DNA from: Auanema rhodensis
Lineage: Eukaryota > Animalia > Nematoda
DNA: 64,000 nucleotides
Reading direction: 5' to 3'
NCBI GenBank assembly: GCA_964057225.1
Contig: OZ059897.1
Span: forward strand, 5,146,001 to 5,210,000
Shown: one piece after another, positions 1 through 64,000 of the stretch
Numbering within the stretch: the first letter of the stretch is position 1
Layout of the letters: the number at the start of each line of letters is the position of its first letter
Program-made: the position numbers and the translations under genes
Notes under the pieces: model-generated
Database searches by the model: none
What the model saw: only the letters and a program-made list of their open reading frames with translations
What the model was told of the DNA's origin: nothing

Positions 1-3000
1 TATCAATAACATTTTGTTTTTAGACTAATATGGACATGTGGAATCTAATTTTGAAAACCGCATCTCTTTATCTTTCACGTGAAGTGAGTTACATACCAAG
101 TGCACATCACGTGTACATTTAATTAGCATAAATTAAAGTTCACGTAAATTTCAAAGTCATGGTTACCATGAACCAATATCAATAACAATTTGTTTTTAGA
201 CTAATATGGACATGTGGAATCTAATTTTGAAAACCGCATCTCTTTATCTTTCACGTGAAGTGAGTTACATACCAAGTGCACATCACGTGTACATTTAATT
301 AGCATAAATTAAAGTTCACGTAAATTTCAAAGTCATGGTTACCATGCACTAATATCAATAAAAATTTGTTTTTAGACTAATATGGACATGGGGAATCTAA
401 TTTTGAAAACCGCATCTCTTTATCTTTCACGTGAAGCAAGTTACATACCAAGTGCACAGCACGTGTACATTTAATTAGCATAAATTAAAGTTCACGTAAA
501 TTTCAAAGTCATGGTTACCATGCACCAATATCAATAAAAATTTGTTTTTAGACTAATATGGACATGGGGAATCTAATTTTGGGAACCGCATCTCTTTATC
601 TTTCACGTGAAGCAAGTTAGATACCAAGTACACATCACGTGCACATTTAATTAGCATAAATTAAAGTTCACGTAAATTTCAAAGTCATGGTTTCCATGCA
701 CCAATATCAATAAAAATTTGTTTTTAGACTAATATGGACATGTGGAATCTAATTTTGAAAACCGCATCTTTTTATCTTTCACGTGAAGTGAGTTACATAC
801 CAAGTGCACATCACGTGTACATTTAATTAGCATAAATTAAAGTTCACGTAAATTTCAAAGTCATGGTTACCATGAACCAATATCAATAACAATTTGTTTT
901 TAGACTAATATGGACATGTGGAATCTAATTTTGAAAACCGCATCTCTTTATCTTTCACGTGAAGCGAGTTACATACCAAGTGCACATCACGTGTACATTT
1001 AATTAGCATTAATTAAAGTTCACGTAAATTTCAAAGTCATGGTTACCATGAACCAATATCAATAACAATTTGTTTTTAGACTAATATGGACATGTGGAAT
1101 CTAATTTTGAAAACCGCATCTCTTTATCTTTCACGTGAAGCAAGTTACATACCAAGTGCACAGCACGTGTACATTTAATTAGCATAAATTAAAGTTCACG
1201 TAAATTTCAAAGTCATGGTTACCATGCACCAATATCAATAAAAATTTGTTTTTAGACTAATATGGACATGGGGAATCTAATTGTGAAAACCGCATCTCTT
1301 TATCTTTCACGTGAAGCGAGTTACATACCAAGTGCACATCACGTGTACATTTAATTAGCATTAATTAAAGTTCACGTAAATTTCAAAGTCATGGTTACCA
1401 TGAACCAATATCAATAACAATTTGTTTTTAGACTAATATGGACATGTGGAATCTAATTTTGAAAACCGCATCTCTTTATCTTTCACGTGAAGTGAGTTAC
1501 ATACCAAGTGCACATCACGTGTACATTTAATTAGCATAAATTAAAGTTCACGTAAATTTCAAAGTCATGGTTACCATGCACTAATATCAATAAAAATTTG
1601 TTTTTAGACTAATATGGACATGGGGAATCTAATTTTGAAAACCGCATCTCTTTATCTTTCACGTGAAGCAAGTTACATACCAAGTGCACAGCACGTGTAC
1701 ATTTAATTAGCATAAATTAAAGTTCACGTAAATTTCAAAGTCATGGTTACCATGCACCAATATCAATAAAAATTTGTTTTTAGACTAATATGGACATGGG
1801 GAATCTAATTTTGGGAACCGCATCTCTTTATCTTTCACGTGAAGCAAGTTAGATATCAAGTACACATCACGTGCACATTTAATTAGCATAAATTAAAGTT
1901 CACGTAAATTTCAAAATCATGGTTACCATGCACCAATATCAATAAAAATTTGTTTTTAGACTAATATGGACATGTGGAATCTAATTTTGAAAACCGCATC
2001 TCTTTATCTTTCACGTGAAGCGAGTTACATACCAAGTGCACATCACGTGTACATTTAATTAGCATTAATTAAAGTTCACGTAAATTTCAAAGTCATGGTT
2101 ACCATGCACCAATATCAATAAAAATTTGTTTTTAGACTAATATGGACATGTGGAATCTAATTTTGAAAACCGCATCTCTTTATCTTTCACGTGAAGCAAG
2201 TTACATACCAAGTGCACAGCACGTGTACATTTAATTAGCATAAATTAAAGTTCACGTAAATTTCAAAGTCATGGTTACCATGCACCAATATCAATAAAAA
2301 TTTGTTTTTAGACTAATATGGACATGGGGAATCTAATTGTGAAAACCGCATCTCTTTATCTTTCACGTGAAGCGAGTTACATACCAAGTGCACATCACGT
2401 GTACATTTAATTAGCATTAATTAAAGTTCACGTAAATTTCAAAGTCATGGTTACCATGAACCAATATCAATAACAATTTGTTTTTAGACTAATATGGACA
2501 TGTGGAATCTAATTTTGAAAACCGCATCTCTTTATCTTTCACGTGAAGTGAGTTACATACCAAGTGCACATCACGTGTACATTTAATTAGCATAAATTAA
2601 AGTTCACGTAAATTTCAAAGTCATGGTTACCATGAACCAATATCAATAACAATTTGTTTTTAGACTAATATGGACATGTGGAATCTAATTTTGAAAACCG
2701 CATCTCTTTATCTTTCACGTGAAGTGAGTTACATACCAAGTGCACATCACGTGTACATTTAATTAGCATAAATTAAAGTTCACGTAAATTTCAAAGTCAT
2801 GGTTACCATGAACCAATATCAATAACAATTTGTTTTTAGACTAATATGGACATGGGGAATCTAATTTTGAAAACCGCATCTCTTTATCTTTCACGTGAAG
2901 CAAGTTACATACCAAGTGCACAGCACGTGTACATTTAATTAGCATAAATTAAAGTTCACGTAAATTTCAAAGTCATGGTTACCACGCACCAATATCAATA

Positions 3001-6000
3001 AAAATTTGTTTTTAGACTAATATGGACATGGGGAATCTAATTTTGGGAACCGCATCTCTTTATCTTTCACGTGAAGCAAGTTAGATACCAAGTACACATC
3101 ACGTGCACATTTAATTAGCATAAATTAAAGTTCACGTAAATTTCAAAGTCATGGTTACCATGCACCAATATCAATAAAAATTTGTTTTTAGACTAATATG
3201 GACATGTGGAATCTAATTTTGAAAACCGCATCTCTTTATCTTTCACGTGAAGTGAGTTACATACCAAGTGCACATCACGTGTACATTTAATTAGCATAAA
3301 TTAAAGTTCACGTAAATTTCAAAGTCATGGTTACCATGAACCAATATCAATAACAATTTGTTTTTAGACTAATATGGACATGTGGAATCTAATTTTGAAA
3401 ACCGCATCTCTTTATCTTTCACGTGAAGTGAGTTACATACCAAGTGCACATCACGTGTACATTTAATTAGCATAAATTAAAGTTCACGTAAATTTCAAAG
3501 TCATGGTTACCATGAACCAATATCAATAACAATTTGTTTTTAGACTAATATGGACATGGGGAATCTAATTTTGAAAACCGCATCTCTTTATCTTTCACGT
3601 GAAGCAAGTTACATACCAAGTGCACAGCACGTGTACATTTAATTAGCATAAATTAAAGTTCACGTAAATTTCAAAGTCATGGTTACCACGCACCAATATC
3701 AATAAAAATTTGTTTTTAGACTAATATGGACATGGGGAATCTAATTTTGGGAACCGCATCTCTTTATCTTTCACGTGAAGCAAGTTAGATACCAAGTACA
3801 CATCACGTGCACATTTAATTAGCATAAATTAAAGTTCACGTAAATTTCAAAGTCATGGTTACCATGCACCAATATCAATAAAAATTTGTTTTTAGACTAA
3901 TATGGACATGTGGAATCTAATTTTGAAAACCGCATCTCTTTATCTTTCACGTGAAGTGAGTTACATACCAAGTGCACATCACGTGTACATTTAATTAGCA
4001 TAAATTAAAGTTCACGTAAATTTCAAAGTCATGGTTACCATGCACCAATATCAATAAAAATTTGTTTTTAGACTAATATGAACATGGGGAATCTAATTTT
4101 GAAAATCGCATCTCTTTATCTTTCACGTGAAGCGAGTTACATACCCAGTGCACATCACGTGCACATTTAATTAGCATAAATTAAAGTTCACGTAAATTTC
4201 AGAGTCATGGTTACCATGCACCAATATCAATAAAAATTTGTTTTTAGACTAATATGGACATGTGGAATCTAATTTTGAAAACCGCATCTCTTTATCTTTC
4301 ACGTGAAGCAAGTTACATACCAAGTGCACATCACGTGTACATTTAATTAGCATAAATTAAAGTTCACGTAAATTTCAAAGTCATGGTTACCATGCACCAA
4401 TATCAATAAAAATTTGTTTTTAGACTAATATGGACATGGGGAATCTAATTTTGAAAACCGCATCTCTTTATCTTTCACGTGAAGCAAGTTACATACCAAG
4501 TGCACAGCACGTGTACATTTAATTAGCATAAATTAAAGTTCACGTAAATTTCAAAGTCATGGTTACCATGCACCAATATCAATAAAAATTTGTTTTTAGA
4601 CTAATATGGACATGGGGAATCTAATTTTGGGAACCGCATCTCTTTATCTTTCACGTGAAGCAAGTTAGATACCAAGTACACATCACGTGCACATTTAATT
4701 AGCATAAATTAAAGTTCACGTAAATTTCAAAGTCATGGTTACCATGCACCAATATCAATAAAAATTTGTTTTTAAACTAATATGGACATGTGGAATCTAA
4801 TTTTGAAAACCGCATCTCTTTATCTTTCACGTGAAGTGAGTTACATACCAAGTGCACATCACGTGTACATTTAATTAGCATAAATTAAAGTTCACGTAAA
4901 TTTCAAAGTCATGGTTACCATGAACCAATATCAATAACAATTTGTTTTTAGACTAATATGGACATGTGGAATCTAATTTTGAAAACCGCATCTCTTTATC
5001 TTTCACGTGAAGTGAGTTACATACCAAGTGCACATCACGTGTACATTTAATTAGCATAAATTAAAGTTCACGTAAATTTCAAAGTCATGGTTACCATGAA
5101 CCAATATCAATAACAATTTGTTTTTAGACTAATATGGACATGTGGAATCTAATTTTGGGAACCGCATCTCTTTATCTTTCACGTGAAGCAAGTTAGATAC
5201 CAAGTACACATCACGTGCACATTTAATTAGCATAAATTAAAGTTCACGTAAATTTCAAAGTCATGGTTACCATGCACCAATATCAATAAAAATTTGTTTT
5301 TAAACTAATATGAACATGTGGAATCTAATTTTGAAAACCGCATCTCTTTATCTTTCACGTGAAGTGAGTTACATACCAAGTGCACATCACGTGTACATTT
5401 AATTAGCATAAATTAAAGTTCACGTAAATTTCAAAGTCATGGTTACCATGCACTAATATCAATAAAAATTTGTTTTTAGACTAATATGAACATGGGGAAT
5501 CTAATTTTGAAAATCGCATCTCTTTATCTTTCACGTGAAGCGAGTTACATACCCAGTGCACATCACGTGCACATTTAATTAGCATAAATTAAAGTTCACG
5601 TAAATTTCAGAGTCATGGTTACCATGCACCAATATCAATAAAAATTTGTTTTTAGACTAATATGGACATGTGGAATCTAATTTTGAAAACCGCATCTCTT
5701 TATCTTTCACGTGAAGCAAGTTACATACCAAGTGCACATCACGTGTACATTTAATTAGCATAAATTAAAGTTCACGTAAATTTCAAAGTCATGGTTACCA
5801 TGCACCAATATCAATAAAAATTTGTTTTTAGACTAATATGGACATGGGGAATCTAATTTTGAAAACCGCATCTCTTTATCTTTCACGTGAAGCAAGTTAC
5901 ATACCAAGTGCACAGCACGTGTACATTTAATTAGCATAAATTAAAGTTCACGTAAATTTCAAAGTCATGGTTACCATGCACCAATATCAATAAAAATTTG

Positions 6001-9000
6001 TTTTTAGACTAATATGGACATGGGGAATCTAATTTTGGGAACCGCATCTCTTTATCTTTCACGTGAAGCAAGTTAGATACCAAGTACACATCACGTGCAC
6101 ATTTAATTAGCATAAATTAAAGTTCACGTAAATTTCAAAGTCATGGTTACCATGCACCAATATCAATAAAAATTTGTTTTTAAACTAATATGGACATGTG
6201 GAATCTAATTTTGAAAACCGCATCTCTTTATCTTTCACGTGAAGTGAGTTACATACCAAGTGCACATCACGTGTACATTTAATTAGCATAAATTAAAGTT
6301 CACGTAAATTTCAAAGTCATGGTTACCATGAACCAATATCAATAACAATTTGTTTTTAGACTAATATGGACATGTGGAATCTAATTTTGAAAACCGCATC
6401 TCTTTATCTTTCACGTGAAGTGAGTTACATACCAAGTGCACATCACGTGTACATTTAATTAGCATAAATTAAAGTTCACGTAAATTTCAAAGTCATGGTT
6501 ACCATGCACTAATATCAATAAAAATTTGTTTTTAGACTAATATGGACATGGGGAATCTAATTTTGAAAACCGCATCTCTATATCTTTCACGTGAAGCGAG
6601 TTACATACCAAGTGCACATCACGTGTACATTTAATTAGCATAAATTAAAGTTCACGTAAATTTCAAAGTCATGGTTACCATGCACTAATATCAATAAAAA
6701 TTTGTTTTTAGACTAATATGGACATGTGGAATCTAATTTTGAAAACCGCATCTCTTTATCTTTCACGTGAAGTGAGTTACATACCAAGTGCACATCACGT
6801 GTACATTCAATTAGCATAAATTAAAGTTCACGTAAATTTCAAAATCATGGTTACCATACACCAATATCAATAAAAATTTGTTTTTAGACTAATATGGACA
6901 TGTGGAATCTAATTTTGAAAACCGCATCTCTTTATCTTTCACGTGAAGCGAGTTACATACCAAGTGCACATCACGTGCACATTTAATTAGCATAAATTAA
7001 AGTTCACGTAAATTTCAAAGTCATGGTTACCATGCACCAATATCAATAAAAATTTGTTTTTAGACTAATATGGACATGTGGAATCTAATTTTGAAAACCG
7101 CATCTCTTTATCTTTCACGTGAAGCAAGTTACATACCAAGTGCACAGCACGTGTACATTTAATTAGCATAAATTAAAGTTCACGTAAATTTCAAAGTCAT
7201 GGTTACCATGCACCAATATCAATAAAAATTTGTTTTTAGACTAATATGGACATGGGGAATCTAATTGTGAAAACCGCATCTCTTTATCTTTCACGTGAAG
7301 CGAGTTACATACCAAGTGCACATCACGTGTACATTTAATTAGCATTAATTAAAGTTCACGTAAATTTCAAAGTCATGGTTACCATGAACCAATATCAATA
7401 ACAATTTGTTTTTAGACTAATATGGACATGTGGAATCTAATTTTGAAAACCGCATCTCTTTATCTTTCACGTGAAGTGAGTTACATACCAAGTGCACATC
7501 ACGTGTACATTTAATTAGCATAAATTAAAGTTCACGTAAATTTCAAAGTCATGGTTACCATGAACCAATATCAATAACAATTTGTTTTTAGACTAATATG
7601 GACATGTGGAATCTAATTTTGAAAACCGCATCTCTTTATCTTTCACGTGAAGTGAGTTACATACCAAGTGCACATCACGTGTACATTTAATTAGCATAAA
7701 TTAAAGTTCACGTAAATTTCAAAGTCATGGTTACCATGCACTAATATCAATAAAAATTTGTTTTTAGACTAATATGGACATGGGGAATCTAATTTTGAAA
7801 ACCGCATCTCTTTATCTTTCACGTGAAGCAAGTTACATACCAAGTGCACAGCACGTGTACATTTAATTAGCATAAATTAAAGTTCACGTAAATTTCAAAG
7901 TCATGGTTACCATGCACCAATATCAATAAAAATTTGTTTTTAGACTAATATGGACATGGGGAATCTAATTTTGGGAACCGCATCTCTTTATCTTTCACGT
8001 GAAGCAAGTTAGATACCAAGTACACATCACGTGCACATTTAATTAGCATAAATTAAAGTTCACGTAAATTTCAAAGTCATGGTTTCCATGCACCAATATC
8101 AATAAAAATTTGTTTTTAGACTAATATGGACATGTGGAATCTAATTTTGAAAACCGCATCTCTTTATCTTTCACGTGAAGTGAGTTACATACCAAGTGCA
8201 CATCACGTGTACATTTAATTAGCATAAATTAAAGTTCACGTAAATTTCAAAGTCATGGTTACCATGAACCAATATCAATAACAATTTGTTTTTAGACTAA
8301 TATGGACATGTGGAATCTAATTTTGAAAACCGCATCTCTTTATCTTTCACGTGAAGTGAGTTACATACCAAGTGCACATCACGTGTACATTTAATTAGCA
8401 TAAATTAAAGTTCACGTAAATTTCAAAGTCATGGTTACCATGCACCAATATCAATAAAAATTTGTTTTTAGACTAATATGGACATGTGGAATCTAATTTT
8501 GAAAACCGCATCTCTTTATCTTTCACGTGAAGTGAGTTACATACCAAGTGCACATCACGTGTACATTCAATTAGCATAAATTAAAGTTCACGTAAATTTC
8601 AAAATCATGGTTACCATGCACCAATATCAATAAAAATTTGTTTTTAGACTAATATGGACATGTGGAATCTAATTTTGAAAACCGCATCTCTTTATCTTTC
8701 ACGTGAAGCGAGTTACATACCAAGTGCACATCACGTGTACATTTAATTAGCATTAATTAAAGTTCACGTAAATTTCAAAGTCATGGTTACCATGAACCAA
8801 TATCAATAACAATTTGTTTTTAGACTAATATGGACATGTGGAATCTAATTTTGAAAACCGCATCTCTTTATCTTTCACGTGAAGCAAGTTACATACCAAG
8901 TGCACAGCACGTGTACATTTAATTAGCATAAATTAAAGTTCACGTAAATTTCAAAGTCATGGTTACCATGCACCAATATCAATAAAAATTTGTTTTTAGA

Positions 9001-12000
9001 CTAATATGGACATGGGGAATCTAATTGTGAAAACCGCATCTCTTTATCTTTCACGTGAAGCGAGTTACATACCAAGTGCACATCACGTGTACATTTAATT
9101 AGCATTAATTAAAGTTCACGTAAATTTCAAAGTCATGGTTACCATGAACCAATATCAATAACAATTTGTTTTTAGACTAATATGGACATGTGGAATCTAA
9201 TTTTGAAAACCGCATCTCTTTATCTTTCACGTGAAGTGAGTTACATACCAAGTGCACATCACGTGTACATTTAATTAGCATAAATTAAAGTTCACGTAAA
9301 TTTCAAAGTCATGGTTACCATGCACCAATATCAATAAAAATTTGTTTTTAGACTAATATGGACATGGGGAATCTAATTTTGAAAACCGCATCTCTTTATC
9401 TTTCACGTGAAGCAAGTTACATATCAAGTGCACAGCACGTGTACATTTAATTAGCATAAATTAAAGTTCACGTAAATTTCAAAGTCATGGTTACCATGCA
9501 CCAATATCAATAAAAATTTGTTTTTAGACTAATATGGACATGGGGAATCTAATTTTGGGAACCGCATCTCTTTATCTTTCACGTGAAGCAAGTTAGATAC
9601 CAAGTACACATCACGTGCACATTTAATTAGCATAAATTAAAGTTCACGTAAATTTCAAAGTCATGGTTACCATGCACCAATATCAATAAAAATTTGTTTT
9701 TAGACTAATATGGACATGTGGAATCTAATTTTGAAAACCGCATCTCTTTATCTTTCACGTGAAGTGAGTTACATACCAAGTGCACATCACGTGTACATTC
9801 AATTAGCATAAATTAAAGTTCACGTAAATTTCAAAATCATGGTTACCATGCACCAATATCAATAAAAATTTGTTTTTAGACTAATATGGACATGTGGAAT
9901 CTAATTTTGAAAACCGCATCTCTTTATCTTTCACGTGAAGCGAGTTACATACCAAGTGCACATCACGTGTACATTTAATTAGCATTAATTAAAGTTCACG
10001 TAAATTTCAAAGTCATGGTTACCATGCACCAATATCAATGAAAATTTGTTTTTAGACTAATATGGACATGTGGAATCTAATTTTGAAAACCGCATCTCTT
10101 TATCTTTCACGTGAAGCAAGTTACATACCAAGTGCACAGCACGTGTACATTTAATTAGCATAAATTAAAGTTCACGTAAATTTCAAAGTCATGGTTACCA
10201 TGCACCAATATCAATAAAAATTTGTTTTTAGACTAATATGGACATGGGGAATCTAACTGTGAAAACCGCATCTCTTTATCTTTCACGTGAAGCGAGTTAC
10301 ATACCAAGTGCACATCACGTGTACATTTAATTAGCATTAATTAAAGTTCACGTAAATTTCAAAGTCATGGTTACCATGAACCAATATCAATAACAATTTG
10401 TTTTTAGACTAATATGGACATGTGGAATCTAATTTTGAAAACCGCATCTCTTTATCTTTCACGTGAAGTGAGTTACATACCAAGTGCACATCACGTGTAC
10501 ATTTAATTAGCATAAATTAAAGTTCACGTAAATTTCAAAGTCATGGTTACCATGAACCAATATCAATAACAATTTGTTTTTAGACTAATATGGACATGTG
10601 GAATCTAATTTTGAGAACCGCATCTCTTTATCTTTCACGTGAAGTGAGTTACATACCAAGTGCACATCACGTGTACATTTAATTAGCATAAATTAAAGTT
10701 CACGTAAATTTCAAAGTCATGGTTACCATGAACCAATATCAATAACAATTTGTTTTTAGACTAATATGGACATGTGGAATCTAATTTTGAAAACCGCATC
10801 TCTTTATCTTTCACGTGAAGTGAGTTACATACCAAGTGCACATCACGTGTACATTTAATTAGCATAAATTAAAGTTCACGTAAATTTCAAAGTCATGGTT
10901 ACCATGCACTAATATCAATAAAAATTTCTTTTTAGACTAATATGGACATGGGGAATCTAATTTTGAAAACCGCATCTCTTTATCTTTCACGTGAAGCAAG
11001 TTACATACCAAGTGCACAGCACGTGTACATTTAATTAGCATAAATTAAAGTTCACGTAAATTTCAAAGTCATGGTTACCATGCACCAATATCAATAAAAA
11101 TTTGTTTTTAGACTAATATGGACATGGGGAATCTAATTTTGGGAACCGCATCTCTTTATCTTTCACGTGAAGCAAGTTAGATACCAAGTACACATCACGT
11201 GCACATTTAATTAGCATAAATTAAAGTTCACGTAAATTTCAAAGTCATGGTTTCCATGCACCAATATCAATAAAAATTTGTTTTTAGACTAATATGGACA
11301 TGTGGAATCTAATTTTGAAAACCGCATCTCTTTATCTTTCACGTGAAGTGAGTTACATACCAAGTGCACATCACGTGTACATTTAATTAGCATAAATTAA
11401 AGTTCACGTAAATTTCAAAGTCATGGTTACCATGAACCAATATCAATAACAATTTGTTTTTAGACTAATATGGACATGTGGAATCTAATTTTGAAAACCG
11501 CATCTCTTTATCTTTCACGTGAAGTGAGTTACATACCAAGTGCACATCACGTGTACATTTAATTAGCATAAATTAAAGTTCACGTAAATTTCAAAGTCAT
11601 GGTTACCATGCACCAATATCAATAAAAATTTGTTTTTAGACTAATATGGACATGTGGAATCTAATTTTGAAAACCGCATCTCTTTATCTTTCACGTGAAG
11701 TGAGTTACATACCAAGTGCACATCACGTGTACATTCAATTAGCATAAATTAAAGTTCACGTAAATTTCAAAATCATGGTTACCATGCACCAATATCAATA
11801 AAAATTTGTTTTTAGACTAATATGGACATGTGGAATCTAATTTTGAAAACCGCATCTCTTTATCTTTCACGTGAAGCGAGTTACATACCAAGTGCACATC
11901 ACGTGTACATTTAATTAGCATTAATTAAAGTTCACGTAAATTTCAAAGTCATGGTTACCATGAACCAATATCAATAACAATTTGTTTTTAGACTAATATG

Positions 12001-14420
12001 GACATGTGGAATCTAATTTTGAAAACCGCATCTCTTTATCTTTCACGTGAAGCAAGTTACATACCAAGTGCACAGCACGTGTACATTTAATTAGCATAAA
12101 TTAAAGTTCACGTAAATTTCAAAGTCATGGTTACCATGCACCAATATCAATAAAAATTTGTTTTTAGACTAATATGGACATGGGGAATCTAATTGTGAAA
12201 ACCGCATCTCTTTATCTTTCACGTGAAGCGAGTTACATACCAAGTGCACATCACGTGTACATTTAATTAGCATTAATTAAAGTTCACGTAAATTTCAAAG
12301 TCATGGTTACCATGAACCAATATCAATAACAATTTGTTTTTAGACTAATATGGACATGTGGAATCTAATTTTGAAAACCGCATCTCTTTATCTTTCACGT
12401 GAAGTGAGTTACATACCAAGTGCACATCACGTGTACATTTAATTAGCATAAATTAAAGTTCACGTAAATTTCAAAGTCATGGTTACCATGCACCAATATC
12501 AATAAAAATTTGTTTTTAGACTAATATGGACATGGGGAATCTAATTTTGAAAACCGCATCTCTTTATCTTTCACGTGAAGCAAGTTACATATCAAGTGCA
12601 CAGCACGTGTACATTTAATTAGCATAAATTAAAGTTCACGTAAATTTCAAAGTCATGGTTACCATGCACCAATATCAATAAAAATTTGTTTTTAGACTAA
12701 TATGGACATGGGGAATCTAATTTTGGGAACCGCATCTCTTTATCTTTCACGTGAAGCAAGTTAGATACCAAGTACACATCACGTGCACATTTAATTAGCA
12801 TAAATTAAAGTTCACGTAAATTTCAAAGTCATGGTTACCATGCACCAATATCAATAAAAATTTGTTTTTAGACTAATATGGACATGTGGAATCTAATTTT
12901 GAAAACCGCATCTCTTTATCTTTCACGTGAAGTGAGTTACATACCAAGTGCACATCACGTGTACATTCAATTAGCATAAATTAAAGTTCACGTAAATTTC
13001 AAAATCATGGTTACCATGCACCAATATCAATAAAAATTTGTTTTTAGACTAATATGGACATGTGGAATCTAATTTTGAAAACCGCATCTCTTTATCTTTC
13101 ACGTGAAGCGAGTTACATACCAAGTGCACATCACGTGTACATTTAATTAGCATTAATTAAAGTTCACGTAAATTTCAAAGTCATGGTTACCATGCACCAA
13201 TATCAATGAAAATTTGTTTTTAGACTAATATGGACATGTGGAATCTAATTTTGAAAACCGCATCTCTTTATCTTTCACGTGAAGCAAGTTACATACCAAG
13301 TGCACAGCACGTGTACATTTAATTAGCATAAATTAAAGTTCACGTAAATTTCAAAGTCATGGTTACCATGCACCAATATCAATAAAAATTTGTTTTTAGA
13401 CTAATATGGACATGGGGAATCTAACTGTGAAAACCGCATCTCTTTATCTTTCACGTGAAGCGAGTTACATACCAAGTGCACATCACGTGTACATTTAATT
13501 AGCATTAATTAAAGTTCACGTAAATTTCAAAGTCATGGTTACCATGAACCAATATCAATAACAATTTGTTTTTAGACTAATATGGACATGTGGAATCTAA
13601 TTTTGAAAACCGCATCTCTTTATCTTTCACGTGAAGTGAGTTACATACCAAGTGCACATCACGTGTACATTTAATTAGCATAAATTAAAGTTCACGTAAA
13701 TTTCAAAGTCATGGTTACCATGAACCAATATCAATAACAATTTGTTTTTAGACTAATATGGACATGTGGAATCTAATTTTGAGAACCGCATCTCTTTATC
13801 TTTCACGTGAAGTGAGTTACATACCAAGTGCACATCACGTGTACATTTAATTAGCATAAATTAAAGTTCACGTAAATTTCAAAGTCATGGTTACCATGAA
13901 CCAATATCAATAACAATTTGTTTTTAGACTAATATGGACATGTGGAATCTAATTTTGAAAACCGCATCTCTTTATCTTTCACGTGAAGTGAGTTACATAC
14001 CAAGTGCACATCACGTGTACATTTAATTAGCATAAATTAAAGTTCACGTAAATTTCAAAGTCATGGTTACCATGCACTAATATCAATAAAAATTTCTTTT
14101 TAGACTAATATGGACATGGGGAATCTAATTTTGAAAACCGCATCTCTTTATCTTTCACGTGAAGCAAGTTACATACCAAGTGCACAGCACGTGTACATTT
14201 AATTAGCATAAATTAAAGTTCACGTAAATTTCAAAGTCATGGTTACCATGCACCAATATCAATAAAAATTTGTTTTTAGACTAATATGGACATGGGGAAT
14301 CTAATTTTGGGAACCGCATCTCTTTATCTTTCACGTGAAGCAAGTTAGATACCAAGTACACATCACGTGCACATTTAATTAGCATAAATTAAAGTTCACG
14401 TAAATTTCAAAGTCATGGTT
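1..14420 (+). repeat. Forward satellite, variant domain A (copy 1)
   Basis: Enriched for CATGAACC..AATAACAA and AGCATTAATT variants, and for a multi-SNP monomer (TTTTGGGAACC, AGTTAGATA, AAGTACAC) at 582, 1814, 3046, 3750, 4630, 5158, 6038, 7974, 9558, 11142, 12726 and 14310. Confidence 0.9.
7761..14420 (+). repeat. 18-mer (3,168-bp) higher-order tandem duplication built on a 9-mer period
   Basis: Rare variants recur at +3168: GGTTTCC 8085/11253, TCAATGAAA 10040/13208, AATTTCTTT 10928/14096. The GGGAAC monomer recurs every 1584 bp from 7974 to 14310. Confidence 0.9.
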
Positions 14421-16431
14421 ACGTGCTGTGCACTTGGTATGTAACTTGCTTCACGTGAAAGATAAAGAGATGCGGTTTTCAAAATTAGATTCCCCATGTC
14501 CATATTAGTCTAAAAAGAAATTTTTATTGATATTAGTGCATGGTAACCATGACTTTGAAATTTACGTGAACTTTAATTTATGCTAATTAAATGTACACGT
14601 GATGTGCACTTGGTATGTAACTCACTTCACGTGAAAGATAAAGAGATGCGGTTTTCAAAATTAGATTCCACATGTCCATATTAGTCTAAAAACAAATTGT
14701 TATTGATATTGGTTCATGGTAACCATGACTTTGAAATTTACGTGAACTTTAATTTATGCTAATTAAATGTACACGTGATGTGCACTTGGTATGTAACTCA
14801 CTTCACGTGAAAGATAAAGAGATGCGGTTTTTAAAATTAGATTCCCCATGTCCATATTAGTCTAAAAACAAATTTTATTGATATTGGTGCATGGTAACCA
14901 TGACTTTGAAATTTACGTGAACTTTAATTTATGCTAATTAAATGTGCACGTGATGTGCACTTGGTATGTAACTTGCTTCACGTGAAAGATAAAGAGATGC
15001 GGTTTTCAAAATTAGATTCCCCATGTCCATATTAGTCTAAAAACAAATTTTTATTGATATTGGTGCATGGTAACCATGACTTTGAAATTTACGTGAACTT
15101 TAATTTATGCTAATTAAATGTACACGTGATGTGCACTTGGTATGTAACTTGCTTCACGTGAAAGATAAAGAGATGCGGTTTTCAAAATTAGATTCCCCAT
15201 GTCCATATTAGTCTAAAAACAAATTTTTATTGATATTGGTGCATGGTAACCATGACTTTGAAATTTACGTGAACTTTAATTTATGCTAATTAAATGTGCA
15301 CGTGATGTGCACTTGGTATGTAACTTGCTTCACGTGAAAGATAAAGAGATGCGGTTTTCAAAATTAGATTCCCCATGTCCATATTAGTCTAAAAACAAAT
15401 TTTTATTGATATTGGTGCATGGTAACCATGACTTTGAAATTTACGTGAACTTTAATTTATGCTAATTAAATGTGCACGTGATGTGCACTTGGTATGTAAC
15501 TTGCTTCACGTGAAAGATAAAGAGATGCAGTTTTCAAAATTAGATTCCCCATGTCCATAATAGTCTAAAAACAAATTTTTATTGATATTGGTGCATGGTA
15601 ACCATGACTTTGAAATTTACGTGAACTTTAATTTATGCTAATTAAATGTGCACGTGATGTGCACTTGGTATGTAACTTGCTTCACGTGAAAGATAAAGAG
15701 ATGCGGTTTTCAAAATTAGATTCCCCATGTCCATATTAGTCTAAAAACAAATTTTTATTGATATTGGTGCATGGTAACCATGACTTTGAAATTTACGTGA
15801 ACTTTAATTTATGCTAATTAAATGTGCACGTGATGTGCACTTGGTATGTAACTTGCTTCACGTGAAAGATAAAGAGATGCAGTTTTCAAAATTAGATTCC
15901 CCATGTCCATATTAGTCTAAAAACAAATTTTTATTGATATTGGTGCATGGTAACCATGACTTTGAAATTTACGTGAACTTTAATTTATGCTAATTAAATG
16001 TGCACGTGATGTGCACTTGGTATGTAACTTGCTTCACGTGAAAGATAAAGAGATGCGGTTTTCAAAATTAGATTCCTCATGTCCATATTAGTCTAAAAAC
16101 AAATTTTTATTGATATTGGTGCATGGTAACCATGACTTTGAAATTTACGTGAACTTTAATTTATGCTAATTAAATGTGCACGTGATGTGCACTTGGTATG
16201 TAACTTGCTTCACGTGAAAGATAAAGAGATGCGGTTTTCAAAATTAGATTCCCCATGTCCATATTAGTCTAAAAACAAATTTTTATTGATATTAGTGCAT
16301 GGTAACCATGACTTTGAAATTTACGTGAACTTTAATTTATGCTAATTAAATGTGCACGTGATGTGCACTTGGTATGTAACTTGCTTCACGTGAAAGATAA
16401 AGAGATGCGGTTTTCAAAATTAGATTCCCCA
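14421..16431 (-). repeat. Inverted satellite block 1 (2,011 bp, ~11.4 monomers)
   Basis: The sequence switches to the reverse complement at GTCATGGTT|ACGTGCTGTGCAC (14420/14421) and ends at TAGATTCCCCA (16431). Confidence 0.98.
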
Positions 16432-16451
16432 AAAAAAAAATTAGATTCGAT
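16432..16451. other. 20-nt junction insertion AAAAAAAAATTAGATTCGAT
   Basis: Out-of-register bases between the inverted block and the restart of forward satellite (TTACATACC at 16452). 16437-16448 copies AAAATTAGATTC from 16416-16427. Confidence 0.92.
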
Positions 16452-19400
16452 TTACATACCAAGTGCACATCACGTGCACATTTAATTAGCATGAATTAAA
16501 GTTCACGTAAATTTCAAAGTCATGGTTACCATGCACCAATATCAATAAAAATTTGTTTTTAGACTAATATGGACATGAGGAATCTAATTTTGAAAACCGC
16601 ATCTCTTTATCTTTCACGTGAAGCAAGTTACATACCAAGTGCACATCACGTGCACATTTAATTAGCATAAATTAAAGTTCACGTAAATTTCAAAGTCATG
16701 GTTACCATGCACCAATATCAATAAAAATTTGTTTTTAGACTAATATGGACATGGGGAATCTAATTTTGAAAACTGCATCTCTTTATCTTTCACGTGAAGC
16801 AAGTTACATACCAAGTGCACATCACGTGCACATTTAATTAGCATAAATTAAAGTTCACGTAAATTTCAAAGTCATGGTTACCATGCACCAATATCAATAA
16901 AAATTTGTTTTTAGACTAATATGGACATGGGGAATCTAATTTTGAAAACCGCATCTCTTTATCTTTCACGTGAAGCAAGTTACATACCAAGTGCACATCA
17001 CGTGCACATTTAATTAGCATAAATTAAAGTTCACGTAAATTTCAAAGTCATGGTTACCATGCACCAATATCAATAAAAATTTGTTTTTAGACTATTATGG
17101 ACATGGGGAATCTAATTTTGAAAACTGCATCTCTTTATCTTTCACGTGAAGCAAGTTACATACCAAGTGCACATCACGTGCACATTTAATTAGCATAAAT
17201 TAAAGTTCACGTAAATTTCAAAGTCATGGTTACCATGCACCAATATCAATAAAAATTTGTTTTTAGACTAATATGGACATGGGGAATCTAATTTTGAAAA
17301 CCGCATCTCTTTATCTTTCACGTGAAGCAAGTTACATACCAAGTGCACATCACGTGCACATTTAATTAGCATAAATTAAAGTTCACGTAAATTTCAAAGT
17401 CATGGTTACCATGCACCAATATCAATAAAAATTTGTTTTTAGACTAATATGGACATGGGGAATCTAATTTTGAAAACCGCATCTCTTTATCTTTCACGTG
17501 AAGCAAGTTACATACCAAGTGCACATCACGTGTACATTTAATTAGCATAAATTAAAGTTCACGTAAATTTCAAAGTCATGGTTACCATGCACCAATATCA
17601 ATAAAAATTTGTTTTTAGACTAATATGGACATGGGGAATCTAATTTTGAAAACCGCATCTCTTTATCTTTCACGTGAAGCAAGTTACATACCAAGTGCAC
17701 ATCACGTGCACATTTAATTAGCATAAATTAAAGTTCACGTAAATTTCAAAGTCATGGTTACCATGCACCAATATCAATAAAATTTGTTTTTAGACTAATA
17801 TGGACATGGGGAATCTAATTTTAAAAACCGCATCTCTTTATCTTTCACGTGAAGTGAGTTACATACCAAGTGCACATCACGTGTACATTTAATTAGCATA
17901 AATTAAAGTTCACGTAAATTTCAAAGTCATGGTTACCATGCACCAATATCAATAAAAATTTGTTTTTAGACTAATATGGACATGGGGAATCTAATTTTAA
18001 AAACCGCATCTCTTTATCTTTCACGTGAAGTGAGTTACATACCAAGTGCACATCACGTGCACATTTAATTAGCATAAATTAAAGTTCACGTAAATTTCAA
18101 ATTTATGGTTACCATGCACCAATATCAATAAAATTTGTTTTTAGACTAATATGGACATGGGGAATCTAATTTTGAAAACCGCATCTCTTTATCTTTCACG
18201 TGAAGCGAGTTACATACCAAGTGCACATCACGTGTACATTTAATTAGCATAAATTAAAGTTCACGTAAATTTCAAAGTCATGGTTACCATGCACCAATAT
18301 CAATAAAAATTTGTTTTTAGACTAATATGGACATGGGGAATCTAATTTTGAAAACCGCATCTCTTTATCTTTCACGTGAAGCGAGTTACATACCAAGTGC
18401 ACATCACGTGTACATTTAATTAGCATAAATTAAAGTTCACGTAAATTTCAAAGTCATGGTTACCATGCACCAATATCAATAAAAATTTGTTTTTAGACTA
18501 ATATGGACATGTGAAATCTAATTTTAAAAACCGCATCTCTTTATCTTTCACGTGAAGCAAGTTACATACCAAGTGCACATCACGTGTACATTTAATTAGC
18601 ATAAATTAAAGTTCACGTAAATTTCAAAGTCATGGTTACCATGCACTAATATCAATAAAAATTTGTTTTTAGACTAATATGGACATGGGGAATCTAATTT
18701 TGAAAACCGCATCTCTTTATCTTTCACGTGAAGTGGGTTACATACCAAGTGCACATCACGTGTACATTTAATTAGCATAAATTAAAGTTCACGTAAATTT
18801 CAAAGTCATGGTTACCATGCACTAATATCAATAAAAATTTGTTTTTAGACTAATATGGACATGTGGAATCTAATTTTAAAAACCGCATCTCTTTATCTTT
18901 CACGTGAAGCAAGTTACATACCAAGTGCACATCACGTGTACATTTAATTAGCATAAATTAAAGTTCACGTAAATTTCAAAGTCATGGTTACCATGCACCA
19001 ATATCAATAAAAATTTGTTTTTAGACTAATATGGACATGGGGAATCTAATTTTGAAAATCGCATCTCTTTATCTTTCACGTGAAGCGAGTTACATACCAA
19101 GTGCACATCACGTGTACATTTAATTAGCATAAATTAAAGTTCACGTAAATTTCAAAGTCATGGTTACCATGCACCAATGTCAATAAAAATTTGTTTTTAG
19201 ACTAATATGGACATGGGGAATCTAATTTTAAAAACCGCATCTCTTTATCTTTCACGTGAAGTGAGTTACATACCAAGTGCACATCACGTGTACATTTAAT
19301 TAGCATAAATTAAAGTTCACGTAAATTTCAAAGTCATGGTTACCATGCACCAATATCAATAAAAATTTGTTTTTAGACTAATATGGACATGGGGAATCTA

Positions 19401-21461
19401 ATTTTGAAAACCGCATCTCTTTATCTTTCACGTGAAGCAAGTTACATACCAAGTGCACATCACGTGCACATTTAATTAGCATAAATTAAAGTTCACGTAA
19501 ATTTCAAAGTCATGGTTACCATGCACCAATATCAATAAAAATTTGTTTTTAGACTAATATGGACATGGGGAATCTAATTTTAAAAACCGCATCTCTTTAT
19601 CTTTCACGTGAAGTGAGTTACATACCAAGTGCACATCACGTGTACATTTAATTAGCATAAATTAAAGTTCACGTAAATTTCAAAGTCATGGTTACCATGC
19701 TCCAATATCAATAAAAATTTGTTTTTAGACTAATATGGACATGGGGAATCTAATTTTGAAAACCGCATCTCTTTATCTTTCACGTGAAGCAAGTTACATA
19801 CCAAGTGCACATCACGTGCACATTTAATTAGCATAAATTAAAGTTCACGTAAATTTCAAAGTCATGGTTACCATGCACCAATATCAATAAAAATTTGTTT
19901 TTAGACTAATATGGACATGGGGAATCTAATTTTAAAAACCGCATCTCTTTATCTTTCACGTGAAGCAAGTTACATACCAAGTGCACATCACGTGTACATT
20001 TAATTAGCATAAATTAAAGTTCACTTAAATTTCAAAGTCATGGTTACCATGCACCAATATCAATAAAAATTTGTTTTTAGACTAATATGGACATGTGGAA
20101 TCTAATTTTGAAAACCGCATCTCTTTATCTTTCACGTGAAGTGAGTTACATACCAAGTGCACATCACGTGTACATTTAATTAGCATAAATTAAAGTTCAC
20201 GTAAATTTCAAAGTCATGGTTACCATGCACCAATATCAATAAAAATTTGTTTTTAGATTAATATGGACATGGGGAATCTAATTTTGAAAACCGCATCTCT
20301 TTATCTTTCACGTGAAGCAAGTTACATACCAAGTGCACAGCACGTGTACATTTAATTAGCATAAATTAAAGTTCACGTAAATTTCAAAGTCATGGTTACC
20401 ATGCACCAATATCAATAAAAATTTGTTTTTAGACTAATATGGACATGGGGAATCTAATTTTGAAAACCGCATCTCTTTATCTTTCACGTGAAGCGAGTTA
20501 CATACCAAGTGCACATCACGTGTACATTTAATTAGCATAAATTAAAGTTCACGTAAATTTCAAAGTCATGGTTACCATGCACCAATATCAATAAAAATTT
20601 GTTTTTAGACTAATATGGACATGTGAAATCTAATTTTAAAAACCGCATCTCTTTATCTTTCACGTGAAGCAAGTTACATACCAAGTGCACATCACGTGTA
20701 CATTTAATTAGCATAAATTAAAGTTCACGTAAATTTCAAAGTCATGGTTACCATGCACTAATATCAATAAAAATTTGTTTTTAGACTAATATGGACATGG
20801 GGAATCTAATCTTGAAAACCGCATCTCTTTATCTTTCACGTGAAGTGGGTTACATACCAAGTGCACATCACGTGTACATTTAATTAGCATAAATTAAAGT
20901 TCACGTAAATTTCAAAGTCATGGTTACCATGCACTAATATCAATAAAAATTTGTTTTTAGACTAATATGGACATGTGGAATCTAATTTTGAAAACCGCAT
21001 CTCTTTATCTTTCACGTGAAGCAAGTTACATACCAAGTGCACAGCACGTGTACATTTAATTAGCATAAATTAAAGTTCACGTAAATTTCAAAGTCATGGT
21101 TACCATGCACCAATATCAATAAAAATTTGTTTTTAGACTAATATGGACATGGGGAATCTTATTTTGAAAACCGCATCTCTTTATCTTTCACGTGAAGCGA
21201 GTTACATACCAAGTGCACATCACGTGTACATTTAATTAGCATAAATTAAAGTTCACGTAAATTTCAAAGTCATGGTTACCATGCACCAATATCAATAAAA
21301 ATTTGTTTTTAGACTAATATGGACATGTGAAATCTAATTTTAAAAACCGCATCTCTTTATCTTTCACGTGAAGCAAGTTACATACCAAGTGCACATCACG
21401 TGTACATTTAATTAGCATAAATTAAAGTTCACGTAAATTTCAAAGTCATGGTTACCATGCT
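16452..21461 (+). repeat. Forward satellite, variant domain B (short copy)
   Basis: Markers TTTTAAAAACC, CATGTGAAATC, GAAGTGGG (18736, 20848), TTCACTTA, AGATTAAT, CATGCTCC and 175-bp monomers (AATAAAATTTG). Domain-A markers are absent. Confidence 0.88.
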
Positions 21462-21487
21462 CCAATATCAATAAAAATTTGTTTTTA

Positions 21488-24400
21488 AACTAATATGGAC
21501 ATGTGGAATCTAATTTTGAAAACCGCATCTCTTTATCTTTCACGTGAAGTGAGTTACATACCAAGTGCACATCACGTGTACATTTAATTAGCATAAATTA
21601 AAGTTCACGTAAATTTCAAAGTCATGGTTACCATGCACCAATATCAATAAAAATTTGTTTTTAAACTAATATGGACATGTGGAATCTAATTTTGAAAACC
21701 GCATCTCTTTATCTTTCACGTGAAGTGAGTTACATACCAAGTGCACATCACGTGTACATTTAATTAGCATAAATTAAAGTTCACGTAAATTTCAAAGTCA
21801 TGGTTACCATGAACCAATATCAATAACAATTTGTTTTTAGACTAATATGGACATGTGGAATCTAATTTTGAAAACCGCATCTCTTTATCTTTCACGTGAA
21901 GTGAGTTACATACCAAGTGCACATCACGTGTACATTTAATTAGCATAAATTAAAGTTCACGTAAATTTCAAAGTCATGGTTACCATGAACCAATATCAAT
22001 AACAATTTGTTTTTAGACTAATATGGACATGTGGAATCTAATTTTGGGAACCGCATCTCTTTATCTTTCACGTGAAGCAAGTTAGATACCAAGTACACAT
22101 CACGTGCACATTTAATTAGCATAAATTAAAGTTCACGTAAATTTCAAAGTCATGGTTACCATGCACCAATATCAATAAAAATTTGTTTTTAAACTAATAT
22201 GAACATGTGGAATCTAATTTTGAAAACCGCATCTCTTTATCTTTCACGTGAAGTGAGTTACATACCAAGTGCACATCACGTGTACATTTAATTAGCATAA
22301 ATTAAAGTTCACGTAAATTTCAAAGTCATGGTTACCATGCACTAATATCAATAAAAATTTGTTTTTAGACTAATATGAACATGGGGAATCTAATTTTGAA
22401 AATCGCATCTCTTTATCTTTCACGTGAAGCGAGTTACATACCCAGTGCACATCACGTGCACATTTAATTAGCATAAATTAAAGTTCACGTAAATTTCAGA
22501 GTCATGGTTACCATGCACCAATATCAATAAAAATTTGTTTTTAGACTAATATGGACATGTGGAATCTAATTTTGAAAACCGCATCTCTTTATCTTTCACG
22601 TGAAGCAAGTTACATACCAAGTGCACATCACGTGTACATTTAATTAGCATAAATTAAAGTTCACGTAAATTTCAAAGTCATGGTTACCATGCACCAATAT
22701 CAATAAAAATTTGTTTTTAGACTAATATGGACATGGGGAATCTAATTTTGAAAACCGCATCTCTTTATCTTTCACGTGAAGCAAGTTACATACCAAGTGC
22801 ACAGCACGTGTACATTTAATTAGCATAAATTAAAGTTCACGTAAATTTCAAAGTCATGGTTACCATGCACCAATATCAATAAAAATTTGTTTTTAGACTA
22901 ATATGGACATGGGGAATCTAATTTTGGGAACCGCATCTCTTTATCTTTCACGTGAAGCAAGTTAGATACCAAGTACACATCACGTGCACATTTAATTAGC
23001 ATAAATTAAAGTTCACGTAAATTTCAAAGTCATGGTTACCATGCACCAATATCAATAAAAATTTGTTTTTAAACTAATATGGACATGTGGAATCTAATTT
23101 TGAAAACCGCATCTCTTTATCTTTCACGTGAAGTGAGTTACATACCAAGTGCACATCACGTGTACATTTAATTAGCATAAATTAAAGTTCACGTAAATTT
23201 CAAAGTCATGGTTACCATGAACCAATATCAATAACAATTTGTTTTTAGACTAATATGGACATGTGGAATCTAATTTTGAAAACCGCATCTCTTTATCTTT
23301 CACGTGAAGTGAGTTACATACCAAGTGCACATCACGTGTACATTTAATTAGCATAAATTAAAGTTCACGTAAATTTCAAAGTCATGGTTACCATGCACTA
23401 ATATCAATAAAAATTTGTTTTTAGACTAATATGGACATGGGGAATCTAATTTTGAAAACCGCATCTCTATATCTTTCACGTGAAGCGAGTTACATACCAA
23501 GTGCACATCACGTGTACATTTAATTAGCATAAATTAAAGTTCACGTAAATTTCAAAGTCATGGTTACCATGCACTAATATCAATAAAAATTTGTTTTTAG
23601 ACTAATATGGACATGTGGAATCTAATTTTGAAAACCGCATCTCTTTATCTTTCACGTGAAGTGAGTTACATACCAAGTGCACATCACGTGTACATTCAAT
23701 TAGCATAAATTAAAGTTCACGTAAATTTCAAAATCATGGTTACCATACACCAATATCAATAAAAATTTGTTTTTAGACTAATATGGACATGTGGAATCTA
23801 ATTTTGAAAACCGCATCTCTTTATCTTTCACGTGAAGCGAGTTACATACCAAATGCACATCACGTGCACATTTAATTAGCATAAATTAAAGTTCACGTAA
23901 ATTTCAAAGTCATGGTTACCATGCACCAATATCAATAAAAATTTGTTTTTAGACTAATATGGACATGTGGAATCTAATTTTGAAAACCGCATCTCTTTAT
24001 CTTTCACGTGAAGCAAGTTACATACCAAGTGCACAGCACGTGTACATTTAATTAGCATAAATTAAAGTTCACGTAAATTTCAAAGTCATGGTTACCATGC
24101 ACCAATATCAATAAAAATTTGTTTTTAGACTAATATGGACATGGGGAATCTAATTGTGAAAACCGCATCTCTTTATCTTTCACGTGAAGCGAGTTACATA
24201 CCAAGTGCACATCACGTGTACATTTAATTAGCATTAATTAAAGTTCACGTAAATTTCAAAGTCATGGTTACCATGAACCAATATCAATAACAATTTGTTT
24301 TTAGACTAATATGGACATGTGGAATCTAATTTTGAAAACCGCATCTCTTTATCTTTCACGTGAAGTGAGTTACATACCAAGTGCACATCACGTGTACATT

Positions 24401-27400
24401 TAATTAGCATAAATTAAAGTTCACGTAAATTTCAAAGTCATGGTTACCATGAACCAATATCAATAACAATTTGTTTTTAGACTAATATGGACATGTGGAA
24501 TCTAATTTTGAAAACCGCATCTCTTTATCTTTCACGTGAAGTGAGTTACATACCAAGTGCACATCACGTGTACATTTAATTAGCATAAATTAAAGTTCAC
24601 GTAAATTTCAAAGTCATGGTTACCATGCACTAATATCAATAAAAATTTGTTTTTAGACTAATATGGACATGGGGAATCTAATTTTGAAAACCGCATCTCT
24701 TTATCTTTCACGTGAAGCAAGTTACATACCAAGTGCACAGCACGTGTACATTTAATTAGCATAAATTAAAGTTCACGTAAATTTCAAAGTCATGGTTACC
24801 ATGCACCAATATCAATAAAAATTTGTTTTTAGACTAATATGGACATGGGGAATCTAATTTTGGGAACCGCATCTCTTTATCTTTCACGTGAAGCAAGTTA
24901 GATACCAAGTACACATCACGTGCACATTTAATTAGCATAAATTAAAGTTCACGTAAATTTCAAAGTCATGGTTTCCATGCACCAATATCAATAAAAATTT
25001 GTTTTTAGACTAATATGGACATGTGGAATCTAATTTTGAAAACCGCATCTCTTTATCTTTCACGTGAAGTGAGTTACATACCAAGTGCACATCACGTGTA
25101 CATTTAATTAGCATAAATTAAAGTTCACGTAAATTTCAAAGTCATGGTTACCATGAACCAATATCAATAACAATTTGTTTTTAGACTAATATGGACATGT
25201 GGAATCTAATTTTGAAAACCGCATCTCTTTATCTTTCACGTGAAGTGAGTTACATACCAAGTGCACATCACGTGTACATTTAATTAGCATAAATTAAAGT
25301 TCACGTAAATTTCAAAGTCATGGTTACCATGCACCAATATCAATAAAAATTTGTTTTTAGACTAATATGGACATGTGGAATCTAATTTTGAAAACCGCAT
25401 CTCTTTATCTTTCACGTGAAGTGAGTTACATACCAAGTGCACATCACGTGTACATTCAATTAGCATAAATTAAAGTTCACGTAAATTTCAAAATCATGGT
25501 TACCATGCACCAATATCAATAAAAATTTGTTTTTAGACTAATATGGACATGTGGAATCTAATTTTGAAAACCGCATCTCTTTATCTTTCACGTGAAGCGA
25601 GTTACATACCAAGTGCACATCACGTGTACATTTAATTAGCATTAATTAAAGTTCACGTAAATTTCAAAGTCATGGTTACCATGAACCAATATCAATAACA
25701 ATTTGTTTTTAGACTAATATGGACATGTGGAATCTAATTTTGAAAACCGCATCTCTTTATCTTTCACGTGAAGCAAGTTACATACCAAGTGCACAGCACG
25801 TGTACATTTAATTAGCATAAATTAAAGTTCACGTAAATTTCAAAGTCATGGTTACCATGCACCAATATCAATAAAAATTTGTTTTTAGACTAATATGGAC
25901 ATGGGGAATCTAATTGTGAAAACCGCATCTCTTTATCTTTCACGTGAAGCGAGTTACATACCAAGTGCACATCACGTGTACATTTAATTAGCATTAATTA
26001 AAGTTCACGTAAATTTCAAAGTCATGGTTACCATGAACCAATATCAATAACAATTTGTTTTTAGACTAATATGGACATGTGGAATCTAATTTTGAAAACC
26101 GCATCTCTTTATCTTTCACGTGAAGTGAGTTACATACCAAGTGCACATCACGTGTACATTTAATTAGCATAAATTAAAGTTCACGTAAATTTCAAAGTCA
26201 TGGTTACCATGAACCAATATCAATAACAATTTGTTTTTAGACTAATATGGACATGTGGAATCTAATTTTGAAAACCGCATCTCTTTATCTTTCACGTGAA
26301 GTGAGTTACATACCAAGTGCACATCACGTGTACATTTAATTAGCATAAATTAAAGTTCACGTAAATTTCAAAGTCATGGTTACCATGAACCAATATCAAT
26401 AACAATTTGTTTTTAGACTAATATGGACATGTGGAATCTAATTTTGAAAACCGCATCTCTTTATCTTTCACGTGAAGTGAGTTACATACCAAGTGCACAT
26501 CACGTGTACATTTAATTAGCATAAATTAAAGTTCACGTAAATTTCAAAGTCATGGTTACCATGCACCAATATCAATAAAAATTTGTTTTTAGACTAATAT
26601 GGACATGTGGAATCTAATTTTGAAAACCGCATCTCTTTATCTTTCACGTGAAGTGAGTTACATACCAAGTGCACATCACGTGTACATTCAATTAGCATAA
26701 ATTAAAGTTCACGTAAATTTCAAAATCATGGTTACCATGCACCAATATCAATAAAAATTTGTTTTTAGACTAATATGGACATGTGGAATCTAATTTTGAA
26801 AACCGCATCTCTTTATCTTTCACGTGAAGCGAGTTACATACCAAGTGCACATCACGTGTACATTTAATTAGCATTAATTAAAGTTCACGTAAATTTCAAA
26901 GTCATGGTTACCATGAACCAATATCAATAACAATTTGTTTTTAGACTAATATGGACATGTGGAATCTAATTTTGAAAACCGCATCTCTTTATCTTTCACG
27001 TGAAGCAAGTTACATACCAAGTGCACAGCACGTGTACATTTAATTAGCATAAATTAAAGTTCACGTAAATTTCAAAGTCATGGTTACCATGCACCAATAT
27101 CAATAAAAATTTGTTTTTAGACTAATATGGACATGGGGAATCTAATTGTGAAAACCGCATCTCTTTATCTTTCACGTGAAGCGAGTTACATACCAAGTGC
27201 ACATCACGTGTACATTTAATTAGCATTAATTAAAGTTCACGTAAATTTCAAAGTCATGGTTACCATGAACCAATATCAATAACAATTTGTTTTTAGACTA
27301 ATATGGACATGTGGAATCTAATTTTGAAAACCGCATCTCTTTATCTTTCACGTGAAGTGAGTTACATACCAAGTGCACATCACGTGTACATTTAATTAGC

Positions 27401-29725
27401 ATAAATTAAAGTTCACGTAAATTTCAAAGTCATGGTTACCATGAACCAATATCAATAACAATTTGTTTTTAGACTAATATGGACATGTGGAATCTAATTT
27501 TGAAAACCGCATCTCTTTATCTTTCACGTGAAGTGAGTTACATACCAAGTGCACATCACGTGTACATTTAATTAGCATAAATTAAAGTTCACGTAAATTT
27601 CAAAGTCATGGTTACCATGAACCAATATCAATAACAATTTGTTTTTAGACTAATATGGACATGTGGAATCTAATTTTGAAAACCGCATCTCTTTATCTTT
27701 CACGTGAAGTGAGTTACATACCAAATGCACATCACGTGTACATTTAATTAGCATAAATTAAAGTTCACGTAAATTTCAAAGTCATGGTTACCATGCACTA
27801 ATATCAATAAAAATTTGTTTTTAGACTAATATGGACATGGGGAATCTAATTTTGAAAACCGCATCTCTTTATCTTTCACGTGAAGCAAGTTACATATCAA
27901 GTGCACAGCACGTGTACATTTAATTAGCATAAATTAAAGTTCACGTAAATTTCAAAGTCATGGTTACCATGCACCAATATCAATAAAAATTTGTTTTTAG
28001 ACTAATATGGACATGGGGAATCTAATTTTGGGAACCGCATCTCTTTATCTTTCACGTGAAGCAAGTTAGATACCAAGTACACATCACGTGCACATTTAAT
28101 TAGCATAAATTAAAGTTCACGTAAATTTCAAAGTCATGGTTACCATGCACCAATATCAATAAAAATTTGTTTTTAGACTAATATGGACATGTGGAATCTA
28201 ATTTTGAAAACCGCATCTCTTTATCTTTCACGTGAAGTGAGTTACATACCAAGTGCACATCACGTGTACATTCAATTAGCATAAATTAAAGTTCACGTAA
28301 ATTTCAAAATCATGGTTACCATGCACCAATATCAATAAAAATTTGTTTTTAGACTAATATGGACATGTGGAATCTAATTTTGAAAACCGCATCTCTTTAT
28401 CTTTCACGTGAAGCGAGTTACATACCAAGTGCACATCACGTGTACATTTAATTAGCATTAATTAAAGTTCACGTAAATTTCAAAGTCATGGTTACCATGC
28501 ACCAATATCAATGAAAATTTGTTTTTAGACTAATATGGACATGTGGAATCTAATTTTGAAAACCGCATCTCTTTATCTTTCACGTGAAGCAAGTTACATA
28601 CCAAGTGCACAGCACGTGTACATTTAATTAGCATAAATTAAAGTTCACGTAAATTTCAAAGTCATGGTTACCATGCACCAATATCAATAAAAATTTGTTT
28701 TTAGACTAATATGGACATGGGGAATCTAACTGTGAAAACCGCATCTCTTTATCTTTCACGTGAAGCGAGTTACATACCAAGTGCACATCACGTGTACATT
28801 TAATTAGCATTAATTAAAGTTCACGTAAATTTCAAAGTCATGGTTACCATGAACCAATATCAATAACAATTTGTTTTTAGACTAATATGGACATGTGGAA
28901 TCTAATTTTGAAAACCGCATCTCTTTATCTTTCACGTGAAGTGAGTTACATACCAAGTGCACATCACGTGTACATTTAATTAGCATAAATTAAAGTTCAC
29001 GTAAATTTCAAAGTCATGGTTACCATGAACCAATATCAATAACAATTTGTTTTTAGACTAATATGGACATGTGGAATCTAATTTTGAGAACCGCATCTCT
29101 TTATCTTTCACGTGAAGTGAGTTACATACCAAGTGCACATCACGTGTACATTTAATTAGCATAAATTAAAGTTCACGTAAATTTCAAAGTCATGGTTACC
29201 ATGAACCAATATCAATAACAATTTGTTTTTAGACTAATATGGACATGTGGAATCTAATTTTGAAAACCGCATCTCTTTATCTTTCACGTGAAGTGAGTTA
29301 CATACCAAGTGCACATCACGTGTACATTTAATTAGCATAAATTAAAGTTCACGTAAATTTCAAAGTCATGGTTACCATGCACTAATATCAATAAAAATTT
29401 CTTTTTAGACTAATATGGACATGGGGAATCTAATTTTGAAAACCGCATCTCTTTATCTTTCACGTGAAGCAAGTTACATACCAAGTGCACAGCACGTGTA
29501 CATTTAATTAGCATAAATTAAAGTTCACGTAAATTTCAAAGTCATGGTTACCATGCACCAATATCAATAAAAATTTGTTTTTAGACTAATATGGACATGG
29601 GGAATCTAATTTTGGGAACCGCATCTCTTTATCTTTCACGTGAAGCAAGTTAGATACCAAGTACACATCACGTGCACATTTAATTAGCATAAATTAAAGT
29701 TCACGTAAATTTCAAAGTCATGGTT
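21488..29725 (+). repeat. Forward satellite, variant domain A (copy 2)
   Basis: Matches ~4741-9322 at offset +16889 (TTTAAAC 4775/21664, CCATACAC 6858/23747, GGTTTCC 8085/24974) and 12495-14420 at offset +15305. Confidence 0.9.
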
Positions 29726-31736
29726 ACGTGCTGTGCACTTGGTATGTAACTTGCTTCACGTGAAAGATAAAGAGATGCGGTTTTCAAAATTAGATTCCCC
29801 ATGTCCATATTAGTCTAAAAAGAAATTTTTATTGATATTAGTGCATGGTAACCATGACTTTGAAATTTACGTGAACTTTAATTTATGCTAATTAAATGTA
29901 CACGTGATGTGCACTTGGTATGTAACTCACTTCACGTGAAAGATAAAGAGATGCGGTTTTCAAAATTAGATTCCACATGTCCATATTAGTCTAAAAACAA
30001 ATTGTTATTGATATTGGTTCATGGTAACCATGACTTTGAAATTTACGTGAACTTTAATTTATGCTAATTAAATGTACACGTGATGTGCACTTGGTATGTA
30101 ACTCACTTCACGTGAAAGATAAAGAGATGCGGTTTTTAAAATTAGATTCCCCATGTCCATATTAGTCTAAAAACAAATTTTATTGATATTGGTGCATGGT
30201 AACCATGACTTTGAAATTTACGTGAACTTTAATTTATGCTAATTAAATGTGCACGTGATGTGCACTTGGTATGTAACTTGCTTCACGTGAAAGATAAAGA
30301 GATGCGGTTTTCAAAATTAGATTCCCCATGTCCATATTAGTCTAAAAACAAATTTTTATTGATATTGGTGCATGGTAACCATGACTTTGAAATTTACGTG
30401 AACTTTAATTTATGCTAATTAAATGTACACGTGATGTGCACTTGGTATGTAACTTGCTTCACGTGAAAGATAAAGAGATGCGGTTTTCAAAATTAGATTC
30501 CCCATGTCCATATTAGTCTAAAAACAAATTTTTATTGATATTGGTGCATGGTAACCATGACTTTGAAATTTACGTGAACTTTAATTTATGCTAATTAAAT
30601 GTGCACGTGATGTGCACTTGGTATGTAACTTGCTTCACGTGAAAGATAAAGAGATGCGGTTTTCAAAATTAGATTCCCCATGTCCATATTAGTCTAAAAA
30701 CAAATTTTTATTGATATTGGTGCATGGTAACCATGACTTTGAAATTTACGTGAACTTTAATTTATGCTAATTAAATGTGCACGTGATGTGCACTTGGTAT
30801 GTAACTTGCTTCACGTGAAAGATAAAGAGATGCAGTTTTCAAAATTAGATTCCCCATGTCCATAATAGTCTAAAAACAAATTTTTATTGATATTGGTGCA
30901 TGGTAACCATGACTTTGAAATTTACGTGAACTTTAATTTATGCTAATTAAATGTGCACGTGATGTGCACTTGGTATGTAACTTGCTTCACGTGAAAGATA
31001 AAGAGATGCGGTTTTCAAAATTAGATTCCCCATGTCCATATTAGTCTAAAAACAAATTTTTATTGATATTGGTGCATGGTAACCATGACTTTGAAATTTA
31101 CGTGAACTTTAATTTATGCTAATTAAATGTGCACGTGATGTGCACTTGGTATGTAACTTGCTTCACGTGAAAGATAAAGAGATGCAGTTTTCAAAATTAG
31201 ATTCCCCATGTCCATATTAGTCTAAAAACAAATTTTTATTGATATTGGTGCATGGTAACCATGACTTTGAAATTTACGTGAACTTTAATTTATGCTAATT
31301 AAATGTGCACGTGATGTGCACTTGGTATGTAACTTGCTTCACGTGAAAGATAAAGAGATGCGGTTTTCAAAATTAGATTCCTCATGTCCATATTAGTCTA
31401 AAAACAAATTTTTATTGATATTGGTGCATGGTAACCATGACTTTGAAATTTACGTGAACTTTAATTTATGCTAATTAAATGTGCACGTGATGTGCACTTG
31501 GTATGTAACTTGCTTCACGTGAAAGATAAAGAGATGCGGTTTTCAAAATTAGATTCCCCATGTCCATATTAGTCTAAAAACAAATTTTTATTGATATTAG
31601 TGCATGGTAACCATGACTTTGAAATTTACGTGAACTTTAATTTATGCTAATTAAATGTGCACGTGATGTGCACTTGGTATGTAACTTGCTTCACGTGAAA
31701 GATAAAGAGATGCGGTTTTCAAAATTAGATTCCCCA
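29726..31736 (-). repeat. Inverted satellite block 2, copy of block 1 (+15,305 bp)
   Basis: Same left junction TGGTT|ACGTGCTGTG at 29726, same private variants (AAAGAAA, ATGCAGTT, CCATAATAG, TTCCTCAT) and same right junction. Confidence 0.98.
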
Positions 31737-31756
31737 AAAAAAAAATTAGATTCGAT
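31737..31756. other. Second copy of the 20-nt junction insertion
   Basis: TCCCC A10 TTAGATTCGAT TTACATACC, identical to the junction at 16431-16460. Confidence 0.92.
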
Positions 31757-34700
31757 TTACATACCAAGTGCACATCACGTGCACATTTAATTAGCATGAA
31801 TTAAAGTTCACGTAAATTTCAAAGTCATGGTTACCATGCACCAATATCAATAAAAATTTGTTTTTAGACTAATATGGACATGAGGAATCTAATTTTGAAA
31901 ACCGCATCTCTTTATCTTTCACGTGAAGCAAGTTACATACCAAGTGCACATCACGTGCACATTTAATTAGCATAAATTAAAGTTCACGTAAATTTCAAAG
32001 TCATGGTTACCATGCACCAATATCAATAAAAATTTGTTTTTAGACTAATATGGACATGGGGAATCTAATTTTGAAAACTGCATCTCTTTATCTTTCACGT
32101 GAAGCAAGTTACATACCAAGTGCACATCACGTGCACATTTAATTAGCATAAATTAAAGTTCACGTAAATTTCAAAGTCATGGTTACCATGCACCAATATC
32201 AATAAAAATTTGTTTTTAGACTAATATGGACATGGGGAATCTAATTTTGAAAACCGCATCTCTTTATCTTTCACGTGAAGCAAGTTACATACCAAGTGCA
32301 CATCACGTGCACATTTAATTAGCATAAATTAAAGTTCACGTAAATTTCAAAGTCATGGTTACCATGCACCAATATCAATAAAAATTTGTTTTTAGACTAT
32401 TATGGACATGGGGAATCTAATTTTGAAAACTGCATCTCTTTATCTTTCACGTGAAGCAAGTTACATACCAAGTGCACATCACGTGCACATTTAATTAGCA
32501 TAAATTAAAGTTCACGTAAATTTCAAAGTCATGGTTACCATGCACCAATATCAATAAAAATTTGTTTTTAGACTAATATGGACATGGGGAATCTAATTTT
32601 GAAAACCGCATCTCTTTATCTTTCACGTGAAGCAAGTTACATACCAAGTGCACATCACGTGCACATTTAATTAGCATAAATTAAAGTTCACGTAAATTTC
32701 AAAGTCATGGTTACCATGCACCAATATCAATAAAAATTTGTTTTTAGACTAATATGGACATGGGGAATCTAATTTTGAAAACCGCATCTCTTTATCTTTC
32801 ACGTGAAGCAAGTTACATACCAAGTGCACATCACGTGTACATTTAATTAGCATAAATTAAAGTTCACGTAAATTTCAAAGTCATGGTTACCATGCACCAA
32901 TATCAATAAAAATTTGTTTTTAGACTAATATGGACATGGGGAATCTAATTTTGAAAACCGCATCTCTTTATCTTTCACGTGAAGCAAGTTACATACCAAG
33001 TGCACATCACGTGCACATTTAATTAGCATAAATTAAAGTTCACGTAAATTTCAAAGTCATGGTTACCATGCACCAATATCAATAAAATTTGTTTTTAGAC
33101 TAATATGGACATGGGGAATCTAATTTTAAAAACCGCATCTCTTTATCTTTCACGTGAAGTGAGTTACATACCAAGTGCACATCACGTGTACATTTAATTA
33201 GCATAAATTAAAGTTCACGTAAATTTCAAAGTCATGGTTACCATGCACCAATATCAATAAAAATTTGTTTTTAGACTAATATGGACATGGGGAATCTAAT
33301 TTTAAAAACCGCATCTCTTTATCTTTCACGTGAAGTGAGTTACATACCAAGTGCACATCACGTGCACATTTAATTAGCATAAATTAAAGTTCACGTAAAT
33401 TTCAAATTTATGGTTACCATGCACCAATATCAATAAAATTTGTTTTTAGACTAATATGGACATGGGGAATCTAATTTTGAAAACCGCATCTCTTTATCTT
33501 TCACGTGAAGCGAGTTACATACCAAGTGCACATCACGTGTACATTTAATTAGCATAAATTAAAGTTCACGTAAATTTCAAAGTCATGGTTACCATGCACC
33601 AATATCAATAAAAATTTGTTTTTAGACTAATATGGACATGGGGAATCTAATTTTGAAAACCGCATCTCTTTATCTTTCACGTGAAGCGAGTTACATACCA
33701 AGTGCACATCACGTGTACATTTAATTAGCATAAATTAAAGTTCACGTAAATTTCAAAGTCATGGTTACCATGCACCAATATCAATAAAAATTTGTTTTTA
33801 GACTAATATGGACATGTGAAATCTAATTTTAAAAACCGCATCTCTTTATCTTTCACGTGAAGCAAGTTACATACCAAGTGCACATCACGTGTACATTTAA
33901 TTAGCATAAATTAAAGTTCACGTAAATTTCAAAGTCATGGTTACCATGCACTAATATCAATAAAAATTTGTTTTTAGACTAATATGGACATGGGGAATCT
34001 AATTTTAAAAACCGCATCTCTTTATCTTTCACGTGAAGTGAGTTACATACCAAGTGCACATCACGTGCACATTTAATTAGCATAAATTAAAGTTCACGTA
34101 AATTTCAAAGTCATGGTTACCATGCACCAATATCAATAAAATTTGTTTTTAGACTAATATGGACATGGGGAATCTAATTTTGAAAACCGCATCTCTTTAT
34201 CTTTCACGTGAAGCGAGTTACATACCAAGTGCACATCACGTGTACATTTAATTAGCATAAATTAAAGTTCACGTAAATTTCAAAGTCATGGTTACCATGC
34301 ACCAATATCAATAAAAATTTGTTTTTAGACTAATATGGACATGGGGAATCTAATTTTGAAAATCGCATCTCTTTATCTTTCACGTGAAGCAAGTTACATA
34401 CCAAGTGCACATCACGTGCACATTTAATTAGCATAAATTAAAGTTCACGTAAATTTCAAAGTCATGGTTACCATGCACCAATATCAATAAAATTTGTTTT
34501 TAGACTAATATGGACATGGGGAATCTAATTTTAAAAACCGCATCTCTTTATCTTTCACGTGAAGTGAGTTACATACCAAGTGCACATCACGTGTACATTT
34601 AATTAGCATAAATTAAAGTTCACGTAAATTTCAAAGTCATGGTTACCATGCACCAATATCAATAAAAATTTGTTTTTAGACTAATATGGACATGGGGAAT

Positions 34701-37700
34701 CTAATTTTAAAAACCGCATCTCTTTATCTTTCACGTGAAGTGAGTTACATACCAAGTGCACATCACGTGCACATTTAATTAGCATAAATTAAAGTTCACG
34801 TAAATTTCAAATTTATGGTTACCATGCACCAATATCAATAAAATTTGTTTTTAGACTAATATGGACATGGGGAATCTAATTTTGAAAACCGCATCTCTTT
34901 ATCTTTCACGTGAAGCGAGTTACATACCAAGTGCACATCACGTGTACATTTAATTAGCATAAATTAAAGTTCACGTAAATTTCAAAGTCATGGTTACCAT
35001 GCACCAATATCAATAAAAATTTGTTTTTAGACTAATATGGACATGGGGAATCTAATTTTGAAAACCGCATCTCTTTATCTTTCACGTGAAGCGAGTTACA
35101 TACCAAGTGCACATCACGTGTACATTTAATTAGCATAAATTAAAGTTCACGTAAATTTCAAAGTCATGGTTACCATGCACCAATATCAATAAAAATTTGT
35201 TTTTAGACTAATATGGACATGTGAAATCTAATTTTAAAAACCGCATCTCTTTATCTTTCACGTGAAGCAAGTTACATACCAAGTGCACATCACGTGTACA
35301 TTTAATTAGCATAAATTAAAGTTCACGTAAATTTCAAAGTCATGGTTACCATGCACTAATATCAATAAAAATTTGTTTTTAGACTAATATGGACATGGGG
35401 AATCTAATCTTGAAAACCGCATCTCTTTATCTTTCACGTGAAGTGGGTTACATACCAAGTGCACATCACGTGTACATTTAATTAGCATAAATTAAAGTTC
35501 ACGTAAATTTCAAAGTCATGGTTACCATGCACTAATATCAATAAAAATTTGTTTTTAGACTAATATGGACATGTGGAATCTAATTTTAAAAACCGCATCT
35601 CTTTATCTTTCACGTGAAGCAAGTTACATACCAAGTGCACATCACGTGTACATTTAATTAGCATAAATTAAAGTTCACGTAAATTTCAAAGTCATGGTTA
35701 CCATGCACCAATATCAATAAAAATTTGTTTTTAGACTAATATGGACATGGGGAATCTAATTTTGAAAATCGCATCTCTTTATCTTTCACGTGAAGCGAGT
35801 TACATACCAAGTGCACATCACGTGTACATTTAATTAGCATAAATTAAAGTTCACGTAAATTTCAAAGTCATGGTTACCATGCACCAATGTCAATAAAAAT
35901 TTGTTTTTAGACTAATATGGACATGGGGAATCTAATTTTAAAAACCGCATCTCTTTATCTTTCACGTGAAGTGAGTTACATACCAAGTGCACATCACGTG
36001 TACATTTAATTAGCATAAATTAAAGTTCACGTAAATTTCAAAGTCATGGTTACCATGCACCAATATCAATAAAAATTTGTTTTTAGACTAATATGGACAT
36101 GGGGAATCTAATTTTGAAAACCGCATCTCTTTATCTTTCACGTGAAGCAAGTTACATACCAAGTGCACATCACGTGCACATTTAATTAGCATAAATTAAA
36201 GTTCACGTAAATTTCAAAGTCATGGTTACCATGCACCAATATCAATAAAAATTTGTTTTTAGACTAATATGGACATGGGGAATCTAATTTTGAAAATCGC
36301 ATCTCTTTATCTTTCACGTGAAGCGAGTTACATACCAAGTGCACATCACGTGTACATTTAATTAGCATAAATTAAAGTTCACGTAAATTTCAAAGTCATG
36401 GTTACCATGCACCAATGTCAATAAAAATTTGTTTTTAGACTAATATGGACATGGGGAATCTAATTTTAAAAACCGCATCTCTTTATCTTTCACGTGAAGT
36501 GAGTTACATACCAAGTGCACATCACGTGTACATTTAATTAGCATAAATTAAAGTTCACGTAAATTTCAAAGTCATGGTTACCATGCTCCAATATCAATAA
36601 AAATTTGTTTTTAGACTAATATGGACATGGGGAATCTAATTTTGAAAACCGCATCTCTTTATCTTTCACGTGAAGCAAGTTACATACCAAGTGCACATCA
36701 CGTGCACATTTAATTAGCATAAATTAAAGTTCACGTAAATTTCAAAGTCATGGTTACCATGCACCAATATCAATAAAAATTTGTTTTTAGACTAATATGG
36801 ACATGGGGAATCTAATTTTAAAAACCGCATCTCTTTATCTTTCACGTGAAGCAAGTTACATACCAAGTGCACATCACGTGTACATTTAATTAGCATAAAT
36901 TAAAGTTCACTTAAATTTCAAAGTCATGGTTACCATGCACCAATATCAATAAAAATTTGTTTTTAGACTAATATGGACATGTGGAATCTAATTTTGAAAA
37001 CCGCATCTCTTTATCTTTCACGTGAAGTGAGTTACATACCAAGTGCACATCACGTGTACATTTAATTAGCATAAATTAAAGTTCACGTAAATTTCAAAGT
37101 CATGGTTACCATGCACCAATATCAATAAAAATTTGTTTTTAGATTAATATGGACATGGGGAATCTAATTTTGAAAACCGCATCTCTTTATCTTTCACGTG
37201 AAGCAAGTTACATACCAAGTGCACAGCACGTGTACATTTAATTAGCATAAATTAAAGTTCACGTAAATTTCAAAGTCATGGTTACCATGCACCAATATCA
37301 ATAAAAATTTGTTTTTAGACTAATATGGACATGGGGAATCTAATTTTGAAAACCGCATCTCTTTATCTTTCACGTGAAGCGAGTTACATACCAAGTGCAC
37401 ATCACGTGTACATTTAATTAGCATAAATTAAAGTTCACGTAAATTTCAAAGTCATGGTTACCATGCACCAATATCAATAAAAATTTGTTTTTAGACTAAT
37501 ATGGACATGTGAAATCTAATTTTAAAAACCGCATCTCTTTATCTTTCACGTGAAGCAAGTTACATACCAAGTGCACATCACGTGTACATTTAATTAGCAT
37601 AAATTAAAGTTCACGTAAATTTCAAAGTCATGGTTACCATGCACTAATATCAATAAAAATTTGTTTTTAGACTAATATGGACATGGGGAATCTAATCTTG

Positions 37701-40700
37701 AAAACCGCATCTCTTTATCTTTCACGTGAAGTGGGTTACATACCAAGTGCACATCACGTGTACATTTAATTAGCATAAATTAAAGTTCACGTAAATTTCA
37801 AAGTCATGGTTACCATGCACTAATATCAATAAAAATTTGTTTTTAGACTAATATGGACATGTGGAATCTAATTTTGAAAACCGCATCTCTTTATCTTTCA
37901 CGTGAAGCAAGTTACATACCAAGTGCACAGCACGTGTACATTTAATTAGCATAAATTAAAGTTCACGTAAATTTCAAAGTCATGGTTACCATGCACCAAT
38001 ATCAATAAAAATTTGTTTTTAGACTAATATGGACATGGGGAATCTAATTTTGAAAACCGCATCTCTTTATCTTTCACGTGAAGCGAGTTACATACCAAGT
38101 GCACATCACGTGTACATTTAATTAGCATAAATTAAAGTTCACGTAAATTTCAAAGTCATGGTTACCATGCACCAATATCAATAAAAATTTGTTTTTAGAC
38201 TAATATGGACATGTGAAATCTAATTTTAAAAACCGCATCTCTTTATCTTTCACGTGAAGCAAGTTACATACCAAGTGCACATCACGTGTACATTTAATTA
38301 GCATAAATTAAAGTTCACGTAAATTTCAAAGTCATGGTTACCATGCTCCAATATCAATAAAAATTTGTTTTTAGACTAATATGGACATGGGGAATCTAAT
38401 TTTGAAAACCGCATCCTTTTATCTTTCACGTGAAGCAAGTTACATACCAAGTGCACATCACGTGCACATTTAATTAGCATAAATTAAAGTTCACGTAAAT
38501 TTCAAAGTCATGGTTACCATGCACCAATATCAATAAAAATTTGTTTTTAGACTAATATGGACATGGGGAATCTAATTTTAAAAACCGCATCTCTTTATCT
38601 TTCACGTGAAGCAAGTTACATACCAAGTGCACATCACGTGTACATTTAATTAGCATAAATTAAAGTTCACTTAAATTTCAAAGTCATGGTTACCATGCAC
38701 CAATATCAATAAAAATTTGTTTTTAGACTAATATGGACATGGGGAATCTAATTTTGAAAACCGCATCTCTTTATCTTTCACGTGAAGCGAGTTACATACC
38801 AAGTGCACATCACGTGTACATTTAATTAGCATAAATTAAAGTTCACGTAAATTTCAAAGTCATGGTTACCATGCACCAATATCAATAAAAATTTGTTTTT
38901 AGACTAATATGGACATGGGGAATCTAATTTTGAAAATCGCATCTCTTTATCTTTCACGTGAAGCAAGTTACATACCAAGTGCACATCACGTGCACATTTA
39001 ATTAGCATAAATTAAAGTTCACGTAAATTTCAAAGTCATGGTTACCATGCACCAATATCAATAAAATTTGTTTTTAGACTAATATGGACATGGGGAATCT
39101 AATTTTAAAAACCGCATCTCTTTATCTTTCACGTGAAGTGAGTTACATACCAAGTGCACATCACGTGTACATTTAATTAGCATAAATTAAAGTTCACGTA
39201 AATTTCAAAGTCATGGTTACCATGCACCAATATCAATAAAAATTTGTTTTTAGACTAATATGGACATGGGGAATCTAATTTTAAAAACCGCATCTCTTTA
39301 TCTTTCACGTGAAGTGAGTTACATACCAAGTGCACATCACGTGCACATTTAATTAGCATAAATTAAAGTTCACGTAAATTTCAAATTTATGGTTACCATG
39401 CACCAATATCAATAAAATTTGTTTTTAGACTAATATGGACATGGGGAATCTAATTTTGAAAACCGCATCTCTTTATCTTTCACGTGAAGCGAGTTACATA
39501 CCAAGTGCACATCACGTGTACATTTAATTAGCATAAATTAAAGTTCACGTAAATTTCAAAGTCATGGTTACCATGCACCAATATCAATAAAAATTTGTTT
39601 TTAGACTAATATGGACATGGGGAATCTAATTTTGAAAACCGCATCTCTTTATCTTTCACGTGAAGCGAGTTACATACCAAGTGCACATCACGTGTACATT
39701 TAATTAGCATAAATTAAAGTTCACGTAAATTTCAAAGTCATGGTTACCATGCACCAATATCAATAAAAATTTGTTTTTAGACTAATATGGACATGTGAAA
39801 TCTAATTTTAAAAACCGCATCTCTTTATCTTTCACGTGAAGCAAGTTACATACCAAGTGCACATCACGTGTACATTTAATTAGCATAAATTAAAGTTCAC
39901 GTAAATTTCAAAGTCATGGTTACCATGCACTAATATCAATAAAAATTTGTTTTTAGACTAATATGGACATGGGGAATCTAATCTTGAAAACCGCATCTCT
40001 TTATCTTTCACGTGAAGTGGGTTACATACCAAGTGCACATCACGTGTACATTTAATTAGCATAAATTAAAGTTCACGTAAATTTCAAAGTCATGGTTACC
40101 ATGCACTAATATCAATAAAAATTTGTTTTTAGACTAATATGGACATGTGGAATCTAATTTTAAAAACCGCATCTCTTTATCTTTCACGTGAAGCAAGTTA
40201 CATACCAAGTGCACATCACGTGTACATTTAATTAGCATAAATTAAAGTTCACGTAAATTTCAAAGTCATGGTTACCATGCACCAATATCAATAAAAATTT
40301 GTTTTTAGACTAATATGGACATGGGGAATCTAATTTTGAAAATCGCATCTCTTTATCTTTCACGTGAAGCGAGTTACATACCAAGTGCACATCACGTGTA
40401 CATTTAATTAGCATAAATTAAAGTTCACGTAAATTTCAAAGTCATGGTTACCATGCACCAATGTCAATAAAAATTTGTTTTTAGACTAATATGGACATGG
40501 GGAATCTAATTTTAAAAACCGCATCTCTTTATCTTTCACGTGAAGTGAGTTACATACCAAGTGCACATCACGTGTACATTTAATTAGCATAAATTAAAGT
40601 TCACGTAAATTTCAAAGTCATGGTTACCATGCACCAATATCAATAAAAATTTGTTTTTAGACTAATATGGACATGGGGAATCTAATTTTGAAAACCGCAT

Positions 40701-43700
40701 CTCTTTATCTTTCACGTGAAGCAAGTTACATACCAAGTGCACATCACGTGCACATTTAATTAGCATAAATTAAAGTTCACGTAAATTTCAAAGTCATGGT
40801 TACCATGCACCAATATCAATAAAAATTTGTTTTTAGACTAATATGGACATGGGGAATCTAATTTTGAAAATCGCATCTCTTTATCTTTCACGTGAAGCGA
40901 GTTACATACCAAGTGCACATCACGTGTACATTTAATTAGCATAAATTAAAGTTCACGTAAATTTCAAAGTCATGGTTACCATGCACCAATGTCAATAAAA
41001 ATTTGTTTTTAGACTAATATGGACATGGGGAATCTAATTTTAAAAACCGCATCTCTTTATCTTTCACGTGAAGTGAGTTACATACCAAGTGCACATCACG
41101 TGTACATTTAATTAGCATAAATTAAAGTTCACGTAAATTTCAAAGTCATGGTTACCATGCTCCAATATCAATAAAAATTTGTTTTTAGACTAATATGGAC
41201 ATGGGGAATCTAATTTTGAAAACCGCATCTCTTTATCTTTCACGTGAAGCAAGTTACATACCAAGTGCACATCACGTGCACATTTAATTAGCATAAATTA
41301 AAGTTCACGTAAATTTCAAAGTCATGGTTACCATGCACCAATATCAATAAAAATTTGTTTTTAGACTAATATGGACATGGGGAATCTAATTTTAAAAACC
41401 GCATCTCTTTATCTTTCACGTGAAGCAAGTTACATACCAAGTGCACATCACGTGTACATTTAATTAGCATAAATTAAAGTTCACTTAAATTTCAAAGTCA
41501 TGGTTACCATGCACCAATATCAATAAAAATTTGTTTTTAGACTAATATGGACATGTGGAATCTAATTTTGAAAACCGCATCTCTTTATCTTTCACGTGAA
41601 GTGAGTTACATACCAAGTGCACATCACGTGTACATTTAATTAGCATAAATTAAAGTTCACGTAAATTTCAAAGTCATGGTTACCATGCACCAATATCAAT
41701 AAAAATTTGTTTTTAGATTAATATGGACATGGGGAATCTAATTTTGAAAACCGCATCTCTTTATCTTTCACGTGAAGCAAGTTACATACCAAGTGCACAG
41801 CACGTGTACATTTAATTAGCATAAATTAAAGTTCACGTAAATTTCAAAGTCATGGTTACCATGCACCAATATCAATAAAAATTTGTTTTTAGACTAATAT
41901 GGACATGGGGAATCTAATTTTGAAAACCGCATCTCTTTATCTTTCACGTGAAGCGAGTTACATACCAAGTGCACATCACGTGTACATTTAATTAGCATAA
42001 ATTAAAGTTCACGTAAATTTCAAAGTCATGGTTACCATGCACCAATATCAATAAAAATTTGTTTTTAGACTAATATGGACATGTGAAATCTAATTTTAAA
42101 AACCGCATCTCTTTATCTTTCACGTGAAGCAAGTTACATACCAAGTGCACATCACGTGTACATTTAATTAGCATAAATTAAAGTTCACGTAAATTTCAAA
42201 GTCATGGTTACCATGCACTAATATCAATAAAAATTTGTTTTTAGACTAATATGGACATGGGGAATCTAATCTTGAAAACCGCATCTCTTTATCTTTCACG
42301 TGAAGTGGGTTACATACCAAGTGCACATCACGTGTACATTTAATTAGCATAAATTAAAGTTCACGTAAATTTCAAAGTCATGGTTACCATGCACTAATAT
42401 CAATAAAAATTTGTTTTTAGACTAATATGGACATGTGGAATCTAATTTTGAAAACCGCATCTCTTTATCTTTCACGTGAAGCAAGTTACATACCAAGTGC
42501 ACAGCACGTGTACATTTAATTAGCATAAATTAAAGTTCACGTAAATTTCAAAGTCATGGTTACCATGCACCAATATCAATAAAAATTTGTTTTTAGACTA
42601 ATATGGACATGGGGAATCTAATTTTGAAAACCGCATCTCTTTATCTTTCACGTGAAGCGAGTTACATACCAAGTGCACATCACGTGTACATTTAATTAGC
42701 ATAAATTAAAGTTCACGTAAATTTCAAAGTCATGGTTACCATGCACCAATATCAATAAAAATTTGTTTTTAGACTAATATGGACATGTGAAATCTAATTT
42801 TAAAAACCGCATCTCTTTATCTTTCACGTGAAGCAAGTTACATACCAAGTGCACATCACGTGTACATTTAATTAGCATAAATTAAAGTTCACGTAAATTT
42901 CAAAGTCATGGTTACCATGCTCCAATATCAATAAAAATTTGTTTTTAGACTAATATGGACATGGGGAATCTAATTTTGAAAACCGCATCTCTTTATCTTT
43001 CACGTGAAGCAAGTTACATACCAAGTGCACATCACGTGCACATTTAATTAGCATAAATTAAAGTTCACGTAAATTTCAAAGTCATGGTTACCATGCACCA
43101 ATATCAATAAAAATTTGTTTTTAGACTAATATGGACATGGGGAATCTAATTTTAAAAACCGCATCTCTTTATCTTTCACGTGAAGCAAGTTACATACCAA
43201 GTGCACATCACGTGTACATTTAATTAGCATAAATTAAAGTTCACTTAAATTTCAAAGTCATGGTTACCATGCACCAATATCAATAAAAATTTGTTTTTAG
43301 ACTAATATGGACATGTGGAATCTAATTTTGAAAACCGCATCTCTTTATCTTTCACGTGAAGTGAGTTACATACCAAGTGCACATCACGTGTACATTTAAT
43401 TAGCATAAATTAAAGTTCACGTAAATTTCAAAGTCATGGTTACCATGCACCAATATCAATAAAAATTTGTTTTTAGATTAATATGGACATGGGGAATCTA
43501 ATTTTGAAAACCGCATCTCTTTATCTTTCACGTGAAGCAAGTTACATACCAAGTGCACAGCACGTGTACATTTAATTAGCATAAATTAAAGTTCACGTAA
43601 ATTTCAAAGTCATGGTTACCATGCACCAATATCAATAAAAATTTGTTTTTAGACTAATATGGACATGGGGAATCTAATTTTGAAAACCGCATCTCTTTAT

Positions 43701-46700
43701 CTTTCACGTGAAGCGAGTTACATACCAAGTGCACATCACGTGTACATTTAATTAGCATAAATTAAAGTTCACGTAAATTTCAAAGTCATGGTTACCATGC
43801 ACCAATATCAATAAAAATTTGTTTTTAGACTAATATGGACATGTGAAATCTAATTTTAAAAACCGCATCTCTTTATCTTTCACGTGAAGCAAGTTACATA
43901 CCAAGTGCACATCACGTGTACATTTAATTAGCATAAATTAAAGTTCACGTAAATTTCAAAGTCATGGTTACCATGCACTAATATCAATAAAAATTTGTTT
44001 TTAGACTAATATGGACATGGGGAATCTAATCTTGAAAACCGCATCTCTTTATCTTTCACGTGAAGTGGGTTACATACCAAGTGCACATCACGTGTACATT
44101 TAATTAGCATAAATTAAAGTTCACGTAAATTTCAAAGTCATGGTTACCATGCACTAATATCAATAAAAATTTGTTTTTAGACTAATATGGACATGTGGAA
44201 TCTAATTTTAAAAACCGCATCTCTTTATCTTTCACGTGAAGCAAGTTACATACCAAGTGCACATCACGTGTACATTTAATTAGCATAAATTAAAGTTCAC
44301 GTAAATTTCAAAGTCATGGTTACCATGCACCAATATCAATAAAAATTTGTTTTTAGACTAATATGGACATGGGGAATCTAATTTCAAAAACCGCATCTCT
44401 TTATCTTTCACGTGAAGCAAGTTACATACCAAGTGCACATCACGTGTACATTTAATTAGCATAAATTAAAGTTCACGTAAATTTCAAAGTCATGGTTACC
44501 ATGCACCAATATCAATAAAAATTTGTTTTTAGACTAATATGGATATGGGGAATCTAATTTTGAAAACCGCATCTCTTTATCTTTCATGTGAAGCGAGTTA
44601 CATACCAAGTGCACATCACGTGTGCATTTAATTAGAATAAATTAAAGTTCACGTAAATTTCAAAATCATGGTTACCATGCACCAATATCAATAAAAATTT
44701 GTTTTTAGACTAATATGCACATGGGGAATCTAATTTTAAAAACCGCATCTCTTTATCTTTCACGTGAAGCGAGTTACATACCAAGTGCACATCACGTGTA
44801 CATTTAATTAGCATAAATTAAAGTTCACGTAAATTTCAAAGTCATGGTTACCATGCACCAATATCAATAAAAATTTGTTTTTAGACTAATATGGACATGT
44901 GAAATCTAATTTTAAAAACCGCATCTCTTTATCTTTCACGTGAAGCAAGTTACATACCAAGTGCACATCACGTGTACATTTAATTAGCATAAATTAAAGT
45001 TCACGTAAATTTCAAAGTCATGGTTACCATGCTCCAATATCAATAAAAATTTGTTTTTAGACTAATATGGACATGGGGAATCTAATTTTGAAAACCGCAT
45101 CTCTTTATCTTTCACGTGAAGCAAGTTACATACCAAGTGCACATCACGTGCACATTTAATTAGCATAAATTAAAGTTCACGTAAATTTCAAAGTCATGGT
45201 TACCATGCACCAATATCAATAAAAATTTGTTTTTAGACTAATATGGACATGGGGAATCTAATTTTAAAAACCGCATCTCTTTATCTTTCACGTGAAGCAA
45301 GTTACATACCAAGTGCACATCACGTGTACATTTAATTAGCATAAATTAAAGTTCACTTAAATTTCAAAGTCATGGTTACCATGCACCAATATCAATAAAA
45401 ATTTGTTTTTAGACTAATATGGACATGTGGAATCTAATTTTGAAAACCGCATCTCTTTATCTTTCACGTGAAGTGAGTTACATACCAAGTGCACATCACG
45501 TGTACATTTAATTAGCATAAATTAAAGTTCACGTAAATTTCAAAGTCATGGTTACCATGCACCAATATCAATAAAAATTTGTTTTTAGATTAATATGGAC
45601 ATGGGGAATCTAATTTTGAAAACCGCATCTCTTTATCTTTCACGTGAAGCAAGTTACATACCAAGTGCACAGCACGTGTACATTTAATTAGCATAAATTA
45701 AAGTTCACGTAAATTTCAAAGTCATGGTTACCATGCACCAATATCAATAAAAATTTGTTTTTAGACTAATATGGACATGGGGAATCTAATTTTGAAAACC
45801 GCATCTCTTTATCTTTCACGTGAAGCGAGTTACATACCAAGTGCACATCACGTGTACATTTAATTAGCATAAATTAAAGTTCACGTAAATTTCAAAGTCA
45901 TGGTTACCATGCACCAATATCAATAAAAATTTGTTTTTAGACTAATATGGACATGTGAAATCTAATTTTAAAAACCGCATCTCTTTATCTTTCACGTGAA
46001 GCAAGTTACATACCAAGTGCACATCACGTGTACATTTAATTAGCATAAATTAAAGTTCACGTAAATTTCAAAGTCATGGTTACCATGCACTAATATCAAT
46101 AAAAATTTGTTTTTAGACTAATATGGACATGGGGAATCTAATCTTGAAAACCGCATCTCTTTATCTTTCACGTGAAGTGGGTTACATACCAAGTGCACAT
46201 CACGTGTACATTTAATTAGCATAAATTAAAGTTCACGTAAATTTCAAAGTCATGGTTACCATGCACTAATATCAATAAAAATTTGTTTTTAGACTAATAT
46301 GGACATGTGGAATCTAATTTTAAAAACCGCATCTCTTTATCTTTCACGTGAAGCAAGTTACATACCAAGTGCACATCACGTGTACATTTAATTAGCATAA
46401 ATTAAAGTTCACGTAAATTTCAAAGTCATGGTTACCATGCACCAATATCAATAAAAATTTGTTTTTAGACTAATATGGACATGGGGAATCTAATTTCAAA
46501 AACCGCATCTCTTTATCTTTCACGTGAAGCAAGTTACATACCAAGTGCACATCACGTGTACATTTAATTAGCATAAATTAAAGTTCACGTAAATTTCAAA
46601 GTCATGGTTACCATGCACCAATATCAATAAAAATTTGTTTTTAGACTAATATGGACATGTGGAATCTAATTTTGAAAACCGCATCTCTTTATCTTTCACG

Positions 46701-49700
46701 TGAAGTGAGTTACATACCAAGTGCACATCACGTGTACATTTAATTAGCATAAATTAAAGTTCACGTAAATTTCAAAGTCATGGTTACCATGCACCAATAT
46801 CAATAAAAATTTGTTTTTAGACTAATATGGACATGGGGAATCTAATTTTGAAAACCGCATCTCTTTATCTTTCACGTGAAGCAAGTTACATACCAAGTGC
46901 ACAGCACGTGTACATTTAATTAGCATAAATTAAAGTTCACGTAAATTTCAAAGTCATGGTTACCATGCACCAATATCAATAAAAATTTGTTTTTAGACTA
47001 ATATGGACATGGGGAATCTAATTTTGAAAACCGCATCTCTTTATCTTTCACGTGAAGCAAGTTACATACCAAGTGCACATCACGTGCACATTTAATTAGC
47101 ATAAATTAAAGTTCACGTAAATTTCAAAGTCATGGTTACCATGCACCAATATCAATAATGTTTTTAGACTAATATGGACATGGGGAATCTAATTTTAAAA
47201 ACCGCATCTCTTTATCTTTCACGTGAAGCAAGTTACATACCAAGTGCACAGCACGTGTACATTTAATTAGCATAAATTAAAGTTCACGTAAATTTCAAAG
47301 TCATGGTTACCATGCACCAATATCAATAAAAATTTGTTTTTAGACTAATATGGACATGGGGAATCTAATTTTGAAAACCGCATCTCTTTATCTTTCACGT
47401 GAAGCAAGTTACATACCAAGTGCACATCACGTGCACATTTAATTAGCATAAATTAAAGTTCACGTAAATTTCAAAGTCATGGTTACCATGCACCAATATC
47501 AATAAAAATTTGTTTTTAGACTAATATGGACATGGGGAATCTAATTTTAAAAACCGCATCTCTTTATCTTTCACGTGAAGCAAGTTACATACCAAGTGCA
47601 CATCACGTGTACATTTAATTAGCATAAATTAAAGTTCACTTAAATTTCAAAGTCATGGTTACCATGCACCAATATCAATAAAAATTTGTTTTTAGACTAA
47701 TATGGACATGTGGAATCTAATTTTGAAAACCGCATCTCTTTATCTTTCACGTGAAGTGAGTTACATACCAAGTGCACATCACGTGTACATTTAATTAGCA
47801 TAAATTAAAGTTCACGTAAATTTCAAAGTCATGGTTACCATGCACCAATATCAATAAAAATTTGTTTTTAGATTAATATGGACATGGGGAATCTAATTTT
47901 GAAAACCGCATCTCTTTATCTTTCACGTGAAGCAAGTTACATACCAAGTGCACAGCACGTGTACATTTAATTAGCATAAATTAAAGTTCACGTAAATTTC
48001 AAAGTCATGGTTACCATGCACCAATATCAATAAAAATTTGTTTTTAGACTAATATGGACATGGGGAATCTAATTTTGAAAACCGCATCTCTTTATCTTTC
48101 ACGTGAAGCGAGTTACATACCAAGTGCACATCACGTGTACATTTAATTAGCATAAATTAAAGTTCACGTAAATTTCAAAGTCATGGTTACCATGCACCAA
48201 TATCAATAAAAATTTGTTTTTAGACTAATATGGACATGTGAAATCTAATTTTAAAAACCGCATCTCTTTATCTTTCACGTGAAGCAAGTTACATACCAAG
48301 TGCACATCACGTGTACATTTAATTAGCATAAATTAAAGTTCACGTAAATTTCAAAGTCATGGTTACCATGCACTAATATCAATAAAAATTTGTTTTTAGA
48401 CTAATATGGACATGGGGAATCTAATCTTGAAAACCGCATCTCTTTATCTTTCACGTGAAGTGGGTTACATACCAAGTGCACATCACGTGTACATTTAATT
48501 AGCATAAATTAAAGTTCACGTAAATTTCAAAGTCATGGTTACCATGCACTAATATCAATAAAAATTTGTTTTTAGACTAATATGGACATGTGGAATCTAA
48601 TTTTAAAAACCGCATCTCTTTATCTTTCACGTGAAGCAAGTTACATACCAAGTGCACATCACGTGTACATTTAATTAGCATAAATTAAAGTTCACGTAAA
48701 TTTCAAAGTCATGGTTACCATGCACCAATATCAATAAAAATTTGTTTTTAGACTAATATGGACATGGGGAATCTAATTTCAAAAACCGCATCTCTTTATC
48801 TTTCACGTGAAGCAAGTTACATACCAAGTGCACATCACGTGTACATTTAATTAGCATAAATTAAAGTTCACGTAAATTTCAAAGTCATGGTTACCATGCA
48901 CCAATATCAATAAAAATTTGTTTTTAGACTAATATGGACATGTGGAATCTAATTTTGAAAACCGCATCTCTTTATCTTTCACGTGAAGTGAGTTACATAC
49001 CAAGTGCACATCACGTGTACATTTAATTAGCATAAATTAAAGTTCACGTAAATTTCAAAGTCATGGTTACCATGCACCAATATCAATAAAAATTTGTTTT
49101 TAGACTAATATGGACATGGGGAATCTAATTTTGAAAACCGCATCTCTTTATCTTTCACGTGAAGCAAGTTACATACCAAGTGCACAGCACGTGTACATTT
49201 AATTAGCATAAATTAAAGTTCACGTAAATTTCAAAGTCATGGTTACCATGCACCAATATCAATAAAAATTTGTTTTTAGACTAATATGGACATGGGGAAT
49301 CTAATTTTGAAAACCGCATCTCTTTATCTTTCACGTGAAGCAAGTTACATACCAAGTGCACATCACGTGCACATTTAATTAGCATAAATTAAAGTTCACG
49401 TAAATTTCAAAGTCATGGTTACCATGCACCAATATCAATAAAAATTTGTTTTTAGACTAATATGGACATGGGGAATCTAATTTTAAAAACCGCATCTCTT
49501 TATCTTTCACGTGAAGCAAGTTACATACCAAGTGCACAGCACGTGTACATTTAATTAGCATAAATTAAAGTTCACGTAAATTTCAAAGTCATGGTTACCA
49601 TGCACCAATATCAATAAAAATTTGTTTTTAGACTAATATGGACATGGGGAATCTAATTTTGAAAACCGCATCTCTTTATCTTTCACGTGAAGCAAGTTAC

Positions 49701-51500
49701 ATACCAAGTGCACATCACGTGCACATTTAATTAGCATAAATTAAAGTTCACGTAAATTTCAAAGTCATGGTTACCATGCACCAATATCAATAAAAATTTG
49801 TTTTTAGACTAATATGGACATGGGGAATCTAATTTTAAAAACCGCATCTCTTTATCTTTCACGTGAAGCAAGTTACATACCAAGTGCACATCACGTGTAC
49901 ATTTAATTAGCATAAATTAAAGTTCACTTAAATTTCAAAGTCATGGTTACCATGCACCAATATCAATAAAAATTTGTTTTTAGACTAATATGGACATGTG
50001 GAATCTAATTTTGAAAACCGCATCTCTTTATCTTTCACGTGAAGTGAGTTACATACCAAGTGCACATCACGTGTACATTTAATTAGCATAAATTAAAGTT
50101 CACGTAAATTTCAAAGTCATGGTTACCATGCACCAATATCAATAAAAATTTGTTTTTAGATTAATATGGACATGGGGAATCTAATTTTGAAAACCGCATC
50201 TCTTTATCTTTCACGTGAAGCAAGTTACATACCAAGTGCACAGCACGTGTACATTTAATTAGCATAAATTAAAGTTCACGTAAATTTCAAAGTCATGGTT
50301 ACCATGCACCAATATCAATAAAAATTTGTTTTTAGACTAATATGGACATGGGGAATCTAATTTTGAAAACCGCATCTCTTTATCTTTCACGTGAAGCGAG
50401 TTACATACCAAGTGCACATCACGTGTACATTTAATTAGCATAAATTAAAGTTCACGTAAATTTCAAAGTCATGGTTACCATGCACCAATATCAGTAAAAA
50501 TTTGTTTTTAGACTAATATGGACATGTGAAATCTAATTTTAAAAACCGCATCTCTTTATCTTTCACGTGAAGCAAGTTACATACCAAGTGCACATCACGT
50601 GTACATTTAATTAGCATAAATTAAAGTTCACGTAAATTTCAAAGTCATGGTTACCATGCACTAATATCAATAAAAATTTGTTTTTAGACTAATATGGACA
50701 TGGGGAATCTAATCTTGAAAACCGCATCTCTTTATCTTTCACGTGAAGTGGGTTACATACCAAGTGCACATCACGTGTACATTTAATTAGCATAAATTAA
50801 AGTTCACGTAAATTTCAAAGTCATGGTTACCATGCACTAATATCAATAAAAATTTGTTTTTAGACTAATATGGACATGTGGAATCTAATTTTAAAAACCG
50901 CATCTCTTTATCTTTCACGTGAAGCAAGTTACATACCAAGTGCACATCACGTGTACATTTAATTAGCATAAATTAAAGTTCACGTAAATTTCAAAGTCAT
51001 GGTTACCATGCACCAATATCAATAAAAATTTGTTTTTAGACTAATATGGACATGGGGAATCTAATTTCAAAAACCGCATCTCTTTATCTTTCACGTGAAG
51101 CAAGTTACATACCAAGTGCACATCACGTGTACATTTAATTAGCATAAATTAAAGTTCACGTAAATTTCAAAGTCATGGTTACCATGCACCAATATCAATA
51201 AAAATTTGTTTTTAGACTAATATGGACATGTGGAATCTAATTTTGAAAACCGCATCTCTTTATCTTTCACGTGAAGTGAGTTACATACCAAGTGCACATC
51301 ACGTGTACATTTAATTAGCATAAATTAAAGTTCACGTAAATTTCAAAGTCATGGTTACCATGCACCAATATCAATAAAAATTTGTTTTTAGACTAATATG
51401 GACATGGGGAATCTAATTTTGAAAACCGCATCTCTTTATCTTTCACGTGAAGCAAGTTACATACCAAGTGCACAGCACGTGTACATTTAATTAGCATAAA
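31757..51500 (+). repeat. Forward satellite, variant domain B (long), with 10-, 12-, 13- and 26-mer HORs
   Basis: GAAGTGGG marker at 35446, 37734, 40020, 42308, 44068, 46180, 48463 and 50751 (spacings 2288, 2286, 2288, 1760, 2112, 2283, 2288). The right boundary is approximate. Confidence 0.88.
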
Positions 51501-52399
51501 TTAAAGTTCACGTAAATTTCAAAGTCATGGTTACCATGCACCAATATCAATAAAAATTTGTTTTTGGACTAATATGGACATGGGGAATCTAATTTTGAAA
51601 ACCGCATCTCTTTATCTTTCACGTGAAGCAAGTTACATACCAAGTGCACAGCACGTGTACATTTAATTAGCATAAATTAAAGTTCACGTAAATTTCAAAG
51701 TCATGGTTACCATGCACCAATATCAATAAAAATTTGTTTTTAGACTAATATGGACATGGGGAATCTAATTTTGAAAACCGCATCTCTTTATCTTTCACGT
51801 GAAGCGAGTTACATACCAAGTGCACATCACGTGTACATTTAATTAGCATAAATTAAAGTTCACGTAAATTTCAAAGTCTTGGTTACCATGCACCAATATC
51901 AATAAAAATTTGTTTTTAGACTAATATGGACATGGGGAATCTAATTTTGAAAACCGCATCTCTTTATATTTCACGTGAAGCAAGTTACATACCAAGTGCA
52001 CATCACGTGTACATTTAATTAGCATAAATTAAAGTTCACGTAAATTTCAAAGTCATGATTACCATGAACCAATATCAATAACAATTTGTTTTTAGACTAA
52101 TATGGACATGGGGAATCTAATTTTGAAAATCGCATCTCTTTATCTTTCACGTGAAGCGAGTTACATACCAAGTGCACATCACGTGTACATTTAATTAGCA
52201 TTAATTAAAGTTCACGTAAATTTCAAAATCATGGTTACCATGCACCAATATCAATAAAAATTTGTTTTTAGACTAATATGGACATGGGGAATCTAATTTT
52301 GAAAACCGCATCTCTTTATCTTTCACGTGAAGCGAGTTACATACCAAGTGCACATCACGTGTACATTTAATTAGCATAAATTAAAGTTCACGTAAATTT

Positions 52400-55300
52400 C
52401 AAAGTCATGGTTACCATGCACCAATATCAATAAAAATTTGTTTTTAGACTAATATGAACATGGGGAATCTAATTGTGAAAACCGCATCTCTTTATCTTTC
52501 ACGTGAAGCGAGTTACATACCAAGTGCACATCACGTGTACATTTAATTAGCATAAATTAAAGTTCACGTAAATTTCAAAGTCATGGTTACCATGCACCAA
52601 TATCAATAAAAAATTGTTTTTAGACTAATATGGACATGGGGAATCTAATTTTGAAAACCGCATCTCTTTATCTTTCACGTGAAGCGAGTTACATACCAAG
52701 TGCACATCACGTGTACATTTAATTAGCATAAATTAAAGTTCACGTAAATTTCAAATTTATGGTTACCATGCACCAATATCAATAAAAATTTGTTTTTAGA
52801 CTAATATGGGCATGGGGAATCTAATTTTAAAAATCGCATCTCTTTATCTTTCACGTGAACTGAGTTACATACCAAGTGCACATCACGTGTACATTTAATT
52901 AGCATAAATTAAAGTTCACGTAAATTTCAAAGTCATGGTTACCATGCACTAATATCAATAAAAATTTGTTTTTAGACTAATATGGACATGGGGAATCTAA
53001 TTTTGAAAACCGCATCTCTATATCTTTCACGTGAAGCGAGTTACATACCAAGTGCACATCACGTGTACATTTAATTAGCATAAATTAAAGTTCACGTAAA
53101 TTTCAAAGTCATGGTTACCATGCACTAATATCAATAAAAATTTGTTTTTAGACTAATATGGACATGGGGAATCTAATTTTGAAAACCGCATCTCTATATC
53201 TTTCACGTGAAGCGAGTTACATACCAAGTGCACATCACGTGCACATTTAATTAGCATAAATTAAAGTTCACGTAAATTTCAAAGTCATGGTTACCATGCA
53301 CCAATATCAATAAAAATTTGTTTTTAGACTAATATGGACATGTGGAATCTAATTTTGAAAACCGCATCTCTTTATCTTTCACGTGAAGCAAGTTACATAC
53401 CAAGTGCACAGCACGTGTACATTTAATTAGCATAAATTAAAGTTCACGTAAATTTCAAAGTCATGGTTACCATGCACCAATATCAATAAAAACTTGTTTT
53501 TAGACTAATATGAACATGGGGAATCTAATTGTGAAAACCGCATCTCTTTATCTTTCACGTGAAGCGAGTTACATACCAAGTGCACATCACGTGTACATTT
53601 AATTAGCATAAATTAAAGTTCACGTAAATTTCAAAGTCATGGTTACCATGCACCAATATCAATAAAAAATTGTTTTTAGACTAATATGGACATGGGGAAT
53701 CTAATTTTGAAAACCGCATCTCTTTATCTTTCACGTGAAGCGAGTTACATACCAAGTGCACATCACGTGTACATTTAATTAGCATAAATTAAAGTTCACG
53801 TAAATTTCAAATTTATGGTTACCATGCACCAATATCAATAAAAATTTGTTTTTAGACTAATATGGGCATGGGGAATCTAATTTTAAAAATCGCATCTCTT
53901 TATCTTTCACGTGAACTGAGTTACATACCAAGTGCACATCACGTGTACATTTAATTAGCATAAATTAAAGTTCACGTAAATTTCAAAGTCATGGTTACCA
54001 TGCACTAATATCAATAAAAATTTGTTTTTAGACTAATATGGACATGGGGAATCTAATTTTGAAAACCGCATCTCTTTATCTTTCACGTGAAGCGAGTTAC
54101 ATACCAAGTGCACATCACGTGTACATTTAATTAGCATAAATTAAAGTTCACGTAAATTTCAAAGTCATGGTTACCATGCACCAATATCAATAAAAATTTG
54201 TTTTTAGACTAATATGGACATGTGGAATCTAATTTTGAAAACCGCATCTCTTTATCTTTCACGTGAAGCAAGTTACATACCAAGTGCACAGCACGTGTAC
54301 ATTTAATTAGCATAAATTAAAGTTCACGTAAATTTCAAAGTCATGGTTACCATGCACCAATATCAATAAAAACTTGTTTTTAGACTAATATGAACATGGG
54401 GAATCTAATTGTGAAAACCGCATCTCTTTATCTTTCACGTGAAGCGAGTTACATACCAAGTGCACATCACGTGTACATTTAATTAGCATAAATTAAAGTT
54501 CACGTAAATTTCAAAGTCATGGTTACCATGCACCAATATCAATAAAAAATTGTTTTTAGACTAATATGGACATGGGGAATCTAATTTTGAAAACCGCATC
54601 TCTTTATCTTTCACGTGAAGCGAGTTACATACCAAGTGCACATCACGTGTACATTTAATTAGCATAAATTAAAGTTCACGTAAATTTCAAATTTATGGTT
54701 ACCATGCACCAATATCAATAAAAATTTGTTTTTAGACTAATATGGGCATGGGGAATCTAATTTTAAAAATCGCATCTCTTTATCTTTCACGTGAACTGAG
54801 TTACATACCAAGTGCACATCACGTGTACATTTAATTAGCATAAATTAAAGTTCACGTAAATTTCAAAGTCATGGTTACCATGCACTAATATCAATAAAAA
54901 TTTGTTTTTAGACTAATATGGACATGGGGAATCTAATTTTGAAAACCGCATCTCTATATCTTTCACGTGAAGCGAGTTACATACCAAGTGCACATCACGT
55001 GTACATTTAATTAGCATAAATTAAAGTTCACGTAAATTTCAAAGTCATGGTTACCATGCACTAATATCAATAAAAATTTGTTTTTAGACTAATATGGACA
55101 TGGGGAATCTAATTTTGAAAACCGCATCTCTTTATCTTTCACGTGAAGCGAGTTACATACCAAGTGCACATCACGTGTACATTTAATTAGCATAAATTAA
55201 AGTTCACGTAAATTTCAAAGTCATGGTTACCATGCACCAATATCAATAAAAAATTGTTTTTAGACTAATATGGACATGGGGAATCTAATTTTGAAAACCG

Positions 55301-58300
55301 CATCTCTTTATCTTTCACGTGAAGCGAGTTACATACCAAGTGCACATCACGTGTACATTTAATTAGCATAAATTAAAGTTCACGTAAATTTCAAATTTAT
55401 GGTTACCATGCACCAATATCAATAAAAATTTGTTTTTAGACTAATATGGGCATGGGGAATCTAATTTTAAAAATCGCATCTCTTTATCTTTCACGTGAAC
55501 TGAGTTACATACCAAGTGCACATCACGTGTACATTTAATTAGCATAAATTAAAGTTCACGTAAATTTCAAAGTCATGGTTACCATGCACTAATATCAATA
55601 AAAATTTGTTTTTAGACTAATATGGACATGGGGAATCTAATTTTGAAAACCGCATCTCTATATCTTTCACGTGAAGCGAGTTACATACCAAGTGCACATC
55701 ACGTGTACATTTAATTAGCATAAATTAAAGTTCACGTAAATTTCAAAGTCATGGTTACCATGCACTAATATCAATAAAAATTTGTTTTTAGACTAATATG
55801 GACATGGGGAATCTAATTTTGAAAACCGCATCTCTATATCTTTCACGTGAAGCGAGTTACATACCAAGTGCACATCACGTGTACATTTAATTAGCATAAA
55901 TTAAAGTTCACGTAAATTTCAAAGTCATGGTTACCATGCACTAATATCAATACAAATTTGTTTTTAGACTAATATGGACATGTGGAATCTAATTTTGAAA
56001 ACCGCATCTCTTTATCTTTCACGTGAAGCGAGTTACATACCAAGTGCACATCACGTGCACATTTAATTAGCATAAATTAAAGTTCACGTAAATTTCAAAG
56101 TCATGGTTACCATGCACCAATATCAATAAAAATTTGTTTTTAGACTAATATGGACATGTGGAATCTAATTTTGAAAACCGCATCTCTTTATCTTTCACGT
56201 GAAGCAAGTTACATACCAAGTGCACAGCACGTGTACATTTAATTAGCATAAATTAAAGTTCACGTAAATTTCAAAGTCATGGTTACCATGCACCAATATC
56301 AATAAAAATTTGTTTTTAGACTAATATGAACATGGGGAATCTAATTGTGAAAACCGCATCTCTTTATCTTTCACGTGAAGCGAGTTACATACCAAGTGCA
56401 CATCACGTGTACATTTAATTAGCATAAATTAAAGTTCACGTAAATTTCAAAGTCATGGTTACCATGCACCAATATCAATAAAAAATTGTTTTTAGACTAA
56501 TATGGACATGGGGAATCTAATTTTGAAAACCGCATCTCTTTATCTTTCACGTGAAGCGAGTTACATACCAAGTGCACATCACGTGTACATTTAATTAGCA
56601 TAAATTAAAGTTCACGTAAATTTCAAATTTATGGTTACCATGCACCAATATCAATAAAAATTTGTTTTTAGACTAATATGGGCATGGGGAATCTAATTTT
56701 AAAAATCGCATCTCTTTATCTTTCACGTGAACTGAGTTACATACCAAGTGCACATCACGTGTACATTTAATTAGCATAAATTAAAGTTCACGTAAATTTC
56801 AAATTTATGGTTACCATGCACCAATATCAATAAAAATTTGTTTTTAGACTATCATGGACATGGGGAATCTAATTTTGAAAATCGCATCTCTTTATCTTTC
56901 ACGTGAAGTGAGTTACATACCAAGTGCACATCACGTGTACATTTAATTAGCATAAATTAAAGTTCACGTAAATTTCAAAGTCATGGTTACCATGAACCAA
57001 TATCAATAAAAATTTGTTTTTAGACTAATATGGACATGTGGAATCTAATTTTGAAAACCGCATCTCTTTATCTTTCACGTGAAGCGAGTTACATACCAAG
57101 TGCACATCACGTGCACATTTAATTAGCATAAATTAAAGTTCACGTAAATTTCAAAGTCATGGTTACCATGCACCAATATCAATAAAAATTTGTTTTTAGA
57201 CTAATATGGACATGTGGAATATAATTTTGAAAACCGCATCTCTTTATCTTTCACGTGAAGCAAGTTACATACCAAGTGCACAGCACGTGTACATTTAATT
57301 AGCATAAATTAAAGTTCACGTAAATTTCAAAGTCATGGTTACCATGCACCAATATCAATAAAAATTTGTTTTTAGACTAATATGGACATGGGGAATCTAA
57401 TTTTAAAAATCGCATCTCTTTATCTTTCACGTGAACTGAGTTACATACCAAGTGCACATCACGTGTACATTTAATTAGCATAAATTAAAGTTCACGTAAA
57501 TTTCAAATTTATGGTTACCATGCACCAATATCAATAAAAATTTGTTTTTAGACTAATATGGACATGGGGAATCTAATTTTGAAAATCGCATCTCTTTATC
57601 TTTCACGTGAAGTGAGTTACATACCAAGTGCACATCACGTGTACATTTAATTAGCATAAATTAAAGTTCACGTAAATTTCAAAGTCATGGTTACCATGCA
57701 CCAATATCAATAAAAATTTGTTTTTAGACAAATATGGACATGGGGAATCTAATTTTGAAAATCGCATCTCTTTATCTTTCACGTGAAGTGAGTTACATAC
57801 CAAGTGCACATCACGTGTACATTTAATTAGCATAAATTAAAGTTCACGTAAATTTCAAAGTCATGGTTACCATGCACCAATATCAATAAAAATTTGTTTT
57901 TAGACTAATATGGACATGTGGAATCTAATTTTGAAAACCGCATCTCTTTATCTTTCACGTGAAGCAAGTTACATACCAAGTGCACAGCACGTGTACATTT
58001 AATTAGCATAAATTAAAGTTCACGTAAATTTCAAAGTCATGGTTACCATGCACCAATATCAATAAAAATTTGTTTTTAGACTAATATGAACATGGGGAAT
58101 CTAATTGTGAAAACCGCATCTCTTTATCTTTCACGTGAAGCGAGTTACATACCAAGTGCACATCACGTGTACATTTAATTAGCATAAATTAAAGTTCACG
58201 TAAATTTCAAAGTCATGGTTACCATGCACCAATATCAATAAAAAATTGTTTTTAGACTAATATGGACATGGGGAATCTAATTTTGAAAATCGCATCTCTT
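52400..58300 (+). repeat. Forward satellite, variant domain C, with short variable HORs (4-7-mer)
   Basis: A marker monomer with ATGGGCATG, AAAATCGC and GTGAACTGAG occurs at 52810, 53866, 54746, 55450 and 56682 (spacings 6, 5, 4, 7 monomers). Boundaries are approximate. Confidence 0.85.
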
Positions 58301-61300
58301 TATCTTTCACGTGAAGTGAGTTACATACCAAGTGCACATCACGTGTACATTTAATTAGCATAAATTAAAGTTCACGTAAATTTCAAAGTCATGGTTACCA
58401 TGCACCAATATCAATAAAAATTTGTTTTTAGACTAATATGGACATGGGGAATCTAATTTTGAAAATCGCATCTCTTTATCTTTCACGTGAAGTGAGTTAC
58501 ATACCAAGTGCACATCACGTGTACATTTAATTAGCATAAATTAAAGTTCACGTAAATTTCAAAGTCATGGTTACCATGCACCAATATCAATAAAAATTTG
58601 TTTTTAGACTAATATGGACATGGGGAATCTAATTTTGAAAATCGCATCTCTTTATCTTTCACGTGAAGTGAGTTACATACCAAGTGCACATCATGTGTAC
58701 ATTTAATTAGCATAAATTAAAGTTCACGTAAATTTCAAAGTCATGGTTACCATGAACCAATATCAATAACAATTTGTTTTTAGACTAATATGGACATGGG
58801 GAATCTAATTTTGAAAATCGCATCTCTTTATCTTTCACGTGAAGCGAGTTACATACCAAGTGCACATCACGTGTACATTTAATTAGCATAAATTAAAGTT
58901 CACGTAAATTTCAAAGTCTTGGTTACCATGCACCAATATCAATAAAAATTTGTTTTTAGACTAATATGGACATTTGGAATCTAATTTTGAAAACCGCATC
59001 TCTTTATCTTTCACGTGAAGCGAGTTACATACCAAGTGCACATCACGTGTACATTTAATTAGCATAAATTAAAGTTCACGTAAATTTCAAAGTCATGGTT
59101 ACCATGCACCAATATCAATAAAAATTTGTTTTTAGACTAATATGGACATGTGGAGTCTAATTTTGAAAACCGCATCTCTTTATCTTTCACGTGAAGTGAG
59201 TTACATACCAAGTGCACATCACGTGTACATTTTATTAGCATAAATTAAAGTTCACGTAAATTTCAAAGTCATGGTTACCATGAACCAATATCAATAACAA
59301 TTTGTTTTTAGACTAATATGGACATGTGGAATCTAATTTTGAAAACCGCATCTCTTTATCTTTCACGTGAAGTGAGCTACATACCAAGTGCACATCACGT
59401 GTACATTTAATTAGCATAAATTAAAGTTCACGTAAATTTCAAAGTCATGGTTACCATGCACTAATATCAATAAAAATTTGTTTTTAGACTAATATGGACA
59501 TGGGGAATCTAATTTTGAAAACCGCATCTCTATATCTTTCACGTGAAGCGAGTTACATACCAAGTGCACATCACGTGTACATTTAATTAGCATAAATTAA
59601 AGTTCACGTAAATTTCAAAGTCATGGTTACCATGCACCAATATCAATAAAAATTTGTTTTTAGACTAATATGGACATGTGGAATCTAATTTTGAAAACCG
59701 CATCTCTTTATCTTTCACGTGAAGCAAGTTACATACCAAGTGCACAGCACGTGTACATTTAATTAGCATAAATTAAAGTTCACGTAAATTTCAAAGTCAT
59801 GGTTACCATGCACCAATATCAATAAAAATTTGTTTTTAGACTAATATGAACATGGGGAATCTAATTGTGAAAACCGCATCTCTTTATCTTTCACGTGAAG
59901 CGAGTTACATACCAAGTGCACATCACGTGTACATTTAATTAGCATAAATTAAAGTTCACGTAAATTTCAAAGTCATGGTTACCATGCACCAATATCAATA
60001 AAAATTTGTTTTTAGACTAATATGGACATGGGGAATCTAATTTTAAGAACCGCATCTCTTTATCTTTCACGTGAAGCAAGTTACATACCAAGTGCACAGC
60101 ACGTGTACATTTAATTAGCATAAATTAAAGTTCACGTAAATTTCAAAGTCATGGTTACCATGCACCAATATCAATAAAAATTTGTTTTTAGACTAATATG
60201 GACATGGGGAGTCTAATTTTGAAAACCGCATCTCTTTATCTTTCACGTGAAGCGAGTTACATACCAAGTGCACATCACGTGTACATTTAATTAGCATAAA
60301 TTAAAGTTCACGTAAATTTCAAATTTATGGTTACCATGCACCAATATCAATAAAAATTTGTTTTTAGACTAATATGGACATGGGGAATCTAATTTTAAAA
60401 ACCGCATCTCTTTATCTTTCACGTGAAGCAAGTTACATACCAAGTGCACATCAGGTGTACATTTAATTAGCATAAATTAAAGTTCACGTAAATTTCAAAG
60501 TCATGGTTACCATGCACTAATATCAATAAAAATTTGTTTTTAGACTAATATGGACATGAGGAATCTAATTTTGAAAACCGCATCTCTTTATCTTTCACGT
60601 GAAGCGAGTTACTTACCAAGTGCACATCACGTGTACATTTAATTAGCATAAATTAAAGTTCACGTAAATTTCAAAGTCATGGTTACCATGCACCAATATC
60701 AATAAAAATTTGTTTTTAGACTAATATGTACATGGGGAATCTAATTTTAAAAACCGCATCTCTTTATCTTTCACGTGAAGCAAGTTACATACCAAGTGCA
60801 CAGCACGTGTACATTTAATTAGCATAAATTAAAGTTCACGTAAATTTCAAAGTCATGGTTACCATGCACCAATATCAATAAAAATTTGTTTTTAGACTAA
60901 TATGGACATGTAGAATCTAATTTTGAAAACCTCATCTCTTTATCTTTCACGTGAAGCGAGTTACATACCAAGTGCACATCACGTGTACATTTAATTAGCA
61001 TAAATTAAAGTTCACGTAAATTTCAAATTTATGGTTACCATGCACCAATATCAATAAAAATTTGTTTTTAGACTAATATGGACATGGGGAATCTAATTTT
61101 GAAAATCGCATCTCTTTATCTTTCACGTGAAGTGAGTTACATACCAAGTGCACATCACGTGTACATTTAATTAGCATAAATTAAAGTTCACGTAAATTTC
61201 AAAGTCATGGTTACCATGCACCAATATCAATAAAAATTTGTTTTTAGACTAATATGGACATGGGGAATCTAATTTTAAAAACCGCATCTCTTTATCTTTC

Positions 61301-62280
61301 ACATGAAGCAAGTTACATACCAAGTGCACATCACGTGTACATTTAATTAGCATAAATTAAAGTTCACGTAAATTTCAAAGTCATGGTTAGCATGCACTAA
61401 TATCAATAAAAATTTGTTTTTAGACTAATATGGACATGGGGAATCTAATTTTGAAAACCGCATCTCTTTATCTTTCACGTGAAGCGAGTTACATACCAAG
61501 TGCACATCACGTGTACATTTAATTAGCATAAATTAAAGTTCACGTAAATTTCAAAGTCATGGTTACCATGCACCAATATCAATAAAAATTTGTTTTTAGA
61601 CTAATATGGACATGGGGAATCTAATTTTGAAAACCGCATCTCTTTATCTTTCACGTGAAGCAAGTTACATACCAAGTGCACAGCACGTGTACATTTAATT
61701 AGCATAAATTAAAGTTCACGTAAATTTCAAAGTCATGGTTACCATGCACCAATATCAATAAAAATTTGTTTTTAGACTAATATGGACATGGGGAATCTAA
61801 TTTTAAGAACCGCATCTCTTTATCTTTCACGTGAAGCAAGTTACATACCAAGTGCACAGCACGTGTACATTTAATTAGCATAAATTAAAGTTCACGTAAA
61901 TTTCAAAGTCATGGTTACCATGCACCAATATCAATAAAAATTTGTTTTTAGACTAATATGGACATGGGGAATCTAATTTTGAAAACCGCATCTCTTTATC
62001 TTTCACGTGAAGCAAGTTACATACCAAGTGCACAGCACGTGTACATTTAATTAGCATAAATTAAAGTTCACGTAAATTTCAAAGTCATGGTTACCATGCA
62101 CTAATATCAATAAAAATTTGTTTTTAGACTAATATGGACATGGGGAATCTAATTTTAAAAACCGCATCTCTTTATCTTTCACGTGAAGCAAGTTACATAC
62201 CAAGTGCACAGCACGTGTACATTTAATTAGCATAAATTAAAGTTCACGTAAATTTCAAAGTCATGGTTACCATGCACTAA
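58300..62280 (+). repeat. Forward satellite, more heterogeneous segment with many rare SNPs
   Basis: Rare variants include TCATGTG 58694, GAGCTAC ~59377, TCAGGTG 60454, ACTTACC ~60613, ATGTACATG ~60729, CCTCATC ~60932, CACATGAA 61303 and GGTTAGC 61390. Confidence 0.75.
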
Positions 62281-64000
62281 TATCAATAAAAATTTGTTTT
62301 TAGACTAATATGGACATGGGGAATCTAATTTTGAAAACCGCATCTCTTTATCTTTCACGTGAAGCAAGTTACATACCAAGTGCACATCACGTGCACATTT
62401 AATTAGCATAAATTAAAGTTCACGTAAATTTCAAAGTCATGGTTACCATGCACTAATATCAATAAAAATTTGTTTTTAGACTAATATGGACATGGGGAAT
62501 CTAATTTTGAAAACCGCATCTCTTTATCTTTCACGTGAAGCAAGTTACATACCAAGTGCACATCACGTGCACATTTAATTAGCATAAATTAAAGTTCACG
62601 TAAATTTCAAAGTCATGGTTACCATGCACCAATATCAATAAAAATTTGTTTTTAGACTAATATGGACATGGGGAATCTAATTTTGAAAACTGCATCTCTT
62701 TATCTTTCACGTGAAGCAAGTTACATACCAAGTGCACATCACGTGCACATTTAATTAGCATAAATTAAAGTTCACGTAAATTTCAAAGTCATGGTTACCA
62801 TGCACCAATATCAATAAAAATTTGTTTTTAGACTAATATGGACATGGGGAATCTAATTTTGAAAACCGCATCTCTTTATCTTTCACGTGAAGCAAGTTAC
62901 ATACCAAGTGCACATCACGTGCACATTTAATTAGCATAAATTAAAGTTCACGTAAATTTCAAAGTCATGGTTACCATGCACCAATATCAATAAAAATTTG
63001 TTTTTTGACTAATATGGACATGGGGAATCTAATTTTGAAAACCGCATCTCTTTATCTTTCACGTGAAGCAAGTTACATACCAAGTGCACATCACGTGTAC
63101 ATTTAATTAGCATAAATTAAAGTTCACGTAAATTTCAAAGTCATGGTTACCATGCACCAATATCAATAAAAATTTGTTTTTAGACTAATATGGACATGGG
63201 GAATCTAATTTTGAAAACCGCATCTCTTTATCTTTCACGTGAAGCAAGTTACATACCAAGTGCACATCACGTGCACATTTAATTAGCATAAATTAAAGTT
63301 CACGTAAATTTCAAAGTCATGGTTACCATGCACCAATATCAATAAAAATTTGTTTTTAGACTAATATGGACATGGGGAATCTAATTTTAAAAACCGCATC
63401 TCTTTATCTTTCACGTGAAGTGAGTTACATACCAAGTGCACATCACGTGTACATTTAATTAGCATAAATTAAAGTTCACGTAAATTTCAAAGTCATGGTT
63501 ACCATGCACCAATATCAATAAAAATTTGTTTTTAGACTAATATGGACATGGGGAATCTAATTTTAAAAACCGCATCTCTTTATCTTTCACGTGAAGTGAG
63601 TTACATACCAAGTGCACATCACGTGCACATTTAATTAGCATAAATTAAAGTTCACGTAAATTTCAAATTTATGGTTACCATGCACCAATATCAATAAAAT
63701 TTGTTTTTAGACTAATATGGACATGGGGAATCTAATTTTGAAAACCGCATCTCTTTATCTTTCACGTGAAGCGAGTTACATACCAAGTGCACATCACGTG
63801 TACATTTAATTAGCATAAATTAAAGTTCACGTAAATTTCAAAGTCATGGTTACCATGCACCAATATCAATAAAAATTTGTTTTTAGACTAATATGGACAT
63901 GGGGAATCTAATTTTGAAAACCGCATCTCTTTATCTTTCACGTGAAGCGAGTTACATACCAAGTGCACATCACGTGTACATTTAATTAGCATAAATTAAA
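62281..64000 (+). repeat. Forward satellite resembling the start of domain B, without the fold-back
   Basis: A run of GGGG/GCAAG/GTGCAC monomers including CACTAA and AAAACTGC, followed by two TAAAAACC/GTGAG monomers, AAATTTAT, a 175-bp monomer and two GCGAG monomers. This is the same order as 16452-18400. Confidence 0.8.

Follow-up and report, generated by a model that had tools for sequence, protein, structure and literature searches.

Within the window, the whole 64,000-nucleotide stretch of Auanema rhodensis DNA that was analysed, a 176-bp satellite array holds a reversed patch of about 2 kb that consists of backward copies of pieces of both of its neighbours, joined in the middle of the patch. 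The sequence suggests, with a probability that we put at about even, that this patch is a real and recent complex rearrangement in which one extending 3' end underwent three template switches, and that it was later copied in a tandem duplication of approximately 16.8 kb.

The inverted block extends from 14421 to 16431. Its left end (14421-14829, minus strand) is the exact reverse complement of the left arm L (13784-14192, plus strand; A-type array, monomers m-part/A/n-part), with 0 mismatches in 409 bp, and the match stops at the outer end of L at the GAGAAC variant (77A>G) at 13783. The stretch 14715-16203 (minus strand) is a reverse-complement copy of R, the right arm (16452-17940, plus strand; B-type array, monomers e S B d B c B Q), with a single mismatch in 1,489 bp. 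This mismatch is at 16493, 42 nt past the right junction (a single observation), where R carries a derived G and both the consensus and the counterpart in the block carry A. The two mirrors overlap in a 115-bp zone (14715-14829, minus strand) where L and R are identical and both mirrors are exact; the zone is limited by mismatches at 14830/13783 and 14714/17941, and the L-derived and R-derived copies join somewhere inside it. An earlier note on this DNA had described these mirrors and their overlap, and all of its coordinates and counts hold; the monomer table also reproduces, in order, the variants that it had named as mirrored (38G>C, 77A>G, 61G>A, 81C>T, 50A>T, and the monomer with a 1-bp deletion). 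A repeat search recovered the same two arm pairs with inter-arm spacings of 228 and 248 nt, and mirrors placed at registers offset by plus or minus 176 bp were clearly worse, with at least 9 mismatches over the same spans. Chance falls far short of accounting for such a match.

Backward copying of the flanks, exact or nearly so, accounts for 1,783 of the 2,011 inverted bases, and only a 228-bp segment, referred to below as loop 2, is copy-neutral. A simple two-break inversion, which would reverse a single-copy segment whose ends do not duplicate the flanks, was rejected on this count, and the contention of the earlier note that nothing was simply flipped, both flanks having been copied backwards and joined through monomer homology, is borne out. 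The single forward locus matching all 2,011 bp that the same note had proposed looking for was not found within the window. An inversion with staggered breaks, which places inverted duplications at the far ends, was also rejected, as each flank is mirrored at the adjoining rather than the distant end of the block.

The right mirror (14715-16203) matches only the right flank and that flank's duplicate, and its next-best forward locus, at 62.2-64 kb, differs at 22 of 1,801 positions. For the left arm, a second source that matches just as exactly lies 3,168 bp upstream (10616-11021), within an 18-monomer higher-order-repeat (HOR) copy, so that the variants of the left mirror are not private to the adjoining flank. 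Outside the arms, the block diverges from its flanks by 3.1% and 3%, i.e., by the background level of about 3%.

Monomer haplotypes indicate which part is the copy. The left arm lies within the 18-monomer HOR, which recurs in other copies, and the right arm runs on into a recurrent Q-T-U-C-D monomer order. Both flanks are native forward array and the block is therefore the copy. For at least 14.4 kb the left flank contains A-type monomers alone, and past a second block, described below, the array is exclusively B-type over 32 kb. The chimeric block derives from two native forward segments, one being L and the other loop 2 plus R, joined within the 115-bp identity. A 176-bp satellite from a fungus-gnat paper was considered as the same satellite and rejected, the monomer motifs being absent from the text supplement of that paper.

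Each junction is accompanied by an unmirrored loop. Loop 1 (14193-14420, plus strand) is 228 nt of forward array whose last base is the apex T of the monomer palindrome CATGGT-T-ACCATG; 14420 is the end of the forward tract because the native next monomer has 11A>T in other HOR copies. The left junction is placed at the apex of the monomer's strongest palindrome and has 0-2 nt of microhomology, a 3-nt TAC microhomology having been ruled out by comparison with native j monomers. Loop 2 (16204-16431, minus strand) is 228 nt of inverted array that is phase-continuous with the inverted block; it is present only in the inverted orientation, with its forward copy absent. The earlier description of the block as a mirror of its flanks applies to most of it but not to this segment, which copies no present flank. 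Loop 2 is instead the native upstream neighbour of R (monomer f and part of the preceding monomer): in a forward paralog (62258-63840, plus strand; monomers f f S B. B w T U), loop 2 and then R follow in native forward order, and 62317-62670 is an exact match to block positions 16078-16431.

The two loops are equal in length and have the same polarity, each being continuous with the arm on its 5' side (top strand), and their tips fall in differing phases, at positions 10 and 59 of the monomer, numbered from the start adopted in this analysis. Sister-chromatid fusion after one staggered nick pair forces equal loops but also the same loop sequence, and was rejected given that the loop starts differ in monomer phase. 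The right junction carries a 20-nt insertion (16432-16451) that is partly templated and without a stem. This filler consists of an A run, then a 12-nt re-copy of AAAATTAGATTC, the template of which lies 15-26 nt upstream, then GAT. A 38-mer from the right junction had 0 matches in metagenome contigs. Logan unitigs of about 60 bp from four runs were placed on 14350-16530; most match several places, and they are too short to span the junctions.

The whole structure occurs twice. Positions 12495-18701 and 27800-34006 (both plus strand) are identical over 6,207 bp with 0 mismatches, and the second copy, 15,305 bp downstream, has its inverted block at 29726-31736 and its filler at 31737-31756. A duplication of these 6.2 kb only, at a fixed 15,305-bp offset, was rejected, as monomer-level alignment gives approximately 16.8 kb with register shifts. 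The first unit of this tandem segmental duplication (4691-21442, plus strand) carries the structure. The units differ by one mismatch between 4691-9322 and 21580-26211 and by one mismatch between 18600-19531 and 35310-36241, and also by monomer-scale indels. Between them lies a B-to-A transition monomer (21443-21618, plus strand) in which B-type and A-type markers occur together, 18A>T being found along with 45G>A, 61G>T, and 107C>T. The duplication probably came after the rearrangement, with the monomer-scale indels gained since. Because the second copy is a duplicate, the number of independent structures is one.

The reading that we favour has a single 3' end turn back twice in a U-turn, on each occasion to a point 228 nt behind its tip, and switch once under the guidance of homology, in an MMBIR-like manner. 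A forward A-type strand ending at 14420, at a stalled or broken fork, would have turned back, landed 228 nt behind its tip, and copied some 300-400 nt backwards. The resulting reverse-type tail could not have paired with the forward array past the break; homology would have led it instead to engage, in the wrong sense, a B-type monomer, and it would have copied 1.7 kb backwards before dissociating. The strand would then have gained the filler and made a second turn 228 nt behind its tip, thereby regaining the forward orientation, after which homology would have brought it back onto the B-type array, where synthesis continued. The forward copy of loop 2 would have been lost along with whatever stood between the A and B sub-arrays. 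A second turn would be required because a single fold-back is not healable by annealing inside a homogeneous tandem array. We infer that these steps were a single event with synthesis in this direction, and that their course was that of MMBIR or serial fold-back behaviour. The near-absent microhomology at the left junction would suit end joining better than primed hairpin extension, and a break placed exactly where the A and B sub-arrays meet would have to be fortuitous or else point to a deletion that is not observed.

Known systems share parts of this architecture. In GCR assays in the yeast S. cerevisiae, fold-back inversions arise with large-loop hairpins, two sequential hairpins, and homology-mediated resolution; the second hairpin uses sequence from the extension of the first, and the wild-type median loop is about 36 nt (PMC7467729). 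The structure described here has in common with these an inverted duplication, a single-copy loop at the turn, and resolution by homology with another repeat. It differs in its 228-nt loops, in its nearly nil stem microhomology, in that its middle part is copied from the other side of the break rather than from its own extension, and in its context of a homogeneous array. The short single-copy loop continuous with one arm that characterizes a fold-back inversion is present at both turns (228 nt, and 228 + 20 nt, with other registers excluded), and a priming stem at the loop base was not found at either junction (0-2 nt of microhomology at one and the 20-nt insertion at the other). MMBIR is recognized by several junctions in cis with microhomology or templated insertion, and here there are three joins in 2 kb and the 12-nt re-copy; the near-blunt left junction lends it weaker support. 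Point mutations grouped close to the junctions are a further mark of MMBIR, and here the one observation of this kind is the single arm mismatch, 42 nt from the right junction. Inverted triplications by iterative template switches (MMBIR/FoSTeS) have been described (PMC11293582), and the structure shares with them several cis junctions (here in 2 kb), a templated insertion, one point change near a junction, and inverted duplicated segments. Unlike them, it is without a triplicated segment and without pre-existing inverted low-copy repeats, one of its three switches goes through 115 bp of perfect homology, and its scale is that of kb rather than 100 kb to Mb.

An assembly or sequencing artefact, whether from a chimeric molecule formed by fold-back or from a repeat graph walked wrongly, could have made the block, its second copy, or both, but is unlikely. 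The read evidence consists of the unitigs of about 60 bp, the exact 6.2-kb second copy could be a graph loop walked twice or a false tandem duplication, and in-vitro polymerase fold-back chimeras likewise show little microhomology. However, forward orientation is restored after two distinct junctions with 14 kb and 47 kb of coherent array on the two sides, and the divergence between the duplication units, one or two substitutions and several monomer-scale indels, is of the kind seen between real paralogs. A missed adapter or duplex read-through would give spacer-free palindromes rather than a chimeric join with loss of forward loop 2, and both the templated insertion and the break at a hairpin apex appear biological. 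If the structure is real, it might still have come from a two-ended double-strand break whose ends folded back separately and whose products were joined by homology, although we find this unlikely. Placed side by side, loop 1 would end and loop 2 begin with a gap of only 46 nt in monomer phase, the join falls in 115 bp of identity, and the 0-2 nt of microhomology or filler at the junctions fits broken ends. Yet limited extension and annealing of 3' tails, the first of two explanations offered in the earlier note, predicts a junction on the left side of loop 2, with loop 2 forward and continuous with R; the opposite is observed, loop 2 being inverted and continuous with the block. The two-ended break would require either that the distal fragment was replicated in full as a palindrome, in the manner of breakage-fusion-bridge, or that the loop was flipped later, so that its rescue takes a dicentric or acentric intermediate or an additional flip, and it presupposes that A-type and B-type array adjoined at the break. 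The loop could indeed have been turned over by recombination between the 1.5-kb arms, in which case the argument from polarity would no longer hold.

The second explanation in the earlier note was an inverted triplication, either ODIRA or the TRP/INV of a DUP-TRP/INV-DUP, with a middle inverted copy later reduced (here to 2 kb) through recombination between monomers; this we hold to be improbable. The loop polarity at both junctions is that predicted for an ODIRA product, both junctions have single-copy loops, and the forward segment between the blocks (16452-29727) goes from R to L plus loop 1 and looks unit-like; secondary rearrangement of TRP/INV is moreover the published unifying model (PMC10766186). 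The forward-inverted-forward layout, the interrupted palindromic junctions, the same loop polarity on one strand, and a loop size of the same order as a lagging-strand gap are all common to ODIRA (PMC10766186, PMC10766183), but here mirroring is confined to 409 and 1,489 bp, without triplication of a whole unit. The ancestor would need R upstream of L, and both outer flanks should be full copies of the unit. Instead, the flanks diverge from the block by 3% beyond the arms, and are purely A-type on the left and purely B-type after the second block, so that three unit copies with the middle one inverted were not found. The transition monomer at 21443 makes the R-to-L segment better read as a B/A hybrid that the later tandem duplication produced, and an extra duplication would be needed to account for two blocks. 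ODIRA junctions have 5-6-bp inverted repeats 40-80 nt apart in yeast (PMC10766186), as compared to repeats of 0-2 nt and 228-nt loops here. As for DUP-TRP/INV-DUP, which has duplicated segments on both sides of an inverted triplicated one and a junction that runs through pre-existing inverted repeats, nothing here is threefold beyond the uninformative 115 bp, with L and R each occurring twice per structure (once forward and once inverted). Two further readings are less probable still. Gene conversion between inverted monomers could have made the ends of an older inverted segment uniform with the flanks, and any satellite strand switch does have 97%-identical inverted repeats beside it that are able to convert each other. 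This is very unlikely in that two independent tracts must tile the block exactly without old sequence left between them, both must skip exactly 228 nt beside the junction rather than begin there, and loop 2 carries on the R-derived tract in native contiguous order. The inverted re-insertion of a 13-monomer extrachromosomal satellite circle excised from the L-to-R region draws on the fact that the block, when reverse-complemented, reads as the inferred ancestral L-loop 1-loop 2-R region circularly permuted, with a monomer-to-monomer joint, and on the sum L + loop 1 + 46 + loop 2 + R - 115 = 2,288 = 13 x 176. It is, however, highly improbable, as it assumes the 46-nt adjacency and two separate losses of 274 nt each, the circle and the chromosome having undergone one apiece.

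Satellite and centromeric arrays often switch orientation, and the origin of the switches is usually unreadable because the monomers are too alike. Here, rare monomer variants let each inverted base be traced to its source, and the tracing shows a strand switch made by copying rather than flipping. In complete human assemblies, the strand switches of betaSat, HSat3, and alphaSat are scattered, without hotspots, and are regarded as a by-product of array turnover (10.64898/2026.07.22.740206). The structure shares with these a change of orientation in an otherwise head-to-tail array; those surveys list switch points, whereas monomer haplotypes here give source tracing at the level of single bases. 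We raise, as a speculative proposal that we think is probably wrong, that U-turn template switching has a fixed setback of about 228 nt that acts as a molecular ruler for strand switches here and perhaps in satellites generally, its length being set by the repair or replication intermediate, for instance by the nascent strand still paired in a migrating D-loop or by a lagging-strand gap. If so, other strand-switch palindromes in this genome would share loop length and polarity, and U-turns would come in pairs, since a single turn cannot be healed in a head-to-tail array. The proposed rearrangement would be a base-resolved example of a strand switch in a tandem array that fits known template-switching repair. 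If the structure is true, its loop length, loop polarity, and chimeric middle would offer a testable template for strand-switch surveys in complete assemblies, and a near-perfect interrupted palindrome of 1.5 kb can persist and spread within a satellite, in this case via the 16.8-kb tandem duplication.

The entire window is a single array of a 176-bp satellite (32% G+C; 363.8 copies, 96% matches) along which GC and AT skew show two sign reversals. We read the orientation of the array from a strand-specific k-mer map of the window, which gave forward segments at 1-14422, 16452-29727 and 31757-64000 and reverse segments at 14427-16431 and 29732-31736, i.e., two inverted blocks where the earlier note had named one (14421-16431; the second copy lies at 29726-31736). 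Each monomer (e.g., 14150-14200) carries two CACGTG palindromes, TTCACGTGAA, plus a 13-nt palindrome, CATGGT-T-ACCATG. A lone 171-bp monomer with a 5-bp deletion is found at 47127-47297, the rest of the array being made of 175/176-bp monomers. When queried with 14350-16530, four sequencing runs under three organism labels, from three studies, contained the satellite in extreme abundance, which points to a repeat family common to related taxa or strains.

Both flanks of the block are mirrored within it. The left arm, 13784-14192, is the reverse complement of 14421-14829 over 409 bp with 0 mismatches, and the right arm, 16452-17940, is that of 14715-16203 over 1,489 bp with 1 mismatch, at 16493; our recomputation thus reproduced the coordinates and mismatch counts of the earlier note exactly. 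A repeat search of the sequence returned both arm pairs, with 228 and 248 nt between arms, and displacing the register by one or two monomers raised the mismatch count for these spans from 0 and 1 to 9 or more. The proposal that the best matches to the mirrors would be the immediate flanks held in the window for the right mirror, for which forward matches of similar length occur only at that flank and its duplicate (the next-best forward locus, 62.2-64 kb, has 22 differences over 1,801 positions), but not for the left mirror, which has an equally exact second match at 10616-11021. The left flank is part of an 18-monomer higher-order repeat (HOR; 3,168 bp) present in tandem.

To tell copy from source, the array was cut into 356 monomers and the variants were labeled with letters. 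In the left flank the monomers run ...F N I k l A m A n F, which is how the HOR of one sub-array (A-type) is natively ordered; this order recurs upstream. The right flank, in the B-type sub-array, has the order e S B d B c B Q T U C D; its Q-T-U-C-D run reappears on the forward strand at both 34.4 and 39.0 kb, and 62.26-63.84 kb holds a forward-strand paralog, f f S B. B w T U. Because these orders recur forward elsewhere, both flanks are native. In reverse reading the block runs f e S B d B c B Q and then into A-type monomers, and the labels support its being a chimera in which a B-type run meets an A-type one, with the change-over inside 14715-14829, where both sources are identical. As the earlier note claimed, nothing was simply flipped: the inverted tract spans 2,011 bases, of which 1,783 are duplicates of flank sequence, and this rules out a simple inversion. 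The A-type HOR (7898-14409) has an 18-monomer period of 3,168 bp (F j A N I R H A v F N I k l A m A n) and the B-type HOR (34364-43500) one of ~26 monomers, 4,574 bp (x Q T U C D G O V W B V W X L E P C D G o C D ...); A-to-B transitions in this window are confined to the inverted blocks.

At the left junction, the forward tract stops at 14420, monomer position 10 by the monomer start used here, and this breakpoint sits exactly on the T at the apex of the monomer's strongest palindrome, CATGGT-T-ACCATG. Since the next monomer has 11A>T in both other HOR copies, the A at 14421 was assigned to the inverted copy, leaving a microhomology of 0 nt, or 2 nt at most. At the right junction, the inverted tract stops at 16431 and the forward array restarts at 16452 after a filler of 20 extra bases, namely an A run, a 12-nt re-copy of AAAATTAGATTC whose source lies 15-26 nt upstream, and GAT. 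The arms disagree only at 16493, 42 nt past this junction, where the G is derived. A scan of metagenome contigs for the right junction returned 0 matches.

Two unmirrored stretches, loop 1 (14193-14420) and loop 2 (16204-16431), are both 228 nt long yet start at different monomer phases. This equality suggests a physical ruler, a hypothesis drawn from one independent structure. On the top strand each loop runs on from the arm at its 5' side, the same polarity as in ODIRA-type products (PMC10766186). Loop 2, consisting of monomer f and part of the preceding one, has no mirror in the present flanks; as the forward paralog at 62317-62670 matches block positions 16078-16431 exactly, loop 2 natively adjoins the right arm upstream. 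Its sequence survives only inverted, the forward copy being gone.

The region was later duplicated. The stretch 12495-18701 equals 27800-34006 with zero differences, and monomer-level and gapped alignments place it at the core of a ~16.8-kb tandem duplication that also pairs 4691-9322 with 21580-26211 (1 mismatch), 18600-19531 with 35310-36241 (1 mismatch), and 19532-~21440 with 36418-~38330. Across the units (4691-38330), the ~11 kb that aligns cleanly shows 1-2 differences, and the units are further set apart by several monomer-scale indels, so copy-number change outpaces point mutation here. The B-to-A joint between the units is the monomer at 21443-21618, which combines B-type 18A>T with A-type 45G>A, 61G>T and 107C>T; a full b monomer comes next, an order that one crossover with the A-type array as it now stands fails to explain. 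Because the block lies inside both units, the inversion preceded the duplication, which was itself later remodeled.

The earlier note had offered two origins, neither of which the structure supports. Under an inverted triplication (ODIRA or DUP-TRP/INV-DUP, with a contracted center or not), the match to the block would have to carry on in the left flank past 13783 and in the right flank past 17940. The forward stretch between the two blocks does resemble a unit, running from right arm to left arm, but flanks and block differ past the arms at 51 of ~1,600 and 19 of 640 positions, i.e., at array background, and the outer flanks consist purely of A-type monomers over at least 14.4 kb on the left and purely of B-type ones over 32 kb on the right. 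If instead the two ends of one break had each folded back and their new tails annealed, loop 2 should be forward and continuous with the right flank. In fact, loop 2 is inverted and runs on from the block, so that origin is viable only if a palindromic intermediate was replicated in full or the loop later flipped between the 1.5-kb arms. An older inversion altered by gene conversion was also rejected, as the two conversion tracts must tile the block exactly, each skipping 228 nt at a junction.

As such, the observation and the chimeric copying of the earlier note stand, and in place of its mechanisms we favor serial template switching as most likely, with one 3' end making two U-turns and one homology-guided switch. 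The 3' end would stall or break at the hairpin apex, 14420, turn back 228 nt behind its tip, and copy ~300-400 nt of left flank backwards. The resulting reverse-type tail, unable to anneal to the head-to-tail array past the break, would find homology in a B-type monomer, engage it in the wrong sense, and copy 1.7 kb backwards. The end would then dissociate, gain the filler, make a second turn, again 228 nt behind the tip, that regains forward orientation, and re-engage the B-type array by homology. The same behavior is seen in MMBIR (PMC11293582) and in yeast fold-back inversions, among which are cases of two successive hairpins and of resolution through homology (PMC7467729).

We consider it rather unlikely that an assembly artifact lies behind the structure. 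Read data over 14350-16530 yielded only ~60-bp unitigs, and of all features of the structure its copy number is the least certain; nevertheless, inheritance of the inversion through a since-remodeled duplication argues for a real, heritable structure. Satellite strand switches are common (10.64898/2026.07.22.740206) and this class of mechanism is already known; pending long-read confirmation, the block would represent a well-resolved further case.

Follow-up and report, generated by a model that had tools for sequence, protein, structure and literature searches.

A chimeric inverted island with two same-polarity fold-back junctions in a 176-bp nematode satellite array, and its proposed origin by serial template switching

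Fold-back structures in known systems and in the satellite island

Strand switches within satellite DNA are now seen in complete assemblies, and their origin is seldom known to the base level. Several described systems offer a guide to how such switches might arise. The work on ODIRA gives the side on which the single-stranded loop lies at each junction (PMC10766183), and fold-back spacers have been linked to Okazaki gaps, at 30-80 bp (PMC10766183, PMC13334657), with SIT breakpoints tied both to Okazaki termini and to nucleosome dyads (PMC13334657). The window analysed here, 64,000 nucleotides from Auanema rhodensis, holds a short stretch in which a satellite array runs backwards. This structure belongs to the same fold-back kind: an arm specifically mirrors its adjoining flank, the two being separated by an unmirrored spacer and joined with microhomology or an insertion.

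The closest parallel is ODIRA, with which the island shares a forward-inverted-forward order and junctions made of an arm plus single-stranded-loop sequence followed by the inverted arm, the loop lying on the side of the extended strand; loop size has been discussed there as an Okazaki gap on the lagging template (PMC10766183). The closed ODIRA intermediate would give the same polarity, a point that comes from a strand-by-strand derivation made for this analysis and not from the paper. ODIRA produces a triplication, whereas each inverted part here has one forward partner and the inverted block is a chimera of two flanks. It also has a replication origin inside the unit and uses pre-existing short interrupted inverted repeats spaced within an Okazaki gap, preferably 40-80 bp in yeast; at this locus complementarity is 2 nt at the left junction and nil at the right one, and the loop is 228 nt. 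Mirroring of the full inverted block by both flanks, which an inverted triplication of the ODIRA or DUP-TRP/INV-DUP type should show, was not found; as for the polarity expected of such a triplication, both loops lie 3' of the extended strand, in the same sense along one strand.

DUP-TRP/INV-DUP and SIT resemble the island in having two template switches, two spacers, microhomology or insertions at the junctions and a small scale (PMC13334657). The SIT units measure about 148/160/148 bp, with 30-bp spacers and 6-bp microhomology (PMC13334657), whereas the island has a 2-kb inverted tract, 228-nt spacers, no triplicated segment and a third, homology-guided switch inside the tract. Fold-back inverted duplications and breakage-fusion-bridge products likewise carry an arm that mirrors its flank across an unmirrored spacer with short microhomology (PMC3907307). 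Their arms span the whole duplicated segment and end in a terminal deletion; the arms described below stop at 409 and 1489 bp, and the array returns to the forward orientation. The macro-dyad satellites of Tribolium also switch orientation within homogeneous arrays and propagate the inversion-site sequence as a unit; their inverted sub-arrays extend over kilobases to tens of kilobases, the site itself contains a degenerate subunit, and copies number in the thousands (PMC13081366, PMC12581902). By comparison the present island is 2 kb long, has clean, base-resolved junctions, and occurs as two identical copies in the window by way of a 6.2-kb cassette.

Architecture of the inverted island

The whole window is one 176-bp satellite array with 96% matches, the first 14 kb of it free of indels; a paper search returned no match to the monomer sequence. 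Array orientation reverses at 14421 and reverts at about 16432-16452. The features are as follows, in window positions.

12495..18701, plus strand: cassette containing the whole structure, 6,207 bp, base-identical to 27800-34006
13784..14192, plus strand: left forward arm L, part of the native array; 14421-14829 is its exact reverse complement
14193..14420, plus strand: S, the 228-nt left loop, continuous in phase with L (one full monomer plus phases 113-164)
14421..14422, no strand assigned: AC, 2-nt microhomology at the left junction, fitting both forward and inverted template
14421-16431, minus strand: inverted block of about 2 kb within the 176-bp array
14421..14829, minus strand: L', left part of the inverted block, copy of L
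14715..14829, minus strand: in-register chimeric L'/R' join, 115 nt matching both flanks
14715..16203, minus strand: R', right part of the inverted block, copy of R
16204..16431, minus strand: S2', the 228-nt right loop, continuous in phase with R' (one full monomer plus the descent from phase 88 to 37)
16432..16451, no strand assigned: filler, 20 nt of non-array sequence (an A-run, a re-copied piece, then GAT)
16452..17940, plus strand: right forward arm R, native array
29726..31736, minus strand: second inverted block, lying within 27800-34006 as the duplicate of the first

Spacers in tandem repeats carry an ambiguity of one period, which variant-aware registering removes. The mirror register at both ends of the block was fixed by private monomer variants, which make base-level resolution of satellite strand switches possible at this locus. 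At the left junction, where all in-phase registers were compared, L and L' form a near-perfect mirror at a spacer of 228 only, with 0/409 mismatches nearest the junction and 3/435 overall; mismatches number 17 at a spacer of 52, 11 at 404 and 7-21 at the remaining ones. This bears out the first-pass annotation, which had read 14193-14420 as a 228-bp unmirrored stretch, and indeed the loop S has no adjoining inverted copy. The mirror ends abruptly, with 3 mismatches just beyond L' (14830-14846 against 13767-13783); further past L, after a 1-bp register shift, 47/1557 positions differ, an identity to the left flank no higher than background. The ambiguity of the junction is the 2 nt of AC, so that the forward sequence ends at 14420 or at 14422; the spacer of 230 suggested for the latter case should be 232, a trivial correction.

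On the right, inverted phase can be followed as far as 16431, and exact mirroring resumes at 16452, the partner of 16203. In register 228, R and R' (16452-17940 against 16203-14715) differ at 1/1300 positions, and at 1/1489 with a common 1-bp indel, while register 52 gives 12 mismatches over 1,300 bp and register 404 gives 8 over 900 bp; in-phase registers were compared over these two lengths, and longer offsets lose phase at the common indel. The earlier reading of 16204-16431 as a second 228 thus holds as a register, though it leaves out the 20-nt filler, so that the physical gap between the right arms is 248. An independent repeat finder returned the same arms, 228 nt apart at the left junction and 248 nt apart at the right one. 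Within the filler, the 12 nt at 16437-16448 repeat 16416-16427, and if this re-copied piece is counted as inverted template the right jump becomes about 220-224 nt. Both junctions are true fold-backs, as had been claimed, with arms that mirror the adjoining flanks in register 228. The junction phases (164/112 and 37/89) and the decomposition of both offsets into 176+52 were reproduced as well, and since the exact mirror exists at 228 alone, the extra 176 bases are real. The two loops are different DNA, for S2' shows 4 mismatches to S in either possible overlap, and the idea that S and S2 are overlapping pieces of one ancestral stretch was rejected on that ground.

The island is a chimera copied from its two native flanks, and the fold-backs at its ends have the same polarity. 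Each half of the block matches one flank only, and the flanks are not mutual copies. With X as the array to the left of L and Y as the array to the right of R, four joins can be compared. The X~L join is native, 13600-13950 recurring exactly at 10432-10782, and so is R~Y, with 17700-18200 recurring exactly at 34410-34910 and at 38984-39484. The R~L join has no other copy in the window, every comparison over 251-351 nt showing 4 mismatches or more, and X~Y was not found there. The recurrence of X~L and R~Y in forward array, with R~L confined to the inverted block, indicates that the block was assembled from both flanks. Its internal L'~R' join lies in register within 115 nt of identity and so suggests a switch guided by homology, not a ligation of ends.

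The second inverted block sits in an exact 6,207-bp duplicate and so adds no independent junction; the number of junctions stays at 2. Outside the cassette the two regions diverge by 2-3%. Tandem duplication of the whole 15.3 kb was rejected, as identity is limited to 6,207 bp and the remainder is 2-3% different, and the exactness of the copy shows later spread by in-register exchange.

Proposed serial template switching and other possible origins

The reading given most weight here, with a probability of about 0.55, is that a single compound event of replication-type template switching, in a homogeneous 176-bp satellite, left the structure as its scar, and that the equality of its two jumps is most likely coincidence. 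Along the plus strand both junctions read arm plus loop and then inverted arm, L-S/L' and R'-S2'/R, in the same direction, as expected for a 3' end that lands behind itself on the opposite strand, and this common polarity fits serial jump-back switching by one nascent strand. One such strand, extending 5' to 3' as the plus strand, would have copied the native left array to 14420/22 and then switched to the complementary strand, landing 228 nt behind its tip by way of the 2-nt AC microhomology. Copying backwards for 294-409 nt would have produced L', after which an in-register slide may have carried the strand onto a homologous monomer at the tail of the native right segment. That segment would have been copied backwards for about 1.5 kb plus 228 nt, giving R' and S2', until a stall, an A-run with the 12-nt local re-copy and a second 228-nt jump back allowed forward synthesis to resume into the native right array. 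The 6.2-kb cassette would have been copied afterwards to a site 15.3 kb away in the same array. The replicative mechanism and the order of these steps are read back from arms, loops, breakpoints, polarity, chimerism, nativeness of the flanks and cassette duplication, all of which are present in the window itself. The 2-nt microhomology on the left and the templated-insertion filler on the right are typical of microhomology-mediated or polymerase-theta-like switching.

Against this path stand its three switches and the loss of the native forward copy of S2, together with some stretch between S and S2. Recombination between inverted arms can also flip a loop, so the argument from polarity is not absolute. 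All the same, base-resolved chimerism and polarity favour replicative template switching over inversion, breakage-fusion-bridge and symmetric break repair. A simple two-break inversion in situ is excluded: with 164/112 at the left junction it should leave 165/113 at the right, where 37/89 is seen, and the block duplicates its flanks. An inversion of a staggered break with 228-nt overhangs was rejected because S has no reverse complement at the right end of the block. Breakage-fusion-bridge predicts a mirror along the whole inverted segment and, after a second cycle, a right flank that mirrors the block together with the first junction; it is excluded, as the left mirror stops at 13784 (47/1557 beyond) and the right one at 17940. 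Mirror-symmetric resection of a break, raised in the first-pass annotation, is disfavoured: it predicts loops contiguous with both outer forward arms, and the right loop is contiguous with the inverted arm, so an extra flip would be needed. An inverted-dimer circle integrated by one crossover does predict that the arms tile exactly, with a target X~Y continuous in phase. This origin is disfavoured, given that X~L and R~Y are native with exact copies and that neither R~L, outside the block, nor X~Y was found in the window. Self-priming by loop secondary structure was set aside too, since DNA folds leave both 3' ends unpaired and the right loop folds like its shuffles.

Could the two fold-backs be unrelated? 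It is rather improbable that two separate fold-back or inverted-duplication events bounded a longer inverted sub-array that was later shortened by in-register deletion to leave the L'~R' join, with loops equal by coincidence. These events could have been ODIRA-like or DUP-TRP/INV-DUP triplications, or two-ended fold-back break repair followed by single-strand annealing. In-register deletion and exchange are clearly active in this array, to judge from its many long exact repeats and the 6.2-kb cassette copy, and at both arm ends exact identity drops abruptly to about 3% divergence, as at a deletion boundary; the forward-inverted-forward order and the ODIRA-like loop polarity also agree with such a history. 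A triplication, however, predicts flanks that copy each other and the whole block, and X differs from the tail of R, Y differs from L, and 47/1557 positions mismatch beyond L. The two-ended break fares no better, as it predicts a forward right loop beside R and again calls for the loop to be flipped, and near-perfect arms leave little time for further events. Linkage of both junctions to one event, suggested by the first reading, is instead reasonable in view of the single compound 2-kb block, its recent arms (0/409 and 1/1489) and their common strand polarity.

Nor does an error of assembly or sequencing account well for the locus. A chimeric fold-back read or a mis-join in near-identical satellite, then duplicated, is very improbable, even though the array is extremely homogeneous, the structure occurs twice within a base-perfect 6.2-kb repeat, and it is known from the assembly alone, the unitigs of public runs (60-90 nt) being too short to bridge or place the junctions. 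Fold-back chimeras from library preparation are normally spacer-less palindromes that span the whole read. The two junctions here have 228-nt loops, one shows microhomology and the other an A-run followed by a templated insertion, and the block between them is an in-register chimera, none of it suggestive of such an artefact. Comparable inversion sites in Tribolium satellites have been confirmed on raw HiFi reads (PMC13081366).

The equal 228-nt jumps

For two independent offsets, exact equality has a chance of about 1/176 modulo the period, rising to about 5% within the breakpoint ambiguity of +/-4 nt, before allowing for the many numbers that might have been compared. With a naive chance of about 0.5-5%, pure coincidence is not a comfortable explanation. 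The equal jump-backs are nevertheless most likely a coincidence, or at most the product of a soft constraint from single-stranded DNA behind the tip, and an exact ruler probably does not lie behind them.

A physical ruler would mean that, at forks or along a single displaced strand, the nearest usable single-stranded template trailed the 3' end by a fixed distance of about 228 nt; it may have been the distance from the leading-strand tip to the last Okazaki fragment or to the first free lagging template, or else one looped-out monomer plus about 50 nt. This is unlikely. The natural breakpoints give exactly 228/228, and the junctions sit at different monomer phases, so no common microhomology site explains the equal offsets. 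Relative to the dyad axis of the monomer the right junction is displaced by 4 nt as a rigid unit, the distance being conserved and not the positions. The fixed physical length first proposed rests on two measurements (n=2) with the right filler set aside; both come from a single compound event and so cannot establish such a length, and the right gap is 248 with the filler or about 220-224 nt with the 12-mer as template. Among the proposed sources of such a length, a gap between leading and lagging strands fits the common polarity, which is consistent with a leading-to-lagging switch, and has a precedent in the attribution of inverted-junction spacings to Okazaki-gap size by the ODIRA authors (PMC10766183). 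Published spacings are far below 228, at 40-80 bp in yeast ODIRA or a median of 30 bp in SIT (PMC13334657), and the gap at a fork should take any value from 0 to one Okazaki length rather than a fixed one. A nucleosome plus linker offers no obvious match, and 228 differs from the 176-bp period. If the ruler were real, base-resolved fold-back scars in satellites could be a natural read-out of fork geometry, loop length as a feature of forks being so far backed only by spacing preferences in yeast amplicons.

Hot spots in the sequence could mimic a ruler, although this is the more doubtful of these two readings. The monomer is weakly palindromic about phase 102.5, and would present the same stall and landing contexts on both strands at mirror phases, so that a switch favoured in forward orientation would be expected again, at an equal offset, on the inverted strand. 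Dyad symmetry of the whole monomer is best at p+q=205, with 82/176 matches, a value reached by 39/2000 shuffles. The left tip (164) maps to phase 41, the exact end of the re-copied 12-mer at the right junction, and both tips follow a TTTCAAA element by about 9-13 nt and fall in or close to the middle of short CATG-type palindromes. The junction pair, however, is mirrored about p+q=201 and not 205, and at 201 the monomer has no symmetry (48/176). Landing sites miss their dyad equivalents by 4-6 nt, the left junction has just 2 nt of microhomology and the right one has none, and single-strand DNA folds bring neither 3' end to its landing site. Hot spots would moreover account for the 52 modulo 176, not for the one exact extra monomer in both jumps. 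Both tips do fall within 4 nt of dyad-equivalent positions of the quasi-palindromic monomer, a hint of some non-random determinant.

Register and extent of the two fold-backs

In a tandem repeat, a fold-back spacer can be known only up to a multiple of the period, unless private variants pinpoint the partner monomer. The elements of the structure are as follows:

13784-14192, + strand, left forward arm (L)
14193-14420, + strand, left loop, 228 nt
14421-14829, - strand, copy of the left arm (L') inside the inverted block
14715-16203, - strand, copy of the right arm (R') inside the inverted block
16204-16431, - strand, right loop, 228 nt
16452-17940, + strand, right forward arm (R)

At the left junction the forward consensus fit reaches 14422 and the inverted fit begins at 14421, with the AC at 14421-14422 common to both. 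The reverse complement of 14421-14855 was compared with the forward flank at all in-phase registers. A spacer of 228 leaves 3 mismatches in 435 positions, all at the far end, so that 14421-14829 mirrors 13784-14192 without a mismatch for 409 bp; alternative registers give 17 mismatches (spacer 52), 11 (404) or 7-21 (others), the earliest variant that tells registers apart being 6 nt inside the inverted arm. In the block past 14829, mirroring sequence upstream of 13784, identity to the left flank sinks to background, with 3 mismatches at 13767-13783 and 47/1557 after that.

At the right junction the inverted phase ends at 16431 (phase 37) and a 20-nt filler follows (16432-16451), composed of an A-run, a piece of a 12-nt direct re-copy (16416-16427 recurring as 16437-16448) and GAT. 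The exact mirror begins at 16452, pairing with 16203. Register 228 gives a single mismatch over 1300 bp, against 12 at register 52 and 8 over 900 bp at 404. After gapped alignment, 16452-17940 matches 16203-14715 with 1 mismatch in 1489 and a 1-bp indel shared by the two arms, and the mirror is lost beyond 17940 (8 mismatches in 190 bp). The only differences in this 1.5 kb of palindrome are the arm mismatch at 16162/16493 and a private T at 16451 beside the filler, which may date from the event itself, as synthesis errors, or be mutations acquired since.

The first-pass annotation had proposed that both fold-backs leave the same unmirrored stretch of 176+52 bp. Its coordinates, its phases and the additional 176 all hold, and the mirror registers are far above chance. 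The equality of the two lengths holds for the phase-contiguous unmirrored stretch but not once the filler is counted (228 vs 248); an independent repeat finder returned the same two arm pairs with a left gap of 228 nt and a right gap of 248 nt, and other defensible breakpoint choices give about 228-232 on the left vs 220-228 on the right. The observation is confirmed and sharpened: this is a base-resolved double fold-back template-switch scar.

Origin of the inverted block

The inverted block is a chimera of both flanks. Its left part (294-409 nt) is copied from the left flank and its right part (1489-1604 nt) from the right flank, the two portions joining in register within 115 nt (14715-14829) that match both. 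The join between L and the array outside it recurs exactly at 10432-10782, and that between R and the array outside it at 34410-34910 and 38984-39484, marking both flanks as native array. Neither the R-L join inside the block nor a hypothetical join of the two outer arrays occurs elsewhere in the window, so the block was copied from the flanks and not the other way round. The loops differ in monomer phase (113-164 vs 37-88) and represent distinct DNA. Along the + strand each junction reads arm, loop, then inverted copy of the arm, with a scar after the loop; on the left the loop continues the forward arm, on the right the inverted arm. This polarity is the pattern of a 3' end that lands on the opposite strand twice, each time about 228 nt back from its own position.

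Most likely, a single nascent strand switched template three times, either in replication or in break-induced replication. The strand would have made a microhomology-mediated U-turn on the left, then a traceless, homology-guided slide among near-identical monomers inside the inverted tract, then a second U-turn on the right, with the A-run and templated insertion, after which it would have taken up synthesis again along the right-hand native array. Arms this close to perfect make the event young compared with the divergence of the array; the one mismatch between the arms (16162/16493) and the duplication of the cassette described below would be later.

Other rearrangements are excluded or less likely. 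A two-break inversion predicts phases 165/113 at the right junction, where 37/89 is seen, and no flank duplication, while an inversion with staggered breaks is contradicted by the right end of the block, which is not the reverse complement of the left loop. Breakage-fusion-bridge and true inverted triplication both fail, since each arm comes to a stop and neither flank is a copy of the other. In a further model, possible though less economical, both ends of a single break fold back mirror-symmetrically and then anneal: it accounts well for the in-register chimera, but it predicts a forward right loop beside R, so that an extra flip by arm recombination is needed.

Is 228 nt a fixed length?

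Could a physical ruler have set both jumps? The hypothesis is reasonable. By natural breakpoints the jumps are exactly equal, and they start at different phases, so a shared microhomology site does not explain the equality; the naive chance of equal jumps is about 0.5% for an exact match and about 5% within breakpoint ambiguity. However, there are only two junctions, both in one structure, the 20-nt filler has to be set aside, and any reader of such a sequence has many numbers to compare. Published leading-to-lagging switch spacings are also much shorter: those of ODIRA, for which the Okazaki gap is explicitly held responsible, are 40-80 bp (PMC10766183), and small inverted triplications have a 30-bp median (PMC13334657). 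In spirit the fixed-length idea is already published, and this single locus cannot establish it.

A sequence-based contribution to junction placement, through dyad symmetry of the monomer, is a minor rival. Both tips lie no more than 4 nt from dyad-equivalent positions and near short CATG-type palindromes, 9-13 nt past a TTTCAAA element, and the equivalent of the left tip is exactly where the 12-mer re-copied at the right junction stops. The symmetry itself is weak (about phase 102.5, 82/176 complementary positions, equalled by 39/2000 shuffles). Against such a contribution, the junction pair is mirrored about p+q=201, where monomer symmetry is absent, the landings fall 4-6 nt from their equivalents, and predicted single-strand folds fail to bring the 3' ends to the landing sites.

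Cassette and surrounding array

The stretch 12495-18701 equals 27800-34006 base for base, a direct duplicate of 6,207 bp at a shift of 15,305 bp; beyond it, at both ends, the two regions stay in register but differ by 2-3%. The identity spans the whole double-junction structure, making it a travelling cassette that was copied a single time inside the array. The pattern suggests that gene conversion, unequal exchange or re-integration spread the cassette. K-mer orientation typing and phase mapping find two inverted blocks (about 14421-16431 and 29726-31736) in an otherwise forward window; the second lies in the duplicate, so independent junctions still number two. In Tribolium satellites, switches of orientation that have conserved inversion sites are described and were verified in raw HiFi reads (PMC13081366).

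Tandem Repeats Finder reports the whole 64 kb as a single array of 176-bp units (96% matches, 32% G+C). Over the first 14 kb the 176-bp register is strict, without indels, and variation is limited to ~30 polymorphic columns. The left domain (7761-14420) has an 18-monomer (3,168-bp) periodicity, and 10929-14420, the whole left flank, is an exact copy of 7761-11252; further long exact repeats occur in the window, e.g. 34138-38415 at shift 4,574. In the right domain 175-bp monomers (A4, not A5, in the ATAAAAATTT run) alternate with 176-bp ones to give 351-bp dimers, at these sites:

17769-18140, 175-bp monomers
33074-34850, 175-bp monomers
39053-39420, 175-bp monomers
63686, 175-bp monomer

One such indel is mirrored within the inverted block near 14860. 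At 47142-47160 a 5-nt deletion in one monomer (ATAAAAATTTG to ATAATG) moves the array register by 5.

A literature search found no paper containing the monomer sequence. In public runs (X1-X12), labelled with at least three coded organisms (A, B, C), satellite word depth is very high (10^5-10^7), which makes the family common to close relatives; these runs are stored as 60-90-nt unitigs, with which the junctions can be neither placed nor bridged. Each monomer carries palindromes, at consensus phases 74-83 (a perfect 10-nt TTCACGTGAA), 108-113 (a second CACGTG) and 158-170 (CATGGT-T-ACCATG), and the left breakpoint lies at the apex of the last. In predicted single-strand folds the CACGTG palindromes of adjacent monomers pair, and could loop out a whole 176-nt unit.
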